Under the pieces are notes generated by a model. That model was not told where the DNA came from and ran no database searches. It saw only the letters and a program-made list of their open reading frames with translations. A program made the position numbers and the translations under genes. Of a stretch of DNA of 64,000 bases, positions 1 through 64,000 are shown piece by piece (within the stretch, counting starts at the first letter, position 1; the number at the start of each line of letters is the position of its first letter). The stretch is from a phage. The stretch lies in assembly GCA_012628545.1 (NCBI GenBank), contig GCA_012628545.1_3035.1; one strand, 5' to 3'.

Positions 1-26
1 TTTTATTCTCCGAGATGTTTAATTGC

Positions 27-66
27 GGTACAGGTATATAATATCATATCCTGTACCAAAGTAAAC
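27..66 (-). promoter_or_regulatory. early promoter, -10 region inside an inverted repeat
   Basis: GTTTAC -35 (rc of 61..66); IR ggtacagg / cctgtacc flanks tatataatatcatat. Confidence 0.4.
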
Positions 67-70
67 TATT

Positions 71-439
71 TTATGCAACTTTAATCCAATTATCTAAATT
101 TAATTCACCTTTGGCTTTCATTTTTTCAATCAAGAGGTCAGCGGTAATACGACCATTTTGATACCACGTAACATCTTCAGAGTAACCAGTTTCTTTATCT
201 TCATAAGTCTCGCAGCGAATTTTACCAAGAATCAAAGTTTTTAATTCGTATGTATCTCCAGTAAAAAAGTTAGTTAACATTATTTTCCAAGAGAAATCAT
301 CAGAAGGACCTTCAGGAGTCATACAATCTACGAATTCAAATTGTTCTTTGTATAAGTGCCACTGAAGTTCTTTAGTTTCGATAGCTTTATAGCCGTCGTG
401 ATCTTTACCTTTGATGTATGAGTTAAGATTGATTTTCAT
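71..439 (-). CDS. hypothetical protein
   Basis: 122-aa ORF in early-gene orientation; no recognisable motif. Confidence 0.5.
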   Translation of the reverse strand: MKINLNSYIKGKDHDGYKAIETKELQWHLYKEQFEFVDCMTPEGPSDDFSWKIMLTNFFTGDTYELKTLILGKIRCETYEDKETGYSEDVTWYQNGRITADLLIEKMKAKGELNLDNWIKVA

Positions 440-463
440 TTTATTCTCCTTTGTTTGTGTAAG

Positions 464-496
464 ATAATACTATCACAAAGGAACCATACTGTAAAC
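464..496 (-). promoter_or_regulatory. early promoter
   Basis: GTTTAC (rc of 491..496) and TATTAT-like -10 upstream of ORF 71..439. Confidence 0.4.
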
Positions 497-515
497 AACT
501 TTGTGCAATCTTTGG

Positions 516-544
516 AAAATAAAAAAGGACTCCCGAAGGAGTCC
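516..544 (-). terminator. rho-independent terminator
   Basis: Hairpin ggactcc-cgaa-ggagtcc (UUCG loop on minus strand) followed by U-run. Confidence 0.5.
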
Positions 545-549
545 TCAAC

Positions 550-726
550 TTATGCTTTCTGCTTACCAAAACGAGAAGCATCATCTCGAAGAACCGCACG
601 TGCTCGGCGCATGATCTTCTCAACAGTTTGATTGATACGAGAGTTCGACCCACGCTTGTAACCAGCGCGTTTAGAATCACCAACTTTCTTTTCAACTGCT
701 TTCTTTGCTTTAGCTTGTTTTGCCAT
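550..726 (-). CDS. small Lys/Arg-rich basic protein (58 aa)
   Basis: ORF track 550..768 trimmed to internal ATG (MAKQAKAKK...) preceded by GAGA Shine-Dalgarno; followed by terminator hairpin. Confidence 0.4.
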   Translation of the reverse strand: MAKQAKAKKAVEKKVGDSKRAGYKRGSNSRINQTVEKIMRRARAVLRDDASRFGKQKA

Positions 727-845
727 TATAAATTCTCTTTTAAATGAAAATGCAGGACTTATTGGCATTGCCTGCGCAAGCCCTCAAGGGGTACTTAGGT
801 TTTGAATATTTACCGACAGGATAACCATAAACCTCGTCAACATAA

Positions 846-1094
846 TTACTTCAGTGTTACCACAAAGTGACGAACTGCTTTTCGTGCAGCAGAAGCCAGA
901 GGCTTAGCATATTTAAGTTCATCTTTTTCCTGAAGCTCAGCAGCTAATGCAGTTTGAGCAGGATTCAGATGTTTGAAATAACGCAGGATTTCAAGAGCTT
1001 CGGCTTCAACATCAATAGAAGCGCCATAGTTTTCGTGACCATTATTCCATGCGTTTCGTTGCAGTTCAAGAGCGTGTTGTAATTGTTTAATCAT
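846..1094 (-). CDS. rIII: rIII lysis-inhibition accessory protein
   Basis: 82-aa ORF; length, sequence recall and position next to gene 31 match T4 rIII. Confidence 0.75.
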   Translation of the reverse strand: MIKQLQHALELQRNAWNNGHENYGASIDVEAEALEILRYFKHLNPAQTALAAELQEKDELKYAKPLASAARKAVRHFVVTLK

Positions 1095-1241
1095 TTAAAA
1101 ATTCTCGTTAGAGATTAAAACTCGGTAGTCACGTTCTTCTGAATTTCATCTTCTTTCGACAGATCTCTCAGTTGTAGACTACCACATAGAATTGTTCGGT
1201 TAACTTATTATTCCGACACCCAATTCATATTATTATTTATA

Positions 1242-1577
1242 TCACTTATAAAGACACGGAATAGCTTTATAGTGACAAGTAACGAATTTTTGTTTAATTT
1301 CTTTTGGCTGCTTAAGACCCAGAGCTACAAAAGGATGCGGAACATTTCGAATTTGACCAACTGGAAGAGAAGTCAAATCACCAACTTCGCAAAAACCTTT
1401 AGGAACATCAGGACCGACAGAGTGAACTACACACAGTTCAGGAACTTCACCTTGAACACGTTTACCGATGATAAGTCCTGATTCTGTAACTTCTTCATCA
1501 CCGGCTTGTGCAGGTTCAGAAACTAAAATAACATATTCACCGACAGCACGAATTGGTAGCTGTTGTACTTCAGACAT
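1242..1577 (-). CDS. 31: co-chaperonin for GroEL (GroES analogue)
   Basis: 111-aa ORF beginning [15 protein letters not shown], matches T4 gp31 by length and sequence recall. Confidence 0.85.
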
Positions 1578-1607
1578 CGTTTTTCCTTTTTGTTAACAGA
1601 TGAATTA

Positions 1608-1634
1608 ATAATAACAAATAATTCTTAAAGCATT
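1608..1634 (-). promoter_or_regulatory. MotA-dependent middle promoter for gene 31
   Basis: Minus strand AATGCTTTA MotA box, 12-bp spacer, TATTAT -10. Confidence 0.45.
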
Positions 1635-1942
1635 TATTTACCAATAAATTGAAGCAAATGCTCAACTTTCATGCCATTAACGGAAATCAATTTGTCAATA
1701 GAAAAACCTCGCCATGCACCGAGTTCAACATCAAATATCGGAATCATATCAGTAGATTCTTTCCGAGTAGATTCAGTCAATTTACCAGTTTGCATGGTTG
1801 GCATAAAGTCAGCATCACGGGTGCCTTTCATAGTACGAATAGTACCATCAGACTTTTCAAAAACTACATTTGAAATACCCATGGACAATTTAGTTTTCAA
1901 AATTTCACGAATTGCTACTTTTTGTTCAGTCGTCAGTTTCAT
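1634..1942 (-). CDS. hypothetical protein
   Basis: 102-aa ORF, translationally abutting neighbours. Confidence 0.5.
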   Translation of the reverse strand: MKLTTEQKVAIREILKTKLSMGISNVVFEKSDGTIRTMKGTRDADFMPTMQTGKLTESTRKESTDMIPIFDVELGAWRGFSIDKLISVNGMKVEHLLQFIGK

Positions 1943-2179
1943 TTATTTACCTATTACAGTTTTAATATGAGTTGTTCCACGTTCTTTAAGAGTGGAAAGC
2001 AATTTTTGGCATTTTTCTAAATCAGATTTCCAACTATACGGCCTATCAATACAAACCCATTCTGACTTATAATACTGTTTCCATTTAGAGAAAAAATATT
2101 TCTTATACTCTACAGCAAATGAAATGTTCTCGTTAGAATAAGAACTAATTGCTGTGAGCTGTACCAAACGAAATTTCAT
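1943..2179 (-). CDS. hypothetical protein
   Basis: 78-aa ORF. Confidence 0.45.
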   Translation of the reverse strand: MKFRLVQLTAISSYSNENISFAVEYKKYFFSKWKQYYKSEWVCIDRPYSWKSDLEKCQKLLSTLKERGTTHIKTVIGK

Positions 2180-2760
2180 TATTCACCACAGAATTCGTTG
2201 ATATTTTCCCAATTTAACTTATTTAAGTTTTTCTTAGGAACATTAAACACTTCAATACCCGCATTTCGCAGAATATCATCCCAGCCAGGTTTATTTTTAT
2301 CGTATGTTTCGCAATAAACCAGCTTTTTAATTCCAGATTGAGCTATCGCTTTTGCACAATCTGGGCAAGGAGAAAGTGTTACATACATAGTAGCACCTTC
2401 AATTGAAGAACCATTTCGCGCAGCAAACAAAATCGCATTTAGTTCAGCATGAATTTCATTTTTAGACGACCACTCAGAGTGAGCACTACGATGTTCTTTC
2501 GCCAAGACAAAACGATCAGTTGAACCAAATGATACACATTCAGGCTTATGACCTTGAATGATAGTATGTTTAGGCTTATTCAGCAACCAACCTTGCTCAG
2601 CAGCATAATCGCAGCAATTCACACCCCCGGCAGGTGAACCATTATATCCGGTAGAAATAATACGTCCATTCTTTTCAATTACCGCTCCTACCTTCCAGGA
2701 GCAACATTTTGATTCTTGTGATACTAAATATGCAATTTGAAGTACTGTACTCGCTTTCAT
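2179..2760 (-). CDS. cd: dCMP deaminase
   Basis: 193-aa ORF with cytidine/dCMP deaminase zinc motifs (HAE ... PCPDC); T4 Cd length. Confidence 0.85.
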   Translation of the reverse strand: MKASTVLQIAYLVSQESKCCSWKVGAVIEKNGRIISTGYNGSPAGGVNCCDYAAEQGWLLNKPKHTIIQGHKPECVSFGSTDRFVLAKEHRSAHSEWSSKNEIHAELNAILFAARNGSSIEGATMYVTLSPCPDCAKAIAQSGIKKLVYCETYDKNKPGWDDILRNAGIEVFNVPKKNLNKLNWENINEFCGE

Positions 2761-3095
2761 TTCATAATCACCAGATAAGCAGATTTAGCAGTTTCAACAC
2801 GATAAATTTCGTGACGAAGTTTAGTTATACTTTTAATAACAGAACTAATTATATTCTGCCCATCTTTAAAGCGGTTTTTCTTATCAATAAAAATTGCACC
2901 AGCCATCTTTTTGTGAAGCTCAACTGGATACTTCGTCACAATAATAGCATCATACACAGAAGGATGAATACTATTCACTAGAGTGTCATTCATTAAAGTT
3001 ATTCTAATGAACTGTGCTGTGTCAGAGTCAAGCGCTCTATGATCGCCAGTATCATTTTCAAGACAATTATCAATTATATCAGTTAAATTCATCAT
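2757..3095 (-). CDS. hypothetical protein
   Basis: 112-aa ORF, start overlaps upstream stop. Confidence 0.5.
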   Translation of the reverse strand: MMNLTDIIDNCLENDTGDHRALDSDTAQFIRITLMNDTLVNSIHPSVYDAIIVTKYPVELHKKMAGAIFIDKKNRFKDGQNIISSVIKSITKLRHEIYRVETAKSAYLVIMK

Positions 3096-3328
3096 AGTAC
3101 GCCATACACCCTTTGTGCTTCAACTAATCCATCAAAATCCAATTTGAGATGTGTTATTTGGTCACCATCACCTGGATTCACAATTACTAATACTGAACGA
3201 GGAGTTTCGGTAATAACACGAACCGATGTTTCTGGAAATCGTTCAGAAACCTTATTTACCAATTCCTGAGCAAATAGTTTAACTTTTTCTTGGAATTCTT
3301 TAACAGTAATTGGTTTTTCACTTAGCAT
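3092..3328 (-). CDS. hypothetical protein
   Basis: 78-aa ORF downstream of early promoter. Confidence 0.5.
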   Translation of the reverse strand: MLSEKPITVKEFQEKVKLFAQELVNKVSERFPETSVRVITETPRSVLVIVNPGDGDQITHLKLDFDGLVEAQRVYGVL

Positions 3329-3350
3329 TTTGTTTTCCTCATTTGTTTTG

Positions 3351-3388
3351 GTAGAGCTATAATATCACAACTCTACCAAAAAGTAAAC
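3351..3388 (-). promoter_or_regulatory. early promoter, -10 region inside an inverted repeat
   Basis: GTTTAC (rc of 3383..3388); IR ggtagag / ctctacc around ctataatatcacaa. Confidence 0.4.
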
Positions 3389-3390
3389 TA

Positions 3391-3672
3391 TTAAATTGCC
3401 TTGAATTCTGATGTCTGTGATTCAAAGCGAATATCGCCTTTGATGACTAGCTCAGCATCAAGACCAAATACGACAATGATATGCGCGGAACCCGGATACA
3501 GCGTAATTGCAATAGAATCCACCTGGTCTGGAAGCAAAGTGTTCAATACATGAGTCACTTGAGCATGAATTCGAAGCTCGGCTGCGTTATCAAGCTTTTC
3601 AAACATATTATTAGCGATAATTTGACTAAACACTACTTCTACGATTTTAGAATAAGTCGGAAACATATTCAC
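3391..3672 (-). CDS. hypothetical protein
   Basis: 93-aa ORF. Confidence 0.5.
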   Translation of the reverse strand: MNMFPTYSKIVEVVFSQIIANNMFEKLDNAAELRIHAQVTHVLNTLLPDQVDSIAITLYPGSAHIIVVFGLDAELVIKGDIRFESQTSEFKAI

Positions 3673-3861
3673 CTCACATAATTTTCTTCAAGCCAATTAA
3701 TAACATCCAACGCATTATCAAAAGTTGAACCATCTACTATGTCTTCTGTTTCATAATCAAGAATATCTAAGTCTACTCTTCCATCAACAATAGGCCATAA
3801 ACAAAATAGATATTTCTTTTCTTTTTCAATTTTATCACAAAGTCGATAAATCTTTTCTATG

Positions 3862-3869
<8 letters not shown>
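3669..3869 (-). CDS. hypothetical protein
   Basis: 66-aa ORF. Confidence 0.45.
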
Positions 3870-5280
<1,411 letters not shown>

Positions 5281-5284
<4 letters not shown>

Positions 5285-5517
5285 TTATTTTTCTCAACCA
5301 ATGATTGAATATAATCATGCAGGTCTTTAGATGCTTTACCCCACTTATTTTGATATTCATTTTTAAGATTAGCCCGAGATTGAGCTAATAAAACATCATT
5401 AGTTGGAGGTAAAGATTCTAATCGTTGAATCTGACGTCCATAAATCATTGCAGCCATCTCAGATTCATAAATCAATCCTTTGAGATGTTCAAATTGATGC
5501 CATGAAATCATTTGCAT
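5281..5517 (-). CDS. hypothetical protein
   Basis: 78-aa ORF. Confidence 0.5.
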
Positions 5518-5807
5518 TTATCCTCTTTTAACTCTTGACGATAATAACATATCATAGTTTTTTGGTCATGTACATATCGTTTTACATCATTAAGCCAAAT
5601 ACGAAATTCCTGAGAATCTTCAAATGGCATACCGACCCAAGCTTTACCATCAATAACTTTAACTTGCCAAGATAGTTTAGCTTCGTCATATGACTTTATT
5701 TGCACAGGCCAATTAGGATGAACTGTTTCTTTCTTTACTTCTAGAGGCTTTGTAGAACAACCAACTAGAAGACCAATAGATAATATTACTGCTGATAGTT
5801 TAATCAT
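5508..5807 (-). CDS. putative lipoprotein
   Basis: 99-aa ORF with signal peptide and lipobox-like LLVGCS. Confidence 0.5.
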   Translation of the reverse strand: MIKLSAVILSIGLLVGCSTKPLEVKKETVHPNWPVQIKSYDEAKLSWQVKVIDGKAWVGMPFEDSQEFRIWLNDVKRYVHDQKTMICYYRQELKEDKCK

Positions 5808-6157
5808 TTAGAAAGGTCCTGGATGTCTTCTGCGAACTTGTTGAAGGAATTGTTGATTTGTTTTTCAACCAATCCTGGCTTACGAGCCACCACATCCGCC
5901 TTCTTTGCGTCTTTGCGCAGCTTTTCATTTTCACGCTCAATAGCAGCAATTGCCTCACGATTTTTAGTATTCATCGCATCAATATAATTATACTGAATTC
6001 GCAAATTATTTAATGCTAAAGCGTTTTCATTGGCTGTTTTTGTAATTTCAGTAACTGATGTTTCTAATCTTTCTACCTTATTTTTTAAAATAATAGATGT
6101 TCCGCCCAATGCTATTACAATTAATAGCAAACCTGCTGTCGTATTACTTAATTGCAT
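5804..6157 (-). CDS. hypothetical membrane-anchored coiled-coil protein
   Basis: 117-aa ORF, N-terminal hydrophobic helix. Confidence 0.5.
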   Translation of the reverse strand: MQLSNTTAGLLLIVIALGGTSIILKNKVERLETSVTEITKTANENALALNNLRIQYNYIDAMNTKNREAIAAIERENEKLRKDAKKADVVARKPGLVEKQINNSFNKFAEDIQDLSK

Positions 6158-6654
6158 AAAGTTTTAATAACCTCTATAATATCGTCTTGAGAAAGACCGT
6201 TAATTAAAATATGATGTTCAGCCGGAGATTTAGAAATTTTAAAGCATGCCTCAACATCTTCTGCCATATCCGATGCGCTACGATTTGGATTACTAATTCC
6301 AAGACGATGTTTTCCCGTCAAAGGATTGACGATGATATAGCATTTGCAGCTATTGATATGAACATTAGGTTGAGTCTGATTAATGAACACTTCGCAATCA
6401 TACTTAGCGAGTTGATTTTCTAAAAAGACTTTCATCTCCTCAACCGCATCAGGAAGCATATCACGGGCTTGCTCAAGACGACGATTTCGATATTCTTTAA
6501 TGGTCGTTTTCCGCTTGACTTGCTTAGCTAAATCTTTCTTAAGATCGGTGATATATCCAACTCGACGATTTCCTTTGAATACAGAAATCCCATCTGTAGT
6601 ATCACCGTATGCTTCAACGACCATTTCAGTAGTAATAAGCTGCAAATCCATCAT
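6148..6654 (-). CDS. alc: Alc, inhibitor of host transcription on cytosine DNA
   Basis: 168-aa ORF; length, synteny and sequence recall of T4 Alc (167 aa); true start may be second Met. Confidence 0.7.
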   Translation of the reverse strand: MMDLQLITTEMVVEAYGDTTDGISVFKGNRRVGYITDLKKDLAKQVKRKTTIKEYRNRRLEQARDMLPDAVEEMKVFLENQLAKYDCEVFINQTQPNVHINSCKCYIIVNPLTGKHRLGISNPNRSASDMAEDVEACFKISKSPAEHHILINGLSQDDIIEVIKTLCN

Positions 6655-6715
6655 AAAGTCCTCATGTTATGTCAGTAAGACTACTGTAACACAACACGAG
6701 GGACTTGTAAACAGC

Positions 6716-8303
<1,588 letters not shown>

Positions 8304-8326
8304 AATAAAATGGGCCTTGCGGCCCA
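8304..8326 (-). promoter_or_regulatory. hairpin between nrdB stop and denA start
   Basis: tgggcc-ttgc-ggccca hairpin between a GGAG after the nrdB stop and the denA ATG. Confidence 0.4.
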
Positions 8327-8330
8327 CTCC

Positions 8331-9509
8331 TTAAAAATATTTTTTAAAACTCATCATAACTTTATCATCAACATCATTATCAATCTGTGCAACAAGGTAA
8401 GATGACAGTTCTACTTCTTGCGGCGCGGATTGAACATTATCAGAATTAAGGTATTCACGAATCCAAGGATATGGATGTTTAACCGGAGCATCGGTAATTG
8501 GGCATGGAAGACCGCACTGTTTCATACGAGATACAGTTAAGTAATCAATAAAGCTCCACATGCTATTTGTATTTAATCCAGGAACATCGCCATCTTTAAA
8601 TAAATGAACTGCCCAATCTTTTTCTTGGCGGTTAACTTCCATGAAAATATCAACTGCTTCTTGTTCACACTCTTTGGCAATTTTAACCCATTCATCACCA
8701 TCAGTGCCAAGTTGAAGTTGACGAATAATATATTGTGTACCTTTAAGATGAAGCTGCTCATCACGTGCAATGAACTTCATAATCTTGGCATTACCTTCCA
8801 TGATTTCCATATTCTTGTGGAAGTTAAAGGTACATGCAAAAGATACATAAAAACGAATAGCTTCCAATGCGTTGATTACGTGCAGGCAGAGGTAAAGAGA
8901 GCGCATTAGTTCACGTTTCCAATACATTTCATGCTCTATGGCATCTTCAATAACGTCTTCGTCTGCATTAATTTCTTTTTGGTATTCGATATCAGCTTTA
9001 GCGTTTTCCCAATAACGAGTTTTAATCAGAACATCATCATAATAACGACCAATAGATTCAGCGCGTTTCATAATAGCTTCATCTAATACAATCTCATCAA
9101 ATACCTTTGACGGATCAGTATAAAGATTTCGCATGATATGAGTATATGAACGACTGTGAATAGTTTCACTAAAAGTCCACGTAGCAACCCATGTATCAAG
9201 GCTTGGGTCTGAAATCAATGACATAAGTACAGCAGACGGCGCACGACCCTGAATGCTATCCAAAAGTGATTGATACTTCAGATTATTAGTAAAAATATCT
9301 TGCTGATATTGAGGAAGCTTGTTAAATTGCGCAGCATCCATCATTAAGTTTACTTCTTCAGGGCGCCAGAAAAATGACAACTGCTTTTCGGTTAAATCTT
9401 CAAAAACTTTATGACGTTGAATATCATAACGCGCAATACCAAGACCTGAACCAAAAAACATAGGTTCTTTTAAAACATCAACTGGATTTGTATTAAAAAC
9501 TGTGCTCAT
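8331..9509 (-). CDS. nrdB: ribonucleotide reductase small subunit
   Basis: 392-aa uninterrupted ORF, class Ia R2 family; no intron. Confidence 0.9.
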   Translation of the reverse strand: MSTVFNTNPVDVLKEPMFFGSGLGIARYDIQRHKVFEDLTEKQLSFFWRPEEVNLMMDAAQFNKLPQYQQDIFTNNLKYQSLLDSIQGRAPSAVLMSLISDPSLDTWVATWTFSETIHSRSYTHIMRNLYTDPSKVFDEIVLDEAIMKRAESIGRYYDDVLIKTRYWENAKADIEYQKEINADEDVIEDAIEHEMYWKRELMRSLYLCLHVINALEAIRFYVSFACTFNFHKNMEIMEGNAKIMKFIARDEQLHLKGTQYIIRQLQLGTDGDEWVKIAKECEQEAVDIFMEVNRQEKDWAVHLFKDGDVPGLNTNSMWSFIDYLTVSRMKQCGLPCPITDAPVKHPYPWIREYLNSDNVQSAPQEVELSSYLVAQIDNDVDDKVMMSFKKYF

Positions 9510-9560
9510 AAATTTTCCACTTAGTTAATAGATAGTGACTCGTCCATGAGTCAAATTATA

Positions 9561-11825
9561 TCATAATTTACAGGATGAACAATCTTCAGCTTTTGGAGTT
9601 TCTATTTCATAATCATCAGTACCAGAACCATCACGGGTATTATGATAATAGAAATTTTTTCCGCCAAAATACCAAAAATACAAAAGGTCATCAATCATTA
9701 TTGACATTGGAACCTTTCCTTTTGGAAAAATCTGTGGGTCATAATATGTATTCGCCGAAGCTGATTGACAAACCCATTTCAGCATAATAGCTACCTGCGT
9801 AAGATAAGGTTTATTACCTTTCTTAGCTAATTTCCATGTATAATCATAGAGGTCTATGTTATGCTCAATATTGGGCACGACTTGATTAAAGGAGCCCTCT
9901 TTTGATTCTTTAACAGAGACTGGTCCACGTGGAGGCTCGATACCGTTTGTACTGTTAGAAACTTGGGAAGATGACTCACATGGCATAAGTGCTGATAATG
10001 TGCTATTACGGATGCCAAAGAGCTTAAGGTCTTCCCGCAGCGACGACCAGTCACAAACGTATTTTGGAGCTGCGATTTGGTCAATCTTTTTATTGTACCA
10101 GTCGATAGGTAATTCGCCTCGAGACCAACGAGTGTCTGAATAATATTCGCAAGGTCCTTTTTCTTTGGCGAGCTTAATGGATGCTTTAATGAGTCCATAC
10201 TGTAATCTCTCAAATAGTTCATGTGTTAAATCGTTAGCATCTTCATAAGAAGCAAAGTTACTTGCCAGCCAAGCTGCATAGTTAGTAACACCTACACCGA
10301 GGTTACGACGCTTTTTAGCTTTTTCTGCTTCAGGAACTGGATATCCTTGGTAATCCAAAAGATTATCAAGAGCACGAACTTGAACTTCTGCTAATTCATT
10401 AATTTTATCTTGGTCTTGCCAATCGAAGTTATCCAGCACAAATGCAGATAACGTGCACAATCCAATTTCAGCATCGGGGCTATTCACATCATTTGTTGGA
10501 ATAGCAATTTCACAGCACAAGTTACTCTGACGAATAGGTGCCTTTTCACGAATAAATGGAGTATAGTTATTCGTATTATCAATGAACTGTACATAAATCC
10601 TTGCTGTTCCTGAGCGTTCAGTCATGAGCAATTCAAATAGTTCACGGGCTTTAATACGCTTTTTACGAATATTAGGGTCTTTTTCTGCTGCTTCGTATAA
10701 TTCACGGAAACGGTCTTGGTCTTTAAAATAAGAATAATAAAGCTCGCCACCCATTTCATGCGGACTGAACAAAGTAATGTAATCGTTCTTTCCGAATCGT
10801 TCCATCATCAAATCATTCAGCTGAACACCATAATCCATATGACGAATGCGGTTTTCTTCTACGCCTTTGTTATTTTTCAAAACGAGAAGATTTTCAACTT
10901 CCAAATGCCAAATAGGATAATAAGCAGTAGCAGCACCGCCACGAATTCCACCCTGTGAGCATGATTTAACTGCAGTCTGAAAATGTTTCCAAAAAGGAAT
11001 AACACCGGTATGGCGTACTTCACCCATGCCAATCTTAGAACCTTCGGCACGAATCATACCAACGTTAATACCAATTCCAGCGCGTTTAGAGATATATTCA
11101 ACAATTGAAGCGGAAGCCTTATTGATAGACTTCAGCGAATCACCTGCCTCAATAACAACACATGAACTAAACTGTCGAGTCGGAGTACGACAACCAGCCA
11201 TAATAGGAGTTGGCAGTGAAATCTGTCGAGTAGATACTGCTTCATAAAAACGGATAACATGTTTTAATCTATCAACAGGTTCATCTTGATGCAATGCCAT
11301 TCCAATAGTCATAAATGCAAACTGTGGAGTTTCATAAATTTGACCAGTGGTTTTATCTTTAACTAGATATTTTTCTTTTAATTGCATCGCCCCGGAATAA
11401 GTAAATTCCATATCCCGCTCGTGCTTAATTTTTGATTCTAAAAATGTAATTTCTTCTGCTGAATATTTTGACAATAATTCAGGGTCATATTTACCTGCAT
11501 TTACACAATAAGAAATATGGTCAATAAATGAACGCGGTTCATACTGCCCATAAACATGCTTACGAAGAGCAAACATTAAACAACGTGCAGCTACATATTG
11601 GTAATCAGGCTCTTCAACCGAAATAGAATTCGCAGCGGCCTTAATGACAATAGTCTGAATATCATCAGTGGTCATTCCATCACGGAGATATGATTTAATA
11701 TTTTCATATAATTCATAAGGATCTACAGATGTTCCTTCAGCTGCCCAAGATAAAACTTTAATAATTTTTTGCGGGTCAAAGCTCTGAGAAACACCACTAC
11801 TTTTGATAACATTAATTAATTGCAT
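9561..11825 (-). CDS. nrdA: ribonucleotide reductase large subunit
   Basis: 754-aa ORF, class Ia R1 family; T4 NrdA length. Confidence 0.95.
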   Translation of the reverse strand: MQLINVIKSSGVSQSFDPQKIIKVLSWAAEGTSVDPYELYENIKSYLRDGMTTDDIQTIVIKAAANSISVEEPDYQYVAARCLMFALRKHVYGQYEPRSFIDHISYCVNAGKYDPELLSKYSAEEITFLESKIKHERDMEFTYSGAMQLKEKYLVKDKTTGQIYETPQFAFMTIGMALHQDEPVDRLKHVIRFYEAVSTRQISLPTPIMAGCRTPTRQFSSCVVIEAGDSLKSINKASASIVEYISKRAGIGINVGMIRAEGSKIGMGEVRHTGVIPFWKHFQTAVKSCSQGGIRGGAATAYYPIWHLEVENLLVLKNNKGVEENRIRHMDYGVQLNDLMMERFGKNDYITLFSPHEMGGELYYSYFKDQDRFRELYEAAEKDPNIRKKRIKARELFELLMTERSGTARIYVQFIDNTNNYTPFIREKAPIRQSNLCCEIAIPTNDVNSPDAEIGLCTLSAFVLDNFDWQDQDKINELAEVQVRALDNLLDYQGYPVPEAEKAKKRRNLGVGVTNYAAWLASNFASYEDANDLTHELFERLQYGLIKASIKLAKEKGPCEYYSDTRWSRGELPIDWYNKKIDQIAAPKYVCDWSSLREDLKLFGIRNSTLSALMPCESSSQVSNSTNGIEPPRGPVSVKESKEGSFNQVVPNIEHNIDLYDYTWKLAKKGNKPYLTQVAIMLKWVCQSASANTYYDPQIFPKGKVPMSIMIDDLLYFWYFGGKNFYYHNTRDGSGTDDYEIETPKAEDCSSCKL

Positions 11826-12142
11826 AAGTCCTCAACTTGAAAATCGTCTTTAAACAATCGGTTAACTATATGAGCTATTATATCACCATGACACGGCTTT
11901 GGTTTACATGTGCATCCTAGCCTCATTCCACGTAAAGGCTCTAAATGTGCTTTAGTTATTTCTCCGGATTTAATTCGACGTATAAAATCTTTTTTGAATA
12001 ATTCAATGGCAGCCTCCCGGCTGCCAGCATCTTTACCGACGTAATTTCCCCAAAATGTACCACGGTGAATATTAACATCAAAGTCGGATTTGTATTTATT
12101 CACTACCCGGCATAGACGGCCCACGCTGGAATAATTCGTCAT
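11816..12142 (-). CDS. hypothetical protein
   Basis: 108-aa ORF. Confidence 0.5.
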
Positions 12143-12371
12143 ACTGTTTTTCCGTTAATACAGTAATATCATAGTAACAGTCAGAAGAAGTTTTAACTGT
12201 GGAAATTTTATTATCAAAATACTCACGAGTCATTTTATGAGTGTAGTATTTTTTACCATAAATGGTAATAGGCTGTTCTGGTCCTGGAACTTCTAACTCG
12301 CTTGGGTTAGGAAGTGTAAAAAGAACGGCACCAGAAGTATCTTTAAATCGTAAAATCATACATCCTCGCAA
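12096..12371 (-). CDS. hypothetical protein
   Basis: 91-aa ORF. Confidence 0.5.
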
Positions 12372-12379
12372 TAATAAAA

Positions 12380-13240
12380 TTACACCGCCATTTTTCCTTT
12401 AATTGGCAGATGAGATACATAGTTGTTAAGAACAAAATTATGAGGCTTTGCAAATTGACTCAACCAAAATACCTGCGATTCTGTGTCCCATTCATCAAAT
12501 TCATCTGGAAATTTTAATTGTAATTCGCATAAATCCATAGGTTCACGACGTAAAATTTCTTTACATTGTTCTACGTGATTCATATAGATATGAGTATTAC
12601 CACCAGAAAATATCAAATCTCCAGGAATAAGATTACACATTTTAGCTACAATATGAACTAACGTAGCATATGATGCAATATTAAATGGAAGACCGAGGAA
12701 AACATCTACCGAACGTTGATACCACTGCAAATCTAAATAGCCATTACGCACATTAAACTGATAGAACATATGACAAGGCGGTAATGCCATATATTTAAGT
12801 TCAGCTGGATTCCACGCAGAAACAATTTGACGCCTATCATTCGGCAGTTTTTTAATACGATCAATAACTTCTACAATTTGGTCTACACCGCCAAAATCAC
12901 GCCATTGTTTTCCATAAATTGGACCAAGTTCACCGCTATGATATCCTAAATCTTTTGCCTGATTTTCGTAATTTTCATCCCAGACTGTTTTGCCTTGGAT
13001 TAACGAATCGTGTTGAATTAATCGTAAATCATTGACATTTGTGCTTCCTGATAAAAACCATATTAGCTCAGCAATGCATGCATTCCAGGCGAGCTTTTTA
13101 GTTGTTACTGCAGGAAAGCCTTTAGTTAAATCCCAACGCAATTTAGTACCGAACAGAGCAATTGTTCCTGTGCCTGTGCGATCATCGGTTTCATAGCCAT
13201 TTTCAAAAATGTCTTTAATTAAATCTTGGTATTGTTTCAT
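12380..13240 (-). CDS. td: thymidylate synthase
   Basis: 286-aa uninterrupted ORF with ThyA active-site region LPPCH; no intron. Confidence 0.95.
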
Positions 13241-13285
13241 TTAGTACCTTATATAAATTATAATACATTTTATGAAGCTAAATAA

Positions 13286-13645
13286 TCAATACGGTTTAGC
13301 ATCAAATTTTCTCTCAATTTCAGGTGTGAAATATAATTCTTTACCGCGTTTGGAAAAGCGACCAATAATATGATAATTATTCTCATCAAACGTAATATTA
13401 CCAATATCCATAGCTTTCAACCAAATATCGATATTTCTATCCAGCTTTATGTCAAAATTCCAATACGGAGAACTATTACCGAAAATACTGCAAGCGGATT
13501 CAGTGAAACAACTGCTATAAATCTTGTCTTTAGGAACTACTAATTGATAGACACCTTTAATAAACTGAGGACCCTGCCACTTTGGCTGTTTCGCGTCTTT
13601 TTCTAATAGAATAGGGTAATAATTAAAATTCATATTTTCCGCCAC
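13286..13645 (-). CDS. hypothetical protein
   Basis: 119-aa ORF between td and frd; no recognisable motif. Confidence 0.5.
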   Translation of the reverse strand: MAENMNFNYYPILLEKDAKQPKWQGPQFIKGVYQLVVPKDKIYSSCFTESACSIFGNSSPYWNFDIKLDRNIDIWLKAMDIGNITFDENNYHIIGRFSKRGKELYFTPEIERKFDAKPY

Positions 13646-13653
13646 GTATTATT

Positions 13654-14480
<827 letters not shown>

Positions 14481-14491
14481 ATTATCTCCTA

Positions 14492-14824
14492 TTAAAAAGG
14501 ATCAGGAATATATCCGCTAGCTTTAATCATTTTAATTAACGTTAGCATTCCTTTATTAACCGCTAGTGAGATTTCATCAAAAACTTCATCACTAAAAAGT
14601 TCTAACACACCCTTCTGAACTTTTAATTTACAGCCAACAATTTCGTCATCGCCTATAGTAAATTCATTACCACCAATTCCTCCGAAAAACTTAATTACAC
14701 CAGTTAACTGTCTTCCACGAGAATATGGGTCGTGTGATAAAGTAATATGAGTCACCCCGGGTACAGTTTTAAATTGGCAGCGAATATTTACTTGTGAAAT
14801 TCCAGTTACATGAATATCAGACAT
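14492..14824 (-). CDS. hypothetical protein
   Basis: 110-aa ORF. Confidence 0.5.
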   Translation of the reverse strand: MSDIHVTGISQVNIRCQFKTVPGVTHITLSHDPYSRGRQLTGVIKFFGGIGGNEFTIGDDEIVGCKLKVQKGVLELFSDEVFDEISLAVNKGMLTLIKMIKASGYIPDPF

Positions 14825-14834
14825 AATATTTTCC

Positions 14835-15077
14835 TCAAATAGACTTTTTCACAATTTTCCAATCAGCTTTAAACTGATCGACGTCAGAGTGATAAATCCA
14901 AAATCCTGCGCTTTCTCCGTCTTCATAAAGAGGACATCCATCGCATTCATCTTCCCATCCCATATCACGTAAAAGATGTTCAGCTTTTTCAATAAGTTCA
15001 GAATCTTTACCAATAATATTAAAATACCATTTACCTCTAACTTCTGAATCTTTGATACTCTGACGTTGTAATCTCAT
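14835..15077 (-). CDS. hypothetical protein
   Basis: 80 aa from internal ATG; ORF-track extension reads through upstream promoter. Confidence 0.45.
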   Translation of the reverse strand: MRLQRQSIKDSEVRGKWYFNIIGKDSELIEKAEHLLRDMGWEDECDGCPLYEDGESAGFWIYHSDVDQFKADWKIVKKSI

Positions 15078-15087
15078 TTTATTCTCC

Positions 15088-15132
15088 TTAGTTGATAAGG
15101 CTATAGTATCACTACCATAGCCTGTTGTAAAC
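15088..15132 (-). promoter_or_regulatory. early promoter (conserved family)
   Basis: tagttgata...ctatagtatcac...gtaaac arrangement. Confidence 0.45.
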
Positions 15133-15134
15133 AA

Positions 15135-15428
15135 TTATTTTTGAATTTTATCGAGCCACTTACCAAGCTTAATCATTTCTTTAGTAGCCTTTTCCATACT
15201 TCTGAACTTAACCAATAGAGGATAGGTATCGACACCCATAACTAAACTGGTTACAAGACTGTGTTCACCCACAAGCCATAACGAATACGTTTGAATATCG
15301 AGCCCGTAATTTCTGTCTTTGTGGACCCGTACACCCATCACTTCAAATTTCTCACTAGCTTTTTCTACTGCATCCAGGAAATCATCTTTAGTCATATTAG
15401 GCCTTAAAAGTTTTTCGCAAAAGTTCAA
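15135..15428 (-). CDS. hypothetical protein
   Basis: 97-aa ORF. Confidence 0.45.
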   Translation of the reverse strand: MNFCEKLLRPNMTKDDFLDAVEKASEKFEVMGVRVHKDRNYGLDIQTYSLWLVGEHSLVTSLVMGVDTYPLLVKFRSMEKATKEMIKLGKWLDKIQK

Positions 15429-15774
15429 TGATTTCGTCTACATTGTTTTCATCTACAATGCAGTGAATTTTTGTTACGCCAGAAACCTTGTCTTCGACTT
15501 CATCTTCAGAAGTCGGTTCTTTATACTCACGAAAACAATGAAATTCATCTTCGCAAATTTCTAAAAGTCTATCTTTGAGGTAAAAATGCTTTCCATTTGC
15601 GCATTCAATGTGTTTTACTGCTTTATATCCATTAGCGACGGAAACTTCTTTAACTTCAAACCATCCGCCATTATCTCGAATAGCTTTAACGATTGATGAA
15701 TTAGAACGTGGGCTATAATTAATAAATGTATCAATAAGTCTTGGAACAAGTTCATACTTTTTGCCAATATACAT
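15397..15774 (-). CDS. hypothetical protein
   Basis: 125-aa ORF. Confidence 0.5.
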   Translation of the reverse strand: MYIGKKYELVPRLIDTFINYSPRSNSSIVKAIRDNGGWFEVKEVSVANGYKAVKHIECANGKHFYLKDRLLEICEDEFHCFREYKEPTSEDEVEDKVSGVTKIHCIVDENNVDEIIELLRKTFKA

Positions 15775-15817
15775 TACGTTTCCTCATTTTGATAGGGGCT
15801 TGATAGCCCCTTGATAA

Positions 15818-16045
15818 TTATTGTTCAATCAGTCCCATGTAAAATTCTGCGTCTTCGGCATCCATGCCATCACAATATTCATTAGCCATAAAGCGGGTGA
15901 GGTCTTCAAGAGGACCTTCAACAACAATTTGAATACTCCAAAATTTAGAATCTTGCACACTTGTGATACTAAGTTCAGGATAACGATTACGAATAATTTC
16001 TTCGATATATTCAAAATCAACGATGTCAATATCAACTTTAGCCAT
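15818..16045 (-). CDS. hypothetical small acidic protein
   Basis: 75 aa from internal ATG (MAKVDIDIV); ORF-track version starts at TTG inside the gene 32 terminator and reads through the promoter. Confidence 0.45.
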
Positions 16046-16079
16046 ATTATTTTCCTCTTTAATCATCAGCAGTATTGCC

Positions 16080-16118
16080 GATAGTTGTATAGTACCATGG
16101 AAGGACAAGGATGTAAAC
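16080..16118 (-). promoter_or_regulatory. early promoter (conserved family)
   Basis: GTTTAC, about 15 bp, TGGTACTATACAACTATC on minus strand; A/T UP-like tract upstream. Confidence 0.5.
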
Positions 16119-16140
16119 CATTTTGTGAAAAAAATTTTTG

Positions 16141-16170
16141 AAATAAAAAAGGGGACCCTAGAGGTCCCCA
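16141..16170 (-). terminator. rho-independent terminator after gene 32
   Basis: Hairpin ggggaccc-tag-aggtcccc with flanking A/T runs. Confidence 0.55.
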
Positions 16171-16191
16171 ATTAATTAGTAATATAATCTA

Positions 16192-17100
16192 TTAAAGGTC
16201 ATTCAAAAGGTCATCCAGGTCCGTGTCATCAGCACTAGATGAACTGCTAGAGCTTGAGCTCATAAAATCATCTTCAGTTTTTGTATTGAAGTCATCAACA
16301 TTGAATGCATCCAAATCATCAGCAACTTTATCAGCTTTCTTAGCGGCAGTTGCTGCGGCACCGCCCATCACAGCAGTTCCCATAACTTGACCGAATTTAG
16401 TGCTCAGTTCTTCAAACGATTTGAATTTATCTTTAGAAGTCATTTCAGAAAGGTCAACCATTTGTTCGAACAGTTCTTTCTGGAAAGATTCATCATCAAT
16501 GTTTGGAATCGCAGATTGATTCAGGAATTTAGATTCGTCGTAGTTACTAAAACCAGAAACTTGTTTAACTTTCAGTACAAAGTTAGCACCTTCCCACGGA
16601 CAAGTTACATCAACCGGAGTTTCACCCATTTCAACATCAACTGCAATCATTGCATTGATTTTATCCCAGATTTTCTTACCGAAACGGTATTTAAATACTT
16701 TACCTTCGTTTTCTGGAGCAGCTGGGTCTTTTACAACAAGAATGTTAGCCCAGTAAGAAGTTTTACGTTTAACAAGACTGTACTCTTTATTGTCAGTGTT
16801 GTACAGATCATTTTTACTAATGTATTGACATACTGGGCAAGAATCGTAATCACCGTGGGTAGATGAACAGTTTTCAATATACCATTTACCATTTTTCTTG
16901 AAACCGTGATTTACAAGAATTGCGAACGGTGCTTGTTCATCATTTTTAGACGGAAGAAAACGAATTACTGCTTGACCGTTACCCGCATTGTCGAGTTTCA
17001 GTTTCCACTCGCCTTTATCTTCAGAAGAAAAACCACCTTTATTTCCAGCCAGTTTAGCCATTTGTGCAGCGAGTTCAGCAGTAGATTTACGTTTAAACAT
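16192..17100 (-). CDS. 32: single-stranded DNA-binding protein
   Basis: 302-aa ORF with acidic Ser/Asp-rich C-terminal tail; matches T4 gp32. Confidence 0.95.
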
Positions 17101-17170
17101 TTTTATTTCCTTTTAATTTAATTAACAGTTGGTGCTATGACGATGTATGACCTCATAGCTGGTCAGTGAG
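17101..17170 (-). promoter_or_regulatory. gene 32 translational operator (leader with pseudoknot)
   Basis: Leader contains GCUAUGAGGUCAUACAUCGUCAUAGCACC followed by A/U-rich tract before the AUG. Confidence 0.45.
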
Positions 17171-17173
17171 ATA

Positions 17174-17202
17174 ATTATAATCTATTTATAATAAGCAATT
17201 AA
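17174..17202 (-). promoter_or_regulatory. overlapping middle and late promoters of gene 32
   Basis: Minus strand TTGCTTAT MotA box, 12 bp, TATAAT; TATAAATA within the spacer. Confidence 0.45.
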
Positions 17203-17852
17203 TACTTGCAAGATTTCACAGTTTCAATGAAAACACTTTTAGCTTTCTGTGAATCAATATTTAAAATTTTTCTATAAGCCTTTAACTTTATAGAATAATT
17301 ATTCCAGACTAAATTATCAGTCTGTTCATCATGTTTATCAATTATATTTAAAAATGAATCAAGCAAGATAAACGTCTCAAACGAAATTATGTTCGATTGC
17401 AGAAGTTTAAAAATATAACTTGACTGAACCTTTGGATTATATTCAAAGATTTCTTTAAAAGCAGAAACTTCAACTTTTTTACTAAAATAATAAATGTTGC
17501 GAATATCTTCTTCAAACTTAAATTTAATTTGCTTTAAGCGTCCGATATATTCACGATAAAACACAAGTGCATCAGCGTCAGAGATGTCACCAATCCAAGC
17601 ATCTTGGTTAGCTACAAGATTGCTAATAAAAATTAAAGTCAATTCTTTTAATTTATACTTTTCTGATAGCTTTTGGAAAAAATACTTATCCCTTCGCTTT
17701 TGATAAGCGGCATCAGACACCCGCATGCACCAATTATACTTAATAACATCATACTTTCCATTCATATGTTGTTTTATCATTAAGTATAATTTATAAACTG
17801 ATTTACCATCAATATATCTTTCACCACCAGCAGGCATGCGGAGTTTAATCAT
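17199..17852 (-). CDS. 59: helicase loader
   Basis: 217-aa ORF; T4 gp59 length and sequence recall. Confidence 0.9.
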   Translation of the reverse strand: MIKLRMPAGGERYIDGKSVYKLYLMIKQHMNGKYDVIKYNWCMRVSDAAYQKRRDKYFFQKLSEKYKLKELTLIFISNLVANQDAWIGDISDADALVFYREYIGRLKQIKFKFEEDIRNIYYFSKKVEVSAFKEIFEYNPKVQSSYIFKLLQSNIISFETFILLDSFLNIIDKHDEQTDNLVWNNYSIKLKAYRKILNIDSQKAKSVFIETVKSCKY

Positions 17853-18187
17853 AGCAGAAAATCTAATGTATTAGTTTTTTCACAACGAACAACAGAAGGA
17901 CGTAAAAGATTTTCGTCAATGGCTTCTGACTGAATTTTTTCAATTATACCCGAAGGAATAAATTTAGCAAATTGAGTTTCAGGAATAGAATTTTCTTCCA
18001 AGAATGCTGTTGTAGCTTCAAGATAACTCATTCCAAACTCTTCTACCATTTTTTCAATAATAAATCCATTTTCTTGACGATCAAGAAGCTTTGCTATTTC
18101 ATCCTTTTCTTTCTTAATTGAAAGTTCTTTTTCTGAAAGACCGGTCTCATCGACCGGACGAATATCATTTAGAGAAAACTGTGTCAT
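17849..18187 (-). CDS. 33: late transcription co-activator
   Basis: 112 aa from MTQFSL; ORF track adds 3 codons upstream. Confidence 0.8.
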   Translation of the reverse strand: MTQFSLNDIRPVDETGLSEKELSIKKEKDEIAKLLDRQENGFIIEKMVEEFGMSYLEATTAFLEENSIPETQFAKFIPSGIIEKIQSEAIDENLLRPSVVRCEKTNTLDFLL

Positions 18188-18434
18188 AAAGTTCAACTAC
18201 CTCTTCAGTTTCAGCTTCAAACACATCACGGTTATCTTTATGATACAAAGCTAATAGACGATTAAACATCTTACCATCAACGCCAAGTTCATCTTTAGCA
18301 CGAATTCGAATATCTTTAATCAGTTCATTATAACCGGAAATTTTCAGTTTATGATCAGATGCTTCTTTAATAAATTTAGCCAAATCTTCGCCGTGGATAG
18401 CTTCATCAAATTCAACCATTTCTTTTTTAGCCAT
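18165..18434 (-). CDS. dsbA: dsDNA-binding protein
   Basis: 89-aa ORF in the T4 dsbA position. Confidence 0.7.
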   Translation of the reverse strand: MAKKEMVEFDEAIHGEDLAKFIKEASDHKLKISGYNELIKDIRIRAKDELGVDGKMFNRLLALYHKDNRDVFEAETEEVVELYDTVFSK

Positions 18435-18442
18435 TATTCACC

Positions 18443-19360
18443 TCAAAATTCATTAATGCTATTAGTTAATTTAGAAAGACCCGCTTTTACAAAATATGAA
18501 TAAATTTTGCCACGCGGTGGTAATTTATATGAATTATAGTAATTCACAATGTTTGAAGCAATATTATCAGGAATATAATCAAAATCAATTAGAACTAAAT
18601 TTTCTTTATAACGATTATATTCAGATTCTGTGAGAAGCACCTTAGCTTGCTCACGGTCATTAGCAATAGCTTCAACGATTGAAGTTTTCATTGAAGGAGT
18701 TCGTTCACCTTCAACTCTGGTAAACCAAAAGTCAGATCGTACTTTAACTGAAGCAACGTTATCCTTTTTGTCGCCTTTAAGGATTTTAGTCATACAGTCA
18801 ATTTCAGCAGAACCGCTTTTAATTTTAACCCATTTCTTATGCATCGGTGACCATTGCTTAACATTTGGGTATTTGTGAAGCTGTGTAAAGTCACCATCCG
18901 ATGAAATGATTAAAATCTTGTGTCCTTCTAAAGAGAACTTTTTAACAAGAACAGCAATGTGGTCATCTGCTTCATACTTATCAATATCCATAACAATGTA
19001 TGGCATATAAGCTTTCAATTCATCTATAACTTTATGGCTGGATTCAAAATAACCTTCCCAGTCCCAAGTAGATTCTTCTCGTGCTTTTCCACGGTTTTTC
19101 TTATAATAATACGCGAAATCACGACGCCAGTATCCAGATTTCGCGTTATCAATACACAATACAATTTTAGTGTATCCAAGAGCTTTTGCTTTTTTGACAT
19201 TAAACTTAATTGAGTTCAATATCAAATGACGAACCATTGATAAATTAATTTTTTCTTTATCTGGGAAGTTTACCAAAGCAGTTGAAAGCGCAATTTGACT
19301 AAAGTCAATTAAGCAGATTCCTTCTTTGTAATCTTCATCCAGCATCATTTCTAAATCCAT
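18443..19360 (-). CDS. rnh: RNase H (5'-3' exonuclease, FEN family)
   Basis: 305 aa from MDLEMM with GAGG SD; ORF track gives 310 aa. Confidence 0.9.
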   Translation of the reverse strand: MDLEMMLDEDYKEGICLIDFSQIALSTALVNFPDKEKINLSMVRHLILNSIKFNVKKAKALGYTKIVLCIDNAKSGYWRRDFAYYYKKNRGKAREESTWDWEGYFESSHKVIDELKAYMPYIVMDIDKYEADDHIAVLVKKFSLEGHKILIISSDGDFTQLHKYPNVKQWSPMHKKWVKIKSGSAEIDCMTKILKGDKKDNVASVKVRSDFWFTRVEGERTPSMKTSIVEAIANDREQAKVLLTESEYNRYKENLVLIDFDYIPDNIASNIVNYYNSYKLPPRGKIYSYFVKAGLSKLTNSINEF

Positions 19361-19390
19361 ATGAACCTCGTTCAATTAGTGAGATTTCTA

Positions 19391-19419
19391 TTATATACCA
19401 TCCAAATCTTAAAGTAAAC
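19391..19419 (-). promoter_or_regulatory. early promoter for rnh
   Basis: GTTTAC and TGGTATATAATAG extended -10 on minus strand. Confidence 0.4.
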
Positions 19420-19422
19420 AAG

Positions 19423-19430
19423 TATAAATA
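19423..19430 (+). promoter_or_regulatory. late promoter (TATAAATA) for gene 34
   Basis: Exact TATAAATA 35 bp upstream of the gene 34 ATG. Confidence 0.6.
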
Positions 19431-19464
19431 CTTATTATTGAAAACACAATAGGAGCCCGGGAGA

Positions 19465-22400
19465 ATGGCCGAGATTAAAAGAAAGTTCAGAGCAGAAGAT
19501 GGTCTGGACGCAGGTGGTGATAAAATAATCAACGTAGCTTTAGCTGATCGTACCGTAGGAACTGACGGTGTTAACGTTGATTACTTAATTCAAGAAAACA
19601 CAGTTCAACAATATGATCCAACTCGTGGATATTTAAAAGATTTTGTAATCATTTATGATAACCGCTTTTGGGCTGCTATAAATGATATTCCAAAACCAGC
19701 AGGAGCTTTTAATAGCGGACGCTGGAGAGCATTACGTACAGATGCTAACTGGATTACGGTTTCATCTGGTTCATATCAATTAAAATCTGGTGAAGCAATT
19801 TCGGTTAACACTGCAGCTGGAAATGACATTACGTTTACTTTACCGTCTTCTCCAATTGATGGTGATACTATCATTCTCCAAGATATTGGAGGAAAACCTG
19901 GAGTTAACCAAGTTTTAATTGTAGCTCCAGTGCAAAGTATTGTAAACTTTAGAGGTGAACAGGTACGTTCAGTACTAATGACTCATCCAAAGTCACAGCT
20001 AGTTTTAATTTTTAGTAATCGTCTGTGGCAAATGTATGTTGCTGATTATAGTAGAGAAGCTGTAATTGTAACACCAGCGAATACTTATCAAGCGCAATCA
20101 AATGATTTTATCGTACGTAGATTTACTTCTGCTGCACCAATTAATGTTAAACTTCCAAGATTTGCTAATCACGGCGATATTATTAATTTCGTTGATTTAG
20201 ATAAACTGAATCCACTTTATCATACAATTGTTACTACATACGATGAAACGACTTCAGTACAAGAAGTTGGAACTCATTCCATTGAAGGCCGTACATCGAT
20301 TGACGGTTTCTTGATGTTTGATGATAATGAGAAATTGTGGAGATTGTTTGACGGGGATAGTAAAGCGCGTTTACGCATTATAACGACTAATTCTAATATT
20401 CGTCCAAACGAAGAAGTTATGGTATTTGGTGCGAATAACGGAACAACCCAAACAATTGAGCTTCAGCTTCCAACTAATATTTCTGTTGGTGATACTGTTA
20501 AAATTTCCATGAATTACATGAGAAAAGGACAAACAGTTAAAATCAAAGCTGCCGGTGAAGATAAAATTGCTTCTTCAGTTCAATTACTGCAATTCCCAAA
20601 ACGCTCAGAATATCCGCCTGAAGCTGAATGGGTTACAGTCCAAGAATTAGTTTTTAACGGTGAAACTAATTATGTTCCAGTTTTGCAACTTGCTTACATA
20701 GAAGATTCTGATGGAAAATATTGGGTTGTACAGCAAAACGTTCCAACCGTAGAAAGAGTAGACTCTTTAAATGATTCTACTAGAGCAAGATTAGGCGTAA
20801 TTGCTTTAGCTACACAAGCTCAAGCTAATGTCGATTTAGAAAATTCTCCACAAAAAGAATTAGCAATTACTCCAGAAACATTAGCTAACCGTACTGCTAC
20901 AGAAACTCGTAGAGGTATCGCAAGAATAGCAACTACTGCTCAAGTGAATCAGAACACCACATTCTCTTTTGCTGATGATATTATCATCACTCCTAAAAAG
21001 CTGAATGAAAGAACTGCTACAGAAACTCGCAGAGGTGTTGCAGAAATTGCTACTCAGCAAGAAACAAACGCAGGAACAGATGATACAACCATCATTACTC
21101 CTAAAAAGCTTCAAGCTCGTCAAGGTTCTGAATCATTATCTGGTATTGTAACTTTTGTATCTACTGCAGGTGCTACTCCAGCTTCTAGCCGTGAATTAAA
21201 TGGTACGAATGTTTATAATAAAAACACTAATAATTTAGTTGTTTCGCCAAAAGCTTTGGATCAGTATAAAGCTACGCCTACTCAACAGGGTGCAGTAATT
21301 TTAGCAGTTGAAAGTGAAGTAATTGCTGGACAAAGTCAGGAAGGATGGGCAAATGCTGTTGTAACGCCAGAAACGTTACATAAAAAGACATCAACTGATG
21401 GAAGAATTGGTTTAATTGAAATTGCTACGCAAAGTGAAGTTAATACAGGAACTGATTATACTCGTGCAGTCACTCCTAAAACTTTAAATGATCGTAGAGC
21501 AACTGAAAGTTTAAGTGGTATAGCTGAAATTGCTACGCAAGTTGAATTCGACGCAGGCGTCGACGATACTCGTATCTCTACGCCATTAAAAATTAAAACT
21601 AGATTTAATAGTACTGATCGTACTTCTGTTGTTGCTCTATCTGGATTAGTTGAATCAGGAACTCTCTGGGACCATTATACCCTTAATATTCTTGAAGCAA
21701 ATGAGACACAGCGTGGTACACTTCGTGTGGCTACACAAGTTGAAGCTGCTGCAGGAACATTAGATAATGTTTTAATAACTCCTAAAAAGCTTTTAGGTAC
21801 TAAATCTACCGAATCGCAAGAAGGTGTTATTAAAGTTGCAACTCAGTCTGAAACTGTGACTGGAGCATCAGCAAATACTGCTGTATCTCCAAAAAATTTA
21901 AAATGGATTGTGCAGAGTGAACCTACCTGGGCAGCTACTACTGCGGTAAGAGGTTTTGTTAAAACTTCATCTGGTTCAATTACGTTCGTTGGTAATGATA
22001 CAGTCGGTTCTACCCAAGATTTAGAACTGTATGAGAAAAATAGCTATGCAATATCACCATATGAATTAAACCGTGTATTAGCAAATTATTTACCGTTAAA
22101 AGCAAAAGCTGCAGATAGTAATTTATTGGATGGTCTAGATTCATCTCAGTTCATTCGTAGGGACATTGCGCAGACAGTTAATGGTTCACTAACCTTAACC
22201 CAACAAACGAATCTGAGTGCCCCTCTTGTATCATCTAGTACTGCTGCGTTTGGTGGTTCAGTTTCGGCAAATAGTACATTAACTATTTCTAATACTGGAA
22301 CGGCAACTCGTCTGATTTTTGAGAAAGGACCTCAAACTGGAACTAACCCAGCACAGACGATGACTATCAGAGTTTGGGGAAATCAGTTTAGTGGCGGATC

Positions 22401-23334
22401 AGATACAACGCGTTCTACTGTATTTGAAGTTGGTGATGAAACGTCTAATCACTTTTATTCTCAACGCAATAAAGCTGGGAATATAACGTTTAGTATCAAT
22501 GGTACTGTAATGCCAATAAATGTTAATGCTTCGGGTTCTTTGAATGCGAATGGCGTAGCAACATTTGGTAGTTCAGTTACAGCCAATGGTGAATTCATTA
22601 GCAAGTCTGCAAATGCTTTCAGAGCAATAAACGGTGATTATGGATTCTTTATCAGGAATGATGGCGGCAGCACATATTTTATGCTTACTGCATCTGGTGA
22701 TCAGACCGGTGGATTTAATGGATTACGTCCATTATCAATTAATAATCAATCCGGTCAAGTCACAATTGGTGAAAGCTTAATCATTGCCAAAGGTGCTACT
22801 ATAAATTCAGGCGGTTTAACTGTTAACTCGAGAATTCGTTCTCAGGGTACTAAAACATCTGATTTATATACCCGTGCGCCAACATCTGATACTGTAGGAT
22901 TCTGGTCAATAGATATTAACGATTCAGCCACTTATAACCAGTTCCCAGGTTATTTTAAAATGGTTGAAAAAACTAACGAAGTGACTGGACTTCCGTACTT
23001 AGAACGTGGCGAAGAAGTTAAATCTCCTGGTACACTGACACAGTTTGGTAACACACTTGATTCGCTTTACCAAGATTGGATTACTTATCCAACGACACCA
23101 GAAGCGCGTACCACTCGCTGGACACGTACATGGCAGAAAACCAAAAACTCTTGGTCAAGTTTTGTTCAGGTATTTGACGGAGGTAACCCTCCTCAACCAT
23201 CTGATATCGGTGCTTTACCATCTGATAATGCTACAATGGGGAATCTTACTATTCGTGATTTCTTGCGAATTGGTAATGTTCGCATTGTTCCTGACCCAGT
23301 GAATAAAACGGTTAAATTTGAATGGGTTGAATAA
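19465..23334 (+). CDS. 34: long tail fibre proximal subunit
   Basis: 1289-aa ORF after a TATAAATA late promoter; T4 gp34 length; internal repeated motifs. Confidence 0.95.
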   Translation: MAEIKRKFRAEDGLDAGGDKIINVALADRTVGTDGVNVDYLIQENTVQQYDPTRGYLKDFVIIYDNRFWAAINDIPKPAGAFNSGRWRALRTDANWITVSSGSYQLKSGEAISVNTAAGNDITFTLPSSPIDGDTIILQDIGGKPGVNQVLIVAPVQSIVNFRGEQVRSVLMTHPKSQLVLIFSNRLWQMYVADYSREAVIVTPANTYQAQSNDFIVRRFTSAAPINVKLPRFANHGDIINFVDLDKLNPLYHTIVTTYDETTSVQEVGTHSIEGRTSIDGFLMFDDNEKLWRLFDGDSKARLRIITTNSNIRPNEEVMVFGANNGTTQTIELQLPTNISVGDTVKISMNYMRKGQTVKIKAAGEDKIASSVQLLQFPKRSEYPPEAEWVTVQELVFNGETNYVPVLQLAYIEDSDGKYWVVQQNVPTVERVDSLNDSTRARLGVIALATQAQANVDLENSPQKELAITPETLANRTATETRRGIARIATTAQVNQNTTFSFADDIIITPKKLNERTATETRRGVAEIATQQETNAGTDDTTIITPKKLQARQGSESLSGIVTFVSTAGATPASSRELNGTNVYNKNTNNLVVSPKALDQYKATPTQQGAVILAVESEVIAGQSQEGWANAVVTPETLHKKTSTDGRIGLIEIATQSEVNTGTDYTRAVTPKTLNDRRATESLSGIAEIATQVEFDAGVDDTRISTPLKIKTRFNSTDRTSVVALSGLVESGTLWDHYTLNILEANETQRGTLRVATQVEAAAGTLDNVLITPKKLLGTKSTESQEGVIKVATQSETVTGASANTAVSPKNLKWIVQSEPTWAATTAVRGFVKTSSGSITFVGNDTVGSTQDLELYEKNSYAISPYELNRVLANYLPLKAKAADSNLLDGLDSSQFIRRDIAQTVNGSLTLTQQTNLSAPLVSSSTAAFGGSVSANSTLTISNTGTATRLIFEKGPQTGTNPAQTMTIRVWGNQFSGGSDTTRSTVFEVGDETSNHFYSQRNKAGNITFSINGTVMPINVNASGSLNANGVATFGSSVTANGEFISKSANAFRAINGDYGFFIRNDGGSTYFMLTASGDQTGGFNGLRPLSINNQSGQVTIGESLIIAKGATINSGGLTVNSRIRSQGTKTSDLYTRAPTSDTVGFWSIDINDSATYNQFPGYFKMVEKTNEVTGLPYLERGEEVKSPGTLTQFGNTLDSLYQDWITYPTTPEARTTRWTRTWQKTKNSWSSFVQVFDGGNPPQPSDIGALPSDNATMGNLTIRDFLRIGNVRIVPDPVNKTVKFEWVE

Positions 23335-23342
23335 GAGGTATT

Positions 23343-24458
23343 ATGGAAAAATTTATGGCAGAGTTTGGACAAGGATATGTCCAAACGCCATTTTTATCGG
23401 AAAGCAATTCAGTAAGATATAAAATAAGCATAGCGGGTTCTTGCCCGCTTTCTACAGCAGGACCATACGTTAAATTTCAGGATAATCCTGTCGGAAGTCA
23501 AACATTTAGCGCAGGACTTCATTTAAGAGTTTTTGACCCTTCCACCGGAGCATTAGTTGATAGTAAGTCATATGCTTTTTCGACTTCAAATGATACAACA
23601 TCTGCTGCTTTTGTTAGTTTCATGAATTCTTTGACGAATAATCGAATTGTTGCTATATTAACTAACGGAAAGGTTAATTTTCCTCCTGAAGTAGTATCTT
23701 GGTTAAGAACCGCCGGAACGTCTGCTTTTCCATCTGACTCTATATTGTCAAGATTCGACGTATCATATGCTGCTTTTTATACTTCTTCTAAAAGAGCTAT
23801 TGCATTAGAGCATGTTAAACTGAGTAATAGAAAAAGCACAGATGATTATCAAACTATTTTAGATGTTGTATTTGACAGTTTAGAAGACGTCGGAGCTACC
23901 GGGTTTCCAAGAAGAACGTATGAAAGCGTTGAGCAATTCATGTCAGCGGTTGGTGGAACTAATAACGAAATTGCGCGTCTACCAACTTCAGCTGCTATAA
24001 GTAAACTCTCTGATTATAATTTAATTCCTGGTGACGTTCTTTATCTTAAAGCCCAGTTATATGCTGATGCCGATTTACTTGCTCTTGGAACAACAAATAT
24101 ATCTATCCGTTTTTATAATGCATCTAACGGATATATTTCCTCGACACAAGCTGAATTTACCGGACAAGCTGGGTCTTGGGAATTAAAGGAAGATTATGTA
24201 GTTGTTCCAGAAAATGCAGTTGGATTTACGATATATGCACAAAGAACTGCTCAAGCTGGACAAGGCGGTATGCGAAATTTAAGCTTTTCTGAAGTATCAA
24301 GAAACGGCGGCATTTCAAAACCTGCTGAATTTGGCGTCAATGGTATTCGTGTTAATTATATCTGTGAATCTGCTTCACCTCCGGATATAATGGTACTTCC
24401 TACACAAGCATCGTCTAAAACTGGTAAAGTGTTTGGGCAAGAATTTAGAGAAGTATAA
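23343..24458 (+). CDS. 35: long tail fibre hinge (knee) protein
   Basis: 371-aa ORF directly after gene 34. Confidence 0.9.
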   Translation: MEKFMAEFGQGYVQTPFLSESNSVRYKISIAGSCPLSTAGPYVKFQDNPVGSQTFSAGLHLRVFDPSTGALVDSKSYAFSTSNDTTSAAFVSFMNSLTNNRIVAILTNGKVNFPPEVVSWLRTAGTSAFPSDSILSRFDVSYAAFYTSSKRAIALEHVKLSNRKSTDDYQTILDVVFDSLEDVGATGFPRRTYESVEQFMSAVGGTNNEIARLPTSAAISKLSDYNLIPGDVLYLKAQLYADADLLALGTTNISIRFYNASNGYISSTQAEFTGQAGSWELKEDYVVVPENAVGFTIYAQRTAQAGQGGMRNLSFSEVSRNGGISKPAEFGVNGIRVNYICESASPPDIMVLPTQASSKTGKVFGQEFREV

Positions 24459-24463
24459 ATTGA

Positions 24464-24489
24464 GGGAGCCTTCGGGTTCCCTTTTTCTT
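24464..24489 (+). terminator. rho-independent terminator after gene 35
   Basis: GGGAGCC-UUCG-GGUUCCC hairpin followed by UUUUU. Confidence 0.6.
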
Positions 24490-24497
24490 TATAAATA
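24490..24497 (+). promoter_or_regulatory. late promoter (TATAAATA) for gene 36
   Basis: Exact TATAAATA 24 bp upstream of the gene 36 ATG. Confidence 0.6.
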
Positions 24498-24520
24498 CTA
24501 TTAAAATAAAGGGGCATACA

Positions 24521-25183
24521 ATGGCTGATTTAAAAGTAGGTTCAACAACCGGAGGCTCTGTCATTTGGCATCAAGGAAATTTTCCATTGAATCCAGCCGG
24601 TGACGATGTACTCTATAAATCATTTAAAATATATTCAGAATATAATAAACCGCAAGCTGCTGATAACGATTTCGTTTCTAAAGCTAATGGTGGTACTTAC
24701 GCCGCGACTGTTCGATTTAATGGAGGAGTACATGTTCCTACTATAGGTAGTAGTCAACAGTGCGGTGTTTATCCAGGTAACGGTGATGCAGCTACCTTTG
24801 CTATGGCAAATATTGACATCGTTTCGTGGAATGGTATTGGTTTTAAATCATCACAAGGTTCAGCAGACCGAACTGTTGTAATTAATGCACGTAATGGTGA
24901 TATTAGTACAAAAGGCGTTATGACAGCAGTAGGTCAAATAAGAAGTAATGCAGTTGCTCCTGTAGCAGCAAATGACCTTACTAGAAAGGACTATGTCGAT
25001 GGAGCAATAAATACTGTTACGGCAAATGCGAACTCTAGAGTGTTACGATCTGGTGACACTATGACGGGTAACTTAACCGCACCAAACTTTTTCTCGCAGA
25101 ATCCTGCGTCTCAACCTTCACATGTTCCACGATTTGACCAAATCGTAATTAAGGATTCTGTTCAAGATTTCGGCTATTATTAA
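24521..25183 (+). CDS. 36: long tail fibre distal connector
   Basis: 220-aa ORF after terminator and late promoter. Confidence 0.9.
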
Positions 25184-25191
25184 GAGGACTT

Positions 25192-28100
25192 ATGGCTACT
25201 TTAAAACAAATACAATTTAAAAGAAGCAAAACCGCAGGTGCACGTCCTGCTGCTTCAGTATTAGCCGAAGGTGAATTGGCTATAAACTTAAAAGATAGAA
25301 CAATTTTTACTAAAGATGATTCAGGAAATATCATCGATTTAAGCATTTCTGCTGGTGGTAATATCAGTGGTAATATTACTCAAACTGGTGATTATACACA
25401 GACTGGAAAATTTAATTTAATTGGTCCGCAAATTGTAGAAAGCGGTGGATATATTGAGTTTAATTATCGTACTATTGGAAGTGGGGCTTGGTCTGGTCAA
25501 CACACTGCAAAAGCTCCAATTTTTGTAGATTTAAGCTCAGCTACTTCCACATCTGAATATAATCCTATAATTAAACAGCGCTTTAAAGATGGAACTTTTT
25601 CATTAGGTACTTTAGTTTCTGAAGGTTCGTTGAAGATTCATTATATCAATGAATCTGGCGATTCGAAATATTGGACGTTTCGACGTGACGGCGGATTTGT
25701 TGTTGACGGTGGAGGTTTAGCAGTATCAGGAGGTAGTATAACTACATCTGGAAATATTGCAGCTCTCGGAAATATTACTTCGCCTCAGATTAATACTAAA
25801 AATATTATTTTAGATACAAAAGCATTTGGACAATACGATTCGCAATCATTAGTTCAATATGTTTATCCTGGAACAGGTGAAGAAAATGGTATAAACTATC
25901 TTCGTAAAGTTCGAGCTAAATCAGGCGGAACCATTTACCATGAAATCGCTTCAGCTCAAACCGGTAAAAATGATGAAATTTCTTGGTGGACCGGAAATAC
26001 ACTTACTACTAAATTAATGGGTCTTCGTAATGATGGCGCAATGGTATTACGTCGTTCACTTGCTATTGGCACAATTACCACTGACGAAAATACTAACAAC
26101 TATGGTTCTCCTACTCCAATGGGAGAAAGATATATTGCTTTGGGCGATGCTGCCACTGGTTTAAAATACATTAAGCAGGGTGTTTATGATTTAGTAGGTA
26201 ATTGGAATTCTGTTGCTTCTATTACTCCTGATAGTTTCCGTAGTACTCGTAAAGCGTTATTTGGACGTTCAGAAGACCAAGGCGGAACCTGGACAATGCC
26301 TGGAACGAACGCTGCCTTTTTATCAGTTCAAACACAGGCTGATGAAAACACTGCTGGAGACGGCCAGACGCATATTGGCTATAACTCAGGCGGAAAAATG
26401 AACCACTATTTCCGTGGTAAAGGCAAAACTAATATTAATACTCAGGAAGGTATGGAAGTTAATCCGGGTATTTTGAAATTGGTAACTGGCTCTAATAATG
26501 TAATGTTTTATGCTGATGGCGGTATTACATCTGTTAAGCAGCTTTCAATATATAATGGCATATATTTAGCAGCTAATAATTCTACTGCTGGGCTAACATT
26601 CGCTCCAACTACTACAATTGATGGCACTAAGCAAATTTTGTGGGAAGGCGGTACTCGTGCTGGTCAGAATAAAAGCTATGTAACTGTTAAAGCATGGGGT
26701 AATTCATTTAACGCATCTGGCGATCGTAATCGTGAAACGGTTTTTGAAGTAGCTGATGGACAAGGATATTATTTTTATTCACAGCGTGTGGCTCCAAGTG
26801 GCTCTGAAACTACTGGGCCTGTTGTAACCCAGTTCAATGGACAAGTTAATGCTAGAGGAAGTATTATTACTGACGGAAGTTTTAAAGTTAATGGATTAAG
26901 CACTTTAGTCGGTAATGTTACCATGTCTAATGGTTTGTTTGTCCAAGGTGGTTCTTCTATTACTGGACAAGTAAAAATTGGTGGAACTGCTGATGCATTA
27001 AGAATTTGGAATGCCGAATACGGTGCTATTTTCCGTCGCTCAGAAACAGCATTACATATTATCCCGACTCCTAAAGATGCCGGTGAAAGTGGTGGAATAA
27101 GTAATCTCCGCCCACTTAGTATTAGTCTTAATAATGGTATGGTACAAATGCGCCATTCTGTTACGTTAGGCGATGATGGCGCTGGCGGTAATATGATTAC
27201 TGTGGACAACGATACCAAACTTGTTGTTGTTACTAGTCATAGTCGTATTTCTCCTAATTACCGTATGCAGGTAGGACAAGCAGCTTATATTGATGCTGAA
27301 TGTACTGACACCGTTCGCCCGGCTGGTGCAGGGTCTTTTGCTTCACAAAATAATGAAAACGTTCGTGCTCCGTTCTATATGAATATTAATCGCACAGATA
27401 CAAGTACTTACGTTCCTATTTTAAAACAACGTTATGTTCAAGGAAATAGCTGTTATTCTTTAGGTACTTTAATAAATGGCGGTAACTTCAGAGTTCATTA
27501 TCATGAAGGTGGAGACGGAAGTTCAACAGGCGCAATTATAAAAGATTTAGGCTGGGAATTTACACGTTCTGGTGATTTTATATCTCCTAAGCGCATTTCT
27601 GCTGGGGGTTCAGTTTATTTAGGTACAGACGGTAACATTACTGGTGGTTCTGGTAATTTTGCCAACTTAAATAGTACAATTGAATCACTTAAAACTGATA
27701 TTGTTTCAAGTTATCCTATTGGAGCTCCGATTCCTTGGCCTACTGATACACCTCCTGAAGGTTATGCCATAATGGAAGGTCAAACATTTGATGTTGGCTT
27801 GTATCCTAAGTTAGCTGCGGTGTATCCTTCCGGCTCTCTGCCTGATATGCGCGGGCAAACTATCAAGGGTAAACCATCTGGGCGTGCTGTATTAAGTACA
27901 GAAGCAGACGGTGTTAAGTCACATAGTCATAGTGCAAGTGCATCAAGCACGGATTTGGGTACTAAGACCACATCAAGCTTTGACTATGGTACTAAGACGA
28001 CAAGTAGTTTCGACTATGGTACTAAGACCAGTAATAATACTGGTGCTCATACGCATAGTTTGAGCGGTTCCACAAACACCGCCGGTGCGCACAGCCACAC

Positions 28101-28413
28101 AAGCGCTCTTTATGCGGGAAGTAACAACTCTCCTGGTACTGGTTCTATAAGAGGATCCGCCGGTGGTGGTAATACGCTTGGAACTTCTTCTTCTGGGGCA
28201 CATTCGCACTCTATATCTGGTACTGCTGCAAGCGCAGGCGCTCACGCGCATACTGTTGGTATTGGTGCTCATACCCATACTGTAGGTATCGGTGCTCATA
28301 CCCACACGGTAGCAATTGGCTCGCATGGTCATACTATCACTGTAAATAGTACAGGTAATACAGAAAACACGGTTAAAAACATTGCTTTTAACTATATTGT
28401 TCGTTTAGCATAA
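25192..28413 (+). CDS. 37: long tail fibre distal subunit (receptor-binding tip)
   Basis: 1073-aa ORF; His-X-His repeats and conserved C-terminus [11 protein letters not shown] as in T4-type gp37. Confidence 0.9.
27958..28030 (+). repeat. tandem 30-nt coding repeat in gene 37 ([10 protein letters not shown] x2.3)
   Basis: Two full and one partial copies with identical peptide but different serine codon families. Confidence 0.6.
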
Positions 28414-28417
28414 GGAG

Positions 28418-28433
28418 AGGGGCTTCGGCCCCT
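28418..28433 (+). promoter_or_regulatory. hairpin between Shine-Dalgarno and AUG of gene 38
   Basis: AAGGAGAGG then GGGGC-UUCG-GCCCC then UUCUAAAU AUG. Confidence 0.45.
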
Positions 28434-28440
28434 TCTAAAT

Positions 28441-28992
28441 ATGAAAATCTATCATTATTATTTTGACACTAAAGAATTTTACAAAGAAGAAAATTACAAA
28501 CCTGTTAAAGGTCTCGGTCTTCCTGCTCATTCAACAATTAAAAAACCTTTAGAACCTAAAGAAGGATACGCAGTTGTATTTGATGAACGTACTCAAGATT
28601 GGATTTATGAAGAAGACCATCGCGGCAAACGAGCATGGACTTTTAATAAAGAAGAAATTTTTATAAGTGACATTGGAAGCCCGGTTGGTATAACCTTTGA
28701 TGAGCCCGGCGAATTTGATATATGGACTGATGACGGTTGGAAAGAAGACGAAACATATAAACGCGTTTTAATTCGCAATAGAAAAATTGAAGAATTATAC
28801 AAAGAATTTCAAGTTTTAAATAATATGATTGAAGCTTCTGTCGCGAATAAAAAGGAAAAATTCTATTATAAAAACCTTAAGCGATTCTTTGCTCTTTTAG
28901 AAAAGCATGAGCATTTAGGTGGTGAATTTCCCGCATGGCCTGAAAAAGAACGGAAACCTTGGTATAAGCGTTTATTCAAGCATTACGTATAA
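28441..28992 (+). CDS. 38: tail fibre assembly chaperone
   Basis: 183-aa ORF; matches T4-type gp38 by length and sequence recall. Confidence 0.85.
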   Translation: MKIYHYYFDTKEFYKEENYKPVKGLGLPAHSTIKKPLEPKEGYAVVFDERTQDWIYEEDHRGKRAWTFNKEEIFISDIGSPVGITFDEPGEFDIWTDDGWKEDETYKRVLIRNRKIEELYKEFQVLNNMIEASVANKKEKFYYKNLKRFFALLEKHEHLGGEFPAWPEKERKPWYKRLFKHYV

Positions 28993-28995
28993 ATA
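28988..28995 (+). promoter_or_regulatory. late promoter (TATAAATA) for holin t
   Basis: Exact TATAAATA overlapping the gene 38 stop, 18 bp upstream of the t ATG. Confidence 0.55.
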
Positions 28996-29012
28996 TCTTA
29001 AAAGGAGGGTCT

Positions 29013-29669
29013 ATGGCAGCACCTAGAATATCATTTTCGCCCTCTGATATTCTGTTTGGTGTTCTAGATCGCTTGTTCAAAGATAACGCTACCGGGAAAG
29101 TTCTTGCTTCCCGGGTAGCTGTCGTAATTCTTTTATTTATGATGGCGATTGTTTGGTATAGGGGAGATAGTTTCTTTGAGTACTATAAGCAATCAAAGTA
29201 TGAAACATACAGTGAAATTATTGAAAAGGAAAGAAATGCACGCTTTGAATCTGTCGCCCTGGAACAACTCCAGATAGTTCATATATCATCTGAGGCAGAC
29301 TTTAGTGCGGTGTATTCTTTCCGCCCTAAAAACTTAAACTATTTTGTTGATATTATAGCATACGAAGGAAGATTACCTTCAACAATAACTGAAAAATCAC
29401 TTGGAGGATATCCTGTTGATAAAACTATGGATGAATATACAGTTCATTTAAATGGACGTCATTATTATTCCAACTCAAAATTTGCTTTTTTACCAACTAA
29501 AAAGCCTACTCCCGAAATAAACTACATGTACAGTTGTCCATATTTTAATTTGGATAATATCTATGCTGGAACGATAACCATGTACTGGTATAGAAATGAT
29601 CATATAAGTAATGACCGCCTTGAATCAATATGTGCTCAGGCGGCCAGAATATTAGGAAGGGCTAAATAA
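29013..29669 (+). CDS. t: holin
   Basis: 218-aa ORF with a single N-terminal transmembrane segment after a late promoter; T4 T holin. Confidence 0.9.
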   Translation: MAAPRISFSPSDILFGVLDRLFKDNATGKVLASRVAVVILLFMMAIVWYRGDSFFEYYKQSKYETYSEIIEKERNARFESVALEQLQIVHISSEADFSAVYSFRPKNLNYFVDIIAYEGRLPSTITEKSLGGYPVDKTMDEYTVHLNGRHYYSNSKFAFLPTKKPTPEINYMYSCPYFNLDNIYAGTITMYWYRNDHISNDRLESICAQAARILGRAK

Positions 29670-29942
29670 TTATTTGTTCGTATACATCTCTAGATATCGA
29701 TATACACCCTCAAAACCCTCGTTGAATTCGTCGATGAGGGTTTTCTTATCTTCTTGAGTTAATTCAGAAACAATTTTACGGAATGAATTCTGATTTAATT
29801 TTCTACCTTCATGCGTTACTCCAATCTCATTCAGAAATGCAATAAAATTAGCACGATTCTCAACAATATCTTCTCGGGAAAATTTAATCAAAATAGACGC
29901 AACAGTAATAATTTCACGAACTGTATCAATGTTTTTATTCAT
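29670..29942 (-). CDS. asiA: anti-sigma70 factor
   Basis: 90-aa ORF beginning MNKNIDTVREIITVASIL; matches T4 AsiA. Confidence 0.85.
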   Translation of the reverse strand: MNKNIDTVREIITVASILIKFSREDIVENRANFIAFLNEIGVTHEGRKLNQNSFRKIVSELTQEDKKTLIDEFNEGFEGVYRYLEMYTNK

Positions 29943-29970
29943 TAACTATACCACTCAATTAGTTGACTTT

Positions 29971-30003
29971 ATTATAATATCATCAGACACTTGATTTGTA
30001 AAC
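29971..30003 (-). promoter_or_regulatory. early promoter for asiA
   Basis: GTTTAC (rc of 29998..30003) and ATATTATAAT -10 on minus strand. Confidence 0.45.
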
Positions 30004-30103
30004 TGATCTGTGTTATTTTCTTTAAAAATTTTTTCTACGAATTCCTTGAACGACTCACGTTCCTGAGCTACATTATGCTCGATTACCTTTTCAAGATTAT
30101 GAC

Positions 30104-30382
30104 TCATTCGAAATAATCTTCAATTTCATAATCATGGACATAAATCATTATAGTTTTTAATACATCATCAATACTTTTTCCTGGAGCTGGAATTACGTAA
30201 AAATATCCTGCTTTTGAGAGGTCTTTGTAAGTTCCAATCAAGAAATCATTATTCTCAAGATGTAGTTCTTCAACTAATTCATTAACAATTGAGTGGTATA
30301 AATTTGGTAGAAACTTATATAGCTTTTCTAGAATATCAATTTTGATTGTATATTGAACCACGGACTGAGAATCAATAATCAT
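30104..30382 (-). CDS. arn: anti-restriction protein Arn (McrBC inhibitor)
   Basis: 92-aa acidic ORF; length and synteny match T4 Arn. Confidence 0.7.
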   Translation of the reverse strand: MIIDSQSVVQYTIKIDILEKLYKFLPNLYHSIVNELVEELHLENNDFLIGTYKDLSKAGYFYVIPAPGKSIDDVLKTIMIYVHDYEIEDYFE

Positions 30383-30465
30383 AGACCTTCCCCTTATGTT
30401 TCTGTTTGCGATTAGATTCTTTAAACGCTTTCTTCTTATCTTTATGAACAGAAGCTTTATTAAAA

Positions 30466-30684
30466 TTATGTTTTGCGACTAAATTGTTCATAGTGCTGAA
30501 TTACCTCTCTTAAACATTTGCATGTGAATGAAAACTTTTTAGCTACACCACATTCAAATATATGTTCTCTTAAATCGCGTGTATCGGTATATCCCATCTC
30601 AACAATAAAGTGCCTTATCAGATTTTTATCTTTATCATTCAGAGAGTTAAAATAGTCAGATTTTGAATTAATTTCCCTGGCCAA
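30466..30684 (-). CDS. hypothetical protein
   Basis: 72-aa ORF. Confidence 0.45.
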   Translation of the reverse strand: MAREINSKSDYFNSLNDKDKNLIRHFIVEMGYTDTRDLREHIFECGVAKKFSFTCKCLREVIQHYEQFSRKT

Positions 30685-30964
30685 ATTGAATCACCTTCAG
30701 TTGACGTTTTAGCTCTTTTATCATCTCTTCGTTCATCGCAATATAAAGATCGCGTAAAGCAGGTTTTAGCATGTCATTTATTATAGAACTAAATGGACAT
30801 ACATAATCTTTTCCTACAAGCTTTTTGGTGAATTCCATATCGCAGAACTTAAATCCCGGCTCATTGGTATAAATTCCCCAATTAGTTGACATCATTTTAT
30901 TAGCATATTCCAGTGCCTGGATTTGATTCATAATTCCATCGATTTGAAACTTTTTAATATTCAT
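30668..30964 (-). CDS. hypothetical protein
   Basis: 98-aa ORF. Confidence 0.5.
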   Translation of the reverse strand: MNIKKFQIDGIMNQIQALEYANKMMSTNWGIYTNEPGFKFCDMEFTKKLVGKDYVCPFSSIINDMLKPALRDLYIAMNEEMIKELKRQLKVIQFGQGN

Positions 30965-31425
30965 TAGTAAAGGTCCTCAGAGTAAAGTTCTTTTTCACTA
31001 CCACCGCGTTCAATACGTACTTGTCCGGCGTAAGTTGCAATAATCATTGCTTCTTCACGTGTCCAATAATTACTATATTGGTCAATAAACCCTTGGTCAT
31101 CATCACAAACTTGCTGAGTAACTAATTGAGGTTTAACTACATCTAAAACTTCTGCCATATCTTTAGAATAATGACGAGCACCTGGAATAATAAGAGTTCG
31201 TCCATCTTTTAATTTAAAACGGTTGGCTGCGCAAACAATTCGTCGTTGATATTTTTGATTTTCGTCCCAATATGCAGACTGCCAACAGATTTCAGGAACT
31301 TCTTTCAGAATATCTTCTTCTGTGCATTTATAACCATGCGCTTTAAATTTTTCAACAAGACTTTCTGGAGTCTCACGAGATAAAGGAACATTCAACATTT
31401 TTAAACGATTAATAAATGGGTTCAT
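30964..31425 (-). CDS. hypothetical protein
   Basis: 153-aa ORF, start overlaps upstream stop. Confidence 0.5.
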
Positions 31426-31751
31426 TTAAACCATCCTTTAATACGCTGCCACAAAGTTTTCTGTTGAGCTTTGTTAACACCAATTGAGCGAATAACTGGT
31501 TGAGATTCCTGGAATTCTTTATAATCAGCAAGGTAAATTTCATAAGCCGCTTGAACAAAAGTACTGATCGCTGCCATAAAGTTCTTGCGAATTCCCATAG
31601 AGGCTTCAGAACCGCCACGGATGATTAAATATTTACCAGTCTTAATCTTTACGATACTTCCAAGATAAGCTCCATGGTACCAGATATCCCAACCCTCTTG
31701 AGTAGGTTCTGCACAACGACGAAGTTCATTGATAATTTCTAACTTGTTCAT
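31422..31751 (-). CDS. hypothetical protein
   Basis: 109-aa ORF. Confidence 0.5.
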
Positions 31752-31761
31752 TATTTATTCC

Positions 31762-32397
31762 TCACAGTTCAGATGCTACAGTGATTACAGCTTCAATGTT
31801 TTCTGCTGAACGTTTAATGTCAAGATACACATTACCGTTTTTAGCGATTTTACATGACATTCCGATATCAGTAAATTTCTGAATATGATGTTCCATCATT
31901 TTGTATCCAAAAATTCGCATGTTTCCATTGTTGTTAATTTCAAAATTACGAATTCCGTGAGTGCGTTTTTCTAAAATAGCGAGATAGTTACTGCGATAAG
32001 TTTCGACCTTTTTAAGAACAAATCCATTTTCATCTAAAAGTTTTAACATGAAGTCTTTATCTTCTTCCATATCAGAAGTAATCTCACGAGATTTACGAGT
32101 TGCTCGTTTTTTCAGCAGTTCCGGAGCATTTTCCTGTGCGTATAAAGTTGCTGCGTTTGAAATAATATCCTGAGCTTCACCAGTAATGATTAATCCATCA
32201 CCAGATTTCTCTACCAGGCCCTTTTTAATCAATACACCAATATTACTATTAACTACTGCGTTACCTAAATCTGGATGCACCTCACGAACTTCTGCAGCTG
32301 TAATGAAATCTTTCTTAGCAATAGTAATTAAAATCGCAGCAGTTTTTTCATTCAGAACATCGTTAGAAGCTTTGATGATGTAAGTTACTTTAGACAT
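31762..32397 (-). CDS. motA: middle-promoter transcription activator MotA
   Basis: 211-aa ORF; matches T4 MotA by length and sequence recall. Confidence 0.9.
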   Translation of the reverse strand: MSKVTYIIKASNDVLNEKTAAILITIAKKDFITAAEVREVHPDLGNAVVNSNIGVLIKKGLVEKSGDGLIITGEAQDIISNAATLYAQENAPELLKKRATRKSREITSDMEEDKDFMLKLLDENGFVLKKVETYRSNYLAILEKRTHGIRNFEINNNGNMRIFGYKMMEHHIQKFTDIGMSCKIAKNGNVYLDIKRSAENIEAVITVASEL

Positions 32398-32424
32398 TTT
32401 CTAATCTCCGTAATTCTGTATCAG

Positions 32425-32468
32425 TAGTTGATAGTTGTATAGTACCACAGTATGCTTTGGTTGTAAAC
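32425..32468 (-). promoter_or_regulatory. early promoter for motA (conserved family)
   Basis: GTTTAC, 15 bp, TGGTACTATACAACTATCAACTACTGA. Confidence 0.5.
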
Positions 32469-32489
32469 CGTTTTGTGAAAAAATTTTTG

Positions 32490-32522
32490 AAATAAAAAAA
32501 AGGGAGAGCCTCGGCTCTCCCT
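32490..32522 (-). terminator. rho-independent terminator
   Basis: GGGAGAGCC-UCGG-CUCUCCC hairpin with A/T runs. Confidence 0.55.
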
Positions 32523-32526
32523 AAAA

Positions 32527-32676
32527 TTACTGCATGACTGTGATAACTGTCATGATAACACGTTGAATTCCGAACGCAAGAAGACCTCCTGCTACGGCTG
32601 GAACAACACCTAAACCCGCCAGTAAAATGCTACCAGATACTAATGCAGCGCTTGTAATACCAATGAATGGACTCAT
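32527..32676 (-). CDS. small hydrophobic protein (49 aa)
   Basis: Hand-translated MSPFIGITSAALVSGSILLAGLGVV...; ATG overlaps gene 52 stop (ATGA); below ORF-track cutoff. Confidence 0.4.
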   Translation of the reverse strand: MSPFIGITSAALVSGSILLAGLGVVPAVAGGLLAFGIQRVIMTVITVMQ

Positions 32677-34001
32677 TTGATTTCCTCTAAATCTTTGGTG
32701 TATTCGGTAACTACATCAGTAGTTTTCCAATATTCGTTTTCTTCTTTTTTAGCTTTAGCTTCTTCAGCAAGTTTCTTTGCTTCATCGGAAGTCATATGAA
32801 AAATATTCATTCCAACTAGTTTATCAACATAAGAAGAATACATATCGATTTTCGAAAGTTCTTCGGTCAGTTCTTTACGAGTTTTACCCTGTACAACAAT
32901 TTCACCTGAAATTACTTTCTTAATGAAATGTGCCTTGGCAAAGGCTAAACGAAAAGCTGACTCAGTTTCTTTGATTTTGTTATCAATTCGTTTTTGGACA
33001 TAAGTTTTACGAACTTCAACAAAGTCTTTGATTAAATCAACTACGTTATCGTAAACTTGTAGTTTTCCTTTCTCATTAATAACCGTAATATTCTGAGAAC
33101 GACGCTCAATCAACCCGAAGTCTTTCATAATTTTTGCATGGCGTTCTTCTTCGTTATCGCTCAAAGAATATTCTTTGCGGAATTTAACTTTGAATCCAAA
33201 ACCGTGCTCACCACAAGCATCATCCCATGTAATGAAGCCTTTATCTTCAAGTGGGTCTAAGATTTTACTCACATAAGTTTCACGATCATACTTATACGGA
33301 ATCTCAGTGATATGCATTTGAGTTCGTGAAGTAAACTTGTACGTTCCACGAATTTCATATTGACCGTCAATCTCAACGACTTCACCACGAAATTCTGGGA
33401 ATTCTACCTTCGGTTTAGTTACTTTCTTTCCTTGAAGAGCTTGCAGTACAGCTTTCTTGACAGAAGAAACACTATGAGGAAGAATGTAAGTTGCATAACC
33501 AGTTGCAATACCGGAAACACCATTAAGAAGAACAGTAGGAATAATAGGCAAATAGAAAGCAGGCGGAATGTGTTCTTTATCTTGATGTACCGGAGCATAT
33601 TCAGTATCTTTATATACGTTATAGAAATTTTTACTTACACGAGCAAAAATATAACGACTTGCTGCTGCTTTTTGGACGGTACGAGAACCAAAGTTTCCTT
33701 GACCATCTAACAGAGGAAAGTTATTATTCCAAGTGTTAGCCATCAAAGCACCTGCATCTTGTGCAGAGTTTTCACCATGATGATATCCAAGGTCCGCTAC
33801 ACCACCTGCAATAGAAGCGAGTTTATGAAATTTATCTTTATTTCCTCGTGCCAAATCAAGAGCTCGAGCAATAACAAATCGTTGAACTGGCTTAAATCCG
33901 TCAATCATATTTGGGATAGCACGATTTTCAACCGTGTACATAGCATAAGCCAGTGCTTCATTATCAATGATACTTTTTAAATCGCGATTATTCAGTTGCA
34001 T
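32673..34001 (-). CDS. 52: DNA topoisomerase II medium subunit
   Basis: 442-aa ORF, GyrA-like N-terminal domain; T4 gp52 length. Confidence 0.9.
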   Translation of the reverse strand: MQLNNRDLKSIIDNEALAYAMYTVENRAIPNMIDGFKPVQRFVIARALDLARGNKDKFHKLASIAGGVADLGYHHGENSAQDAGALMANTWNNNFPLLDGQGNFGSRTVQKAAASRYIFARVSKNFYNVYKDTEYAPVHQDKEHIPPAFYLPIIPTVLLNGVSGIATGYATYILPHSVSSVKKAVLQALQGKKVTKPKVEFPEFRGEVVEIDGQYEIRGTYKFTSRTQMHITEIPYKYDRETYVSKILDPLEDKGFITWDDACGEHGFGFKVKFRKEYSLSDNEEERHAKIMKDFGLIERRSQNITVINEKGKLQVYDNVVDLIKDFVEVRKTYVQKRIDNKIKETESAFRLAFAKAHFIKKVISGEIVVQGKTRKELTEELSKIDMYSSYVDKLVGMNIFHMTSDEAKKLAEEAKAKKEENEYWKTTDVVTEYTKDLEEIK

Positions 34002-34005
34002 AAAT

Positions 34006-34146
34006 TTACCATACTAGTGAATGTAGTGCCATAATAACATCAGAAATGAAAAGCACGACTTGAATTAATCCGAACATTATTCCGTAATATAACGCTACCA
34101 ATAAAGTAGCAAGGGCTAGTGAATAGCCCAAGATTTTCTTAATCAT
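34006..34146 (-). CDS. small hydrophobic protein (46 aa)
   Basis: Hand-translated MIKKILGYSLALATLLVALYYG...; below ORF-track cutoff. Confidence 0.35.
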   Translation of the reverse strand: MIKKILGYSLALATLLVALYYGIMFGLIQVVLFISDVIMALHSLVW

Positions 34147-34297
34147 TAGTAGATAACAACACAAATGTTAAATATGCACACATACCCTGGGCTAAAGCTT
34201 GTGAAAACACACTGCTGGCATCAATACAGATAGTTAAAACACATGCTACTATCCAACAAATAAATGAAATAACTCCTAATAATTTTGCGATATTCAT
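34139..34297 (-). CDS. small membrane protein (52 aa), possible Ac
   Basis: Hand-translated MNIAKLLGVISFICWIVACVL...; size and position between 52 and stp fit T4 ac. Confidence 0.35.
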   Translation of the reverse strand: MNIAKLLGVISFICWIVACVLTICIDASSVFSQALAQGMCAYLTFVLLSTND

Positions 34298-34304
34298 ATT
34301 TTCC

Positions 34305-34385
34305 TCACTGGCGTCCGAAGACGCCTTTAGTTTTAAGATTGTTACGATAAAACTGCATCACATGTTCGTTGTGGAAATTACTCAT
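34305..34385 (-). CDS. stp: Stp peptide (26 aa)
   Basis: Hand-translated [26 protein letters not shown]; ATG overlaps ndd stop (TAATG). Confidence 0.7.
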
Positions 34386-34828
34386 TAATATGCCTGCAAA
34401 ACGAATTTAAAGTTATCAGCCAACATACGGTTCATTTCTTCAAGTGTTTGATACTCAGAATGATGATTACGAGTAAACGCCAAAGCTAACTGACCTTTAC
34501 CAAATCCTGTCGTCAGAGGTTTCATCTTAGAAGCAGGCAGATAAAATACTGTGTATGGAACATTGTTATTTGCAATAGTACGCGCAAGTTGAGACCGGCG
34601 TTGACGAATATGACTTAGAACTGCGCTGAATCCTTGCTTAGAACGCTGATTACCCACATAAAATCGTGCGGATACGCATGAACCATCGAATTCATTTACT
34701 AAAAAGTAAAATCCAGGTTTAGATAAAATATCTTTATGCGGAGTTCCCAAAAACCACTCACCACCCTTGATTGTACCAATAACAGTAGCGCCTGCATTAT
34801 TCAGATCAGTAACAGTCATATATTTCAT
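34385..34828 (-). CDS. ndd: nucleoid disruption protein
   Basis: About 147 aa from internal ATG ([13 protein letters not shown]); sequence recall of T4 Ndd. Confidence 0.85.
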
Positions 34829-34886
34829 GTTAATTTCCTCTAAATTATTTTCTACTCCAAGGCCGCATGAATACGCGGCCATTAAA

Positions 34887-35102
34887 TTAATCGTCGCAGT
34901 CGACGCTCAATTCCCAGAATTCTTCTACGGTGTAAGTTTCAGTATCATTTTCAATACAGAAACGTTCATTACTATTATTTGCTAAAGTAGCATTAACTGT
35001 CGGTTTCTCGCTAGTGCTCTTAAGAGGTGAAATACGAATTAACTGATCACCGTTATCTAAACAGAAAATTTCACCAACTTTTACATCTTTAAAACTTTTC
35101 AT
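34887..35102 (-). CDS. hypothetical protein
   Basis: 71-aa ORF. Confidence 0.45.
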
Positions 35103-35217
35103 AATTCACCTCAAGGAGTATAAAATCCAAATGCAGTTGTTGACCATCCCATCCAATATGGGAAATTTGCACCAATGTAAAACATAAGAATATAAAACCA
35201 ACCGCTCAACAAATTCA

Positions 35218-35436
35218 TCATTTTACACCATTCCAAATTGTTTCAACTACGGATTTTAAACCATTTTGATGAATGTCCATTCCGACTACCGCCATCAAAT
35301 AGATTCCAACTACAACTGAACCTAAGGCAAAAATCAGCATGAAAATGAATAAAGCCGGAAAAATATTATCGAAAAACCATTCAATAAATGTAAAAGCATT
35401 GCGTTTACGCTTCATATTTTCCTCACATAAATCCAA
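35218..35436 (-). CDS. small membrane protein
   Basis: 72-aa ORF with two hydrophobic segments. Confidence 0.45.
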   Translation of the reverse strand: MDLCEENMKRKRNAFTFIEWFFDNIFPALFIFMLIFALGSVVVGIYLMAVVGMDIHQNGLKSVVETIWNGVK

Positions 35437-35536
35437 AGTAAACGTTTAATACATCAATCATTAAAACGATTGGGAATATACTCAAAACTATTAGTATTAT
35501 AACTACATTCCATATAGCTTTAATAATCTTTTTCAT
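35423..35536 (-). CDS. small membrane protein (37 aa)
   Basis: Internal ATG (MKKIIKAIWNVVIIL...) of ORF-track 35423..35671; the remainder reads through a promoter. Confidence 0.3.
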   Translation of the reverse strand: MKKIIKAIWNVVIILIVLSIFPIVLMIDVLNVYFGFM

Positions 35537-35550
35537 TTTCTGTTCCTCCG

Positions 35551-35594
35551 TAGTTGATAGGGTAATAGTACCACGGAAGAACAGTCTTGTAAAC
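35551..35594 (-). promoter_or_regulatory. early promoter (conserved family)
   Basis: GTTTAC, 15 bp, TGGTACTATTACCCTATCAACTAC. Confidence 0.45.
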
Positions 35595-35779
35595 AACTTT
35601 TTTAAAAATATTCGTAATAAATGTGAATACCAACTACTACCGCTGAAACCTGTGCAACCCACCATGCACAAGCAATAAGTACAGAATTTAAAATTTTCAT
35701 AATAACCTCATTACAAAAGTAAATGTTAAACAAATTACTGGAATACTAATTAACCAAACAAAACACCACCATAGTGAAC

Positions 35780-36043
35780 TCATAGCTCAATCTCAATGAT
35801 TTCAAGATTATTTTCTTTAATAGCTTTCTTTAAATCATCGTAAATAAGAACTTCCCAAGAATTGTTTAAATCACCATTCAACAAACGCTCTTGTTGCAAT
35901 TTATCAGTAAGATACGGTTGATCTGATTCATATTTAGACAATCCCAATGAAATAAATGATGTTGCATCGTCAATTTCAGAATATTGTACATGAACAAATT
36001 CACCTGTGATTTTATGTTTAACATAAAAGAATTTAAATTTCAT
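35780..36043 (-). CDS. hypothetical protein
   Basis: 87-aa ORF just downstream of an early promoter copy. Confidence 0.45.
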   Translation of the reverse strand: MKFKFFYVKHKITGEFVHVQYSEIDDATSFISLGLSKYESDQPYLTDKLQQERLLNGDLNNSWEVLIYDDLKKAIKENNLEIIEIEL

Positions 36044-36057
36044 TTTCCGCTCCTCCG

Positions 36058-36101
36058 TAGTTGATAGTTGTATAGTACCACGGTCCTTGTGGTATGTAAA
36101 C
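36058..36101 (-). promoter_or_regulatory. early promoter (conserved family)
   Basis: GTTTAC, 15 bp, TGGTACTATACAACTATCAACTAC. Confidence 0.45.
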
Positions 36102-36119
36102 TGTTTTGTGAAAAAATTT

Positions 36120-36677
36120 TTAAATGGAAAGATACCATCCGTTGTAGTTGCTTTTTCTTACAACCTTACGAAGGTCTTCTCTGTCACCGATGAACTTCGG
36201 AGTGTACTGGATGACACCTGGATGAATTTCTTTAGTGTTGAATATAATTATACAGTCAGCGACTTGATGATTTAGAATGGGCCCTAGATTTATTCCAGAA
36301 CCATATGGATACTCTCCGCTGCATCCTGTTGTTACCGAAATCCAACGTGAGTCAGTTTGATGTGTCTTAACTTCTACGCGAAGCCCACAGTATTTTGGAT
36401 GCGCCAATACATCCCATGCATACGTGTACGGATCATCGACATCTTCTTGACCTTTATTAACATACCCGCTTAACCAATCTGCTACAAAAAACTCTGCGTA
36501 CACAGCGATACGACATCTTTCGATAACTTCTGCCTTATCCTGGTTCGGGTTTTGTTTTAAAGAGTATCTTGCTGTATCAGCAATTTTGACCTTCATTTCA
36601 TTGGTTAAATCGCTGTTCGATAGAGTAAATGTCGGAATCTGAAATAGTCTCTGCAAACCCGGATTCGTTTTCTGCAT
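36120..36677 (-). CDS. denB: endonuclease IV
   Basis: 185-aa ORF; T4 DenB length and position next to rIIB. Confidence 0.7.
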   Translation of the reverse strand: MQKTNPGLQRLFQIPTFTLSNSDLTNEMKVKIADTARYSLKQNPNQDKAEVIERCRIAVYAEFFVADWLSGYVNKGQEDVDDPYTYAWDVLAHPKYCGLRVEVKTHQTDSRWISVTTGCSGEYPYGSGINLGPILNHQVADCIIIFNTKEIHPGVIQYTPKFIGDREDLRKVVRKSNYNGWYLSI

Positions 36678-36720
36678 TTAAACTTTCCTTTATGTCGGAA
36701 TCATAATTTCTCTTAAAACA

Positions 36721-36740
36721 AAAGGGCCGAAGCCCTTATT
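36721..36740 (-). terminator. UUCG-loop hairpin after ORF 36741..36935
   Basis: aagggc-cgaa-gccctt followed on minus strand by U-rich tract. Confidence 0.4.
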
Positions 36741-36935
36741 TTATTTGAATTGTGCGATTCTTTTCTCTAAACATTCAGCATAAGATTTCATTGAGATGAA
36801 CTGTGAAAGCAGTAATTCTTGCTCAACTTCATTAATCGTTAGAAACTTTGTGCTTTCTAAAAATTTGCTCAGTGCATTAATTTTGAGCATTAATTGATCG
36901 TATTCTTCTTTTACTCGTGCTTGATAACCTAACAT
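36741..36935 (-). CDS. hypothetical protein
   Basis: 64-aa ORF flanked by two identical hairpins. Confidence 0.45.
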   Translation of the reverse strand: MLGYQARVKEEYDQLMLKINALSKFLESTKFLTINEVEQELLLSQFISMKSYAECLEKRIAQFK

Positions 36936-36951
36936 AATTTTCCTTAATATG

Positions 36952-36970
36952 ATAAGGGCCGAAGCCCTTA
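36952..36970 (-). promoter_or_regulatory. intercistronic UUCG-loop hairpin at rIIB stop
   Basis: Same 17-mer aagggccgaagccctta as at 36722..36738. Confidence 0.35.
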
Positions 36971-37906
36971 TTTAAATTGTTCAGTAACGTCTTCAACTAC
37001 TTCGTATTGGCAGGTACGCATTTTAGCATCGTTGTAATCAATCGGAATTGATACTACATCACGTGGATGTACTTTAACTTTTACAACTCGGCTGGTTGAA
37101 CTGCCAAAGTGACGAATATAAGATTTAGAACACACATGCAGACCACGAGAACAAGTTTGTGTATCATCGTCATTCACACGAGTACGTGGCATTTTAACTA
37201 CTTTACCAGGACTGTTATCAAAGGTGTTTGAGTGACAGTCAAAGTAGTTGTCACGAACTACTTTCCAAGCATAGAAGTAACCATCTTCTGTAATTTCAAT
37301 ATCGTTTGCTACCAAGAAATCAAAGAGTCGAGATACCGCTTTCTGGCTTGGGTTTTCCAGCAGATTTTCCAAGAACGGAAAATAAAATTCAAAGTTTTCA
37401 CCTTTTTCCATCGAGTCAAGAATACGATCAACTAAACCAGATCGCAATTCAATATTTTGATAGAACAAGCTTCCACCTTCAATTCGAACATCACCGGAAA
37501 TATATTTTTCAACAGCGCGGCGAACATTAATTTTTTGTGCCGCTTCTTCCAATTTATCTGCAACAAGCAGATTAAGAATTTCCTGGAAGTTTGAATGAGT
37601 ATTAGGAGTTGCGTTATAAGTTACACCATCAACAGTAATTGAAATGAATTTTTTAGATGCATTCCAAATAATGTCAGATTTAGCAACTGGAGCAATAGCT
37701 ACATCACTCTTAACTTCAACTGTAATGTCACCGCTAATGGTAACTTTAGGACGTTTAGCTTCTTCAGCATTTTTCAAAACACGACGGATTGTGTCAACCG
37801 ATACACCTTGCCAATCAGCCAATTCCTGTTGGGTGTAATTACCACTTGAATACAGTTTGACAATTTCAGCTTGTTCGTTTTTGGTCAGGCATTTAATATT
37901 GTACAT
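36968..37906 (-). CDS. rIIB: rIIB protein
   Basis: 312-aa ORF; T4 rIIB length and synteny. Confidence 0.9.
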   Translation of the reverse strand: MYNIKCLTKNEQAEIVKLYSSGNYTQQELADWQGVSVDTIRRVLKNAEEAKRPKVTISGDITVEVKSDVAIAPVAKSDIIWNASKKFISITVDGVTYNATPNTHSNFQEILNLLVADKLEEAAQKINVRRAVEKYISGDVRIEGGSLFYQNIELRSGLVDRILDSMEKGENFEFYFPFLENLLENPSQKAVSRLFDFLVANDIEITEDGYFYAWKVVRDNYFDCHSNTFDNSPGKVVKMPRTRVNDDDTQTCSRGLHVCSKSYIRHFGSSTSRVVKVKVHPRDVVSIPIDYNDAKMRTCQYEVVEDVTEQFK

Positions 37907-37917
37907 AATTTTCCTTA

Positions 37918-40095
37918 TTAGGCCGCAAGGGCCTTCATAGTTTTAGCGATTTGGGAAACTTCATCATCACTTAAAGAGTTGCGATAACCGATGAAGTCGG
38001 AAACAATACGGAATTTCTTGGTAAACTCAGCAACCATTTTATCACTATTTTTTGAAGCATTACGTGATAATTCATCAAAGAGATTAGTTACTGTCCAGAT
38101 ATCATGACCGATGGTATCTTTTCCACCATTGAAATACACACCGCGTAATGAACTAACCATATTACCAAGTCGTGTATATTCTTCAGAAACTTCATCTGTA
38201 CTGAAGTACTTCATCATAAAATCTAGTTCAGGATACTTGATAATTTTATCAATATATCGTTGAGCTGAACTTGAATAACCTACATACTTATCATAATCTA
38301 CATCATCAAAAGCATCTACATATAAATCACGCAAAGCTTCAAAAATACATTGGCACTGACCGAGTTCTTTTACCTTTTTCTGTAAAAGCGGACGAATAAC
38401 ATAAAATTCATTAATGCCAATAAGATTAGCCATACGAATCAAAATATTCATAGATGGATGACAAAGTGATGTAGTACCATCCATAGAGAAAATATCAGAA
38501 CGATGCATATACGCTACATAACCAGTAATTTCATCTGCTTCTGACGTAAGTGTAAATAATTCCTCTTTTTCCCAACGCCCGTCTTTAATTTCAAACTTAA
38601 ATGCTGTAGCAGCTTTAGGACGAGGAGCTTTACTTTTAACTACCTTTGGAATATAGCTTTTAACTAAAGCTTCAATTTCTGACAAATAATGAATGTTAAC
38701 TTCATCACTTTCAAACATTGCCATAATATCAGGTAGTAAATCAATCTGCGATTCTACTTCCGGATTAATAAACAGAAGACGCTCATTGTGATGAATATTT
38801 AAAGTGTTATTAAATTCACTATCATCTAGCGCATGTGCTAATCCACGGACAATATTAACACGATTTTTAATATTATCAATAACGATATTAATTTTTGTTG
38901 TATTAATACCAAACAGACGATAACTTGACGCAACGGCTGATGTTTCATGACTTTGCTTAATGCGTTTCAGTCGAGGGTCAAGATTTACTTCATACACAAC
39001 TCCTGCATTGCATAACTTACTGTCAGGTTCAAACATGCTCTGCATCTTTTTATATGACAGATTTTTAGTCGTGAATTTGACTGAATTACTAATCATATAA
39101 TCTCGAGCAGAATACCCCATCTTCATCAATTCACGATATGTGTGACGAGGAGATGTAGATTCTTTAAATCGTTTTACATCTTCATTAAATGCTTTCTCAC
39201 TGAGTTCTTTAACTCGTTCAATAATATTTTTACGAGTACGATCATCCAGTGAAAGAGCCTCGCGAGATGGAGCAATATCCAGTGAACCCATTGGAAACTT
39301 AATGTAATTCACTTCATTGCGAATGCTTAGCCAGTTACGGTCTCTAATAACACCATCGATAGGATAAACAATACCGCCATAGATAGCATATAATCCACCA
39401 CGATCAGGCCAGTATCTTTCTGGATTTACACCATAATAATCATCAAAATCAGGAAAATAATCAATTTCGCGGTCAAGACCATTAATGATAGCCAAATCTT
39501 TGAACGGTCGCATGATATAAGAAACTTCATAAGCAAAGTTTCTAAAGTCTTTTTCTTCAACTGGAACTACGATTTCAATACCAGTTTTATCATCTGGACC
39601 CATTTCTTTTACGAATGTAGGTTTAATCTGTGGGCCATCACCATCCATGTAAGCTACATAACCACGAATTTCACCTTTATGATACGAAGTAATACTAAAC
39701 GTATCAGTATAACTAAACGGAGATTTAGAACCTAAACCAAATCCGCCAATAAAGTCATTAGATTCAGCCTTAGATGAACTGAAGTATGAATTATACAGCC
39801 CAGGAGAATTATCATCACCCTGAATATCAAAATCACTCATACCCGGACCAAAATCTCGACAAACAAATCGTGGATCTAATCGTCCTGGAACTTGAATGAT
39901 AAATTTTTCAGGATTTCCATTAAGTGCATGAGCATCAATCATGTTAGTAATCAATTCACGGACTACTGCGCGAATCTTGTTTGTATACAAATCAGATGAC
40001 AGAATTTTAAATACTTTAGGATTTGCTGCGATGCTAAATGCTTTTGATTTAGAACCATTGCCAAGAATTGTTTCTTTTTCAGTGGTGATAATCAT
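37918..40095 (-). CDS. rIIA: rIIA protein
   Basis: 725-aa ORF; T4 rIIA length and synteny. Confidence 0.9.
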
Positions 40096-40105
40096 AATTT
40101 CCTCA

Positions 40106-40378
40106 TTAATTCATATTACGTTTAATAACTTCAGCAACTTCTAGTAGTTCATCTTTAGTTGCGGTGTCGGATTGAATTTTATCTCTAATATCTTTAAAGC
40201 GGTTTTTAAATTCTTCGGCTTCTCCCATATCGAAAAAGCGTTGAATGATTCTATATTCTCGATGAACTGCTTTATCAAAAAGTTCTAAATTTACTCTATA
40301 TGATTTCATTTCAATATCCTCATTTGCCCAATTAATTATACCACATCCTTGTGTAAAGTAAACTACTGGCTCATCCAT
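40106..40378 (-). CDS. hypothetical protein
   Basis: 90-aa ORF. Confidence 0.5.
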
Positions 40379-42183
40379 TCTTTACGAAGGTCAGCATTAT
40401 CTCCCATGAGCATTTCAAAAAGCTCTTTCCAATTCTCAGGAAGTTTAACAACATCATATACTGGATTTTGAATCATCTCACGATATTCAGATTTTTCCAA
40501 AGAGCCAAGTCCCTTAATATAACGGATGCTATGTTTAGGTAGAGCATCTTTGGCACTCTCATATTCAGCGACTGTATAAAACCATTCTTGTTTTTTACCG
40601 ACCTGAGCGATGATTACAGGAGTTTTGACAAAGCGAATTCGTCCTTGCTCAAACAATTCTGGCCAATTACTAAAAAATCCGAGCAGAGAAGGATAAATGC
40701 TTCCTAGACCATCATGGTCAGCATCAGTCATAATAGCAATATTGCGATAATTCAAGTTTTCAGCTTTTTCACCAAGAACTAGACCAGTGATTGCGCAAAT
40801 ATCAAATAGTTCTTTGTTTTTAAGCATATCGGCATATGACATACCCCAGCTATTAAGAACTTTACCGCGCAATGGATAACCACCATGAAGTTCTTTATCG
40901 CGAACATCAATAAGATATCCGATAGCTGAATCACCCTCAGTCAAGAACAATGTAGTGTCAGCATCTTTACCGCAAAGATTCGCTTTAATATGTTTATGAA
41001 CCTTAGCTTTAGAAGCCTTTTTAGCTGCTTTAGTTTCTGCTGCTTTTTCTGCCGCCAATTTACGAGCCAAAGCAGCTTCAATAATCGGCATCAGAATTGC
41101 TTCATTATTTAGAATAGCGCGTGAAATCTTTTTAGCGTCAAGTTGAATATGACTACGAATTTCGCCAAATGGAGAAGTCAAACGCTCTTTAGTTTGAGAA
41201 TCAAATCGCATGTTTTTCATATCACGAACAAACATAACGATAGTCAAACATTCTTTGACACGTGCTTTAGTTACATCAATTTTGAACTTACGTTTGATTT
41301 GTGGAATAAGGTCTTCACAAATATCATCCATAACACAGTCAATGTGATGGCCACCATTCTTAGTGTGAATGTTATTCACGTAAGTTAATTGACGAAATCC
41401 ATCCGGCGAACGACCAACCGCAATAGAACAATTTTCTTGTTCTTGAACAATAGCATGTTCATCATACTGTCGTGCATATTTCTTAAAATTACCCTGAACC
41501 TTTTTACCATTAAAGGTAAATTGAATATCAGGATAAACAACAGCAAGTGTCTGGAGACGATCTAGTGTAATGTCAAGATAAACTTGGGACAGCTCATTAG
41601 TTTCAAATGACATAAAATCAGGAATGAAAGTAACACGGGTTCCTTTCCATTTTCCAGGAATATCTTCCCATGATTTATTTTCCATGCCGTTTGAACAACG
41701 AACTACAATATTATTTTGACCATCGCCAGTTTCACCAACAAACATCACAGAAAAAATGTTTGTCAAACTAGAACCAACGCCATTCATACCACCGGTGACA
41801 CGTTCTTTATCATCACCGAAGTTACCACCTGCTTTTGGAATAGTCCACGCAGCAACAGGACCAGGAATTTCTTCACCGGTAGGTGTTTTAACCATCGCCT
41901 GTGGAATACCACGACCGTTATCTTCAACTGTTACTTGATTATTTTTAATAGTAACATTAATTTTATTTGCGAATTTAAACTTAGTACGAATACCTTCATC
42001 TACTGAGTTATCGATAATTTCATCAATAAGCTTAACAAGACCAGGTACATACTGAACACTTTCCCATTTACCAAACAGAAATCGCTCATGCATTTCATTA
42101 GCTGAAGAGCCAATGTACATGCCGCTACGCTTTTTGATATGTTCAATATCGCTCAGAATTTTAATTTCATTCTTAATCATCAC
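40363..42183 (-). CDS. 39: DNA topoisomerase II large subunit (GyrB-like), gene 39 and gene 60 parts in one ORF
   Basis: 606-aa uninterrupted ORF; GHKL ATPase N-terminus; C-terminus carries the T4 gp60 sequence (NVAIMTDADHDGLGSIYPSLLGFF...). Confidence 0.9.
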   Translation of the reverse strand: MMIKNEIKILSDIEHIKKRSGMYIGSSANEMHERFLFGKWESVQYVPGLVKLIDEIIDNSVDEGIRTKFKFANKINVTIKNNQVTVEDNGRGIPQAMVKTPTGEEIPGPVAAWTIPKAGGNFGDDKERVTGGMNGVGSSLTNIFSVMFVGETGDGQNNIVVRCSNGMENKSWEDIPGKWKGTRVTFIPDFMSFETNELSQVYLDITLDRLQTLAVVYPDIQFTFNGKKVQGNFKKYARQYDEHAIVQEQENCSIAVGRSPDGFRQLTYVNNIHTKNGGHHIDCVMDDICEDLIPQIKRKFKIDVTKARVKECLTIVMFVRDMKNMRFDSQTKERLTSPFGEIRSHIQLDAKKISRAILNNEAILMPIIEAALARKLAAEKAAETKAAKKASKAKVHKHIKANLCGKDADTTLFLTEGDSAIGYLIDVRDKELHGGYPLRGKVLNSWGMSYADMLKNKELFDICAITGLVLGEKAENLNYRNIAIMTDADHDGLGSIYPSLLGFFSNWPELFEQGRIRFVKTPVIIAQVGKKQEWFYTVAEYESAKDALPKHSIRYIKGLGSLEKSEYREMIQNPVYDVVKLPENWKELFEMLMGDNADLRKEWMSQ

Positions 42184-42232
42184 TTATCCTCGTTTGGTTT
42201 CGGGAATATTATACTCCGGTAATCATAAAGCT

Positions 42233-42250
42233 AAAGGCCCGAAGGCCTTT
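42233..42250 (-). promoter_or_regulatory. intercistronic UUCG-loop hairpin
   Basis: aaaggcc-cgaa-ggccttt between ORF 42250..42519 and gene 39. Confidence 0.35.
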
Positions 42251-42519
42251 TATTTAAAACGAATAGTTGAATCCTTAAAGAACAGCCCAGAACATACTGT
42301 TCCTTCTACTTTCTGCCCGGTAGGTCCAATAGCACGAAATCCAGTATGTTGGAAATCATTTTCAGAACAACCGAACCAGTTATATCCAGTGATTTCAATA
42401 TTAGTAAAACCGCTTGAAGATAAAACTTTGGTTGCATTATCAGCATCAGTACATCCTACTAAAGACACTGTTAATACTAATGCTGCAATAGAACGATTAA
42501 TATATTTCATAATTTTCAC
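42250..42519 (-). CDS. putative lipoprotein
   Basis: 89-aa ORF with signal peptide and lipobox LVGCT. Confidence 0.5.
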   Translation of the reverse strand: MKIMKYINRSIAALVLTVSLVGCTDADNATKVLSSSGFTNIEITGYNWFGCSENDFQHTGFRAIGPTGQKVEGTVCSGLFFKDSTIRFK

Positions 42520-42887
42520 TTAAATTTAATGGCTTGAAGAAGACTAATAATTCTCAAGCGACTTCTTTCATCTTTAACTGTAAAAGAAAGAGGGTCACCA
42601 GATTTCATAGTAATAGTACATTCAAAATCAAAATCTTCGGAAACTTCTTTGAAGAAGTCAAATTCTTCATCATAAATTAGAACATTACTCTGACAACTAT
42701 GAAGAATTTTTCCATCATTTCCAGATGCTGTACTAATCATTGTAACATTATGACCTTTCATACCTTCAATGATAAATTCACTAGTCAATATTACAGCATT
42801 AATAGAACTATTCCTATTACTAGCAGAAAGTAGATATTTCTGTTCTTCACCTTCACGAATGCAATATTTCTTACCGATTTTAAACAT
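42516..42887 (-). CDS. hypothetical protein
   Basis: 123-aa ORF. Confidence 0.5.
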   Translation of the reverse strand: MFKIGKKYCIREGEEQKYLLSASNRNSSINAVILTSEFIIEGMKGHNVTMISTASGNDGKILHSCQSNVLIYDEEFDFFKEVSEDFDFECTITMKSGDPLSFTVKDERSRLRIISLLQAIKFK

Positions 42888-42889
42888 AA

Positions 42890-43066
42890 TTATCCTTTAA
42901 GTAAGTCGTAAAATCCGCCATTCACATGCTTAGGAGCAGAAGGCCGACGAGTAGACAAACGATGACATTTAGGGCAAACATCATTTTCTCGTTCAGAAAT
43001 CTTTTTAATTTTTTCATATTCATGCCCGCAATCTTCGGATTGGCATTTATAATCATACATTGGCAT
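42890..43066 (-). CDS. small zinc-ribbon protein (58 aa)
   Basis: Hand-translated MPMYDYKCQSEDCGHEYEKIKKISERENDVCPKCH...; two CxxC-type pairs; below ORF-track cutoff. Confidence 0.4.
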   Translation of the reverse strand: MPMYDYKCQSEDCGHEYEKIKKISERENDVCPKCHRLSTRRPSAPKHVNGGFYDLLKG

Positions 43067-43068
43067 AA

Positions 43069-43494
43069 TTATTCCTTAAAGTGTGCTTTCAGCATTTGAT
43101 ACAAGGACCATGCCTGTTCATTATTTTCAATAGTAACTTTCATGACAGGAAATTCTGTGAAATCTTCTATTTGTTCTTGCTCTTTCTCTTCCTGCTCTTG
43201 CTCTTCAGCTGCCTGATATGGATTTTCCACTTCATCAAAGAACCCAGCTTCGTTAGTAGAAAGCCAAATAAAGTTTTCGTCAAGGATATCACCATGTGTT
43301 GCATATCCAACTGTGCCAGTAGATGTCACAATTTTAGTAGGACGACCAAGATGGTCAACATCTAAAATTTTAAAAGGATGCATACCTAAACGGCGTGCAT
43401 AGATTCCGTTATCAGTATGATCTTTAATAAAATTTTCTTGAGCTTGTTTATTTTTAAATTGATACCATTTATTAACTTCAAATCTAATAGCCAT
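43069..43494 (-). CDS. goF: hypothetical acidic protein, possibly GoF
   Basis: 141-aa ORF with Glu/Gln-rich tract; assignment from length and synteny only. Confidence 0.4.
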
Positions 43495-43709
43495 TAATAA
43501 ATTTCCTTCCAGTAAGTTGTGCCATCTTCAGTAATTTCACGAAATACACCGTAAATTGGTTGTTTATCACCAACCTTTTCATACACATAAACCGAAGTCA
43601 AGTGAGTAAACTTAACGGTATGTTCCTTTTGAACCACTACCAAATCTGGATCAAATAATACATCTTCAAATTCGTCATTAGTGCAATTCTGAACAATTTT
43701 GCGTTTCAT
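43494..43709 (-). CDS. cef: hypothetical protein, possibly Cef
   Basis: 71-aa ORF; assignment from length and synteny only. Confidence 0.4.
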
Positions 43710-43722
43710 TACAATTTCCTCA

Positions 43723-43992
43723 TTAATTGAACAGTGGAGCGATACGTTTCAGAAGAGTAGCAGCACCTTTAGCGAATTTTACATCATGAAAAACAGTTTC
43801 TTCTTCTGTAACAACACGAGCTTTAATGTTTTCACAATCCCAATTTTTGCGAACAATCTTCAAAAGCTGCAGTAAATCTTTACATTCAGCAATATCGATA
43901 ACACATCCACGAGAATCTTCCATTATCGCACGATAACCGTAAGCCATACCATAATCATTGAAAGATTGCTCGATGATAATTAAGTTTTCCAT
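43723..43992 (-). CDS. hypothetical protein
   Basis: About 89 aa from ATG with GGAGA SD; ORF track starts at upstream TTG. Confidence 0.45.
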   Translation of the reverse strand: MENLIIIEQSFNDYGMAYGYRAIMEDSRGCVIDIAECKDLLQLLKIVRKNWDCENIKARVVTEEETVFHDVKFAKGAATLLKRIAPLFN

Positions 43993-44020
43993 TTTATTCT
44001 CCAAGTTGTTTTCTGTATCA

Positions 44021-44085
44021 GTAGTTGATATTGATATAGTACCATAATCAACTACTGATGTATATAGTTTTATGAAAAAATTTAA
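44021..44085 (-). promoter_or_regulatory. promoter-like element with 11-bp inverted repeat
   Basis: cagtagttgat ... atcaactactg flanking a TGGTACTATAT core. Confidence 0.3.
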
Positions 44086-44088
44086 ACT

Positions 44089-44580
44089 TTATGCATAGCG
44101 AGCTTTGCTGTAGTGTTTAATCCAACTTTCAGGAATGACTTTGTATGTTCCTAAAAATACCGCGTTGTACAGCTTAACACCGTCTTCTACCCATTGATCA
44201 GTAATGTATGCACACATAGCGCGAGTACGGTTAACAACACCTTCCTCACCTTCAGTAAATTCAAACTCATAAGGAGCAACGAACTTGATAGCTTGACCGA
44301 GTTTCCACTTAAAGTCTACACCTACATGCGAAGTATCAATCGTTTCAATTCCTTTAGCGGGAACAGCTTTCAAAAACGCAGGCTCAAGAAATTTCCATCG
44401 AACATAACCAAACTGAGGTTTAGACATTCCATCTTTAGGAATGATACGCACTTTTACTTCAGAATCTTCATCTTTAACACCATGTTTAAGCTGAATGCTT
44501 ACGACTTCAACCAATTTTCCTGCTGCCTTAGAACGGGATTTATCAGATACACGAGCAATTTCACCGATATTAATATTCAT
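44089..44580 (-). CDS. motB: putative MotB
   Basis: 163-aa ORF; assignment from length and synteny only. Confidence 0.5.
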   Translation of the reverse strand: MNINIGEIARVSDKSRSKAAGKLVEVVSIQLKHGVKDEDSEVKVRIIPKDGMSKPQFGYVRWKFLEPAFLKAVPAKGIETIDTSHVGVDFKWKLGQAIKFVAPYEFEFTEGEEGVVNRTRAMCAYITDQWVEDGVKLYNAVFLGTYKVIPESWIKHYSKARYA

Positions 44581-44653
44581 AATTATCTCTCACTTGTTAA
44601 AAAGATTTTATACTCCACAGGACCATTATACTCTGGTCCCAAGAGTTTGTAAA

Positions 44654-45091
44654 CTAGCTTACACGAACATTAATCACTGCGCTACGAGGAACTACAGAGT
44701 ATTCTCCAGCATGAACTACGTTCAGAAGTTCAACACCATCTTCAATCCACTGATCAGTCACCCATCCACCCACAGGATTCGCGAATGGACGACGAATATA
44801 AACTGCCTTACACAGCAGATCAGTTGGATCTTCAGGTTTTTCAATTTCTGTCAATAGACTAAAATCTTTTTCATAAATAATAAGCGGTGATACCATTCCA
44901 TAATAGTTTCTAATTTCAATATACATCATACCGATAAGAATTCCGCTATTAACACTAATAACAGTAAAAGGATATCCGCCAGTTAAACCAAGAAGTTCAC
45001 AAAACTTATTATGAGCTGTATTAGACAGTACCGAAAAATTCTTAATTTCATCAAATTTTTTCAATTGATAAACAGCATTATTTTTAATCAT
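44654..45091 (-). CDS. hypothetical protein, C-terminal module paralogous to upstream ORF
   Basis: 145-aa ORF; shares motif TDQW(I/V)EDGV(E/K)L.N.V..G.Y.V(V/I)P with ORF 44089..44580. Confidence 0.5.
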   Translation of the reverse strand: MIKNNAVYQLKKFDEIKNFSVLSNTAHNKFCELLGLTGGYPFTVISVNSGILIGMMYIEIRNYYGMVSPLIIYEKDFSLLTEIEKPEDPTDLLCKAVYIRRPFANPVGGWVTDQWIEDGVELLNVVHAGEYSVVPRSAVINVRVS

Positions 45092-45101
45092 AATTTTCTC
45101 T

Positions 45102-45653
45102 TTAATCTAAGGTAATAAAGCCTTTTAATTCGGCATGGGATTTACGGAACATTACTTGGTGCCCGCCAATGATAACTTGGTCATCTGGCACTTCATAAAT
45201 CGCAATGTACATTCCACGTTCTTTTAAGTCTTCACGCTCTTCTCGAGTGAACCATCTCATCATATCATATTCACTAGCGAAAGCAAAATGATATAATGCA
45301 ATAAACCACAATGGAATATAATTTTCAATTCGTGAATAATCTTTATTCCATTTAGTTTTAATAACATCATTAGCATTTTCAACTAATAACTTATCATCGT
45401 GTGGAATAGGAATACTTTCATGGCTTTCATAATTATCGCTATGATGATGAAATGACGATGAATTAATACCACAAAATTTTAGCCAAGTTCGAGTTTTCAT
45501 AGAATCAAATCCACGATAAGGAGTTGATTGAACGCATAACTCTTGCCTAATTTTGACTATACCACTATCATCATTTAATGCGCTAAACGATGATTCAACA
45601 CGATAAATTTTCATTTTATTATCCTCAGTAGCTATGGTGTTATAATACCACAA
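45102..45653 (-). CDS. hypothetical protein
   Basis: 183-aa ORF. Confidence 0.5.
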   Translation of the reverse strand: MWYYNTIATEDNKMKIYRVESSFSALNDDSGIVKIRQELCVQSTPYRGFDSMKTRTWLKFCGINSSSFHHHSDNYESHESIPIPHDDKLLVENANDVIKTKWNKDYSRIENYIPLWFIALYHFAFASEYDMMRWFTREEREDLKERGMYIAIYEVPDDQVIIGGHQVMFRKSHAELKGFITLD

Positions 45654-45677
45654 CTAACCGAGGAAGTAAACAACTTT

Positions 45678-46361
45678 TTATCGTTTTGTTGGAAGAGACA
45701 GAGGATCGCACTCTTCCTCTGACGGAGCATCTTCAAGACCCATAGCGTATCGCAAAGCATACTTCATCATCAGGATGTCTTTCGCACAGTCATGAATAGA
45801 ATCATGTGCAACGAATCCATCTAAAGTTCCCTTTGGAAGAGGACATGTGGTCATATCACGAACAAGTAGAAGTGCTTCAATTCTGGTACGAATATCACGC
45901 TGATTCCAGAATTTACACGGTTCTAACTTAAATGTGTCAAGCTCATTCTCAGATACACCATTAAGGCGTTGAATATCACGAATGAGATCGACTAAAATTG
46001 GAAAATCAAACGACATTCCACGGCACCAGCCTTGAGATTTCCAAGGATCGATATTATGCGCATTGATGTAATCATTAAATTTTACAATACCATCGATAGT
46101 GCTTACATCTTCATCTGATGGTGCAATATTTTTTCGAGCTTCAGGGGATTGATTCTTCCACCATTCGATAGTGCTTTTAGTAAAAAGACGATGTCCTTTT
46201 TGGCTTTTTAAATCAAATTTGATTTTAATGCCACGTGAAACTAATTCATCAAATGTTTCAACGACTTCTGGATTAGGGTCAAAAGCAATTACAGCCAAAT
46301 CAATAACAGCTGCTTTTTCACCACTTCCCATTGTTTCAAAATCTATAATAAAATCAAACAT
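45678..46361 (-). CDS. dexA: exonuclease A (DnaQ-like 3'-5' exonuclease)
   Basis: 227-aa ORF; T4 DexA length and synteny. Confidence 0.85.
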   Translation of the reverse strand: MFDFIIDFETMGSGEKAAVIDLAVIAFDPNPEVVETFDELVSRGIKIKFDLKSQKGHRLFTKSTIEWWKNQSPEARKNIAPSDEDVSTIDGIVKFNDYINAHNIDPWKSQGWCRGMSFDFPILVDLIRDIQRLNGVSENELDTFKLEPCKFWNQRDIRTRIEALLLVRDMTTCPLPKGTLDGFVAHDSIHDCAKDILMMKYALRYAMGLEDAPSEEECDPLSLPTKR

Positions 46362-46618
46362 TAAACTTTCCTCGCTAAATCGCGAATTTGGCCTACAGTA
46401 TAGTCTTGAATATAAACTTTATTAATAGGCTCATCAATAAATTTTGCCATAGATTCAATGTCTTTTTGTATCTCTTCAAGACTGTATACTATCTTTGAAG
46501 CTTTTTCGCGAATAGTAACATTATCAGGTCCTGGATTTTCTTGAATGACAGCTTTAACATTTGTCATAAGAGATTTAAACTGGTACCAACTTAATTCAAT
46601 CATTAATAATCGCCTCAT
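46361..46618 (-). CDS. hypothetical protein (tandem paralogue 1)
   Basis: 85-aa ORF similar to ORF 46596..46856. Confidence 0.5.
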   Translation of the reverse strand: MRRLLMIELSWYQFKSLMTNVKAVIQENPGPDNVTIREKASKIVYSLEEIQKDIESMAKFIDEPINKVYIQDYTVGQIRDLARKV

Positions 46619-46856
46619 AAAGATAGCTAATTTCGCCTAAAACGTAATCATTGATTGTAACAGTTTTCACTTCACCACAAAAGAATTCTAACGCAATTAA
46701 ATCTCGTTCAATTTCTTCTAATTGAAGCATCAACTTACTAGATTCAATTTTTACAGTTTCACGATTTTTACCATGAGCAATTTCATAAATTTCGCTAACT
46801 TTATCCTGAAGAAGATAAAACTGATCTTTAGTTATTTCCACGAATAGCTTCCTCAA
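46596..46856 (-). CDS. hypothetical protein (tandem paralogue 2)
   Basis: 86-aa ORF similar to ORF 46361..46618. Confidence 0.5.
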   Translation of the reverse strand: MRKLFVEITKDQFYLLQDKVSEIYEIAHGKNRETVKIESSKLMLQLEEIERDLIALEFFCGEVKTVTINDYVLGEISYLYEAIIND

Positions 46857-47088
46857 ATTTAATTAGTAATTTACAGACACTTTCATCTAGTGTAATTACC
46901 GTATCTGTATTACTGTGATATGATTGTTTTTCAATTCGTTTAATTGCTAATATAGTATCACTTATAAGATAAAGCTTATGAAGGAGCTCAGCTCCTGTTA
47001 CCATAACATTAAGATTATCTTGCTTATTAGTATGCTTCCTTATACCATCTATTAGACGATTTAAATATTTTGAATTGATGTTAATCAT
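46828..47088 (-). CDS. hypothetical protein
   Basis: 86-aa ORF. Confidence 0.45.
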   Translation of the reverse strand: MININSKYLNRLIDGIRKHTNKQDNLNVMVTGAELLHKLYLISDTILAIKRIEKQSYHSNTDTVITLDESVCKLLIKFEEAIRGNN

Positions 47089-47094
47089 ATAACC

Positions 47095-48414
47095 TCACAC
47101 ATAAAATACGTCATAACGACCACGGGTAACACCAACATAAAGAAGTTGTTGAGCCAATTCAGCATCTGCATAATGAATACAAGGCGTATAAATGAAAGCA
47201 CGGTCTACAGACATACCCTGAGCTTTATGGAATGTTGATGCAGGAAGTGCTTTCACTTTACTAAACTGTGATTTAGCATCCCAAAAATCACTCCACGGAG
47301 CTTTTCCGCCTTTGTTCCAATTTTTATAAGTTTCTGCCGTTTTACCTAAAAATAGGTTAAACTTATATAGCTCTTCATCAGATGAAATTATTTTAATCTT
47401 TTCACGATAATATTCATCATCGCCATAAGTTTCTACTGTTAAATCCCAATGACGAATTAAGTATTCTCCAGGAACACCACGAGCTTTAACAAAGGTTGAT
47501 GTATACTCTGCTTCTATAATACGAACTAATTGTCCATTATTAAAAATAATTTCTGACACAGGCTTTCCATCAATTTTATATGTTTTAATTAATGGTTCCT
47601 GCATTACAATAATTTCACCGACAATAAAATCTTTATCAGTTTCAAAAATCTTTTTACGAATAATGCTATTTAACTTGTCAACAGATTTATTCGTAAATGC
47701 CATTACGCGATTTTCAAACAAATCATCTAAAGATTTGACGATTGAAAAATAATTTACCATAAAATCGCGTAAAGCGGTATCACCAGTAAATCCACGTACT
47801 CCATGCCCGTCAACAACTTTATCATAAATCCACTTACCGTTACGAACGTCAGTAGCTACATCAATAATAGGAGCATTACTGCGTTTAACTTCAGTGAGTT
47901 CACACTGATAAAAATCTTTATGCGTAAAGAATGGACTGATATAAGCAGTATTTTCTCCTGGGTCAACAGGTCTAATTTGCTTATTATCACCTATTCCAAT
48001 TATAGTACACCACGGCGGGATAGTTGAAAGCAGAATTTTAAATAGCTTTCTATCATACATTGACACTTCATCGCAGATTAATACTCTGCATTTAGCTAAA
48101 TCTGGTACTTCCTTCTGCTCAAAGAGGACATTTTCTTCATATGTTACCGGGTTAATTTTGAGAATACTGTGAATAGTACTCGCTTCTTTCCCTGATAGTT
48201 TTGAAAGAATCTTTTTAGCTGCATGAGTAGGAGCTGCTAAAATAATGCCAGTTTCGCCCGTAGATATTAAGGCTTCAATGATGAACTTAGTAAGAGTAGT
48301 CTTACCAGTACCAGCAGGTCCATTAATAGTTACATGATGTTTCTTTTCTTTAATAGCCCTCATAACAATGTTAAAGGCATTTTTCTGGCCTTCAGTCAAA
48401 TCATCAAATGTCAT
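47095..48414 (-). CDS. dda: Dda DNA helicase (SF1)
   Basis: 439-aa ORF with Walker A GPAGTGKTT; T4 Dda length. Confidence 0.9.
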   Translation of the reverse strand: MTFDDLTEGQKNAFNIVMRAIKEKKHHVTINGPAGTGKTTLTKFIIEALISTGETGIILAAPTHAAKKILSKLSGKEASTIHSILKINPVTYEENVLFEQKEVPDLAKCRVLICDEVSMYDRKLFKILLSTIPPWCTIIGIGDNKQIRPVDPGENTAYISPFFTHKDFYQCELTEVKRSNAPIIDVATDVRNGKWIYDKVVDGHGVRGFTGDTALRDFMVNYFSIVKSLDDLFENRVMAFTNKSVDKLNSIIRKKIFETDKDFIVGEIIVMQEPLIKTYKIDGKPVSEIIFNNGQLVRIIEAEYTSTFVKARGVPGEYLIRHWDLTVETYGDDEYYREKIKIISSDEELYKFNLFLGKTAETYKNWNKGGKAPWSDFWDAKSQFSKVKALPASTFHKAQGMSVDRAFIYTPCIHYADAELAQQLLYVGVTRGRYDVFYV

Positions 48415-48722
48415 CGTAAATTCCCTGCAATTGGTATACTAACAATACGCCCAGTATCTAAAATTCGCCGATATAATCTTTGTGTGTCTACATCAGGCTT
48501 AACATGTTTAACTTCTATTTTATTAAACCAAAACTTGCGTGGAGTCTCAACTAATCTTGGAATTCCCTTACCTAAAGCTAATCGATACTGCTCTTTAAGA
48601 GTAGTAAATACTTTATCAGCAATATTCCATTCAAAAAATACAGCAGGACGATGTTCATCAAGCGGAACTGGCGCCGTAAATCCGTCTTTGTCTCGGTAAA
48701 CTATCGCATATACATAAACCAT
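48411..48722 (-). CDS. hypothetical protein
   Basis: 103-aa ORF. Confidence 0.5.
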   Translation of the reverse strand: MVYVYAIVYRDKDGFTAPVPLDEHRPAVFFEWNIADKVFTTLKEQYRLALGKGIPRLVETPRKFWFNKIEVKHVKPDVDTQRLYRRILDTGRIVSIPIAGNLR

Positions 48723-48723
48723 A

Positions 48724-49470
48724 TTATCCTCGGATAAGTTTAAAAATTGAACAATTTAGCGGGTATCCTCTTTTCAGTTTAAGTTTATCAATAAAAGACA
48801 AGTTTTGATACCGCTTTACACCTTGAATAATTTTATCACACATATCATATTGCATTTCTGCTTCTGACAACTTTTTCACAATTTTCCAATCCGAGCCTTT
48901 AAGAAGAACGTTCAGTTTAACAACTTCAGCGCCTTCTGCTATGCGAGAACCATCAATACGAGCTTTAAGTGCTATAATCGTTAGCTTAACGTCAGAAGTT
49001 TGTTTTGATTTAGAAAGCTGAGAAATGTGTTCAATTCGATTTTCACGTTTTTTCTGTATAGCTTTAATTTGATTATAAGTCTTTTTGATTTTAGCCCATT
49101 TCTTTTCATCTAAATTTAGTTTATGAACTTTTTTCGCAGATGAACGACCAATTCGCAAAGCAAATAAATCACGCTTTTCAATCAACTCTTCTAAAGTATA
49201 ATCAGAACGAAATGTATTATACTTTTTCTTTACTGCAATAACATTCCCTTTAATGTATCCAACGTTATTATCAAAACGTTCTAATGATAATTTCTCTCCT
49301 TCAATACGATTATCAAAAGGTTCTCCCGAGTAAGCGCAAACTTTCTGATCTAAAATGTTCTTAATGTAATTGAAGTCTAAGTTAAAATCTTTAGAACGTC
49401 TTTTAGCAGATGCCTGAGTGTGCTCTAAACGACGTTTAATTTTACGAATTTGATTATTAGACAGTTTCAT
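48724..49470 (-). CDS. srd: hypothetical basic protein, possibly Srd
   Basis: 248-aa ORF; assignment from length and synteny only. Confidence 0.5.
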   Translation of the reverse strand: MKLSNNQIRKIKRRLEHTQASAKRRSKDFNLDFNYIKNILDQKVCAYSGEPFDNRIEGEKLSLERFDNNVGYIKGNVIAVKKKYNTFRSDYTLEELIEKRDLFALRIGRSSAKKVHKLNLDEKKWAKIKKTYNQIKAIQKKRENRIEHISQLSKSKQTSDVKLTIIALKARIDGSRIAEGAEVVKLNVLLKGSDWKIVKKLSEAEMQYDMCDKIIQGVKRYQNLSFIDKLKLKRGYPLNCSIFKLIRG

Positions 49471-49590
49471 ATTTTTCTCACATCTTACGGACGATTTAAT
49501 ACTTACTATAACATTTTTACCTTAACTTGTAAACAACTTTATGTAAAATGCTTTAAAAATTTCATGGTATAATGAATCTAAGTCCTTCCA

Positions 49591-50193
49591 TTATAGATTA
49601 AATCCTTCAAAATCAAGAGTATAGATAGTGTATGTTGAATACTTTTTATACTCATATCTATCTGCAATTCTAAATACACTTCCAGCTGGTATCATTACTT
49701 CTTGTTCATCTGAAACTAATTCCATATTACGATAGCGATGGCTATCCGGAAACTTAAAGTTTGGATTATATTCTTTGCAGCGTAGAGCTTTTATAGCATA
49801 CTCCTGGAAATTGAATACCATAGGAGCTTTGAATTCAAAAATAACTTGTGTGTTATACTCTAAACCGGAAGCAAAATGTAGAGCTATATTTTTATCATAT
49901 GAAGCTGATACGACTTTATCAAATGTAATAATATCAATTCCTTGATTTAATACTTGCTTAGTCTCAGCTGGAACACCTCTCCAAAGAGGTTTATCGTTTG
50001 GAACCAAACGAGATTTGATTATTTCATTTAACCAAGTATGGTCATCTGGCTTATTAGTAATACAATGAATTAAAAGTTCAATTTCAGATAAATTAAACCC
50101 TTCAGAAAGTAATTCTTCACGAATAGAAGCACGCACCGATGCATCCATTGATTTTATTTTAAAATCTTTTAGTTGCATTATTGAGTATTTCAT
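49591..50193 (-). CDS. modA: ADP-ribosyltransferase ModA
   Basis: 200-aa ORF, paralogous to the adjacent 207-aa ORF; T4 ModA/ModB lengths and order. Confidence 0.75.
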   Translation of the reverse strand: MKYSIMQLKDFKIKSMDASVRASIREELLSEGFNLSEIELLIHCITNKPDDHTWLNEIIKSRLVPNDKPLWRGVPAETKQVLNQGIDIITFDKVVSASYDKNIALHFASGLEYNTQVIFEFKAPMVFNFQEYAIKALRCKEYNPNFKFPDSHRYRNMELVSDEQEVMIPAGSVFRIADRYEYKKYSTYTIYTLDFEGFNL

Positions 50194-50813
50194 TCAACTA
50201 CCTCAATATCATAAACTTTAAATGTTCCAAATGAATCGTGTAATTTTTCTTTTGAAATAGAAGTTATTCTATACTTTCCAATTGGAATCATCCATTCTTG
50301 TTCATGCACAATCATCATTAAGTTATCAGTACGCTCTGAATCTAACCCATCAGTATCTTCATATGTATACTTAAACTCAGTATTAGGAGAAGAAAGTATA
50401 ATATCGCTGATATGGTCAGAGTAATTAAAAGCTTTATCAGTTTTTAAACGAAGTATTGTTTCAGTGAAATATTCAGCATAAGAAAAAGAACACGCTGTAT
50501 GCAAACTAGTAGTAAATGAATCTACCCTGTTCGTTGAAAACACTTCTCCAACTTGCAAATCTTTAATAAGTTCTTTTGTCGATTTTGATATACCACGATA
50601 TAATTGATAAGGCGATTTAGTTAAATGCTTTTTAATGATTTTATTCAACTGTCTGTGAAGAGCTTCATTCTTTTTTGCTTCCATACATTGCCAAAGAACA
50701 GACTGCTCAAAATCAGTAAATTTTTCACAGACCTTTTTATACATATCATATTGAAAATCAACGCTTTCAGCTTTTATAGATAACTGTTCAACATCTGCAG
50801 GATTAATAATCAT
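50190..50813 (-). CDS. modB: ADP-ribosyltransferase ModB
   Basis: 207-aa ORF, paralogue of ModA. Confidence 0.75.
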   Translation of the reverse strand: MIINPADVEQLSIKAESVDFQYDMYKKVCEKFTDFEQSVLWQCMEAKKNEALHRQLNKIIKKHLTKSPYQLYRGISKSTKELIKDLQVGEVFSTNRVDSFTTSLHTACSFSYAEYFTETILRLKTDKAFNYSDHISDIILSSPNTEFKYTYEDTDGLDSERTDNLMMIVHEQEWMIPIGKYRITSISKEKLHDSFGTFKVYDIEVVE

Positions 50814-50880
50814 GATAGCCTCCGTATACTTCAGAAGCTATCATATCATCGTTAGAAAGGAAAGTAAACAACTTTTTGAA

Positions 50881-51063
50881 TTATTTTGCCCAGGGAGCCC
50901 AAGGCGGAGGGTCAAGATGGTATGAAGCTAGTTCTTCTAGAAGAGCATCTGGGGCTTCAATTCCATAATTCTGTAATACTATACGGTACTCTTTCTTATA
51001 ATCACTAGAATCATTCTGGATATTCGTAGAATGATTATCTTCTAACATCTCAAATAAATCCAT
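50881..51063 (-). CDS. hypothetical protein
   Basis: 60-aa acidic ORF. Confidence 0.45.
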   Translation of the reverse strand: MDLFEMLEDNHSTNIQNDSSDYKKEYRIVLQNYGIEAPDALLEELASYHLDPPPWAPWAK

Positions 51064-51071
51064 ATTAATTC

Positions 51072-51542
51072 CTAGCGATAAAAACCAAAGTGACGATTAG
51101 CTTCAACAATCTTTCTTTCTTCTTCAGACATTCTCCAGCGTAGTCCAACATCAAAATGAGCCCAGACCATCCTAACAAATGCATTTATATCTTTAATATC
51201 TTCAATAATGAATGTTTTACTTTTAGAAGGTTGACTCGCTAATTTAACTTTATCGTCTTCAAACATGTCAAAAAGACCATATTCATGAGCTCTTTTATAG
51301 CCTTTAATAGTTAAAGCTTCAGAAGAAGAAAATGGTGAATCTGTATTCTGCAAAATATCTTCAGTATGCTTTATAATTAGAATAACATTTTCTGGATATT
51401 TTCTTTCTTTTATATCTTTAATTAAAATGTCCGGATTTTCTGCTAAAGGAATAATTAATGAGCACTTTTTATCAAGTGTATTTACTGATTTACCTTCTTT
51501 AGACATAAATTCTATTGAATATAATTTTGCTACTTCAATCAT
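51072..51542 (-). CDS. hypothetical protein
   Basis: 156-aa ORF. Confidence 0.5.
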
Positions 51543-51699
51543 GTGATTTCCTTTTGCCTACTAATGGACCGTCAGGAATTTTGTTTTCCTGAATGTATTT
51601 CTCATTTTCTTCCATCATTTTACTACCGATTTTAAGAAGCAAATCCAATGCTTCATTTGCTTTAGCCTTTGCCTCTTCTAACGTCATATCTTTGGTCAT
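51535..51699 (-). CDS. small hypothetical protein (about 54 aa)
   Basis: Hand-translated [21 protein letters not shown]...; ATGA overlaps at both ends; below ORF-track cutoff. Confidence 0.35.
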
Positions 51700-51899
51700 G
51701 ATTTATCACCATAGATGTCTCTCATCAATTTAAGCGCTGAGCGTTCTAATTTCTTTTCTTTCTCAGCACTAATCATTGATTTCATCCATTCTTCTGACTC
51801 GTTCTGTATTTCTTTATTTGCCTGTTCAACCCAACCATCATCAATATACATTGAGTTTGGTCTATTGAACCATTCAAGCATTTTCTTCAGAACTTTCAT
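51696..51899 (-). CDS. hypothetical protein
   Basis: 67-aa ORF. Confidence 0.45.
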
Positions 51900-52371
51900 T
51901 TGTTTTACCTAAAACGATAGTATGGACACCGTCAAATTCATGAATTTTTAGCAAATTTGGATTTAAATTATTCCATAAAGAGATAATAAAATATGATAGC
52001 GCACTTTCGTCCGTAATTATAAATTTATTTCCCTTATCAATTTTCCAGTCATATATTGAATCATATGAATAGAAGGATAACGGTTTATTATTATAGTATG
52101 CTTCAGCAACATCAATATAGTTAGATTTAGTAAATGCTTGAATTGCCATAAATGGAGAATTTTGTACAGTTTCAATAATTCCGATCTTTTTAAGTTTTAT
52201 TTCAACATCTTCTGGAACTGGCATTGAAATAAAATCTTCTACTAGATACATGTCATTGTCATATCTTTTATCAATCATTACTGCTACTGTAATTGGAACA
52301 TCCTTGACAAACGCCATACTAATACTATTGATAGACATTTCAAACAAAATCGCTTCCATAATTTTCCTCAA
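51874..52371 (-). CDS. hypothetical protein
   Basis: 165-aa ORF. Confidence 0.5.
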
Positions 52372-52709
52372 TCACAAGATGTAGATGAACAACTAGAATC
52401 ACAAGAACTTCCACATGAATCGCCCGTCCATACATGAACAGGAACATTGGTGTCATATGAATCAGAACTAGACTGTGCATTCTGTGCATTAGATGATGTA
52501 GTAGGTACTGACCAGCGCCAAGGATTTTTATAATATTCTTGGGCTTCTTCATAAGTCATAGTAACTGCTTCTACTGTTCCATCTCCCATATAAACATATT
52601 CAACTACAGTTAAAGGAAGGTAGTCATTTGAAATAGGAACTACACCTTCCCCGGGAGTCGTAGAGAAAAAATCCGTAAAGAAACTTTTAAACCAATTAAA
52701 GATAAACAT
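52368..52709 (-). CDS. hypothetical protein with Cys-rich C-terminal tail
   Basis: 113-aa ORF ending [18 protein letters not shown]. Confidence 0.5.
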
Positions 52710-52915
52710 TACAAAAAGCCTCTTTTGAATTCGACTTGCTTCTCACCATAATCATACCTAATCTCTGCATTAAATTCAACAGAACCATCTGCGTACATCA
52801 TAAATGAATGCACAACAACTTCTGTAGACCATGGCTGTAGTTCATATTTCTTCATTACATGTCGTGAAATGATAATATCTAAATCTTCATTTGGTTTAAT
52901 CCAACGATTTAACAT
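52709..52915 (-). CDS. hypothetical protein
   Basis: 68-aa ORF. Confidence 0.45.
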   Translation of the reverse strand: MLNRWIKPNEDLDIIISRHVMKKYELQPWSTEVVVHSFMMYADGSVEFNAEIRYDYGEKQVEFKRGFL

Positions 52916-52940
52916 AGTGCTCTCCTCTATAAGATAATTC

Positions 52941-52972
52941 TATTATACCATACTCATTTTGATATGTAAACC
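52941..52972 (-). promoter_or_regulatory. early promoter
   Basis: GTTTAC (rc of 52967..52972) and TGGTATAATAG-like -10. Confidence 0.4.
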
Positions 52973-52981
52973 GGTAAAATG

Positions 52982-53008
52982 AAAAAAGGAACCCCGAAGG
53001 ATTCCTTA
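52982..53008 (-). terminator. rho-independent terminator after soc
   Basis: aaggaa-ccccgaagg-attcctt hairpin (UUCG loop on minus strand) plus U-run. Confidence 0.5.
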
Positions 53009-53012
53009 AATT

Positions 53013-53270
53013 TTAACCACCAATACCTGGAGTTGGCGTAACAGTCCAAAGACCTTCATTAGCAGTGATCCATTCAGTACGCTGATTTTCTTCATATACT
53101 GTAGAATATGCTGCTTTTTCAGAAGGGAATGTCTGATAATGAGCACCAGAAATTTTGTGAACATCAGAATAAAGAGGGAAAGCTACAGAAATTTCTTTAC
53201 CCTGAATTGTACCACCATCAACTGCTTGGTCAAATGTTTTGATATTAACATAACCGCGAGTACTAGCCAT
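53013..53270 (-). CDS. soc: small outer capsid protein
   Basis: 85-aa ORF beginning MASTRGYVNIKTF; sequence recall of T4 Soc. Confidence 0.8.
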   Translation of the reverse strand: MASTRGYVNIKTFDQAVDGGTIQGKEISVAFPLYSDVHKISGAHYQTFPSEKAAYSTVYEENQRTEWITANEGLWTVTPTPGIGG

Positions 53271-53286
53271 GTAATTCTCCTTTTAT

Positions 53287-53496
53287 TTAAATTACATGAT
53301 TATTTATAATAAATTCTCGCGGAACGTTAAAATACCCGATTTTAGTTAATATAACAACATCACCGTTAATAATTACCGGAGAATAATCTTCTGGAGCATT
53401 AAATTTCCAATGGGCTCTAATATTATATCCATCAGAACCAAATGCTCGACTAGCCGGTCTCCCGGCTTTTTGCCATACATAAAAATCAAATTTCAT
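53287..53496 (-). CDS. hypothetical protein
   Basis: 69-aa ORF. Confidence 0.45.
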   Translation of the reverse strand: MKFDFYVWQKAGRPASRAFGSDGYNIRAHWKFNAPEDYSPVIINGDVVILTKIGYFNVPREFIINNHVI

Positions 53497-53517
53497 TTTG
53501 AATGCTCTATAATTAAT

Positions 53518-53691
53518 TTTAAAGCTTCTTCACTGACAAAATTTCGTCAGGACCTTCTTCTATAACCCAATCAACCATACGAAGTTGATTAGTTAAGAGC
53601 TCACATACGAGCTCCTTGTTATAATCTTTAAATAGCTGGTCAATACGTTTCTTATGGGCTTTCTTAAGCTGACGCTTATTTAAACGAGCCA
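53518..53691 (-). CDS. small basic hypothetical protein (57 aa)
   Basis: Hand-translated MARLNKRQLKKAHKKRIDQ...; below ORF-track cutoff. Confidence 0.35.
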
Positions 53692-54210
53692 TTAATAACC
53701 TCGGTCTTGACGAGCGAAGTTTTCAGCATTTTTCAGGTAATAAAGTTTAAAGATTTCTTCAGCTGACATTCCAAGAGCAATAAATTTATTCATGAAAAAA
53801 TGAAATTGGTCAATAAGTTCAAATTTAATTTCAAGCTGATCTTCGGGAGATAAATCTTGAATTTTCTTGGATTGCATTTCAGAATAACGTTTCTTCCAAG
53901 GTTTCCATACAGCAGAAGCTTCTTTTTCGCCATTACTCATACCACCGAGAGAAGTATATAGCTCGCGAGTTTCGTCTGCGATATAATCGTCTTGGTTTCG
54001 CAGCCAAGCAAGAACTTCTCCTGCAGTTTCAAGTGAATCAGGATGACGATTTGTTTCTGGTTTATCATTAGCCAAACGAATCTGTAAATGCCGCTGCATG
54101 TCAAGCATAACCTGCAGTGGGTCAATATTGTGCATAATATTCTCAGCATATGCACGATTTGCTTTATCAACACCTTCGATCAAATGAGCGCATTCATTAA
54201 AGTAAGCCAT
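53692..54210 (-). CDS. 56: dCTPase/dUTPase (dCTP pyrophosphatase)
   Basis: 172 aa from internal ATG (MAYFNECAHL); ORF-track extension is upstream hydrophobic read-through. Confidence 0.85.
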   Translation of the reverse strand: MAYFNECAHLIEGVDKANRAYAENIMHNIDPLQVMLDMQRHLQIRLANDKPETNRHPDSLETAGEVLAWLRNQDDYIADETRELYTSLGGMSNGEKEASAVWKPWKKRYSEMQSKKIQDLSPEDQLEIKFELIDQFHFFMNKFIALGMSAEEIFKLYYLKNAENFARQDRGY

Positions 54211-54244
54211 TATTTTTCCTTTCAATTCATGGGTTAGTAGATTA

Positions 54245-54270
54245 ATTATACAATAAATATATAAAGCAAT
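54245..54270 (-). promoter_or_regulatory. MotA-dependent middle promoter for gene 56
   Basis: Minus strand ATTGCTTTA MotA box, 11-12 bp, TATAAT. Confidence 0.5.
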
Positions 54271-54281
54271 AAGGATGACAT

Positions 54282-54482
54282 ATGGTACAAAAATTAATGG
54301 CACTTGTTAATGCCATAAAAGGTAATAAAAAACGTATAGCTTTTACTATTTCTGCTATGGTAGGAATTTTACTCTGGAACTTTATTCTATCACCTGTTGC
54401 AATTGCACATGGTATTAATATTCCAGTAGTTACTCTTGATACATTTGTAGATTTAGCATTTGCTTTAGTTGGGTTAATTTAA
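54282..54482 (+). CDS. hypothetical small membrane protein
   Basis: 66-aa plus-strand ORF with AAGGA SD 6 nt upstream of ATG; two hydrophobic segments. Confidence 0.4.
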   Translation: MVQKLMALVNAIKGNKKRIAFTISAMVGILLWNFILSPVAIAHGINIPVVTLDTFVDLAFALVGLI

Positions 54483-55507
54483 ATCTTAGCATATTTAGAT
54501 AACCGCATTTTAGCCATTAACCCCTGGGCAATATTATTTTTCATATATTCCATAATTTGTTCAGGGGTTGCACCTTCCTTTCTAATCATATCATTGACGT
54601 CTTTTGATTTCCAGGGAGATTTATCCCAAAACATAACCCTTTCTCCTGCATCAACTAATTTAGTCATTCGTTTGATAGTGTCAGGGTGACGAGGTTCATT
54701 ATCTAAGACCCACACTCGTCTATCTTTAAATGGAACAACTTCTAGGTCTAATTGACCGCCCGTAATAGCTATACCATTTTCAATAAAAAGTGAATCTATA
54801 GGTCCTTCTAGAACATATACATCGCCATCTTTAACTCGTTCGACTCCATATATTTTTGTTGCCTCAGGATAAGCTTTAATGGTGATATATTTTTGAGGAG
54901 CATCTTTCTTTAATGCACGTCCTTGAAAAGACTCAGCTTTTCCATTAGCATTATAAATTGGAATAACAAGACGAGGCTCAGAAATTTCCTTTTTGTATGT
55001 TCCCGGTGCTATGCTATTAACTAATTTAGGCCATTCAGTTGTAAACCAAAGATATTTCCATTTATCCTTTGGAATACAACGAGCTTTTACATATTTTATA
55101 ATTGCATGGTCTTCCGCCAGTTTATCTAATCTAACACATGACGGAAGAGATTTAATTATTTTCTTCTCAGGTTGTTTAGGAAGTTCTTTAGGTTTTTCTA
55201 CTGGACGACTTTTACCTCTTTCTTTTCTTATTTCAAAGATATACTCACGATATAAATCAGGTTCAAACTCCTTTAAATATATTCCGATTGGTGCATGATA
55301 GTTACAGTTATAACAATGAATATTTCCTTCATTATTATCACCATAATACCATCCACGAGCTTTATTCTGATCGGTTTTTGAATCTCCACAAACAGGACAT
55401 CTAAACCGTAATTTAAAAGTTGAACTATTATTTACTTGTGTGAATTTAGGTAAATGAGCTAATGCACGGTATGCAAACTCATTATCAATCCAAGGTATTG
55501 ATGACAT
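54479..55507 (-). CDS. 61: DNA primase
   Basis: 342-aa ORF with N-terminal zinc-ribbon CxxC...CxxC and TOPRIM-like region; T4 gp61 length. Confidence 0.9.
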   Translation of the reverse strand: MSSIPWIDNEFAYRALAHLPKFTQVNNSSTFKLRFRCPVCGDSKTDQNKARGWYYGDNNEGNIHCYNCNYHAPIGIYLKEFEPDLYREYIFEIRKERGKSRPVEKPKELPKQPEKKIIKSLPSCVRLDKLAEDHAIIKYVKARCIPKDKWKYLWFTTEWPKLVNSIAPGTYKKEISEPRLVIPIYNANGKAESFQGRALKKDAPQKYITIKAYPEATKIYGVERVKDGDVYVLEGPIDSLFIENGIAITGGQLDLEVVPFKDRRVWVLDNEPRHPDTIKRMTKLVDAGERVMFWDKSPWKSKDVNDMIRKEGATPEQIMEYMKNNIAQGLMAKMRLSKYAKI

Positions 55508-55672
55508 TTTTACTCTTCTTTTTCTTTAGATTCCTCTTTTTTCTTTTTAGGAATCTGTTCAGGGCCTTTATTTACTACAGCGCCCGACGTTGTTCCAGTA
55601 GAGATATTTTCAGGATTACCACCTGAATCTCCAGCTACCATATCTTCTTTAATAAATTCTTTATATGTTTTC
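55508..55672 (-). CDS. small hypothetical protein (about 54 aa)
   Basis: Hand-translated MKTYKEFIKEDMVAGDSGGNPENISTG...; below ORF-track cutoff. Confidence 0.35.
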
Positions 55673-55675
55673 ATA

Positions 55676-56032
55676 TTAACCTTTATTCATAAAAGCATTA
55701 AAAATTTGGTCATCAATAGAAGGTGCAGCAATATTTTCTGCATCATTTAGCAAATCATTAATTTCATCAGATAGCATAACACATGTACCTTTATTTCCCG
55801 TAATTGTTACTGCGCAATTACGAACGTTTTCTTTATTAAATTTTAGGTTAATATTTTCGTAATGAAAATCCTTTAATGCTGAATATATTTTTAAAATAAA
55901 ATTGTCTTTTACTACAATAAACCCAACCTCACTATTAAAACGTGGTTCATGGAAACTGTAATAAACCTTTTCATCTATAAAATCGTATGAAATTTTTTCC
56001 ATTTTTAAATATGAAAATTCAGAACTATACAT
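55676..56032 (-). CDS. hypothetical protein
   Basis: 118-aa ORF. Confidence 0.5.
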   Translation of the reverse strand: MYSSEFSYLKMEKISYDFIDEKVYYSFHEPRFNSEVGFIVVKDNFILKIYSALKDFHYENINLKFNKENVRNCAVTITGNKGTCVMLSDEINDLLNDAENIAAPSIDDQIFNAFMNKG

Positions 56033-56044
56033 ATTAACCTCTAA

Positions 56045-56338
56045 TTACTCACCTACCACTTCAGCGATGATATTTTTGTTATTAAAGTTTTTATCGCAAT
56101 ACAGAACATAATTATACTGCATTACACCACCAGACTTAAGTTGTTTTTGCACTTCAGCTTTCATTTCAGGACGATCGCGCTCAACGATATTCATAATATC
56201 CGCTTCAATTTGAGTTTCAACTTCAGTCTGATCTGCAGTCATAGACCATTCACACAAATCTTTATCATATCCTGCCATAGCAGGCTGAGCAGCACAAGAA
56301 GCCAAAGTAAAAATTGTAGCAAAAATAAATTTTTTCAT
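56045..56338 (-). CDS. sp: Spackle periplasmic protein
   Basis: 97-aa ORF with signal peptide; length and synteny match T4 Sp. Confidence 0.7.
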   Translation of the reverse strand: MKKFIFATIFTLASCAAQPAMAGYDKDLCEWSMTADQTEVETQIEADIMNIVERDRPEMKAEVQKQLKSGGVMQYNYVLYCDKNFNNKNIIAEVVGE

Positions 56339-56398
56339 GATAATCTCCTCAGTAGTTTATGTTTATATAGTATCTCAATTTCCAACAAAAGTAAACAG

Positions 56399-56698
56399 CT
56401 ATTTTAAAACTTCTGCGTAATCACATGTTACAAACTGTTTCTCTAGCTTAACGATCTTACGAAAATACCTTTTATACTGACGAATCTGTCGCTTCGTAGG
56501 ACGTACAGCAAACTTAATAAATTCCACTCGACCAAATGGAGGACTTTCTTCTGCTGGAATATCTAACACCAATTCCCACGTATCTGCAATAAGTGCTTTG
56601 AATTGAGTATTTTTCCTGACGTTATACGGAGTAGGTTTAAATAAAACAATATGCATATTATCCTCGGCAATCCACTTCACATACTTTCTTGTCATCAA
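56399..56698 (-). CDS. hypothetical protein
   Basis: 99-aa ORF. Confidence 0.5.
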   Translation of the reverse strand: MMTRKYVKWIAEDNMHIVLFKPTPYNVRKNTQFKALIADTWELVLDIPAEESPPFGRVEFIKFAVRPTKRQIRQYKRYFRKIVKLEKQFVTCDYAEVLK

Positions 56699-56840
56699 TG
56701 AAAGCTTTAACTAATGCTTTATTAACTTCAGCATATTGAGTAGTAGCCCATTGAACGTCATCTTTCATCATTGTGATTTCTTTAGTAAACATGCTTTCAT
56801 TCTTAAACCACCCCATAAAAACTACCTTTACCAATTCCAT
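56658..56840 (-). CDS. dmd: Dmd antitoxin (discriminator of mRNA degradation)
   Basis: 60-aa ORF immediately upstream of the 61/41 block; length and synteny match T4 Dmd. Confidence 0.65.
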   Translation of the reverse strand: MELVKVVFMGWFKNESMFTKEITMMKDDVQWATTQYAEVNKALVKAFIDDKKVCEVDCRG

Positions 56841-56898
56841 AACAATCTCCTCATTTAACCAACAAGACTACTATACCATAGTCTTGTCAGCTTGTAAA

Positions 56899-58326
56899 CT
56901 AAAATTTTAATTCATTTGCCAAAGCATCTAACTGTGCTCGAGTGGATTCATTTCTTTGATAGCGATTCTGTTCAGCCTGAATCTGTTGTGAACCTGCTAC
57001 TTCACTCACTTCAGTTGGAGTAGAATCTTGTTCAATTTCTACCCATTTCTGATTTCCCTTTTGAACACCCATCAAAAACTTATTCCACTTATTCTTATCG
57101 CCATATCGTGATTTGATTTGCTTAATGAGTTGTTGTTCAGCAGCTGCTAGCTCCTCGGTTTCAATGACCGCAAGCATAAAATCAGCTGTTGCTGGAAGAC
57201 CAGCAGATTCTGCGATATCACTCATGTTAACATCGGAAGAGTCCCAAGCTTGTTTACCAACCTGTGCTGCAGTCCAAAGAACAGTTTCGGTTTCAACAGC
57301 AAGAGCACGCAATTCCTCTGCAATAGCTTTAACAGTTGTGTAACTATTTTCTGAGTAAACTCTGATGCGGCAAGATTTACAAATACCTAGATAGTCGACA
57401 ATAATGATTGTTGGAACAAAATTCTTTTTGAGCTTCAATTCATTCAAGAGAGACCTGAATGTGTTAGCATCTGCCCCACCAGTAGGGTACTGTTTAACAA
57501 TTAAACGACCGAGAGTAGATTTCTCACGCCATTTTTCCATTTTTCCTTTATACTCAGCGTAAGAAATATGCCCATCATCAATGTCATCAAGAGAAACATC
57601 GAGCATATTAGCGTCAATACGTTTAGCACAGACTTCTTCTGCCATTTCCATGGAGATATAAAGAACGTTATGTCCAAGCTGTAAATAATCTGCTGCTAAT
57701 GAACACAATCCTAATGATTTACCAACGTTAACGCCAGCCATTAAAACGTTCAGTGTTCCAGTTTCAGCTCCGCCTTTAGTAATTTTGTTTAGAATTCTGA
57801 GTTTAAATGGAACCTTACGAGCTTTATTCATATAAGATAGCCAACGTGCTTCGTAGTCATCCATCCAATCATGACCAACGTAACTATCAAATGAAATTGA
57901 TAATGCTTGGCGCATGATGTCAGGAATAGCACCAACATCCGGCATTTTCTTATTTCGTTTTTCCGGAGGAAGCTCAGCATTAGTTTGAATTTCGATTATT
58001 TTAGACGTAGCATTAAACATCGCCCTCTGCTGAACATATTTTTCAGTTTCTTTTACTAACCAGCTGTGGTCTTCCGGAGAATCAGCTAGTTTTGAAATAA
58101 GTGTTTTTACACCAGAATATTCTGTTTCCGTAAATGAACTATTTTCTAATGCAACATTTAACGCATTAATAGATGGAACGCTATGATACTCATTGACATG
58201 AGATTTAATTAATTTGAATGTATTTTTAGCTGGACCACTTTCAAAATATTCTGAATCCATATATGGCCAAACTTTTGAAAAATAAGCTTGATCAAATATG
58301 AGATGAGAAAGAATAATTTCTACCAC
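56899..58326 (-). CDS. 41: replicative DNA helicase (DnaB-like)
   Basis: 475-aa ORF with Walker A GVNVGKS; apparent GTG start. Confidence 0.95.
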   Translation of the reverse strand: MVEIILSHLIFDQAYFSKVWPYMDSEYFESGPAKNTFKLIKSHVNEYHSVPSINALNVALENSSFTETEYSGVKTLISKLADSPEDHSWLVKETEKYVQQRAMFNATSKIIEIQTNAELPPEKRNKKMPDVGAIPDIMRQALSISFDSYVGHDWMDDYEARWLSYMNKARKVPFKLRILNKITKGGAETGTLNVLMAGVNVGKSLGLCSLAADYLQLGHNVLYISMEMAEEVCAKRIDANMLDVSLDDIDDGHISYAEYKGKMEKWREKSTLGRLIVKQYPTGGADANTFRSLLNELKLKKNFVPTIIIVDYLGICKSCRIRVYSENSYTTVKAIAEELRALAVETETVLWTAAQVGKQAWDSSDVNMSDIAESAGLPATADFMLAVIETEELAAAEQQLIKQIKSRYGDKNKWNKFLMGVQKGNQKWVEIEQDSTPTEVSEVAGSQQIQAEQNRYQRNESTRAQLDALANELKF

Positions 58327-58335
58327 ACTTACTCC

Positions 58336-58698
58336 TTAAAAGAATTTAAACTTTTTCTTTGACCTTTTATTAAATGCATCTTGTAGTTGCATTGTAATAC
58401 ATTTTTCTACATGAGGAGCTAACTCAGCTTTTCTTTCTTGGTCAAGAACAGCAAAGTCCATTACGACTTTTCCATTAACCCAATCTAATTTTGTCACATA
58501 CACAATGTGTGTAGAACCATCTTCTAGTTTAATGACAATCTCCTGGATAACATTTTCCATGGCAGATTTAATTATCTTAAGAGACTCATTAAAAAGACGT
58601 TCTTTTCTTTCTTCTTCCCCCTCCGAAGAGGGGGATTCATCGATAATTTCTAGATCTAAATCTAAATCATCTTTATTCATTAAATTCTTCCATATCAC
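58336..58698 (-). CDS. 40: gp40 head-assembly accessory protein
   Basis: 120-aa ORF between uvsX and 41. Confidence 0.6.
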   Translation of the reverse strand: MIWKNLMNKDDLDLDLEIIDESPSSEGEEERKERLFNESLKIIKSAMENVIQEIVIKLEDGSTHIVYVTKLDWVNGKVVMDFAVLDQERKAELAPHVEKCITMQLQDAFNKRSKKKFKFF

Positions 58699-59854
58699 TT
58701 AACTGTTCGAGGTCAGTTTCTAAATCAGCTGCCGATTTACTTTTACTTTCTGGGGATTTAAATTTTTCAACTTTTGAGTTAATTAATTCATCAACTTCAG
58801 CTTCAACAATTTCATTACTATCAATAGCACCTAACTGATAAGCACGTTTAATAGCATCTCGGAATGGTTGATGCTTAAATAAAGGACCCCAGAATGTAGT
58901 GCAGTTAGTATCTTTTGCACGCCAAGATTTTTCTTCGCGAATCATCTCGCCGGTTTCTTCATCAAGAAATTCACGAGCATACCAACCATTTTTAGGTTTT
59001 ACTACAAATCCTAATTCTAGAGCCATATCTAACAATCCAGAATAAGGATCGATACCACCATCAAATTTAACATCAATAAAGAATTTACTTTTTTCTTTAA
59101 CGGTACGAGATTTTTCTACATTTAGAACAAATTGATACCCCTGAAGATCAGAACCATCTTTAATCTGGCGCTTACCGATAATGAATACAGTATCAGCCGA
59201 ATACATTACGCCTGTACCACCTGTCATCACGGTTTTACTAAACATTTCAATTGTTTCAATTGTATGGTTAACCGCAACACATGGAATATTTTTAATGCTA
59301 AAATAAGGAGTAACAATACGGAATAATGACTTCAGTGATTTAGCACGAGTCATATCTGCCACAGATTTTTCATTCAAGGCATCTTCCGTTTCTTTCTTAG
59401 AAGCCATATTACCAATTGAGTCGATGAATACTATAACCTTTTCACCACGCTCAATAGCTTCAAGCTGATTCACCATATCAATTTTCAGCTGTTCAACTGA
59501 TTGAATTGGCGTATGAATTACACGTTCCGGGTCAACTCCCATGGATCGCAAATAAGCTGGAGTAATACCAAATTCGCTATCATAAAATAGACAAACCGCG
59601 TCAGGATATTTGTTCAAATATGCCGCAACCATAGTCAAAGACATATTTGATTTAAAGTGTTTAGAAGGCCCTGCGAAAATAGTTAAACCAGACTGCATAC
59701 CGCCATCAATCGCACCAGAAATAGCAATATTAAGCATTGGAATTTTTGTACGAATTACATCCTTTTCATTAAAGAATTTAGATGTAGTCAGTTCAGCAGT
59801 CATTTTAGAAGTGGAAGCTTTAATCAAACGGGATTTTAAATCTGCAATAGACAT
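58673..59854 (-). CDS. uvsX: UvsX recombinase (RecA-like)
   Basis: 393-aa ORF with Walker A GPSKHFKS; T4 UvsX. Confidence 0.95.
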   Translation of the reverse strand: MSIADLKSRLIKASTSKMTAELTTSKFFNEKDVIRTKIPMLNIAISGAIDGGMQSGLTIFAGPSKHFKSNMSLTMVAAYLNKYPDAVCLFYDSEFGITPAYLRSMGVDPERVIHTPIQSVEQLKIDMVNQLEAIERGEKVIVFIDSIGNMASKKETEDALNEKSVADMTRAKSLKSLFRIVTPYFSIKNIPCVAVNHTIETIEMFSKTVMTGGTGVMYSADTVFIIGKRQIKDGSDLQGYQFVLNVEKSRTVKEKSKFFIDVKFDGGIDPYSGLLDMALELGFVVKPKNGWYAREFLDEETGEMIREEKSWRAKDTNCTTFWGPLFKHQPFRDAIKRAYQLGAIDSNEIVEAEVDELINSKVEKFKSPESKSKSAADLETDLEQLSDMEEFNE

Positions 59855-59931
59855 TCATTTTTTCCATAGGCATCATTATATTTTCCTCACTGGTTAAAGA
59901 TAGAGTAATTATAACACAATAAATTTAGGCA

Positions 59932-60780
59932 TTAATCAACTGCTATTGGATGAATAGCATTAAACTTATGAAATGCTTCTGATTTTTCTTTACGCGAAAC
60001 ACACATGCGAAGAACCTTTAATGGCTCGTCTTCTTCACCCAACGATTTTCGTTTTTCAATATTCGACGTTTTCCAACGAGCTTGCTCTGGAAACTCTCTA
60101 TTGATTTGCTCAAGCGCTCTATTATGTTTAGAATTACTACGAATTGAACTACACCCACCAGGAGCTTGCGCTTTACCTGATACAACCAGATATTTGAACA
60201 AGGCCAAATGCGGATAACCTTGATTAATTAAATTGAGAAATGCATACATATCTTCGCACAAATCAATTTTTCCATACCCAATTTGTTCTGTCGTAAGTTT
60301 TCCAAGGTCATACCATGTATTCGTGAATCCATATGAATTTTCACGATAATTACCCCAAGATGAAGTAATTTTAAAAATTGGTAGGCGAGCATGACCGTGA
60401 TAATACCCACAATCCATGGCATCTTCGACGTATTGAATCAATTCATAGAACTGTTCATGAGTCAATTGATTGACTTTATCCACACAACGACGGTCATCTC
60501 TTTTTCGCATTGAACTCATACGAATAGTAGTATCATCGTCAATCATCCAGATTCGTTGGCCTGCATACATATCAGTAATTGCTTTACGAGTACCGGCAAT
60601 TCCGTTTACATCATCAGGAATAGTTATAATTTTAGCTCTAGACCCATAGGCATCATAATAAGCTTTTTCTTCATGTTCACGCACTACAATATGGGGTTCA
60701 TAATCAGTCGGAAACATATCAAGGGCAGAAACTGCCCCGACCCGCTGATAACTTGGAATTACGAATTGAATCATTTCCAC
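59932..60780 (-). CDS. putative DNA hydroxymethylcytosine glycosyltransferase (non-T4-type)
   Basis: 282-aa ORF with DxD-like motif WMIDDDTTI; occupies the beta-gt position between uvsX and gene 42 but does not resemble T4 beta-gt as I recall it. Confidence 0.45.
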   Translation of the reverse strand: MEMIQFVIPSYQRVGAVSALDMFPTDYEPHIVVREHEEKAYYDAYGSRAKIITIPDDVNGIAGTRKAITDMYAGQRIWMIDDDTTIRMSSMRKRDDRRCVDKVNQLTHEQFYELIQYVEDAMDCGYYHGHARLPIFKITSSWGNYRENSYGFTNTWYDLGKLTTEQIGYGKIDLCEDMYAFLNLINQGYPHLALFKYLVVSGKAQAPGGCSSIRSNSKHNRALEQINREFPEQARWKTSNIEKRKSLGEEDEPLKVLRMCVSRKEKSEAFHKFNAIHPIAVD

Positions 60781-61511
60781 TCACCGTTATAATCTTTTTT
60801 CACAATATGAGTTTCGCCAGTATTCCACCAATGATCAACCAAGTAAAAATGACGAGAATATACATGAAGACTTCCAACATTCCATATAATAGAACCTGCT
60901 TTATACTGACGAGTTGAATCGCCTGCATTCAAATCAGATACTAATTTATCTAATACGTATTTTTGCCATGCATAATCATTACGGAATCCGAAGACCACGT
61001 CATTTGAGCGCATGCTTACTACTGCATTGACTTTCTTATCACGAATCAGGTACTGTACTGTATTCGTACACATGAAATCTGACATACCATCTTTATTGTA
61101 GTCAAATTGCATGGATGGACGAGTATAAATCATGATACCACGTCGAGAATCAGGATTTTGACCAAGTTCAGCTAAACACATATCATATTGAGCATAGTTA
61201 TCTTCTGACCAGATAGCCCAACCATAATTCGAGTTAATTTCACCTTTAGAAGATGCTACTTGTTGCCAAATCTTCGGTGTTTCACCTGGAATATCTTTAA
61301 CAAACAGACTTTGAGACTTGTACCATTCAAGTTCACGCTGAATGTATTCATCATTAAGAGCGCCAAAAATAAAGGGTTCATCTGCTACAAATGATGCGCC
61401 AATAATTTCAATAGTTTTAACACCAGTTTTATCAACTACGAAATCTTTTTCCTTTAATGCAAGCCCCAAATGAAGACGGATTTCTTCAACTGTCATAGAG
61501 TCACTAATCAT
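60771..61511 (-). CDS. 42: dCMP hydroxymethylase
   Basis: 246-aa ORF beginning MISDSMTVEEIRLHLG; thymidylate-synthase fold; T4 gp42. Confidence 0.95.
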   Translation of the reverse strand: MISDSMTVEEIRLHLGLALKEKDFVVDKTGVKTIEIIGASFVADEPFIFGALNDEYIQRELEWYKSQSLFVKDIPGETPKIWQQVASSKGEINSNYGWAIWSEDNYAQYDMCLAELGQNPDSRRGIMIYTRPSMQFDYNKDGMSDFMCTNTVQYLIRDKKVNAVVSMRSNDVVFGFRNDYAWQKYVLDKLVSDLNAGDSTRQYKAGSIIWNVGSLHVYSRHFYLVDHWWNTGETHIVKKDYNGEWK

Positions 61512-61514
61512 TTA

Positions 61515-61664
61515 AACCTCAATTGATGCATTCATATTTAAATTGTAACAGTAATAAACCCCACCCTATGATAAGAGTTGGAATCATAGCAGGAACTGTT
61601 ACGCTATAGTATATACTTATTATAACCATCAAGATTAAAAGCAACACTGTTATAATTTTGCTTT
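61515..61664 (-). CDS. small membrane protein (49 aa)
   Basis: Hand-translated MKSKIITVLLLILMVIISIYYSV...; below ORF-track cutoff. Confidence 0.35.
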
Positions 61665-61916
61665 TCATTCTTTCTCTCTGATGATAATTACCTGATTTGG
61701 CTGTGCAGACTTTTTAGTTTCACCAGCAATTGACCAAATAAGTGTAATAAACCAACCAATAATTGACCAGTTAAACAGTAAAGATGTGAAAAAGATTCCT
61801 ACTGTCGATTTTGACCCACGCATCAAAGCAATAAACCATGGAAGCATGTATATAATAATAGCCAACACACCTGAAACTAAAACCATAAAAATTGAACCTG
61901 CTACTAAAGTTTCCAT
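61665..61916 (-). CDS. imm: superinfection immunity protein
   Basis: 83-aa two-transmembrane ORF; T4 Imm. Confidence 0.8.
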   Translation of the reverse strand: METLVAGSIFMVLVSGVLAIIIYMLPWFIALMRGSKSTVGIFFTSLLFNWSIIGWFITLIWSIAGETKKSAQPNQVIIIREKE

Positions 61917-61923
61917 ATTTTCC

Positions 61924-62304
61924 TCACTTAGTCAAATTTTTTACGCATGAATTATAAGAATTCACTACATACTCCATCGGAGCATTTTTACCAGTACGCC
62001 ATTGGTAATTATTGGCCCAATTAGCCCAAAGCTCGGCGCAGTAGTTTTCAATTTTTTCTTCGCGTGTAATTACATCCGAATTACGATATGCTTGAGCAGA
62101 TTCATCTGGACGAATAGCTTCGTCAAAATTCGCCTGCATTTGTTCGACTGTTTGCTTTGGAGCTTCTTTATAACACTTGACATTAGGATTATAAAATTTG
62201 CTTGAACAGTTTACAATTTTTCCTGCATCAGACTGATTTACTACCGGTCCTTGAGCTACACAACCAGTAAGACCTAATGCAATAACCAAAATAGCGATTT
62301 TCAT
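61924..62304 (-). CDS. putative lipoprotein
   Basis: 126-aa ORF with signal peptide and lipobox LTGCV. Confidence 0.5.
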   Translation of the reverse strand: MKIAILVIALGLTGCVAQGPVVNQSDAGKIVNCSSKFYNPNVKCYKEAPKQTVEQMQANFDEAIRPDESAQAYRNSDVITREEKIENYCAELWANWANNYQWRTGKNAPMEYVVNSYNSCVKNLTK

Positions 62305-62314
62305 AATAATTTCC

Positions 62315-62551
62315 TCAAATGCAAGTAGTAATTACTCCAGTAGTGCTTATGCAGGTATTACCCATTTGCACACCTAAAGATCCATTTGTATTCACATGAA
62401 GATTATCATCAATTTTAACTGATATTTTACCATTAGTGTGAATAACAGTGCTAGATTCAATCACAGGTTGAGTATCATTTTCAACACTAACAAATGGAAC
62501 TGCTGCTAATGCAACTAAACAAACTGCTAAGCATCCCATAACAATTTTCAT
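62315..62551 (-). CDS. hypothetical secreted protein
   Basis: 78 aa from internal ATG (MKIVMGCLAVCL signal peptide); ORF-track extension reads through a promoter. Confidence 0.45.
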   Translation of the reverse strand: MKIVMGCLAVCLVALAAVPFVSVENDTQPVIESSTVIHTNGKISVKIDDNLHVNTNGSLGVQMGNTCISTTGVITTCI

Positions 62552-62569
62552 TTTATTCTCCAAATCCGT

Positions 62570-62618
62570 ATCAGTAGTTGATAGTTGTATAGTACCATGG
62601 AAGAACATTCTTGTAAAC
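62570..62618 (-). promoter_or_regulatory. early promoter (conserved family)
   Basis: GTTTAC, 15 bp, TGGTACTATACAACTATCAACTACTGATACG. Confidence 0.5.
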
Positions 62619-62695
62619 AGTTTTGTGAAAATTTTTTTAGGGAATTCTAAAGGTCCAGAATCATCTGTTTTTCATAAGTATAGATTTATATTACT

Positions 62696-62722
62696 TGTAT
62701 GAAAAAGGGACCCGGAGGTCCC
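62696..62722 (-). terminator. rho-independent terminator after gene 43
   Basis: GGGACC-UCCG-GGUCCC hairpin followed by UUUUUC on minus strand. Confidence 0.5.
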
Positions 62723-62735
62723 TAGATTTATTCTA

Positions 62736-64000
62736 TCAGCCAAACAGGAAGTCTAACGAAGCTTTTTCTTCATAGTCCATACCAGCCGATTCACACATGC
62801 CTGCAAGCGGTTTAACAAACGATTTTTGGAACAAAGTTGAGTAGTCAATCCAAGACAGTACGTCAGAACGAATTTCTTTTGGAAGTTCTGTACCCGACGG
62901 CCAAGCAATGCACTTGTCACCAAATGGATTTCCTTCACGCAATGGAAGAACCATTACTTTATTTCCATCCAAAATTGGAGCTACACCCAGACCACTAACA
63001 GCTCGACGATAAGTTAGCACCCCACGAATATGGAACGGGCATTTAAATCCTGGCCAACCTTTATCATCATATTTCGCTATATCGTTCGCAGTTTTTACTT
63101 CAGCAATAACTTTATAGTCAAGTTGACGATATTCTTTCTCGAAGTTTTTGTAATATTCTTGGACAGACTCTTCACCTTCCTGAAGAATACGACGAATACT
63201 TTCTTCGAGAGCTTCTTGAACCGCTTTAGGCGTTGAACTTTGCTGAGTTTCCATACCCATGATTTTTAGATGCGGTTCAGCAAATCGCTTATCTTCCATA
63301 TCATAAACGTTCAGAGCATAACGCTTTTTCGCTTTCCAAAATCCACCGACACCCTTTGAACCAAGCGGAGGGCAAGAAATAGCTTCACGGTCCATATGCA
63401 TCAGATGCTCGCGGTTATTCATATAATCACATAACTCACGATATGCAACATCAATCATCGGTTCCATCTTTTTCTTACCAAACTGATTCATGAATTCAAC
63501 TAAATCATTTTGTTCTTTAAAGCGGTCAAGACCTACTTTTTCAATTACTTTATCTACGCAAACATATACCGAATCAGTATCACCTGCTGCGATGAAATCT
63601 TCACCATTAGTTCCACACACTTTATTCAGATACTCATTAATTTTACGAGCAATCCACTGAATACCGACTTGACCGAAAATTGTGATAGCAGTAGCATTTC
63701 GCAAATCATAGTAGCGGAAATGAATATTACCAAGAGCACCATAAAGACTGTTGATAAGAATTTTACGGTTCAGCTGATTTGTGTTAGCAAGTGTAGCTGC
63801 TTTTTCACATTCTTCAATCAAACTATTGAGAACAGATTCAGTATAATTCGATAGTTCATTTAAGAAATCATCACTGAACTTAACATATCGTTCAACTTCA
63901 GGTTTAGTTGAACAAGACCCTGCGCCTTTCATAATAATCTTTTTAATAGCTTCGGCATTCATTTCTTCAGCGAACATTTTCTTTTTCCAATCTTTACGCT
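62736..64000 (-). CDS. 43: DNA polymerase (family B), C-terminal part; 5' end beyond window
   Basis: ORF open to the window end; contains polymerase motif C (GDTDSVYV). Confidence 0.9.
   Translation of the reverse strand, partial: RKDWKKKMFAEEMNAEAIKKIIMKGAGSCSTKPEVERYVKFSDDFLNELSNYTESVLNSLIEECEKAATLANTNQLNRKILINSLYGALGNIHFRYYDLRNATAITIFGQVGIQWIARKINEYLNKVCGTNGEDFIAAGDTDSVYVCVDKVIEKVGLDRFKEQNDLVEFMNQFGKKKMEPMIDVAYRELCDYMNNREHLMHMDREAISCPPLGSKGVGGFWKAKKRYALNVYDMEDKRFAEPHLKIMGMETQQSSTPKAVQEALEESIRRILQEGEESVQEYYKNFEKEYRQLDYKVIAEVKTANDIAKYDDKGWPGFKCPFHIRGVLTYRRAVSGLGVAPILDGNKVMVLPLREGNPFGDKCIAWPSGTELPKEIRSDVLSWIDYSTLFQKSFVKPLAGMCESAGMDYEEKASLDFLFG

Follow-up and report, generated by a model that had tools for sequence, protein, structure and literature searches.

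The window considered here, by which we mean the whole stretch of 64,000 nucleotides of phage DNA that was analysed, is approximately 97-98% identical to Tequatrovirus genomes over its first 6 kb, and on this similarity it is assigned to a Tequatrovirus (T4-like phage). The gene order is colinear with 30.7-30.8-30.9-rIII-31-cd-cd.2-cd.3-pseT of T4 and every gene in this region is on the minus strand, so that both sites of interest are read on the minus strand as well. Site 1 (27-66) separates the stop codon of 30.8 from gene 30.7, whose ATG falls just outside the window on the left and whose Shine-Dalgarno sequence (GGAG, 8-11, minus strand) is inside. Site 2 (3346-3388) is located between cd.3 and cd.2, and is followed by the Shine-Dalgarno sequence (GAGG, 3337-3340) and the ATG (3326-3328, both minus strand) of cd.2, which encodes a 78-aa product with a DUF7320 domain. 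The orthologous intergenic regions of T4 are those between 30.8 and 30.7 (site 1) and between cd.3 and cd.2 (site 2), and the T4 record names the latter as early promoter Pe133295 (Pe133.3, upstream of cd.2). Elsewhere in the window, alignment gaps against T4 at ~8833-8836, 9509-9565, 12691-12692 and 17162-17198 correspond to introns and genes of T4, the nrdB and td introns as well as mobE and segG being absent. A search of the whole window with Rfam covariance models at the gathering score gave no match, and that this includes group I introns is consistent with the missing introns.

T4-type early promoters were recognized by a GTTTAC -35 element, a spacer of 16-18 nt, a TGn-extended -10 element of the form TAnnnT and an AT-rich upstream stretch, together with the right orientation and a position 20-40 nt before an early gene. 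In the sense orientation the elements of site 1 are arranged as GTTTAC-17 nt-TATTAT, with the -35 element at 61-66 (minus strand; gtaaac on the plus strand and identical in T4) and the -10 hexamer at 38-43, and it appears in the consensus scan as TTTACT-16-TATTAT. Site 2 reads GTTTAC-18 nt-TATTAT, with the two elements at 3383-3388 and 3359-3364 of the minus strand, and appears in the scan as TTTACT-17-TATTAT. At both sites a TG is found two bases ahead of the hexamer (extended -10), and all sequence features of a T4-type early (sigma-70) promoter, including the AT-rich upstream stretch, are present. The preliminary description of this DNA had noticed early promoter-like elements at 27-66 and 3351-3388, and T4 orthology and the consensus scan agree in identifying both as predicted strong sigma-70-type early promoters of a T4-like phage.

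Each of these promoters carries an inverted repeat whose 5' arm is held by the spacer and whose 3' arm lies just past the -10 element. At site 1 the repeat is ggtacagg (27-34) / cctgtacc (50-57) on the plus strand, an 8/8 perfect match with 15 nt between the arms. In the sense orientation the 5' arm GGTACAGG (50-57, minus strand), 8 nt with 100% complementarity, is in the spacer between -35 and -10, and the 3' arm CCTGTACC (27-34, minus strand) covers the predicted transcription start (~31). The repeat of site 2, ggtagag (3350-3356) / ctctacc (3371-3377), extends to a perfect 11/11 match (3346-3356 / 3371-3381), with the sense arms TTTTGGTAGAG (3371-3381, minus strand) in the spacer and CTCTACCAAAA (3346-3356, minus strand) over the predicted start (~3352). 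The arms of both repeats are identical in phage T4. A -10 region inside an inverted repeat of 7-8 bp had been described for both sites, and the arms are indeed in these places, with TATTAT as the -10 sequence and with site 2 reaching 11/11. The distance of 5-6 bp given between repeat and GTTTAC was roughly right, as 3 nt separate the two at site 1, and at site 2 the gap is 5 nt for the 7-bp arm and 1 nt for the 11-bp arm. The -10 element was also correctly seen as lying in the loop (at site 1, in the loop or 3' side of the hairpin), but the extent of the structure had been underestimated, since at both sites the sequence enclosed by the arms is in turn self-complementary. Folded as sense RNA, site 1 gives a 13-bp stem of -14.5 kcal/mol (z -4.3), and with outer GUUUA/UAAAC pairs the full predicted hairpin spans 17-66 (minus strand) at -19.4 kcal/mol. 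Site 2 gives a 16-bp stem with 3 G.U pairs and a 4-nt loop, AUAU (3346-3381, minus strand; -19.8 kcal/mol, z -7.1).

These repeats and hairpins are far in excess of what chance produces. The pattern GGTASAG-N8-22-CTSTACC occurs twice in the 64-kb window, namely at the two focal sites, versus no occurrence in 100 shuffles. A broader comparison was based on the 21 minus-strand GTTTAC-N16-18-TAnnnT elements of the window, with a control in which the spacer of each promoter was paired with the downstream flank of another, such that the position-specific composition was preserved. An inverted repeat of at least 8 bp surrounds the -10 element in four of the 21 early promoters (66, 496, 3388 and 56899), where 0.05 would be expected, and in 1 of 420 swapped-partner combinations; for arms of at least 7 bp a permutation test gave P ~0.0016. 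By folding, a hairpin centred on the -10 element with z below -3.5 was found in 6 of the 21 promoters. Besides 66 (30.7) and 3388 (cd.2), these are 15132 upstream of frd.1 (hairpin at 15098-15132, -15.6 kcal/mol, z -3.8), 44654 upstream of motB (44612-44654, -17.4 kcal/mol, z -3.7), 45671 upstream of motB.2 (45622-45671, -23.7 kcal/mol, where the 3' arm also lies over the Shine-Dalgarno sequence) and 56899 upstream of dmd (56857-56899, -18.9 kcal/mol, z -5.0, directly after the stop codon of gene 41), all on the minus strand. Independent scans of T4 and RB69 gave the same picture of hairpin promoters.

The hairpin promoters also share a position relative to the preceding gene. In all six of them the upstream stop codon is found -1 to +6 nt from GTTTAC, versus three of the 15 others (Fisher P=0.0015), and when RB69 is pooled with the window the stop codon abuts 9 of 10 hairpin promoters versus 12 of 29 others (P=0.01). 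The gap between stop codon and -35 element is 4 nt at site 1 and 2 nt at site 2, and none of the six has a separate terminator, or room for any other signal, before GTTTAC. The hairpin-less promoters 496, 16118, 32468 and 52971 sit behind textbook terminators. Since the hairpin promoters adjoin upstream stop codons, it follows that the hairpin occurs where the promoter sequence is transcribed within a longer message, and read-through is to be expected at the focal sites as only 2-4 nt, and no terminator, separate the end of the upstream gene from the -35 element. One textbook intrinsic terminator of the window (525-546, minus strand) separates gene 30.9 from 30.8 and directly precedes the 30.8 promoter; it consists of GAGGACTCC-TTCG-GGAGTCCTT followed by TTTTATTTT. 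Near-identical early promoters without a hairpin (..AAAAATTTTTTCACAAAAC-GTTTAC..GTGGTACTATACAACTATCAACTAC) also form a family, with members at 62618, 36101, 32468 and 16118 on the minus strand, of which 32468 and 16118 lie directly behind classical terminators.

With respect to the following gene, the Shine-Dalgarno sequences are outside the stems of both focal sites, 15 nt past the 8-bp arm at site 1 and 5 nt past the stem at site 2, and read-through RNA shows no loss of their computed accessibility relative to RNA started at the promoter itself; masking is therefore not the mechanism at these two sites. At some sister promoters the 3' arm does include the Shine-Dalgarno sequence, namely at 45671 (motB.2) in the window and, in RB69, at motB.2 (13 bp, perfect) and ORF040c (11 bp, perfect). 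Counting these, pairing of the spacer with the downstream Shine-Dalgarno sequence was observed at several early promoters, both in the window (45622-45671, 35594, 6712 and 447-482) and in the RB69 locus L043 (~20467-20533 and 7371-7443, with up to 13 bp perfect at motB.2). Such pairing would mask the ribosome-binding site in read-through RNA and leave it free in locally started RNA.

Transcription from sigma-70 promoters starts about 7 nt after the -10 hexamer. At both sites this start falls in the 3' arm and the RNA of the promoter itself is therefore without the 5' arm, from which it follows that the hairpin is possible only in RNA initiated upstream or in single-stranded DNA. One suggested meaning of the repeats was that these transcripts have a structured 5' leader; this is contradicted by the geometry, with the start inside the 3' arm, and leader folding, which had been proposed as a check, yields only -2 to -3 kcal/mol for both promoters, i.e., unstructured leaders. 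As for the nucleic acid that folds, the sense folds are more stable than the antisense folds at all six hairpins, and the promoter consensus is G/T-rich on its 5' side. G.T versus A.C pairs flanking the perfect cores number 17:8, versus 150:95 in the swapped controls (P=0.67), so there is no excess, and the sense-strand wobble preference was dropped as evidence for RNA given that it is no greater than promoter base composition produces. In consequence, the sequence does not decide between RNA and single-stranded DNA. When folded as DNA, the two strands each give about -7.6 to -9 kcal/mol (z ~-5), with stems of 8-12 bp and loops of 12-14 nt. A search of the accessible literature found neither experimental data on these hairpins nor genome-wide maps of T4 5'/3' ends.

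The preliminary description had made its reading depend on the repeats being conserved in related phages, and since they are kept, the objection fails: the hairpins are retained in relatives belonging to Mosigvirus and Dhakavirus. For cd.2, the stem is GGTAGAG/CTCTACC in T4 and AR1, GGTGGAG/CTCTACC in RB69-type phages, which gives a G.U pair on the sense strand, and GGTAGGAC/GTCCTACC in JS10/JS98-type phages, a perfect 8-bp stem with both sides changed, and it is weakened in one phage (FriedrichMiescher). In an alignment of nine distinct cd.2 versions, 87.9% of the cells are paired versus 29-63% when the partner is slid, and three pairs are changed on both sides, although these compensatory changes are modest evidence on their own because essentially one lineage split lies behind them. 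A protein-based search for the cd.2 locus in IMG/VR returned five loci only, which are near-identical. The arms of the 30.7 promoter are conserved as sequence in Mosigvirus and Dhakavirus, with one C-to-T change that gives a G.U pair. In a Klebsiella phage the sequence of the 3' arm of this promoter is retained and the 5' arm is lost, so that what is conserved may in part be the start-site region and not the pairing. With a loose DNA pattern for the 30.7 promoter, the matches listed were unrelated contigs only, none of them usable.

The strongest comparative evidence for the predicted hairpin is supplied by the sister promoters. For frd.1, T4 has the stem AGGGTAGTAG.., the window AGGCTATGGTA.. 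and RB69 GATAGGGCTATT..; at motB.2 the T4 stem bears no sequence relation to that of RB69, with the hairpin kept; and after the stop codon of gene 41 the stems vary by genus, being ACAAGACT/AGTCTTGT, ATAGGGCT/AGCCCTAT or GTGTAGGAGC/GCTCCTACAC. Every one of these versions folds into a strong hairpin whose loop holds the extended -10. Roughly 8 of 9 single-sided arm substitutions in orthologues are wobble-compatible on the sense strand, a count that is too small and whose members are not independent.

Several hairpin promoters are located at break points of gene replacement. The 30.8 gene of the window (83-421; Pfam Phage_30_8) has no DNA-level similarity to 30.8 of T4, both flanks being similar, and it is bounded by break points at the early promoters 66 and 496; the replacement looks like a swap of a module. 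Likewise, the ORF upstream of frd.1 (15092-15403) is replaced relative to T4, and homology ends inside the frd.1 promoter hairpin. At cd.2, an extra ORF of 176-184 aa is inserted exactly between the promoter with its Shine-Dalgarno sequence and cd.2 in AR1 (L007, 373-903), JS10 (L009, 379-933), FriedrichMiescher (L010, 373-915) and many others, the insertion point corresponding to approximately 3326 in the window. One record labels this ORF as a 'putative homing endonuclease'; a Pfam search with the ORF gave no match, and the label is thus unsupported here.

Given these observations, the sites represent no new regulatory element, and no structured leader of the transcripts that start there. 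We consider the chances about even that they are cassettes of the promoter-early stem-loop (PeSL) type, in which the hairpin, formed in read-through RNA, would act as an intercistronic boundary and as a recombination joint. Such a cassette would consist of an upstream stop codon, an AT-rich stretch, the -35 element GTTTAC, a stem-loop, and then the Shine-Dalgarno sequence and ATG, with the extended -10 and the start site contained in the loop and 3' arm of the stem-loop. In its duplex form it would be used by the host RNA polymerase as an ordinary strong promoter, and RNA initiated there would begin within the 3' arm and be unstructured. The hairpin would form only in RNA made by polymerases that initiated upstream and read through, where it would most likely be a boundary element between cistrons that folds away the AU-rich promoter sequence and that dampens or punctuates read-through by a pause, by attenuation or as a barrier to 3' decay. 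The conserved cassette would double as a joint for the exchange of gene modules between related phages. We infer that RNA rather than DNA is the active form and that the hairpin has an effect on this RNA, its probable function being that of an attenuator, an RNA boundary or a recombination joint.

It can further be speculated, more tentatively, that the hairpins amount to a general layer of early control in T4, with about one quarter of the early promoters inside hairpins and upstream-initiated RNA physically unlike local RNA. Read-through RNA would then be folded, with the promoter looped out and the neighbouring ribosome-binding site insulated or masked, decay and translation of the message would be altered, and a small early gene would be tied to the time window of its own promoter. 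Even less likely is a variant in which extrusion of the DNA shows the -10 element as a single-stranded loop and makes it a supercoiling-sensitive switch. If the hairpins do act on read-through RNA, as in the boundary-and-joint reading of the PeSL-type cassettes, this would help to explain how tiny genes are expressed separately in a genome with dozens of strong promoters arranged head to tail, and also how cassettes are swapped so cleanly at these joints. For annotation, an inverted repeat over the -10 element of a T4-like phage should be taken neither for an operator nor for a leader structure, as it belongs to a described class of cassettes.

Other explanations have to be weighed against this. 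The hairpin could be a true transcription terminator placed over the promoter, as the authors of the PeSL study proposed, which stops polymerases coming from upstream and leaves the genes mainly self-driven. One RB49 stem-loop did reduce lacZ expression about as much as rrnB T1 (PMC2839356), but that test concerned a different, G/C-rich stem and did not separate termination from RNA processing. In the record of phage SA35RD (OL960577.1; L164, 328-374), the orthologue of site 1 carries a WebGeSTer 'rho-independent terminator' that overlaps a 'T4 early promoter', although this annotation is computational only. That the hairpin promoters are those lacking a separate upstream terminator also fits; however, neither stem is followed by a U-rich tail (AAAACAAAUGAGG and GCAAUUAAAC; tails AAAACAAAT and GCAATTAAA), and the terminator scan, which picks up the classical terminator at 525-546, reports neither focal site. 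A canonical intrinsic terminator, with a G+C-rich stem and a U run within 0-2 nt, was accordingly rejected as a candidate at sites 1 and 2, and we regard the broader terminator explanation as unlikely. A translational discriminator of the kind established for T4 e, soc, 49 and I-TevI (PMC3014915), by which read-through RNA is masked and local RNA is translatable, would agree with the placement of the Shine-Dalgarno sequence inside the 3' arm at 45671 and at the two RB69 promoters mentioned above, which reproduces that arrangement for early promoters. For the focal sites themselves it is quite improbable, as 5 and 15 nt lie between their stems and the Shine-Dalgarno sequence, whose accessibility is not reduced in read-through RNA.

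Operators are typically inverted repeats over the -10 element, and an operator for a dimeric DNA-binding repressor or activator, also raised in the preliminary description, would suit both this position and the motif GGTA[C/G]AG...CT[G/C]TACC that the focal sites share. It might also help with the shut-off of T4 early promoters, which is not fully explained (PMC2988021). What makes it very improbable is that pairing, not sequence, is kept: the single arm difference between the focal sites (C/G) is compensated, orthologues swap arm sequence with complementarity retained, and the GGTASAG/CTSTACC motif is present nowhere else in the 64 kb. Other promoters of the class have unrelated arms (GGTACAGG, GGTAGAG, AGGCTAT, ACAAGACT, GGGACC and others, with no common motif), and a shared operator is therefore unlikely. 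Action of the repeat in DNA, be it as a supercoiling-driven cruciform whose single-stranded -10 loop is a switch or as a target of recombination or nucleases, is the least probable of these explanations, even though both DNA strands can fold, with the energies given above, and break points are located at the cassettes. Short stems with long loops are energetically unfavourable for cruciform extrusion, which applies to the DNA stems of only 8-12 bp with loops of 12-14 nt, and a cruciform leaves the abutment of hairpin promoters on upstream genes unexplained. The crossover of an RB49 PeSL mini-circle was mapped to the loop (PMC2839356), which would be in line with a role in DNA. The T4 GenBank record flags the loop at 3357-3370 (T4 133300-133313, 14 bases) as the 'inverted complement of previously reported sequence', but among 639 matching phage records the flipped loop is seen only in X03007.1, a partial T4 entry of the 1980s, and an invertible (flip-flop) segment was rejected. 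Finally, T4 replication is known for quasi-palindrome-templated mutation, and the hairpin could be a functionless by-product of such mutation, of the partly palindromic extended -10 consensus and of common descent of the promoter cassettes. The inner five pairs are indeed consensus bases (TGTG versus TATA) present at most promoters; the outer, G/C-containing arms, however, are promoter-specific and fail in the swapped-partner control, the hairpins are retained across three genera with different sequences, and their association with gene junctions is non-random, so that we hold this explanation hardly probable.

Among known systems, an intrinsic terminator-promoter pair such as that formed by 525-546 and the 30.8 promoter resembles the focal sites in having an intergenic hairpin beside a promoter between co-oriented genes. 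The focal hairpins differ in that they are without a U tail, have a longer, AU-rich apex and overlap the promoter instead of lying ahead of it. Horwitz and Loeb reportedly described in 1988 a synthetic E. coli promoter regulated by a cruciform. In such cruciform promoters, and in the hairpin promoters used by the virion RNA polymerase of phage N4 (PMC4496689), an inverted repeat likewise coincides with promoter elements. N4, however, relies on its own polymerase and on stems of 5-7 bp with 3-nt loops in single-stranded DNA, whereas the focal sites would use the host sigma-70 holoenzyme on duplex -35 and -10 elements, and their DNA loops are too long for easy extrusion. For T4 e, soc, 49 and I-TevI, a promoter within an RNA hairpin by which longer transcripts have their ribosome-binding site masked has been reported (PMC3014915). 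The likeness consists in a promoter inside the hairpin, with local RNA lacking the 5' arm and read-through RNA able to fold, and in sister early promoters of the window and of RB69 that mask the Shine-Dalgarno sequence; the difference is that those are late promoters whose hairpins mask the Shine-Dalgarno sequence or AUG, whereas the focal sites are early and their stems stop short of the Shine-Dalgarno sequence.

The closest counterpart is the PeSL cassette, described in RB49 and phi1 with G-T pairs in its stems, for which an attenuator role was proposed and a role in recombination demonstrated (Arbiol et al., 2010; PMC2839356). The class was later extended to T4 and PST, with KVP40 and nt-1 also included (Comeau et al., 2014; PMC4122927). 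The differences lie in stem sequence and placement. RB49 stems are G-runs opposite C-runs and its cassettes are near-identical copies, whereas here the stems are of mixed sequence and differ from promoter to promoter; the similarity between the two focal cassettes is only ~60%, which makes them less repetitive than the RB49 PeSLs, and the six hairpin promoters in 64 kb average 61% column identity in their alignment. Moreover, the 2014 figure legend for PST and T4 places the stems 'just upstream' of the promoter (PMC4122927), whereas here the -10 element is enclosed. Repeated cassette copies are found in RB69, JS10 and phages of ~159 kb (TAGGACT..AGTCCTA; AGGGTTAT..ATAACCCT). In more distant T4-like phages of about 159 kb from IMG/VR (L013, L024, L026 and L035), at least four near-identical copies of the cassette AACCGTTTACTTTCCTTGAGGGTTATGATACTATAACCCTATCAAAACAAATGAGGAAAATAAAATG were observed, and its repeat AGGGTTAT/ATAACCCT overlaps the -10 element. 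When read directly, PeSL193/192 of RB49 (GGGAGT..TAAGAT..ACTCCC) has the same geometry as sites 1 and 2, and the other named RB49 PeSLs have GGGGATC..GATCCCC abutting TATAAT, none of them with a U tail. The shared layout comprises an upstream stop codon, an AT-rich stretch, sigma-70-like -35 and -10 elements, a stem-loop in the spacer or over the -10 element with G.T pairs in the stem and no U tail, and then the Shine-Dalgarno sequence and ATG, in regions of small early genes where insertions and replacements occur between close relatives. At both focal sites the arrangement from stop codon to Shine-Dalgarno sequence and ATG, the stable stem-loop within the promoter and the break points between relatives are all present, and on this shared layout and geometry the two sites are thus best seen as T-even members of the described class.

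Follow-up and report, generated by a model that had tools for sequence, protein, structure and literature searches.

A candidate split ribosome-binding site of the gene 38 type, built on a terminator-like hairpin, at the nrdB-denA junction of a Tequatrovirus

The nrdB-denA junction in the stretch of phage DNA that we analysed (64,000 nt, hereafter the window), which comes from a Tequatrovirus and has the same nrdB-denA junction as T4, is probably a split ribosome-binding site of the gene 38 type, in which a single hairpin would also act as a leaky intrinsic terminator of nrdB. T4 genes 38 and 25 are the known examples of this design and, on the sequence evidence set out below, denA is likely to be added to them as a third. 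We infer that the hairpin forms in vivo, that ribosomes use the SD across it, and that termination at the hairpin is partial and sensitive to ribosomes. The comparative and computational tests applied here were all consistent with the reading given in the initial annotation. The denA product, endonuclease II (EndoII), nicks cytosine-containing host DNA and thereby starts its degradation, and its over-production would be harmful; the amount and timing of EndoII are therefore biologically relevant.

On the minus strand of the window, the junction reads AAAUAUUUU-UAA-GGAG-UGGGCC-GCAA-GGCCCA-UUUUAUU-AUG-AAAGAAAUU, and the coordinates given in the initial annotation (8303-8333) are exact, their ends being the U of UAA and the A of AUG. 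The GGAG (8330-8327) lies 23 nt from the AUG at 8303 in linear distance, i.e., beyond ~15 nt, and the gap between the nrdB stop and the denA AUG is 27 nt, with no overlapping or abutting stop and start codons. The fourth G of GGAG sits at the stem base. The annotation of nrdB as the ribonucleotide reductase class Ia beta subunit derives from records that are 100% identical over the query. The features of the junction are as follows:

8331..9509, minus strand: nrdB, ribonucleotide reductase small subunit, one unbroken ORF of 392 aa (ORF list)
8333-8331, minus strand: nrdB stop codon, TAA (sequence)
8327..8333, minus strand: UAAGGAG, the nrdB stop fused to the SD-like GGAG (sequence)
8311..8326, minus strand: hairpin UGGGCC-GCAA-GGCCCA with a GNRA loop (fold and covariation)
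8326-8321, 8320-8317 and 8316-8311, minus strand: 5' arm, loop and 3' arm of the hairpin, respectively (sequence)
8304..8310, minus strand: single-stranded 7-nt spacer UUUUAUU, candidate terminator U-tract (sequence)
8325..8327, minus strand: in-frame GUG, rejected as the denA start (T4 records AF158101 and NC_000866)
7893..8303, minus strand: denA, endonuclease II, 136 aa, from the AUG at 8303-8301 to the stop (ORF list)

The predicted folding energy of a 66-nt stretch across the junction is -16.8 kcal/mol (z = -2.82), a value matched by 3 of 200 shuffles; that of the core hairpin is -12.2 kcal/mol in context. The junction was compared among relatives with DenA identity down to ~60%, with at least seven named Tevenvirinae genera sampled separately; the distant denA-like loci L042-L046 were left out because they are not T4-like. 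The resulting alignment comprises 23 distinct junctions; pairing is kept in 94.9% of its stem cells, and four of the six stem pairs have changed on both sides in a compensatory manner, natural changes that lend indirect support to a role of the stem in translation. The covariation score is 0.462, whereas shuffled alignments score 0.162 and none of 500 attains the observed value; the observed score falls to 0.02-0.25 once the partner columns are slid. Folding in a wider context places the hairpin in the MFE structure of all 18 hairpin-bearing loci. Rfam yielded no family at its gathering score, the best match being L20_leader (23.4 bits versus a gathering score of 58.7), and the matches were at chance level only.

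The initial annotation proposed that this hairpin splits the ribosome-binding site of denA, and the position of the SD potential in the window and its relatives lends that proposal good support. The UUUUAUU spacer of the window has no SD potential (+2.8 kcal/mol), and an SD-like sequence is absent from the 3' spacer of every parsed junction, where the duplex with the 16S 3' end is -0.1 kcal/mol or weaker. Upstream of the stem, pairing of UAAGGAGU with the 3' end of 16S rRNA is worth -8.5 kcal/mol, and in the parsed junctions of relatives the SD potential at this position ranges from -1.7 to -8.1 kcal/mol. Every distinct junction has a GG-containing purine block that adjoins the stem on its 5' side (GGAG, GGAU, GGAA, GGAC, GGUA, GGUG or GGCG in relatives); the bona fide terminators of the window have 5' flanks of AATT or ATCT type. 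The spacing is likewise constrained: the U-rich spacer measures 5-10 nt in relatives, and once the hairpin is taken out, the AUG lies 9-13 nt from the first G of the SD (mode 11; 11 nt in the window).

The second role claimed for the hairpin is that of nrdB terminator. Five G-C pairs and a GNRA loop followed by UUUUAUUA (6 U in 8) make termination plausible in the window, and a terminator is annotated at the homologous position in two GenBank phage records. The U-tract is not conserved among relatives, however: it contains 2-6 U in 8, and in L032/L033 it is absent (GUAAAGCU or AUAAAGCU) although the hairpin is kept. The terminator role is therefore the weaker half of the proposal, and termination is not what the hairpin has been conserved for. 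A simple terminator scanner did not list the denA hairpin, probably because G-T pairs lengthen the stem into the T-run. A search of the published literature returned no description of the denA junction and no 3'-end mapping, toeprint, reporter fusion or N-terminal sequence for it; Nivinskas 1999 and Malys 2009 could mention denA.

The minus strand between 9700 and 8301 carries no late (TATAAATA), MotA-box (TGCTT) or early (GTTTAC) motif, and a scan for sigma-70-like sequences gave 10 matches versus 9.1 expected, i.e., no sign of a denA promoter. These results are in keeping with the suggestion in the initial annotation that denA depends on read-through from nrdB. With 7 nt separating the stem from the AUG, and none of these promoter motifs in 9700-8301, a full-length denA mRNA must carry the hairpin. 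In a published omics supplement, denA RNA falls in the "middle" class and the RNAs of nrdB and rnlA in the "early" class, a division too coarse to gauge attenuation (PMC9697503).

From this layout, we propose that denA, having no recognisable promoter of its own, would owe its transcription entirely to polymerases that read through from nrdB. The GC-rich tetraloop hairpin and the UUUUAUU that follows it would halt some of the polymerases, and would leave the nrdB mRNA with a structured 3' end. Since the stem starts only 4 nt past the nrdB stop, a ribosome that trails the polymerase closely and completes nrdB should occlude the 5' arm, which would favour read-through; a terminator located a few bp past a stop codon is known to be almost fully repressed by the translating ribosome (PMC4824070). 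In the read-through RNA, the folded hairpin would loop out 16 nt, such that the GGAG, linearly 23 nt away, would come to lie ~7 nt from the AUG, and a 30S subunit could then start at 8303.

The arrangement was found in named members of Tequatrovirus, Mosigvirus, Gelderlandvirus, Winklervirus, Gaprivervirus and Kanagawavirus, and in a Klebsiella phage. Some lineages do without it, which counts against the proposal: in Karamvirus CkP1 and Krischvirus MIZ4, a canonical SD is located downstream of the hairpin. Overlapping stop and start codons at denA are limited to L027, which has no hairpin and an overlap of TTATGA, and to Aeromonas phages (Aes508 and Aeh1), with overlaps of the ATGA type. These overlaps bear on a leading alternative, termination-reinitiation, in which the hairpin would be only a terminator or 3'-end stabiliser and denA would be translated mainly by ribosomes that have just left nrdB: the stop-adjacent GGAG would tether the post-termination 30S or 70S particle, which would then move 27 nt to the AUG, with the fold unneeded or merely tolerated. 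The overlaps in hairpin-less lineages show that denA tends toward coupling with the upstream cistron, the fusion of stop codon and SD (UAAGGAG) is found in nearly all relatives, and the known ribosome footprint implies that the 5' arm cannot stay paired when a ribosome occupies the stop codon. Reinitiation nevertheless leaves unexplained both the canonical spacing that results when the hairpin is excised, which equals that of gene 38, and the retention of the hairpin in the two loci that have lost the U-tract. Moreover, at the gene 38 and gene 25 sites, destabilising the intervening structure lowers initiation (PMC3014915). We consider reinitiation as the main route to denA translation unlikely.

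The predicted fold of the T4-type sequence also admits a role for the hairpin opposite to that proposed here. The four SD bases have predicted unpaired probabilities of 0.04-0.37 (106-nt context), so the hairpin could hinder use of the SD instead of helping it. In the sequestration model, an extended helix together with pairing between the AUG and nrdB would keep a toxic nuclease low, to be opened only by ribosomes translating nrdB. The extended stem, in which GGAG is wobble-paired to UUUU, is indeed 4.2 kcal/mol more stable than the core (-16.4 versus -12.2 kcal/mol), and the AUG is predicted to be 1% unpaired, the AUG region (8308-8300) pairing with nrdB codons (8359-8351) in the wider-context fold. 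As a conserved structure, however, the helix between SD and U-tract was rejected: it is pairable, but the extension consists entirely of G-U and A-U pairs without compensatory change, and its 70.7% of pairable cells is what a purine run opposite a U run yields by itself. The long-range pairing of the AUG was rejected likewise, being predicted in the T4 type only; across relatives the unpaired probability of the AUG varies from 0.01 to 0.68. Given also that the duplex of the SD with 16S rRNA (-8.5 kcal/mol) outcompetes the wobble extension, sequestration appears improbable.

More doubtful still is a model in which RegB cuts the intergenic GGAG early in infection, detaching the SD from denA and removing the 3' hairpin from the nrdB mRNA. 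RegB does act on intergenic GGAG/U of early transcripts, chiefly where it forms part of an SD, but strong sites have the form GGAGRAYARAA, A-rich on the 3' side, and folding shields RNA from the cut (PMC3014915), whereas the 3' context here is UGGGCCGCAAG, a GC-rich stem that departs from the target consensus. The variety of tetranucleotides at this position in relatives also argues that the RegB motif is not what is conserved.

A start at the in-frame GUG (8327-8325, within GGA-GUG), which would yield a 144-aa protein and turn the hairpin into coding sequence, is very improbable: it is annotated in AF158101 and NC_000866, and of the contigs recorded with the exact T4 DenA sequence, 92 (~30%) have the 144-aa form and 214 the 136-aa form, but an in-frame upstream start is present in just 4 of 24 distinct junctions, the gap from stop to AUG is not divisible by 3 in 9 of 25, the eight additional codons evolve as a stem with compensatory changes and not as protein, the GUG overlaps the sole SD and the stem base and is without an SD of its own upstream, and the EndoII chain that was crystallised (PDB 2WSH) begins, after its His tag, with MKEIATEY..., in agreement with UniProt END2_BPT4 and many other records of the 136-aa form. 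The initial annotation named a different start as part of what would refute it, and the curated T4 records do have one in this GTG; the comparative data reject it, and the AUG given as the start in the initial annotation stands. By this comparative evidence, the denA start is the AUG at 8303 (136 aa), a codon that is invariant in the junction alignment; the GTG start of the T4 reference records is without comparative support, which is a point for their annotation.

If the split-site reading is correct, denA has the third T4 ribosome-binding site that works only with a folded hairpin, after those of genes 38 and 25; it would be the first such site in a prereplicative gene, and the first whose hairpin also resembles a transcription terminator. 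The junction would offer a natural system in which termination, ribosome-polymerase coupling and initiation share one RNA element, and gene callers or ribosome-binding-site models limited to a short linear distance between SD and AUG will mis-start such genes. A bolder extension, which we offer as speculation and think rather unlikely, is that the unit of stop codon, SD, hairpin and AUG is a portable Tevenvirinae kinetic gate, a cassette that has been shared or transferred and is not the result of convergence, in which one hairpin is read three times. RNA polymerase would choose between termination and read-through at the hairpin; the ribosome ending the upstream gene would melt the hairpin and suppress termination; and the hairpin would then refold, allowing the AUG to be reached either by a 30S subunit or through handover of that same ribosome. 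Such a gate would mean that EndoII is made only from transcripts on which nrdB is actively translated, which would tie nuclease output to that of ribonucleotide reductase.

Among known systems, the denA junction is closest to that of gene 38, which is present in the window:

28411..28443, plus strand: gene 37 stop, GGAG, AGGGGC-UUCG-GCCCCU, UCUAAAU and gene 38 AUG (window sequence)

The statement in the initial annotation that denA shows the same arrangement of SD, hairpin and AUG is accurate for gene 38, whose geometry in the window is identical (23 nt between GGAG and AUG, of which the hairpin takes up 16 nt and the spacer 7 nt). Both junctions have UAA fused to GGAG, followed directly by a 6-bp GC-rich tetraloop hairpin, a 7-nt A/U-rich spacer and AUGAAA. 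A covariance model built from denA junctions only has the gene 38 junction as its best non-self match in the window (41.2 bits, E 1.3e-5), and as its best other match in T4 (31.2 bits). The third match in the window (42260-42221, minus strand, 30.1 bits) was rejected because it marks no gene start: a terminator there precedes a 5-codon mini-ORF and the gene 39 promoter. A generic scan of the whole T4 genome, for an ATG without a canonical SD and with a hairpin that ends 3-12 nt upstream and is adjoined by an SD, gave 10 matches, among which the only real gene starts are those of 38, 25 and denA. Some denA junctions of relatives are nearly identical to the gene 38 junction, e.g., that of L022 (UAAGGAGAGGGCCUUCGGGCCCUUCUGUUAUGAAA); under the speculative kinetic-gate model, this likeness would stem from the shared or transferred cassette.

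Two T4 genes, 38 being one of them, have been published as cases where a hairpin brings SD and AUG to a workable distance, and the split sites of genes 38 and 25 have experimental support (PMC3014915); the denA counterpart is a computational prediction. The linear distance at gene 38 is 23 nt in the window and 22 nt in T4, the latter in agreement with the published account (PMC3014915). The loop is UUCG at gene 38 and GCAA at denA of the window, although denA junctions of relatives do use UUCG. The gene 38 spacer, UCUAAAU, has no U-tract, so the gene 38 hairpin is not terminator-like, unlike that of denA; gene 38 is also a late gene, whereas denA is prereplicative. At T4 gene 25, the SD (GAGG) lies 27 nt from the AUG and is brought to 11 nt by a hairpin, an arrangement that is kept in close T-even phages and lost in distant ones (PMC3014915). 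That hairpin is A/U-rich (CUCAAAGA-GUUC-UCUUUGAG), unlike that of denA, and is without terminator features; it is embedded in gene 26 coding sequence, the stop of gene 26 overlapping the AUG of gene 25 (UAAUG).

Two further kinds of element share parts of the denA arrangement. The mobE terminator, between nrdA and nrdB, has a GC-rich tetraloop stem followed by U residues within a polycistronic unit, as at denA, and in this same operon of T4 it gives 30-50% termination and tunes the expression of a nuclease gene (PMC2790892). It differs from the denA hairpin in that it lies inside the coding region, 27 nt past the AUG, and has no role in the geometry of SD and AUG. The other hairpin-then-gene junctions of the window (at 34325, 36737, 36971 and 37934, all on the minus strand), together with the denA junctions of MIZ4 and CkP1, likewise have a UUCG or GNRA hairpin between a stop codon and the next gene, but there the SD (GAGGAAA or AAGGAAA) comes after the hairpin at normal spacing, an order that is reversed at denA.

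The denA junction on the minus strand (8333-8301) was read directly from the sequence as UAA-GGAG-UGGGCC-GCAA-GGCCCA-UUUUAUU-AUG, exactly matching the layout of Shine-Dalgarno (SD) sequence, hairpin and AUG described in the initial annotation. The flanking genes, and the junction used for comparison, are as follows.

8331-9509, minus strand: nrdB ORF (ribonucleotide reductase beta subunit), 392 aa, ending at the UAA of the junction
8303-7893, minus strand: denA ORF (endonuclease II, EndoII), 136 aa, opening at the junction AUG (8303)
28411-28443, plus strand: gene 37-38 junction, UAA-GGAG-[AGGGGC UUCG GCCCCU]-UCUAAAU-AUG

The 821 bp covering denA and the 3' part of nrdB (7880-8700) match Shigella phage SHBML-50-1 and other Tequatrovirus genomes at 100% identity; the two genes are labelled there ribonucleotide reductase beta subunit and endonuclease II, and the T4 junction is the same as that of the window. 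Upstream on the minus strand, nrdA runs to 9561 and nrdB, a single uninterrupted ORF of 392 aa, begins at 9509; compared with T4, the window phage is without mobE, nrdB.1 and the nrdB intron carrying I-TevIII.

Comparison of relatives argues for a hairpin beyond chance more strongly than folding does. Folding of the 66-nt region gives -16.8 kcal/mol (z = -2.82), a value equalled by three of 200 shuffles, and the 6-bp stem with its GNRA loop has -12.2 kcal/mol in context. Two DenA scans of IMG/VR yielded 41 T4-like loci (DenA identity down to ~60%), in all but one of which the nrdB stop and the denA AUG are separated by a GC-rich hairpin whose loop is mostly UUCG. When 23 distinct junctions are aligned, pairing holds in 94.9% of stem cells, two-sided changes occur at four of the six stem pairs, and the covariation score (0.462 vs 0.162 in shuffles) was reached by none of 500 shuffles; the signal was lost when the partner columns were slid. 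The hairpin is part of the minimum-free-energy fold in 18 of 18 hairpin-bearing loci (108-nt context).

Records differ on where denA begins. The curated T4 records AF158101 and NC_000866 (position 137951) use a GTG overlapping GGA-GUG (144 aa; window equivalent 8325-8327, minus strand), and UniProt END2_BPT4 and other phage records use the AUG (136 aa), in agreement with PDB 2WSH, in which the EndoII chain has a His tag followed by MKEIATEY... Exact T4 DenA sequences are on record in the 144-aa form for 92 contigs and in the 136-aa form for 214. The AUG is invariant across the junction alignment, and just 4 of the 24 distinct junctions have an upstream in-frame start. Stop and AUG lie 23-32 nt apart, a distance that breaks the frame in 9 of 25 junctions; the bases between them evolve in a stem-like rather than codon-like manner, and the GUG lacks an SD. 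Given these features the GUG start (8327-8325) is disfavored, and denA very probably starts at AUG 8303, which would mean amending the start codon in the reference records of a classic T4 gene.

In every parsed junction, stop codon and stem are separated by a GG-containing purine block (GGAG, GGAU, GGAA, GGAC, AAGGU, or GAGAGG among relatives), often merged with the stop as UAAGGA. The stem-to-AUG spacer is U-rich and 5-10 nt long in all of these junctions, and none has SD potential in the spacer (pairing with the 16S 3' end of -0.1 kcal/mol or weaker). For the window denA, the duplex between UAAGGAGU and the anti-SD has -8.5 kcal/mol. With the hairpin excised, the first G of the SD lies 9-13 nt from the AUG (mode 11), a normal value. 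The comparative evidence, with the SD always 5' of the stem, none in the spacer, and normal post-excision spacing, strongly supports the proposal that the hairpin would split a ribosome-binding site for denA.

A serious rival, or else a partner mechanism, is that ribosomes finishing at UAAGGAG reinitiate at denA; this fits the stop/start overlaps of other lineages but leaves the constrained post-excision spacing unexplained. Two predicted folds also count against a split site. In the T4-type sequence the GGAG can wobble-pair with UUUU (-16.4 vs -12.2 kcal/mol), an extended helix that would bury the SD, the bases of which are predicted to be only 4-37% unpaired; however, compensatory changes are missing from this extension, which is in any case expected from a purine run opposite a U run. 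A helix predicted between 8359-8351 and 8308-8300 (minus strand; 106-nt context) would bury the denA AUG by pairing its region with nrdB codons UUAUGAUGA via A-U and G-U pairs only, but it is specific to the T4-type sequence and not conserved in relatives. Efficient RegB cleavage at the junction GGAG is unlikely, because a GC-rich stem occupies the 3' side, where the consensus is A-rich, and structure protects from cleavage.

The further suggestion that the hairpin serves as the nrdB terminator has moderate support: in the window, UUUUAUUA comes after the stem, and a terminator is annotated at the position of the denA junction in two GenBank records, although the U-tract is poorly kept in relatives. 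The terminator scanner did not list the junction hairpin in the window, probably because it extends the stem through G-T pairs. Among relatives, the first 8 nt past the stem contain 2 to 6 U, and two denA loci (L032 and L033) retain the hairpin with the U-tract absent; therefore, termination cannot be the conserved function. Since the stem ends 7 nt before the denA AUG and no promoter motifs were found on the minus strand across 9700-8301, every translatable denA mRNA must contain the hairpin, which supports the proposed tie of denA to read-through from nrdB; termination at the hairpin cannot be complete. Read-through into denA would increase when nrdB translation follows close behind transcription, because only 4 nt separate the nrdB stop from the stem and, in E. 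coli, the translating ribosome leaves a terminator a few bp past a stop codon almost inactive (PMC4824070). In the T4 nrdA-mobE-nrdB region, the mobE terminator stops 30-50% of transcripts (PMC2790892), although mobE is absent from the window phage.

The arrangement is present in named members of Tequatrovirus, Mosigvirus, Gelderlandvirus, Winklervirus, Gaprivervirus, and Kanagawavirus, and in a Klebsiella phage. Elsewhere it has given way to other layouts. Karamvirus CkP1 (L059, a Citrobacter phage locus; 100-165) has hairpin, GAGG, 6 nt, and an ATG 6 nt upstream of the conserved one, and Krischvirus MIZ4 (L048, an Escherichia phage locus in which denA does not follow nrdB; 640-700) has hairpin, GAGGAAAGGA, 3 nt (UAA), and ATG; with a canonical SD after the hairpin in both, both element orders exist for the denA junction. 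In Aeromonas phages, stop and start codons overlap at denA. The locus L027 (IMGVR_UViG_2974786931_000001, ~1490-1503) has no junction hairpin, its nrdB stop overlapping the denA start as TTATGA (…AAAUACUUAUGAAAACC); judged from its sequence, it is a natural deletion variant relying on direct coupling. Distant DenA-like genes (40-42% identity) with no T4-like neighborhood occur on IMG/VR contigs of 37-152 kb (L042-L046), with in-frame TAG codons in the matched region (~1460-1560); these may be phages with stop-codon reassignment.

Other structures were observed in the window. Upstream of a 207-aa ORF (50190-50813), taken as modB from its position and length, a hairpin of 14 bp (UAUGAUAGCUUCUGAAGUAUACGGAGGCUAUCAUG, 50811-50845, minus strand, -17.7 kcal/mol) holds both GGAGG and the AUG of that ORF in its 3' arm, an apparent case of a start site hidden by folding, which reverses the logic of denA. 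At 3346-3381, 15098-15123, and 56857-56892 (all minus strand), long inverted repeats rich in A/T (stems of 11-16 bp, -15 to -19 kcal/mol) directly follow a GTTTAC motif and precede an SD and start codon; these look like T4 early promoters with a palindromic spacer and initial transcript.

When all stable hairpins of the 64-kb window were scanned, the order SD, hairpin, AUG was found at two junctions only, denA and gene 37-38; the order stop, hairpin, SD, AUG occurs at 34325, 36737, 36971, and 37934 (all minus strand), and real terminators have 5' flanks of AATT or ATCT type. A covariance model trained on the 23 denA junctions only, and searched with filters off, gave its best window score to denA (46.3 bits) and its second to the gene 38 junction (41.2 bits, E 1.3e-5); in the complete T4 genome the two scored 44.4 and 31.2 bits, respectively. 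Another T4 match (30.1 bits) is the terminator before gene 39 (T4 5369-5408, window 42221-42260, both minus strand), rejected as a split site as it is not a gene start; remaining matches are hairpin-only sites. In the window, this third-best match is a terminator hairpin (AAGGCC-UUCG-GGCCUU) after an 89-aa ORF, and 7 nt past it a 5-codon mini-ORF (AUGAUUACCGGAGUAUAA) overlaps a TATAAT-like box upstream of gene 39.

A generic T4 scan for ATGs that open an ORF of at least 40 aa, have no canonical SD, and follow at 3-12 nt a hairpin of -5 kcal/mol or lower abutted by an SD gave 10 matches, seven of them internal or antisense ATGs and three real gene starts per annotation tables (38, 25, and denA); thus, both published positives were recovered and exactly one gene was added. 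In the accessible literature, which leaves out several key T4 papers, we found the denA junction nowhere described, and denA is absent from the split-site review (PMC3014915). As a whole, the proposed reading of the denA junction is supported by comparative evidence.

T4 has two genes, 38 and 25, at which an intervening hairpin has been shown to bring SD and AUG back to a working distance (gene 38, 22 to 5 nt; gene 25, 27 to 11 nt); destabilizing mutations there reduce initiation (PMC3014915). Gene 25 is unlike denA in having an A/U-rich hairpin within gene 26, the stop codon of which overlaps the gene 25 AUG. In some relatives (L022-L024 and L028) the denA junction (UAAGGAGAGGGCCUUCGGGCCCUUCUGUUAUGAAA) is nearly identical to the gene 38 junction (UAAGGAGAGGGGCUUCGGCCCCUUCUAAAUAUGAAA; window 28411-28446), which could reflect either convergence under shared constraints or cassette transfer. 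In the window, the geometry of gene 38 is identical to that of denA (GGAG, 23 nt, AUG; 16-nt hairpin; 7-nt spacer), bearing out the claim of a shared arrangement; the presence at denA of all class-defining features testable in silico supports an element that would work like the gene 38 site.

Follow-up and report, generated by a model that had tools for sequence, protein, structure and literature searches.

Unoccupied T4 intron and homing-endonuclease sites in the nrdB-td region of a T4-like phage

The nrdB-td region was analysed in a window of 64 kb, meaning the whole stretch of DNA under study, which represents part of a ~167-kb genome. We conclude with high confidence that the region is the ordinary nrdB-nrdA-nrdA.1-nrdA.2-td dNTP cluster of a Tequatrovirus (T4-like coliphage) in an unoccupied, T2-type state. 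On this reading the td and nrdB reading frames are never-split and splicing is unneeded, the sites of mobE, segG, segF, segA and mobA in T4 correspond to short spacers or unrelated small genes, and the only site-specific endonuclease encoded in the window is DenA, which degrades host DNA. All window features given with coordinates below lie on the minus strand.

Uninterrupted td and nrdB genes with T2-type flanks

The thymidylate synthase gene td (12380..13240; 286 aa) is an uninterrupted, intron-less ORF, in which PF00303 (Thymidylat_synt) spans residues 2-286 (Pfam, E 4.7e-93). The gene for the ribonucleotide reductase small subunit, nrdB (8331..9509; 392 aa), is likewise uninterrupted and intron-less; PF00268 (Ribonuc_red_sm, the class Ia RNR small subunit) covers residues 33-335 (E 9.9e-37). 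The original prediction had described both genes as continuous, and the ORFs and Pfam domains bear this out. It had also proposed an alignment with T4, which showed the exon junctions to be contiguous. Exons 1 and 2 of T4 td matched the td gene of the window with zero additional bases, and T4 143547-144563 (~1,017 nt, the td intron with I-TevI) was missing precisely at 12692/12691, leaving an empty insertion site (12691..12692) at which exon 1 ends in GGT and exon 2 begins with CT. In nrdB, T4 138458-139055 (598 nt, the intron with the I-TevIII remnant) was missing precisely at 8834/8833, and the empty site (8833..8834) reads GCAT/GTACC. The NrdB protein aligned with that of T4 over its full length except for one variable patch; the genes differ in length by 12 nt, which was handled by gapped alignment. 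T4 had been cited in the original prediction as carrying introns with I-TevI and I-TevIII in these genes. Both introns are present in T4, but its I-TevIII is a truncated, defective copy of 97 aa.

The genes between nrdB and td are nearly identical to those of T4, as is denA. The large-subunit gene nrdA (9561..11825; 754 aa), without intein or intron, encodes a protein that matches T4 NrdA from end to end at 98.7% identity. It is accompanied by nrdA.1 (11816..12142; DUF4326, Pfam E 5.5e-22) and nrdA.2 (12096..12371; DUF5496, Pfam E 1.5e-62), which are 100% and 97.8% identical to their T4 counterparts respectively.

The sequences flanking the empty sites resemble T2. A 51-nt spacer between nrdA and nrdB (9510..9560), 100% identical to that of T2 over the 51 nt, stands in place of nrdB.1 and mobE of T4 (~700 nt) and constitutes an empty mobE/nrdB.1 site. 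The nrdB gene agrees with that of T2 at 1138 of 1179 nt (96.5%), and its nt 60-180 show ~100% identity to T2 and 72-78% to T4. T2 nrdB is nicked by MobE at nt 122-126, which mobilizes mobE and the intron (PMC2790892). The equivalent position in the window is 9384..9388, and nt 91-145 around it are the same as in T2 and unlike T4. From this identity at the nick site and in its surroundings, the nrdB gene is classed as a T2-type allele that is predicted to be MobE-sensitive.

At the td site, the 25 nt downstream of the insertion point are those of the T2 allele. A CAACG motif (12714..12718), shared by T4, T2 and the window, lies 23-27 nt upstream of the insertion point; we take it to be the I-TevI cleavage motif CNNNG. 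Upstream of the junction, the homing site departs from both T4 and T2 at a few positions, and its susceptibility to I-TevI is therefore only predicted. [quoted passage not shown] Its DNA would then undergo cutting or nicking and, by extension from experiments with T2, the genome would gain the td intron, mobE and the nrdB intron via gene conversion.

Other T4 endonuclease loci and searches across the window

The window is colinear with T4 (NC_000866) from ~129.8 kb across the genome ends to 28.5 kb, and most shared genes are 94-97% identical in nucleotide sequence. Each of the seven homing-endonuclease loci that T4 has in this interval is empty: I-TevI, I-TevIII, mobE, segG, mobA, segF and segA. 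The deletions relative to T4 are clean and placed exactly at the positions of the seven elements; T4 has the td intron, the nrdB intron, nrdB.1 with mobE, segG, the split of gene 60 with mobA, segF and segA, and the window has none of them. The empty segG site is the spacer between genes 59 and 32 (17101..17198), which lacks T4 segG (~623 nt) and equals the T2 spacer save for one additional A in T2. The topoisomerase gene 39 (40363..42183; 606 aa) is unsplit, without the gene 60 bypass, 60.1 or mobA, and 1,117 nt of T4 are missing from this locus. Its protein has GyrB and Toprim domains and runs HDG/LGSIYP uninterrupted over the position of the T4 gene 60 hop. In the interval between soc and gene 56 (53271..53691), the empty segF site holds two small ORFs of 69 and 57 aa, which match DUF7422 and PHROG 5782 and show no nuclease domain in Pfam or PHROGs. 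Comparison with T4 placed the empty segA site between uvsX and gene 42 (59855..60780), where a 282-aa glycosyltransferase (Pfam TAGT, E 1e-09) is found in place of segA and beta-gt. The genes dam and beta-gt, which T4 carries, are missing from the corresponding loci of the window.

Searches for endonucleases of any of these types gave the same picture. When all 15 T4 endonucleases were compared with the 64-kb window by tblastn, only denA matched (99.3%), the rest giving E >= 0.2. Custom HMMs for seg-type GIY-YIG and mob-type HNH endonucleases were run on 1,185 six-frame segments of the window. Their best matches were denA at E 0.26 for the seg-type model and a hit at E 0.93 for the mob-type model. 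These HMMs recovered 14 of 14 T4 copies in a control: the seg-type model found 9/9 (SegA-G, I-TevI and I-TevII type) at E <= 3.5e-24, and the mob-type model found its copies, including the 37-aa mobA remnant, at E <= 2.3e-15. As many as 104 of the 119 window ORFs are orthologs of T4 genes other than homing endonucleases, and the remaining 15 have no GIY-YIG, HNH or LAGLIDADG domain according to Pfam and PHROGs. A Pfam search of the 229-aa intron ORF of phage TadeuszReichstein, included as a positive control, gave no HNH match and only a spurious one to FlgM, so Pfam negatives are not absolute. A very divergent small nuclease is thus formally conceivable among the unannotated 57-123 aa ORFs of the window, and further endonuclease genes may lie elsewhere in the genome, outside the 64 kb.

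The Rfam model for group I introns (RF00028) had no match in 7800-13800 at E <= 1 or in the whole window at E <= 0.1. In this E-value mode, the T4 introns scored 40.3 and 35.7 bits. They were missed at the Rfam gathering threshold; the blank result obtained for the window at that threshold was discarded for this reason and the E-value mode was used.

Endonuclease II, DenA (7893..8327), is 99.3% identical to T4 DenA, matches the Pfam GIY-YIG domain at E 5.4e-06 and is the sole GIY-YIG protein in the window; it is not a homing endonuclease. DenB, considered as a second GIY-YIG protein, had no Pfam match. The claim that the 64 kb hold no seg- or mob-type endonuclease apart from denA is upheld by tblastn, the HMMs and Pfam, and the domain search proposed with it, for GIY-YIG, HNH and LAGLIDADG, revealed no homing-endonuclease domain, denA being the only GIY-YIG hit.

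The unoccupied state among relatives and its origin

T2 (AP018813.1; AY310907.2) shares the gene order and sizes of the window (nrdB of 1179 nt, 51-nt spacer, nrdA, nrdA.1, nrdA.2, td of 861 nt, td.1, frd) at ~95-96% overall nucleotide identity. Like the window, it has no introns, mobE or segG in the nrd-td region. There are differences from T2 as well: the C-terminal segment of td (aa ~234-265) is unlike both T2 and T4, and gp38 is of the T4 type (98.9% to T4), unlike that of T2. The closest sequenced relatives are TH09, SHBML-50-1, CM8 and RB51/RB68 (96.9-98.6% over 7800-13700, in one contiguous piece), which have the same intron-less, endonuclease-less layout and only point differences in the region. 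These phages, not T4, are the proper typing references for the window.

That T-even phages vary in their td, nrdB and nrdD introns and in their seg and mob genes has been known since the late 1980s, and this variable occurrence underlies the literature on marker exclusion in T2 x T4 crosses. The region is present in ~500 phage records, and its contiguous layout is common to >500. Among the region-bearing records, at a coverage cut-off of >= 80%, the T4 td intron is found in 197, the nrdB intron in 118, segG in 142, segF in 50, segA in 26 and mobE in 21. Each T4 element is therefore in the minority among sequenced relatives, and T4 has been described in the literature as an outlier. The contrast with T4 that framed the original prediction is accordingly inverted; since the element-free state is the usual one among T4 relatives, the finding is correct but ordinary. 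Its significance is small and mainly a matter of bookkeeping. The practical gain lies in grouping the phage with T2/RB51-type Tequatrovirus genomes poor in endonuclease genes, in the prediction of a recipient for T4 elements and in showing that a database label, that of td.1 (see below), is unsupported.

Near-identical phages differ in occupancy. JLBYU31 and TadeuszReichstein are 97.3-97.8% identical to the window over the region, yet their sites are occupied: JLBYU31 has a gene for a 243-aa HNH+NUMOD1 endonuclease between nrdA and nrdB, where the window has the spacer, and in TadeuszReichstein the nrdB gene, intron-less in the window, contains the intron with the 229-aa ORF. The proposed usefulness of the empty sites for typing consequently stands at the level of strains; because phages 97-98% identical differ in occupancy, they do not mark lineages.

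This variability also bears on the suggestion that the segment is naive with respect to T4 selfish elements. The introns and endonuclease genes might once have been present and have been lost precisely, making the phage cured rather than naive, for example through recombination with spliced cDNA or with a co-infecting phage that had no introns. We regard such a history as unlikely, though not negligible. Variation in occupancy on a 97-98% identical backbone indicates frequent gain and loss, and td.1 and the td intron occur together in 90 records, indicating free reassortment. Against this, the flanks of the empty sites are of the T2 type, not the T4 type, and no T4 co-conversion tract is left. 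Loss by a swap to a whole T2-type allele is compatible with such flanks, however, and both histories yield the same present sequence. All seven elements are missing, but a segment that was never invaded is indistinguishable from one that lost its elements secondarily by recombination with an empty allele.

The td.1 ORF between frd and td

Between frd and td, the window has an ORF of 115-119 aa, td.1 (13286..13645), which is absent from T4 and whose protein is 100% identical in T2. Two GenBank records, those of the BASEL phages FriedrichZschokke and TadeuszReichstein, label it a putative homing endonuclease; this label had escaped the original prediction. If td.1 were a free-standing homing endonuclease of an unrecognized type, the unoccupied segment would not be endonuclease-free. 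Its location between two conserved genes, which are directly adjacent or overlapping in T4, and its occurrence in some Tequatrovirus genomes and not others, are as for free-standing endonucleases. The protein itself argues strongly against such a role. It has no Pfam match, and its PHROG, 1928, is of unknown function. Q, W, G, G, K and G are the invariant residues of the family alignment, which has no conserved Asp, Glu or His for a nuclease site. Its BFVD matches are to uncharacterized proteins of T4-like phages only. It shows no similarity to a solved nuclease fold, and at 115 aa it is too short to accommodate both a nuclease domain and a DNA-binding domain.

The distribution of td.1 points the same way. 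Each of 581 phage records has a single copy at the same frd-td position, adjacency to frd and/or td holding wherever the records listed carry annotation, and no sporadic or mobile pattern, in which insertion sites or copy number would vary, was found among them. The copies in Klebsiella, Edwardsiella and Citrobacter phages are as little as 26-44% identical, and the divergence tracks phage genus. A fixed position, single copy and genus-tracking divergence fit vertical inheritance, not recent invasion. We conclude that td.1 is not a homing endonuclease, a free-standing enzyme of unrecognized type being highly improbable, and that the database label has no support. There is an equally slim chance that td.1 is a new, structurally unrecognized homing endonuclease or some other selfish or anti-selfish factor, in which case the segment would not be truly free of such elements. 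More likely than any such factor is that td.1 is an uncharacterized accessory protein of the dNTP-synthesis cluster, with a fold unseen in solved structures, that T4 has lost.

The ORF sits upstream of the I-TevI site, at a distance of ~0.55-0.95 kb. Record counts for the td intron and td.1 (197 + 363, ~560) had seemed complementary, and the absence of td.1 was considered as hitch-hiking with the td intron by co-conversion. This was ruled out by a chimeric query requiring td.1 and the td intron together, which retrieved the 90 records carrying both, T6, RB3 and PST among them.

Reading frames and intron sites of td and nrdB

On the minus strand, td (286 aa; 12380..13240) has a full-length match to PF00303 (E = 4.7e-93) and nrdB (392 aa; 8331..9509) one to PF00268 (E = 9.9e-37); each gene is a continuous ORF. 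On alignment with T4, ∼1,017 nt (T4 143547-144563), holding the td intron with I-TevI, were missing from the window, and the equivalents of exon 1 and exon 2 abut at 12692|12691 (...CCTCGGT|CTTCCATTT...). The 598-nt nrdB intron of T4 (138458-139055) was likewise missing, with a contiguous junction at 8834|8833 (...TTTTGCAT|GTACCTTT...). Both genes are thus intron-less, as the original prediction held.

A scan of the window at Rfam gathering thresholds gave no match, but it carries no weight because it also missed the T4 introns. In E-value mode, RF00028 scored 40.3 bits (E = 9.2e-08) on the td intron and 35.7 bits (E = 2.3e-06) on the nrdB intron of the T4 control sequence (L001 12900-20200). 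The window itself gave no match, either across 7800-13800 with a cut-off of E ≤ 1 or over its full length with E ≤ 0.1. Both control scores lie below the Intron_gpI gathering score of 50, so the default Rfam scan is unfit to rule out such phage introns. Every T4-orthologous protein of the window aligned in one full-length segment, indicating that no conserved gene is split by an intron or intein.

T4 NrdB has 388 aa and the window NrdB is 4 aa longer; the difference lies in a variable patch at residues ∼165-200 and not at the junction. This patch, at window ∼8910-9017 (minus strand) and a short way upstream of the point of intron insertion, diverges from T4 and accounts for the net gain of 4 aa; no other part of nrdB is less like T2, one 60-nt bin having 78% identity. 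Near the C-terminus of td, ∼30 codons (∼234-265; window ∼12446-12541, minus strand) are replaced by sequence unrelated to T4 and T2, with 28% nucleotide identity in a 60-nt bin against 92-100% in the remainder of the gene. The replacement has the appearance of a localized mosaic exchange.

Homing endonuclease sites and searches

On blastn comparison, the window and T4 proved colinear, from T4 ∼129.8 kb across the ends of the genome as far as ∼28.5 kb. The matching T4 interval carries I-TevI, I-TevIII (defective), mobE, segG, mobA (remnant), segF and segA, and each of these seven elements is cleanly missing from the window. Spacers of 51 nt (9510-9560) and 98 nt (17101-17198) occupy the mobE plus nrdB.1 site and the segG site, two small ORFs lie at the segF site, and the gene 60/60.1/mobA insertion is absent from an unsplit gene 39 (40363-42183, minus strand; 606 aa), whose protein reads ...HDG|LGSIYP... 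over the T4 bypass point. This topoisomerase gene lacks both the T4 gene 60 split and the 50-nt translational bypass. At the segA plus beta-gt site stands a 282-aa protein resembling TET-associated glycosyltransferases (59932-60780, minus strand; Pfam TAGT, E = 1e-09), which suggests a pattern of hydroxymethylcytosine glucosylation unlike that of T4.

When all 15 T4 endonucleases were compared with the window by tblastn, DenA alone was matched (99.3% identity), all else having E ≥ 0.2. Custom HMMs for the GIY-YIG domain (from nine T4 sequences) and for the HNH region of Mob proteins (from four) were run without filters against the six-frame translation, which gave 1,185 segments of 25 aa or more. 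They recovered every T4 copy, down to a 37-aa mobA fragment at E = 2.3e-15; in the window their top scores were only denA (E = 0.26) and one match at E = 0.93. The window is densely coding, with 119 non-overlapping ORFs and four uncovered stretches of at least 100 bp, each no longer than 150 bp. T4 orthologs that are not homing endonucleases account for 104 of these ORFs, and in the 15 non-T4 ORFs no GIY-YIG, HNH, LAGLIDADG or other nuclease domain was found with Pfam or PHROGs, DenA serving as positive control for Pfam (GIY-YIG, E = 5.4e-06). All four approaches agree that the window holds nothing of this kind besides DenA, which is not a homing endonuclease, and the observation of an intron-less segment free of homing endonucleases is correct and robust.

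T2-type state and occupancy among relatives

The nrd-td cluster is of the T2 type, the unoccupied form. In layout and gene sizes it matches T2 (AP018813), whose nrdB is 96.5% identical and whose nrdA-nrdB spacer is 100% identical; the T2 59-32 spacer differs only by one extra A. Within nrdB, nt 91-145 match T2 exactly and have numerous differences from T4; MobE-dependent nicks, mapped at nt 122-126 of T2 nrdB (PMC2790892), fall inside this stretch. Around the td junction, the 25 nt on the downstream side match T2 without a difference and the CAACG motif is retained 23-27 nt upstream; a small number of upstream positions agree with neither T2 nor T4. By analogy with published T2 x T4 work, the genome would be expected to receive the td intron and mobE from a co-infecting T4, and the nrdB intron in trans.

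Megablast of window 7800-13700 against the phage collection matched 979 records. In 501 of them a single location accounts for 80% or more of the query, and Tequatrovirus genomes rank highest (TH09, 98.6%; SHBML-50-1, 98.0%; CM8, 97.6%; RB51/RB68, 96.9%). Among the ∼500 records that hold the region, at least 80% of the T4 td intron is present in 197, of segG in 142, of the nrdB intron in 118, of segF in 50, of segA in 26 and of mobE in 21. The original prediction was right in substance, but its framing takes the exception, T4, as the norm, and the finding is biology already known. The segment is empty of T4 elements, as claimed, yet 'naive' is indistinguishable from 'cured'. Its proposed typing value holds for strains but not for lineages, since occupancy varies on the same backbone: in JLBYU31 (97.8% identical) a 243-aa HNH plus NUMOD1 gene separates nrdA from nrdB, and TadeuszReichstein (97.3% identical) has an nrdB intron. 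The element profile is thus a strain-level marker and not a reliable lineage marker. The TadeuszReichstein intron contains a 229-aa ORF (L006 2670-3359) annotated as a homing endonuclease; with Pfam at E ≤ 0.01 it matched neither HNH nor GIY-YIG, and its sole hit, to FlgM, is probably spurious.

td.1 and other differences from T4

Between frd and td lies td.1 (13286..13645, minus strand; 119 aa if it starts at GTG, 115 aa if at the ATG that relatives use), absent from T4, where frd and td abut or overlap. Two BASEL-collection records label its ortholog "putative homing endonuclease", while a T6 record names it td.1, hypothetical protein. The endonuclease label is argued against by the lack of a Pfam match (the family is PHROG 1928, function unknown) and by an alignment of 17 representatives from an exhaustive HMMER search, nearly all 99-116 aa, in which Q16, W19, G27, G91, K95 and G97 are invariant but Asp, Glu and His are nowhere conserved. 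By tblastn the gene occurs in 581 phage records, one copy per genome, and among the matches listed every annotated row has frd and/or td as neighbours, a fixed site that also speaks against a mobile homing endonuclease. Its T2 counterpart is 100% identical; in the T4-like phages of Klebsiella, Edwardsiella and Citrobacter, identity drops to 26-44%. The idea that its absence hitch-hiked with the td intron was rejected because both are present in 90 records. Judged from these sequence comparisons, the pattern is that of a vertically inherited small gene missing in the T4 sublineage.

Other small ORFs inserted relative to T4, all on the minus strand, lie between pseT and pseT.1 (4964-5284), between frd and frd.1 (14235-14824; one is DUF7247), near 39.1/39.2 (42516-42887; distant goF-like PHROG matches), between dexA.2 and dda (46828-47088) and between imm.1 and gene 43 (62315-62608). 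No nuclease domain was found at these five loci, and their PHROG families are all of unknown function. T4 dam (T4 16846-17625) is missing from its usual locus between genes 56 and 61, where ∼21 bp are left (54251-54271), and tblastn with T4 Dam gave no match anywhere in the 64-kb window. In place of T4 gene 61.2 is a 118-aa ORF (55676-56032, minus strand), ∼30% identical to T4 61.2, which matches the C-terminal half alone of Pfam AdfA (anti-DarT factor A; E = 9.3e-08). Three ∼100-bp intergenic sequences (32387-32499, 36031-36122 and 62544-62644) resemble one another and several T4 intergenic sites, those preceding gene 32, denB, motA and imm.1/43; they are possibly copies of a promoter or regulatory cassette. 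The distal tail fibre protein gp37 (25192-28992, plus strand) is just 62.6% identical to that of T4, whereas the adjoining chaperone-type gp38 is 98.9% identical, a receptor-specificity mosaic typical of such phages.

Follow-up and report, generated by a model that had tools for sequence, protein, structure and literature searches.

The gp37 needle of Enterobacteria phage GiZh: a probable added stem module and swapped tip cassette relative to phage T4

The closest described counterpart of the region discussed here is the needle at the C-terminus of T4 gp37, in which the stem consists of residues 882-931 and 960-1009 and the tip of residues 932-959, where HxH histidines coordinate seven iron ions, one per HxH layer, and where G940, G942, G943 and S947, together with nearby residues, are critical for LPS/OmpC binding (Islam et al. 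2019, PMC6957217). T4-like gp37 proteins have already been reported to differ in their tip sequences and in their HxH motifs, of which there are seven to nine per protein (Korf et al. 2019, PMC6563267), and the idea that conserved motifs mediate adhesin swapping has been put forward as well (Tetart et al. 1998, as cited in PMC3157838). With regard to receptors, 17 out of 17 screened Straboviridae with T4-type Gp37 adhesins were OmpC-specific despite extensive tip variation (bioRxiv 10.64898/2026.04.02.716166). Phage AV117 was shown by experiment to depend on OmpC and on waaC, though not on waaR, and AV118, which has another tip, also needs OmpC (Vitt et al. 2024, PMC10844046).

The window, i.e. 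the whole stretch of 64,000 nucleotides analyzed here (contig GCA_012628545.1_3035.1), contains 841 nt around the gp37 C-terminal repeats that are a 100% match to Enterobacteria phage GiZh (KT184311.1 / NC_054903.1, Tequatrovirus gizh). A literature search for phage GiZh found no paper. According to its GenBank record, the host of isolation is E. coli O111:NM, which is neither a K-12 nor an ECOR4 background. Gene 37, encoding the long tail fibre distal subunit of 1073 aa, occupies 25192..28413 on the plus strand, which also carries the needle segments and gene 38 described below, and was identified from its ORF, the 100% match to KT184311 and a 67% amino acid identity to T4 gp37. KT184311 already lists the ORF 25192-28413, with the annotation tail fiber protein.

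The neighbor order in GiZh, i.e. gp35, gp36, gp37, gp38, t and asiA, is that of T4. Gene 38 (28441..28992, 183 aa) is of the T4 type, a fibre assembly chaperone rather than a T2/T6-type adhesin, as indicated by the ORF, its annotation and its identity to T4 g38, which amounts to 90-100% at the nucleotide level in 60-nt windows (97-98% in most). The holin gene t follows this ORF. No match was returned for the 183 aa of gp38 in a Pfam scan. By analogy with T4, gp38 would be a folding chaperone, and gp37 itself would consequently be the adhesin. An antisense ORF at 27973-28332 (119 aa) was judged to be a by-product of repetitive, stop-poor sequence.

A phmmer comparison with PDB 2XGF gave E = 2.2e-98, placing query residues 78-337 (the last 260 residues) on chain residues 2-242, the only gaps being insertions of 10 aa and 9 aa in GiZh and small ones of 3 aa in either direction in the unalignable tip, and the MAFFT alignment agrees. 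This region of GiZh is hence recognizable, by homology, as a T4-type gp37 needle of the 2XGF family and an allele of a well-known adhesin, the C-terminus being homologous to the T4 needle with its iron-binding HxH motifs (PMC6957217). The identification as gp37 in the initial annotation is thereby upheld, together with the lengths it had given, 1073 aa in GiZh and 1026 aa in T4. Three differences set the GiZh needle apart from that of T4, namely an extra 10-residue unit, an unrelated segment of 28 residues and an extra 9-residue GAHTHTVGI. With the T4 stem and tip limits (PMC6957217) as reference, each arm of the stem holds one of the two insertions, and the segment that was exchanged coincides exactly with the tip. 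The remaining 28 of the 47 surplus residues of GiZh gp37 are due to mosaic replacements in its N-terminal part and its mid-shaft. Eight HxH motifs are found in GiZh, at spacings of 42, 14, 37, 14, 9, 9 and 9, compared to seven in T4, at spacings of 32, 14, 37, 14, 9 and 9.

The GiZh C-terminus could be mapped along the T4 needle from end to end. The Collar or D10 knob domain, residues 839-909 (27706..27918), corresponds to T4 residues 811-881, as delimited by PF07484, the 2XGF alignment and the T4 limits (PMC6957217); the Pfam match to PF07484 itself covers residues 844-891, with E = 1.2e-10 and 41.6 bits against a cut-off of 24. Next comes the ascending stem arm, residues 910-969 (27919..28098), which according to the T4/2XGF alignment has 60 aa compared to 50 in T4, and which holds HxH motifs 1-3 (H911/913, H953/955 and H967/969, at spacings of 42 and 14). 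Between the first two of these motifs, translation reveals a first copy of a 10-residue unit (27958..27987), the counterpart of the single full copy in T4 and only 1 nt away from it, then a second copy that is absent from T4 (27988..28017), and finally a partial third unit, GTKTS (28018..28032). Tandem Repeats Finder reported this ascending array with period 30, 2.4 copies and a score of 104.

The tip subdomain, residues 970-997 (28099..28182), has the same length of 28 aa as T4 932-959 and a sequence unrelated to it (35.7% nucleotide identity). Within it lies a variable distal loop, residues 977-986 (28120..28149), equivalent in position to T4 939-948, to which all amino acid differences between GiZh and AV117 or ECO07P2 are confined. 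The descending arm, residues 998-1056 (28183..28359), has 59 aa compared to 50 in the T4 alignment and carries HxH motifs 4-8 (H1004/1006, H1018/1020, H1027/1029, H1036/1038 and H1045/1047). Repeat analysis identified four 9-residue HxH units of the form GxHxHxVxI on this arm (28237..28344), T4 having three, and Tandem Repeats Finder reported the descending array at 28240-28312 with period 27, 2.7 copies and a score of 90. The return strand into the collar, including the stop codon (28360..28413), is identical to T4 in amino acid sequence, as are the last 40 residues of the protein as a whole. The tandem repeat and the subsequent His-X-His repeats that had drawn attention to this region are thus both present, as two full units plus GTKTS and as four 9-residue units, respectively. 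The tip that had been described as divergent is indeed so, since the alignment with T4 yields 28 aa of equal length and unrelated sequence, and the identity to T4 does not extend across it. An AlphaFold2 monomer model of the last 259 residues, based on a 56-sequence alignment, was poor (pLDDT 58.9, pTM 0.28); the native protein is an intertwined trimer.

We consider it likely that the end of GiZh gp37 is a T4-type iron needle with one added stem module and a swapped tip cassette, and that the synonymous divergence between its repeats is old. In the core of the T4 stem, one iron ion is coordinated octahedrally at each HxH layer by the three chains of the homotrimer together. Each chain of the GiZh gp37 trimer would likewise climb the thin stem, make the 28-residue tip and return down, with an added module in which one 10-residue unit of the ascending arm is matched by one 9-residue GAHxHTVGI unit of the descending arm. 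Extrapolating from T4, eight metal sites are predicted instead of seven, and from the 9-10 extended residues the stem is predicted to be longer by roughly 2.5-3 nm. The tip would have been gained as a cassette of about 200 nt, through recombination in the conserved repeat arrays on either side.

The pairing of the two arms could be followed in homologous C-termini, which were retrieved in three ways: by a search of IMG/VR with a degenerate DNA pattern of the ascending unit, yielding mostly E. coli prophage side-tail-fibre genes; by a protein search with the GiZh needle; and by a DNA pattern demanding five descending HxH units at 27-nt spacing. The spacer between HxH motifs 1 and 2 and the number of descending repeats were locked together in 153 of the 156 unique sequences, a motif-based sample consisting mostly of E. 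coli prophage fibres and containing three exceptions. A spacer of 32 aa goes with three descending repeats (58 unique sequences), 42 aa with four (68), 52 aa with five (25) and 62 aa with six (2), and other combinations account for the remaining 3. For n = 3 to 6, the spacer therefore equals 10 x (number of descending repeats) + 2. The first two homolog samples agree with this coupling, and as the n = 5 and 6 sequences were chosen by their descending arm only, their ascending spacer was a genuine prediction, which was borne out. Since the counts are locked in this manner, the additional 10-residue and 9-residue units can be regarded as one matched stem module, and the stem appears to grow in such modules, each adding 10 residues to the ascending arm and 9 to the descending one. 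The T4 stem limits are symmetric (50/50), from which a simple antiparallel register can be deduced, with the histidine-free ascending units presumably level with the descending HxH units. The coupling rule is unstated in the literature searched, the key structural paper (Bartual et al. 2010) lying outside that search.

A further, rather speculative idea, to which we would give only a minor chance, is that the stem acts as a ruler that is quantised and tunable, its modules (n = 3 to 6) being gained or lost only as matched pairs, and that the length of the stem may be selected for the reach of the tip to porins through O-antigen or capsule of varying thickness. If this were true, T4, a laboratory phage grown on rough strains, would with n = 3 represent the short extreme.

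The longer stem is the usual form among the T4-like phages examined, and that of T4 the short one. All of the 13 non-T4 Straboviridae C-termini examined have n = 4, and eight HxH motifs were found in mar007P3, ST0, JS09, KMB23, AV122, AV116 and AV118. Among records sampled evenly from the 209 phage matches, many were gap-free through both ascending copies, and the T4 group was 57 nt shorter. Phages sharing the two-copy stem come from the USA, China and Denmark and belong to two genera, AV116 and AV118 among them having another tip. The initial annotation had missed both the coupling of the ascending and descending arms as one module and the position of T4 as an unusual short form.

The tip has a distribution of its own. 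A segment of 206 nt (28031-28236), comprising HxH motifs 2-3, the tip and HxH motif 4, is 100% identical in GiZh, S1P5QW, JQD51 and F2. Outside of it, identity to GiZh falls to as little as 79.5% in the ascending repeats (S1P5QW, JQD51), to 83-88% in the descending repeats (JQD51, PNJ-9, F2), and to 66-96% in the left flank and collar of the cassette-sharing phages. In the comparison with T4, identity leaps at a point within the descending array, near 28279, from about 30% to 93-100%, and remains high through g38 and t. As these changes in identity occur there, the repeat arrays are the sites of inter-phage exchange junctions, as would be expected if conserved motifs mediate adhesin swapping (Tetart et al. 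1998, as cited in PMC3157838). The cassette was found in about 10 of 50,697 phage records. A prophage was considered as its direct donor and rejected, the best non-phage-like matches being only 64-78% identical, and no donor was identified.

Within the cassette, GiZh and AV117 differ at 10 nt, all of them in 28117-28149, the rest being 100% identical. Going from GiZh to AV117, these differences give the replacements S977D, N978R, T983G, G984S and I986A, plus one synonymous codon change. ECO07P2 adds N979D in the same loop, and PNJ-9 has S980A. Because the spacing between HxH motifs 3 and 4 is equal in GiZh and T4, loop residues 977-986 can be equated with T4 939-948, the stretch that contains G940, G942, G943 and S947. 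The distal loop is the diversifying part of the cassette, and most likely the one that contacts the receptor.

Extending the findings on related phages to GiZh, we regard OmpC as its receptor with some confidence, probably together with the LPS inner core. The suggestion that the changed tip means a different receptor specificity is plausible only at a fine scale; as a change of receptor class it agrees poorly with what is known of AV117 and of the 17 OmpC-specific phages. Given that AV117, AV118 and all 17 of these use OmpC, the changed tip is more likely to shift the range of OmpC variants and LPS contexts that the phage accepts than to change the receptor class.

The alternative that fares best is that, with its changed tip, the fibre binds a receptor different from OmpC, e.g. 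another porin, the O-antigen or another structure of the O111 LPS. The tip has essentially no T4 sequence and lacks the residues shown to be critical in T4, namely I933, N937, G938, G940, G942, G943, S947 and Y949, five residues differ from AV117 in the very loop expected to set specificity, and the isolation host is an O111 strain. However, the OmpC-dependent AV117 carries the same cassette, with 100% identical flanks and a tip that is 88% identical at the DNA level, AV118 depends on OmpC with yet another tip, and so do the 17 out of 17 Straboviridae with a T4-type Gp37. We therefore find a receptor outside OmpC unlikely, and retain OmpC as the expected one.

The ascending copies raise a separate question, as they encode the same peptide in different words. 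Copy 1 reads ggt act aag acc aca tca agc ttt gac tat and copy 2 ggt act aag acg aca agt agt ttc gac tat, so that 6 of 30 nt differ, all synonymously, and the serine codons are, as had been stated from the outset, tca agc in the former and agt agt in the latter. It had been proposed that this recoding serves to suppress recombination, i.e. that copies with an identical peptide are kept dissimilar by selection, so that recombination or slippage cannot delete one of them. The identical peptides are in themselves suggestive of this, as is the serine switch between TCA and AGT, which is impossible by single synonymous steps, and as are the five distinct identical-peptide adjacent pairs found, all of which differ at 6-8 nt. 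On the other hand, two independent synonymous encodings simulated with the codon usage of GiZh gp34-gp37 were on average 6.8 nt apart (sd 2.1; P(>=6) = 0.73, P(<=6) = 0.45), and since the 6 observed differences lie slightly under this mean, there is no excess dissimilarity to account for. The descending units behave like the ascending copies in this comparison. A 17-nt perfect direct repeat, GACTATGGTACTAAGAC, persists between the copies at 27982 and 28012, 30 nt apart and across the unit junctions. Other codon combinations for the two serines occur in relatives, namely TCT AGT / TCA AGC and TCA AGT / TCA AGC (copy 1 / copy 2), and the peptide of the ascending unit has at least 35 different DNA spellings across prophages. 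In the identical-peptide pairs, those of E. coli prophage fibre genes included, the first serine is TCN in copy 1 and AGT in copy 2, and as this split is shared with the prophage genes it must be old and inherited. Inter-phage mosaic junctions, moreover, fall within the repeat arrays, which is the opposite of what repeats built against recombination would produce, and the loss of a single ascending unit is already counter-selected through the coupling with the descending arm, for which reason no extra anti-deletion mechanism is needed.

Taken together, this speaks against the proposed recoding, which we hold to be very improbable. The simplest reading of the synonymous differences is an ancient two-copy state in which the peptide is strongly selected and silent divergence has reached saturation, rather than deliberate recoding. 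With it, the other part of the original argument, namely that the repeat did not arise by a recent slip, holds good, given that the copies are at synonymous saturation and that the arrangement occurs in many independent phages and prophages.

Host-range duplications have reportedly been selected in laboratory T4, and the tandem layout in GiZh superficially resembles such an event, but a recent duplication of this kind, or an assembly artefact, is hardly credible, because there are two separate insertions (30 nt and 27 nt) with 219 nt between 28017 and 28237 instead of one tandem event, because the copies are saturated, and because the same two-copy, four-repeat layout is common to many independently sequenced phages and prophages, including S1P5QW, JQD51, PNJ-9, F2, ECO07P2, AV117 and AV116, by which an artefact is excluded.

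The feature is an unremarkable form of the T4 iron needle that many phages share, and not a specially recoded repeat. For GiZh itself little is at stake, as its tip allele is common to about ten other phages. What deserves to be retained is a by-product, the rule that stem length changes by matched modules, which implies a design constraint for fibre engineering, i.e. that stem repeats have to be changed on both arms together, and which can serve as a simple check on annotation or assembly. The limits of the cassette (28031-28236) and of the loop (28120-28149) likewise indicate where the host range of a T4-type fibre can be engineered.

Compared to known systems, the GiZh needle is closest to that of T4 gp37 (PDB 2XGF, D10/D11), with which it shares the collar, the HxH motifs, the stem-tip-stem topology, the identical C-terminal return strand, the adjacent gp38 gene, a tip length of 28 aa and a spacing of 37 between HxH motifs 3 and 4. 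It differs from T4 by one more stem module (+10 aa up, +9 aa down), with eight HxH motifs versus seven, by an unrelated tip, and by N-terminal and mid-shaft segments that are also mosaic. The combination of an n = 4 stem and the GiZh tip cassette recurs in AV117 (Mosigvirus), S1P5QW, JQD51, PNJ-9, F2, TH09, ECCR664, PD328 and ECO07P2, in which the tip DNA is 93-100% identical to that of GiZh, AV117 differing at 5 loop residues, the loop allele of GiZh being the variant of S1P5QW, JQD51 and F2 and not that of AV117 and ECO07P2. These phages are unlike GiZh in their flanks, i.e. the collar and the repeat arrays, which are 66-96% identical, and they span two genera; from this divergence we infer that the cassette has moved between backbones. 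Stf-like side tail fibres of E. coli prophages, finally, have the same collar, ascending units and 9-residue HxH units, along with a C-terminal end that is the same or a close variant, and they obey the coupling rule with n = 3 to 6, but they belong to other phage types, are much shorter (about 200-750 aa), bear different tips and are 57-78% identical over the needle.

Judged by its sequence, the gp37 of phage GiZh is a patchwork over its full length. Two segments of the gene, compared with T4 in 60-nt windows, are essentially unrelated to their counterparts and carry indels: one in the N-terminal shaft (25358-25800, approximately residues 56-205), with 23-43% nucleotide identity, and a mid-shaft patch (27105-27280) with 33-50% identity and an 11-residue insertion. 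These segments supply the remaining 28 of the 47 residues by which GiZh gp37 exceeds that of T4. The neighboring gene 36 is 95-100% identical to T4 at its ends and 75-92% identical in its middle, and harbors a short divergent patch (24701-24757) with 47% identity.

A DNA pattern requiring five descending HxH units with 27-nt spacing also retrieved fibre proteins with C-termini other than that of gp37, which share its stem architecture: FDYG units on the ascending arm, and HxH units of 9 residues on the descending arm. Three of these loci (L137, L142 and L148) end in ...SVEQPSYVVY[VI]WKRVA, while ...AWYRIS, ...ARWKRTA or ...AWYRSA endings occur among L143, L157, L161 and L173. Since the same stem architecture is combined with different C-terminal ends, the modular stem is used by more than one fibre family. 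The spacer offset, counted by eye in L137 alone, apparently differs by about 2 residues. Two further loci, L131 and L180, encode a different protein, also with a non-gp37 C-terminus, in which 10-12 HxH motifs, resembling G(T/E)HPHG or GAHEHP, recur roughly every 9 residues. This protein may be another metal-binding fibre stem. The pattern additionally matched ORFs consisting of long runs of 9-residue units, e.g. LGGHEHRGS and LGSHQHRRL, in up to 19 copies (L133, L149-L151, L155, L156, L162, L164, L165, L168 and L170). The ORFs of this type are devoid of fibre-like flanks, and may not be real proteins.

A tip of the GiZh type was found with 98% identity in vB_EcoM_PD328 (ON922918.1), where the gene carries the annotation side tail fiber. 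The record comprises only 59 kb, and represents either part of a T4-like genome or a phage of another type that has acquired the tip cassette.

Three short motifs of 11-13 nt each are annotated within gene 37 in the GenBank record of GiZh, namely 'attP of phage 2851', a 'possible StbAB binding site' and a repeat_region. They lie at 3126-3138, 3332-3342 and 4584-4595 in the coordinates of locus L001, the last corresponding approximately to 28183-28194 in the window, and look like chance motif matches. Lastly, the region between genes 37 and 38 (28414-28437) contains a hairpin rich in GC (GGGGC-TTCG-GCCCC) with TTCT after it, which from its sequence looks like a candidate intrinsic terminator or RNA stability element, and which is near-identical in T4.

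Follow-up and report, generated by a model that had tools for sequence, protein, structure and literature searches.

The junction between genes 37 and 38 in this phage DNA (the window, a single stretch of 64,000 nucleotides) is probably the translation initiation region of a T4-type gene 38 built as a split, or noncontiguous, ribosome-binding site (RBS). At this junction the only Shine–Dalgarno sequence (SD) is distal to the AUG, an intervening C(UUCG)G hairpin would restore a spacing of 7 nt, and the helix carries compensatory changes, though to a modest extent. The hairpin element is real and conserved, and it is already known rather than new. Structure in the T4 gene 38 mRNA between the SD and the AUG has been described as cutting a 22-nt spacing to 5 nt (PMC3014915), and the sites of T4 genes 38 and 25 have been termed ‘noncontiguous or split’ (PMC7297116). 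The preliminary description of this locus had likened it to the split architecture of T4 gene 38, and the likeness holds: the spacer is identical to that of T4, the flanking genes are T4-type, and published descriptions match.

Anatomy of the gene 37/38 junction

Positions 28411–28443 read TAA GGAGAGGGGCTTCGGCCCCTTCTAAAT ATG, or UAA-GGAG-A GGGGC UUCG GCCCC U-UCUAAAU-AUG in RNA, and the intercistronic spacer is 27 nt long (Table 1). The product of gene 38 is 97–99.5% identical to gp38 of TuIb, T4, and GiZh, and its N-terminus, MKIYHYYF, is common to gp38 of phage Moon. Its remote homology to lambda Tfa rests on tblastn; a Pfam search returned no match for gp38 at E values up to 0.001. The 218-aa open reading frame that follows is holin t (Phage_holin_T, E = 1e-116). 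Over 180 nt, the junction matches phage GiZh with 100% identity, and the 27-nt spacer recurs unchanged in resequenced T4 (MT984581.1) and in three metagenomic contigs. Judged by its sequence, the window is a Tequatrovirus, a T4-like phage. An Rfam scan of 27900–29100 at E values up to 10 gave sub-threshold chance matches only, with no curated family for the hairpin element.

Exact 8-mer matches to the late-promoter consensus TATAAATA on the plus strand between 20 and 34 kb occur only at 24490, before gene 36, and at 28988, before t, from which we infer that gene 38 is probably read from a polycistronic 36-37-38 late mRNA.

Table 1 Features of the gene 37/38 and nrdB/denA junctions
Feature	Coordinates	Strand	Description
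Late-promoter consensus TATAAATA	24490-24497	+	Upstream of gene 36; nearest exact match upstream of gene 38
Gene 37	25192-28413	+	Distal long-tail-fibre subunit, 1073 aa; ORF with Pfam Collar and Phage_fiber; gp37 in matching phages
Gene 37 UAA stop	28411-28413	+	Directly abuts the gene 38 SD
SD UAAGGAG	28411-28417	+	Core GGAG 28414-28417; overlaps gene 37 stop codon
C(UUCG)G hairpin	28418-28433	+	16 nt, between SD and AUG
Stem and loop	28418-28423 with 28428-28433; loop 28424-28427	+	Stem A-GGGGC with GCCCC-U; loop UUCG
Tail UCUAAAU	28434-28440	+	7 nt, pyrimidine/A-rich, hairpin to AUG; effective SD-AUG spacer when folded
Gene 38	28441-28992	+	T4-type tail-fibre assembly chaperone, 183 aa; AUG 28441-28443
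nrdB/denA split RBS	8333-8301	minus	UAA-GGAG-UGGGCC GCAA GGCCCA-UUUUAUU-AUG
Mosigvirus S143_2 nrdB/denA hairpin			GGGAC UUCG GUCCC
Jiaodavirus KpV477 nrdB/denA hairpin			GGGGC UUCG GCCCC
Dhakavirus JS98 nrdB/denA hairpin			GGGGC UUCG GCCCC

Predicted fold, spacing, and SD pairing

RNA folding bears out the UUCG hairpin that had been claimed to lie between the SD and the AUG. The 33-mer spanning 28411–28443 folds at −13.8 kcal/mol (z = −2.5), a value equalled or bettered by 4 of 200 shuffles, and the hairpin core, a perfect 6-bp helix with the GCCCC arm, folds at −11.9 kcal/mol. The five G-C/C-G stem pairs form with a probability of 0.99–1.0, also when embedded in 133- and 213-nt contexts, and the closing A28418-U28433 pair with a probability of 0.66–0.71. 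A UUCG loop, a C-G closing pair, and a Watson-Crick stem place the hairpin in the C(UUCG)G type; two relatives carry UUCU or UUCA loops.

From the GGAG core to the AUG the distance is 23 nt; looping out the 16-nt hairpin shortens it to 7 nt, in agreement with the proposal that folding brings the two to a functional spacing. The preliminary description had placed the only SD about 24 nt upstream and had read it as GGAGAGG. It is indeed the sole SD, at a measured distance of 23 nt, and the GGAG portion stands, but two of the G's belong to the stem because the stem is A-GGGGC / GCCCC-U. With the 3′ end of 16S rRNA, UAAGGAG is predicted to form a 7-bp duplex of −9.3 kcal/mol, while for the tail UCUAAAU the value is +0.2 kcal/mol. 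No SD stands at normal spacing after the hairpin, which leaves gene 38 with UAAGGAG alone.

The MFE structure of the free RNA adds three weak pairs (GGA:UCU, approximately −1.9 kcal/mol; extension pair probability 0.33–0.59). Because the stem thereby runs into GGA, the SD bases are predicted to be unpaired with a probability of only 0.24–0.55, and such occlusion taken alone would predict mild inhibition of gene 38 translation. These values, together with MFE structures that in nearly all variants extend the stem by 2–4 weak pairs into GGAG, are what would be expected of a translational damper, in which pairing of GGA with UCU or UUU keeps gp38, needed catalytically, at a low level. However, the approximately −1.9 kcal/mol gained by the extension is small beside the −9.3 kcal/mol of the SD:anti-SD duplex, a U-tract accounts for the pyrimidine tail equally well, and published descriptions present the hairpin as translation-enhancing (PMC3014915, PMC7297116). 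We regard a damper as very improbable.

Conservation across T-even relatives

The comparison of 37/38 junctions covers 22 records or contigs with a T-even-type junction, plus Moon, Lv5cm, and several non-T-even phages. Besides the non-T-even phages, the sampled genera are Tequatrovirus, Mosigvirus, Gaprivervirus, Dhakavirus, and Moonvirus, the first four of which supply the 12 tabulated variants. TAA-GGAG is kept in all 12 of these T-even-type variants, and the linear distance from GGAG to AUG ranges from 22 to 27 nt. In all nine variants free of a suspect length difference in a G or C run, the spacing after removal of the hairpin is 7–9 nt and 0 nt separate GGAG from the stem. Scans of IMG/VR and of metagenomes yielded 2 and 4 loci only, all with variants already seen.

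The stem itself keeps its pairing in the alignment of 13 junctions, where 97.4% of cells are paired as compared with 30.8–75.0% for slid registers. Stem pair 15–22 is G-C in nine sequences, A-U in three, and C-G in one. The A-U pair is found in mogra, 308Ecol101PP, and an IMG/VR locus (L003), with the mogra sequence also present in phiD1 and in loci L008 and L028, and the C-G pair is found in ESCO47 at the position that is G-C in T4-type sequences. None of 500 shuffles reaches the observed covariation score. The covariation is real but thin: the modest signal comes from two events at a single variable pair.

Three records are one base off in a G or C run: the T4 reference NC_000866.4, the 1990 TuIa sequence, and the ‘UNVERIFIED’ TH57 record. 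Hairpins of this kind are known for gel compressions, and sequencing errors are most simply the source of these one-base differences. The 3′ arm in NC_000866.4 (GCCC) is one C shorter than in all modern sequences, probably through a mistake in the reference record. The published change from 22 to 5 nt for T4 gene 38 fits the GCCC arm of this reference, whereas the GCCCC arm gives 23 to 7 nt.

UUCG hairpins and split sites within the window

A search of the window gives 102 non-overlapping ATG-ORFs, 58 of which have a GGAG, GAGG, or AGGA core 3–12 nt before the ATG. A distal SD, with no proximal one, that is combined with a spacing-restoring hairpin occurs at two of the 102 as compared with 0.01 expected from shuffled upstream regions, when the intervening hairpin is set at −11 kcal/mol or better and the restored spacing at 4–10 nt. 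UUCG hairpins with at least five perfect pairs number ten, against 0.7 in Markov-simulated sequence. A chance origin of the 37/38 architecture is ruled out by the fold shuffles, the covariation, the UUCG enrichment, and the count of split sites.

The CUUCGG hairpin was first found in T4 mRNA (PMC4371310), and the 37/38 hairpin shares with the intercistronic C(UUCG)G hairpins of T4 the UUCG loop, the C-G closing pair, the G+C-rich stem, and the intercistronic position. Six of the ten UUCG hairpins in the window, the 37/38 one among them, are of this G+C-rich type. Those at 34310, 36722, and 36952 (minus strand) are followed shortly by a normal SD and ATG, and a terminator-like CUUCGG hairpin followed by a U-run stands after gene 35. 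The 37/38 hairpin differs from these in that it splits the SD from the AUG, and it is the only C(UUCG)G hairpin of the window to do so.

The abundance and placement of these hairpins, and the one after gene 35, speak for the view that the 37/38 hairpin is primarily a generic intercistronic C(UUCG)G element, acting as a partial terminator or attenuator or as a 3′-exonuclease barrier that closes the gene 36-37 message, with its position between SD and AUG simply tolerated. Mosigvirus-type 37/38 junctions, in which the hairpin is followed by TTTTTAT (UUUUUAU in RNA), and the G2285 record, in which AGGGGCTTCGGCCCCT is annotated as a terminator, add to it. A literature search found no T4 RNA 3′-end mapping studies. 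At least five U in the eight positions after the G+C hairpin, the U-tract of an intrinsic terminator, are present in the Mosigvirus-type variants (UUUUUAUA) and in the PY100-type phages discussed below (UUUAUUUUUUU), but not in the window, where the tail UUCUAAAU was not called by a terminator scan. A full terminator would moreover abolish gene 38 expression, because there is no exact late-promoter consensus between genes 36 and t. Termination or stabilisation also leaves unexplained the flush placement of GGAG against the stem, the missing proximal SD, and the 7–9 nt distance. We consider it unlikely to be the primary role.

Variant junctions in other phages

Several phages carry the same hairpin in other settings. 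In Citrobacter phage Moon, the same GGGGCUUCGGCCCC hairpin follows gene 37 with no upstream GGAG, and GAGG stands 5 nt before the AUG. Each junction thus has exactly one usable SD, the upstream GGAG in T4-type phages and the GAGG after the hairpin in Moon, a swap that speaks for the upstream GGAG as the SD at work in T4-type phages. Citrobacter phage Ursula has the same hairpin-SD-AUG cassette before an unrelated gene. In the Yersinia phages PY100 and vB_YenM_12, both non-T4 myoviruses of 50 kb, the fibre C-terminus is 85% identical and comes with the same hairpin: GGGGCTTCGGCCCC follows the homologous C-terminus and is itself followed by TTTATTTTTTT, with no gene 38. To judge from its letters, the PY100-type hairpin with UUUAUUUUUUU is a putative intrinsic terminator of textbook form, a point in favour of termination as the basic role. 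Moon, Ursula, and the PY100-type phages all carry the hairpin where a split-RBS role is impossible, and they count against the split-RBS reading to that extent.

Homologous fibre/chaperone pairs outside the T-even phages are arranged differently. In lambda, P2-like phages, and essentially all prophage matches, a fibre C-terminus ending in ...NYIVRLA is followed by a Tfa/gp38 chaperone through a TAATG stop/start overlap with no hairpin. The degenerate fibre C-terminus pattern with which genome contigs were scanned is loose, and many of its matches are AT-rich Pelagibacter or lambda DNA in unrelated assemblies, but the true prophage fibres among them bear out TAATG coupling and the absence of the hairpin. 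Unlike the T4-type junction, the lambda stf-tfa/P2-type has no spacer, hairpin, or separate SD downstream of the stop; at the window junction there is no TAATG overlap and a 27-nt spacer stands instead. The absence of a hairpin from the TAATG-coupled pairs marks the 27-nt spacer as a T-even innovation. An origin of the T4 spacer by degeneration of the 11–12 extra 5′ codons of lambda/P2 tfa was considered and rejected, as global alignments scored no higher than those of shuffled sequence (p ≥ 0.16).

The near-universal TAATG coupling in prophages, lambda, and P2 implies that coupling is the ancestral logic, and it lends weight to the idea that ribosomes ending at the gene 37 UAA reinitiate 27 nt downstream, with the SD tethering the subunit and the hairpin either incidental or path-shortening. 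The fusion of stop codon and SD in UAAGGAG at both split sites of the window points the same way. So does Salmonella phage Lv5cm, in which a 77-nt tandem duplication covers the hairpin and 19 codons: the second, full-length copy of gene 38 is preceded by the hairpin without GGAG, and the 19-codon ORF ends in UAG at the hairpin foot. If real, this arrangement hints that ribosomes are able to reinitiate past the hairpin, but it comes from one unverified record. A hairpin of −12 kcal/mol is not needed for reinitiation and would hinder it, and reinitiation does not account for the conserved 7–9 nt tail or the compensatory changes, while the normal SD after the hairpin in Moon points to independent initiation. 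Reinitiation as the main mechanism therefore seems improbable.

A twin site at the nrdB/denA junction

The second split site of the window lies between nrdB and denA (Table 1). It has the same fusion of stop codon and SD, the same 16-nt hairpin length, and the same reduction from 23 to 7 nt, with a GNRA tetraloop as its loop. The recurrence of the architecture with equal geometry counts for the split-RBS reading. The nrdB/denA architecture is kept in three other genera, with UUCG loops replacing GCAA, and the stem variants GGGGC, GGGAC, and GGGCC are each found at both 37/38 and nrdB/denA. In the JS98 record, denA is called from an ATG inside the hairpin region and not from the homologous AUG. 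No description of a denA split RBS was found in the searchable literature, and the nrdB/denA instance may be undescribed.

Together with the occurrence at 26/25 reported in the literature (PMC3014915), the 37/38 and nrdB/denA sites of the window raise the tentative idea that ‘UAA-GGAG / G+C hairpin / 7-9 nt / AUG’ is a recurrent, interchangeable intercistronic cassette of the Tevenvirinae and not a gene 38 one-off.

Proposed mechanism and relation to known split sites

The split-RBS reading can be put in terms of the following model. The strong SD, UAAGGAG, set on the gene 37 stop codon, would at 23 nt be too far from the AUG for direct use if 13 nt is taken as the upper limit. As the 30S subunit binds UAAGGAG, the 16 nt after the SD would fold at once into the exceptionally stable C(UUCG)G hairpin, so that the AUG would be presented to the SD-bound 30S only 7 single-stranded nt beyond the helix base. 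The hairpin itself would protrude as a side-loop, out of the mRNA track. By our own estimate, the approximately 18 Å across the helix end would add the equivalent of about 3 nt and keep the spacing in the working range, and one may speculate that, with GGAG and the stem held 0 nt apart, the SD:anti-SD helix could come to stack on the hairpin. That gene 38 translation depends on the fold, and that the ribosome accommodates it, we infer in part from the literature.

The helicase at the entry channel of the ribosome generally lies at +11 to +13. When translation of gene 37 ends at its UAA, the helicase would be placed at approximately 28418–28420, the foot of the hairpin, so that termination might be tied to SD capture. 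The hairpin would probably also serve as an mRNA 3′-end barrier or weak terminator and so help to set a low gp38:gp37 ratio. A terminator or stabiliser role and reinitiation could both coexist with a split RBS, and the combination would be fitting for a chaperone required in much lower amounts than the fibre protein.

The element itself is that of T4, with the same genes, SD, UUCG hairpin, and AUG and a spacer identical to resequenced T4. The closest known system beyond it is the split RBS of T4 gene 25 at the 26-25 junction, where folding takes 27 nt to 11 nt (Nivinskas et al. 1999; Malys and Nivinskas 2009, as cited in PMC3014915). There too a spacing-restoring hairpin splits the SD from the AUG at an intercistronic site conserved in close T-even phages, but the locus is a different one outside the window. 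Reporter and DMS-probing data are described for gene 25 (PMC3014915), and in the literature found, confirmation by mutational tests concerns gene 25 only, whereas for gene 38 a proposal alone was found; the gene 38 mechanism is ‘suggested’ as Gold 1988 is cited in PMC7297116.

Implications

The gene 38 element is a classic case of mRNA structure that aids, rather than blocks, translation initiation, and gene finders or RBS calculators that rely on linear spacing mis-score such split starts, as in the case of JS98 denA. Confirmation at gene 38 alone adds nothing new. The comparison adds modest context in the constant effective spacing, the SD swap in Moon, the terminator use in PY100-type phages, and the twin at nrdB/denA, and it exposes the one-C shortfall of the NC_000866.4 hairpin. 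If the cassette idea is true, a single intercistronic element could unite a leaky terminator or RNA-end barrier, a split RBS, and ribosome capture next to a stop codon, and it would fix the expression ratio of a low-copy downstream gene to its high-copy upstream neighbour.

A second split ribosome-binding site at nrdB/denA

The geometry of the gene 37/38 junction, where a hairpin separates GGAG from the start codon of the tail-fibre assembly chaperone gene, recurs between nrdB and denA, with the same linear spacing of 23 nt that falls to 7 nt once the hairpin is looped out. This second split ribosome-binding site is kept in Mosigvirus, Jiaodavirus and Dhakavirus, where UUCG-loop hairpins replace the GCAA loop of the window, and no description of it was found in the literature searched. 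In the JS98 record, denA is annotated as starting from an ATG within the hairpin region. The nrdB gene is interrupted in T4 by a group I intron with I-TevIII; in the window it is an uninterrupted 392-aa ORF, and this phage appears to lack the intron.

The window has 10 UUCG hairpins of at least 5 pairs, against 0.7 expected, and they include G+C-rich C(UUCG)G hairpins on both strands. The one 3′ of gene 35 is followed by a late promoter, TATAAATA, at 24490.

Positions of the C(UUCG)G hairpins and of the nrdB/denA junction in the window
Feature	Position	Strand	Remarks
C(UUCG)G hairpin, G+C-rich	526-545	minus	
nrdB/denA split RBS	8301-8333	minus	UAA-GGAG-UGGGCC GCAA GGCCCA-UUUUAUU-AUG
nrdB	8331-9509	minus	upstream gene of the junction
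denA	7893-8303	minus	downstream gene of the junction
C(UUCG)G hairpin, G+C-rich	24462-24483	plus	3′ of gene 35, with T-run
C(UUCG)G hairpin, G+C-rich	34310-34325	minus	normal SD and ATG just downstream in flanking sequence
C(UUCG)G hairpin, G+C-rich	36722-36737	minus	normal SD and ATG just downstream in flanking sequence
C(UUCG)G hairpin, G+C-rich	36952-36971	minus	normal SD and ATG just downstream in flanking sequence
C(UUCG)G hairpin, G+C-rich	42233-42250	minus	
C(UUCG)G hairpin, G+C-rich	58616-58635	minus	

The gene 37/38 junction in T4 and its relatives

Comparison of the T4 reference (NC_000866.4, 159623-159648) with window positions 28414-28440 and with resequenced T4 (MT984581.1) reveals that the reference reads GGGGCTTCGGCCC, its 3′ arm being one C shorter than in resequenced T4 and all modern relatives. 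The missing C probably goes back to a compression error in the old sequencing, and it accounts for the published gene 38 spacing of '22 nt'.

Gp37 is 1073 aa long in the window (25192-28413) versus 1026 aa in T4. GiZh, TH09 and S1P5QW align across the whole of gene 37, while for most T4-type phages the alignment begins only near 28243, which marks a mosaic boundary within the His-rich repeat region. The conserved block beyond it comprises the last ~57 codons of gene 37, the hairpin and gene 38.

The hairpin in other phages

In Salmonella phage Lv5cm (MZ150757.1, locus 346-449), a 77-nt segment spanning the hairpin and the first 19 gene 38 codons is duplicated in tandem. The first copy is a short ORF whose UAG stop falls inside the second hairpin copy, and the second copy is full-length gene 38 without an upstream GGAG; the duplication could be either a natural reinitiation test or an assembly artefact.

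The junction of lambda stf-tfa, a fibre/chaperone pair with a TAATG stop/start overlap, was found with identical sequence in assemblies labelled Chromatiales, Draconibacterium, Bradyrhizobium, Chromatium, Leeuwenhoekiella, Algoriphagus, Enterococcus, Nanosynbacter, Pseudomonas and Alistipes (genome-contig loci L034, L043, L048, L055, L057, L058, L065, L071, L076, L085, L091 and others), most likely as lambda DNA contamination.

Citrobacter phages Moon (346-377) and Ursula (693-726) carry an identical cassette, GGGGCTTCGGCCCC-TCTGAGGAAA(C/A)T-ATG, in which a normal SD is located downstream of the hairpin; in Moon the gene that follows is gp38, and in Ursula it is a hypothetical gene unrelated to gp38. 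In the Yersinia phage vB_YenM_12/PY100 group (locus 401-490), non-T4 myoviruses of 50 kb, a stretch is ~85% identical to the final ~50 nt of gene 37 plus the GGGGCTTCGGCCCC hairpin. Downstream of the hairpin these phages have TTTATTTTTTT and lack a chaperone gene; the hairpin thus moves with the fibre C-terminal module and acts as a terminator in this group.
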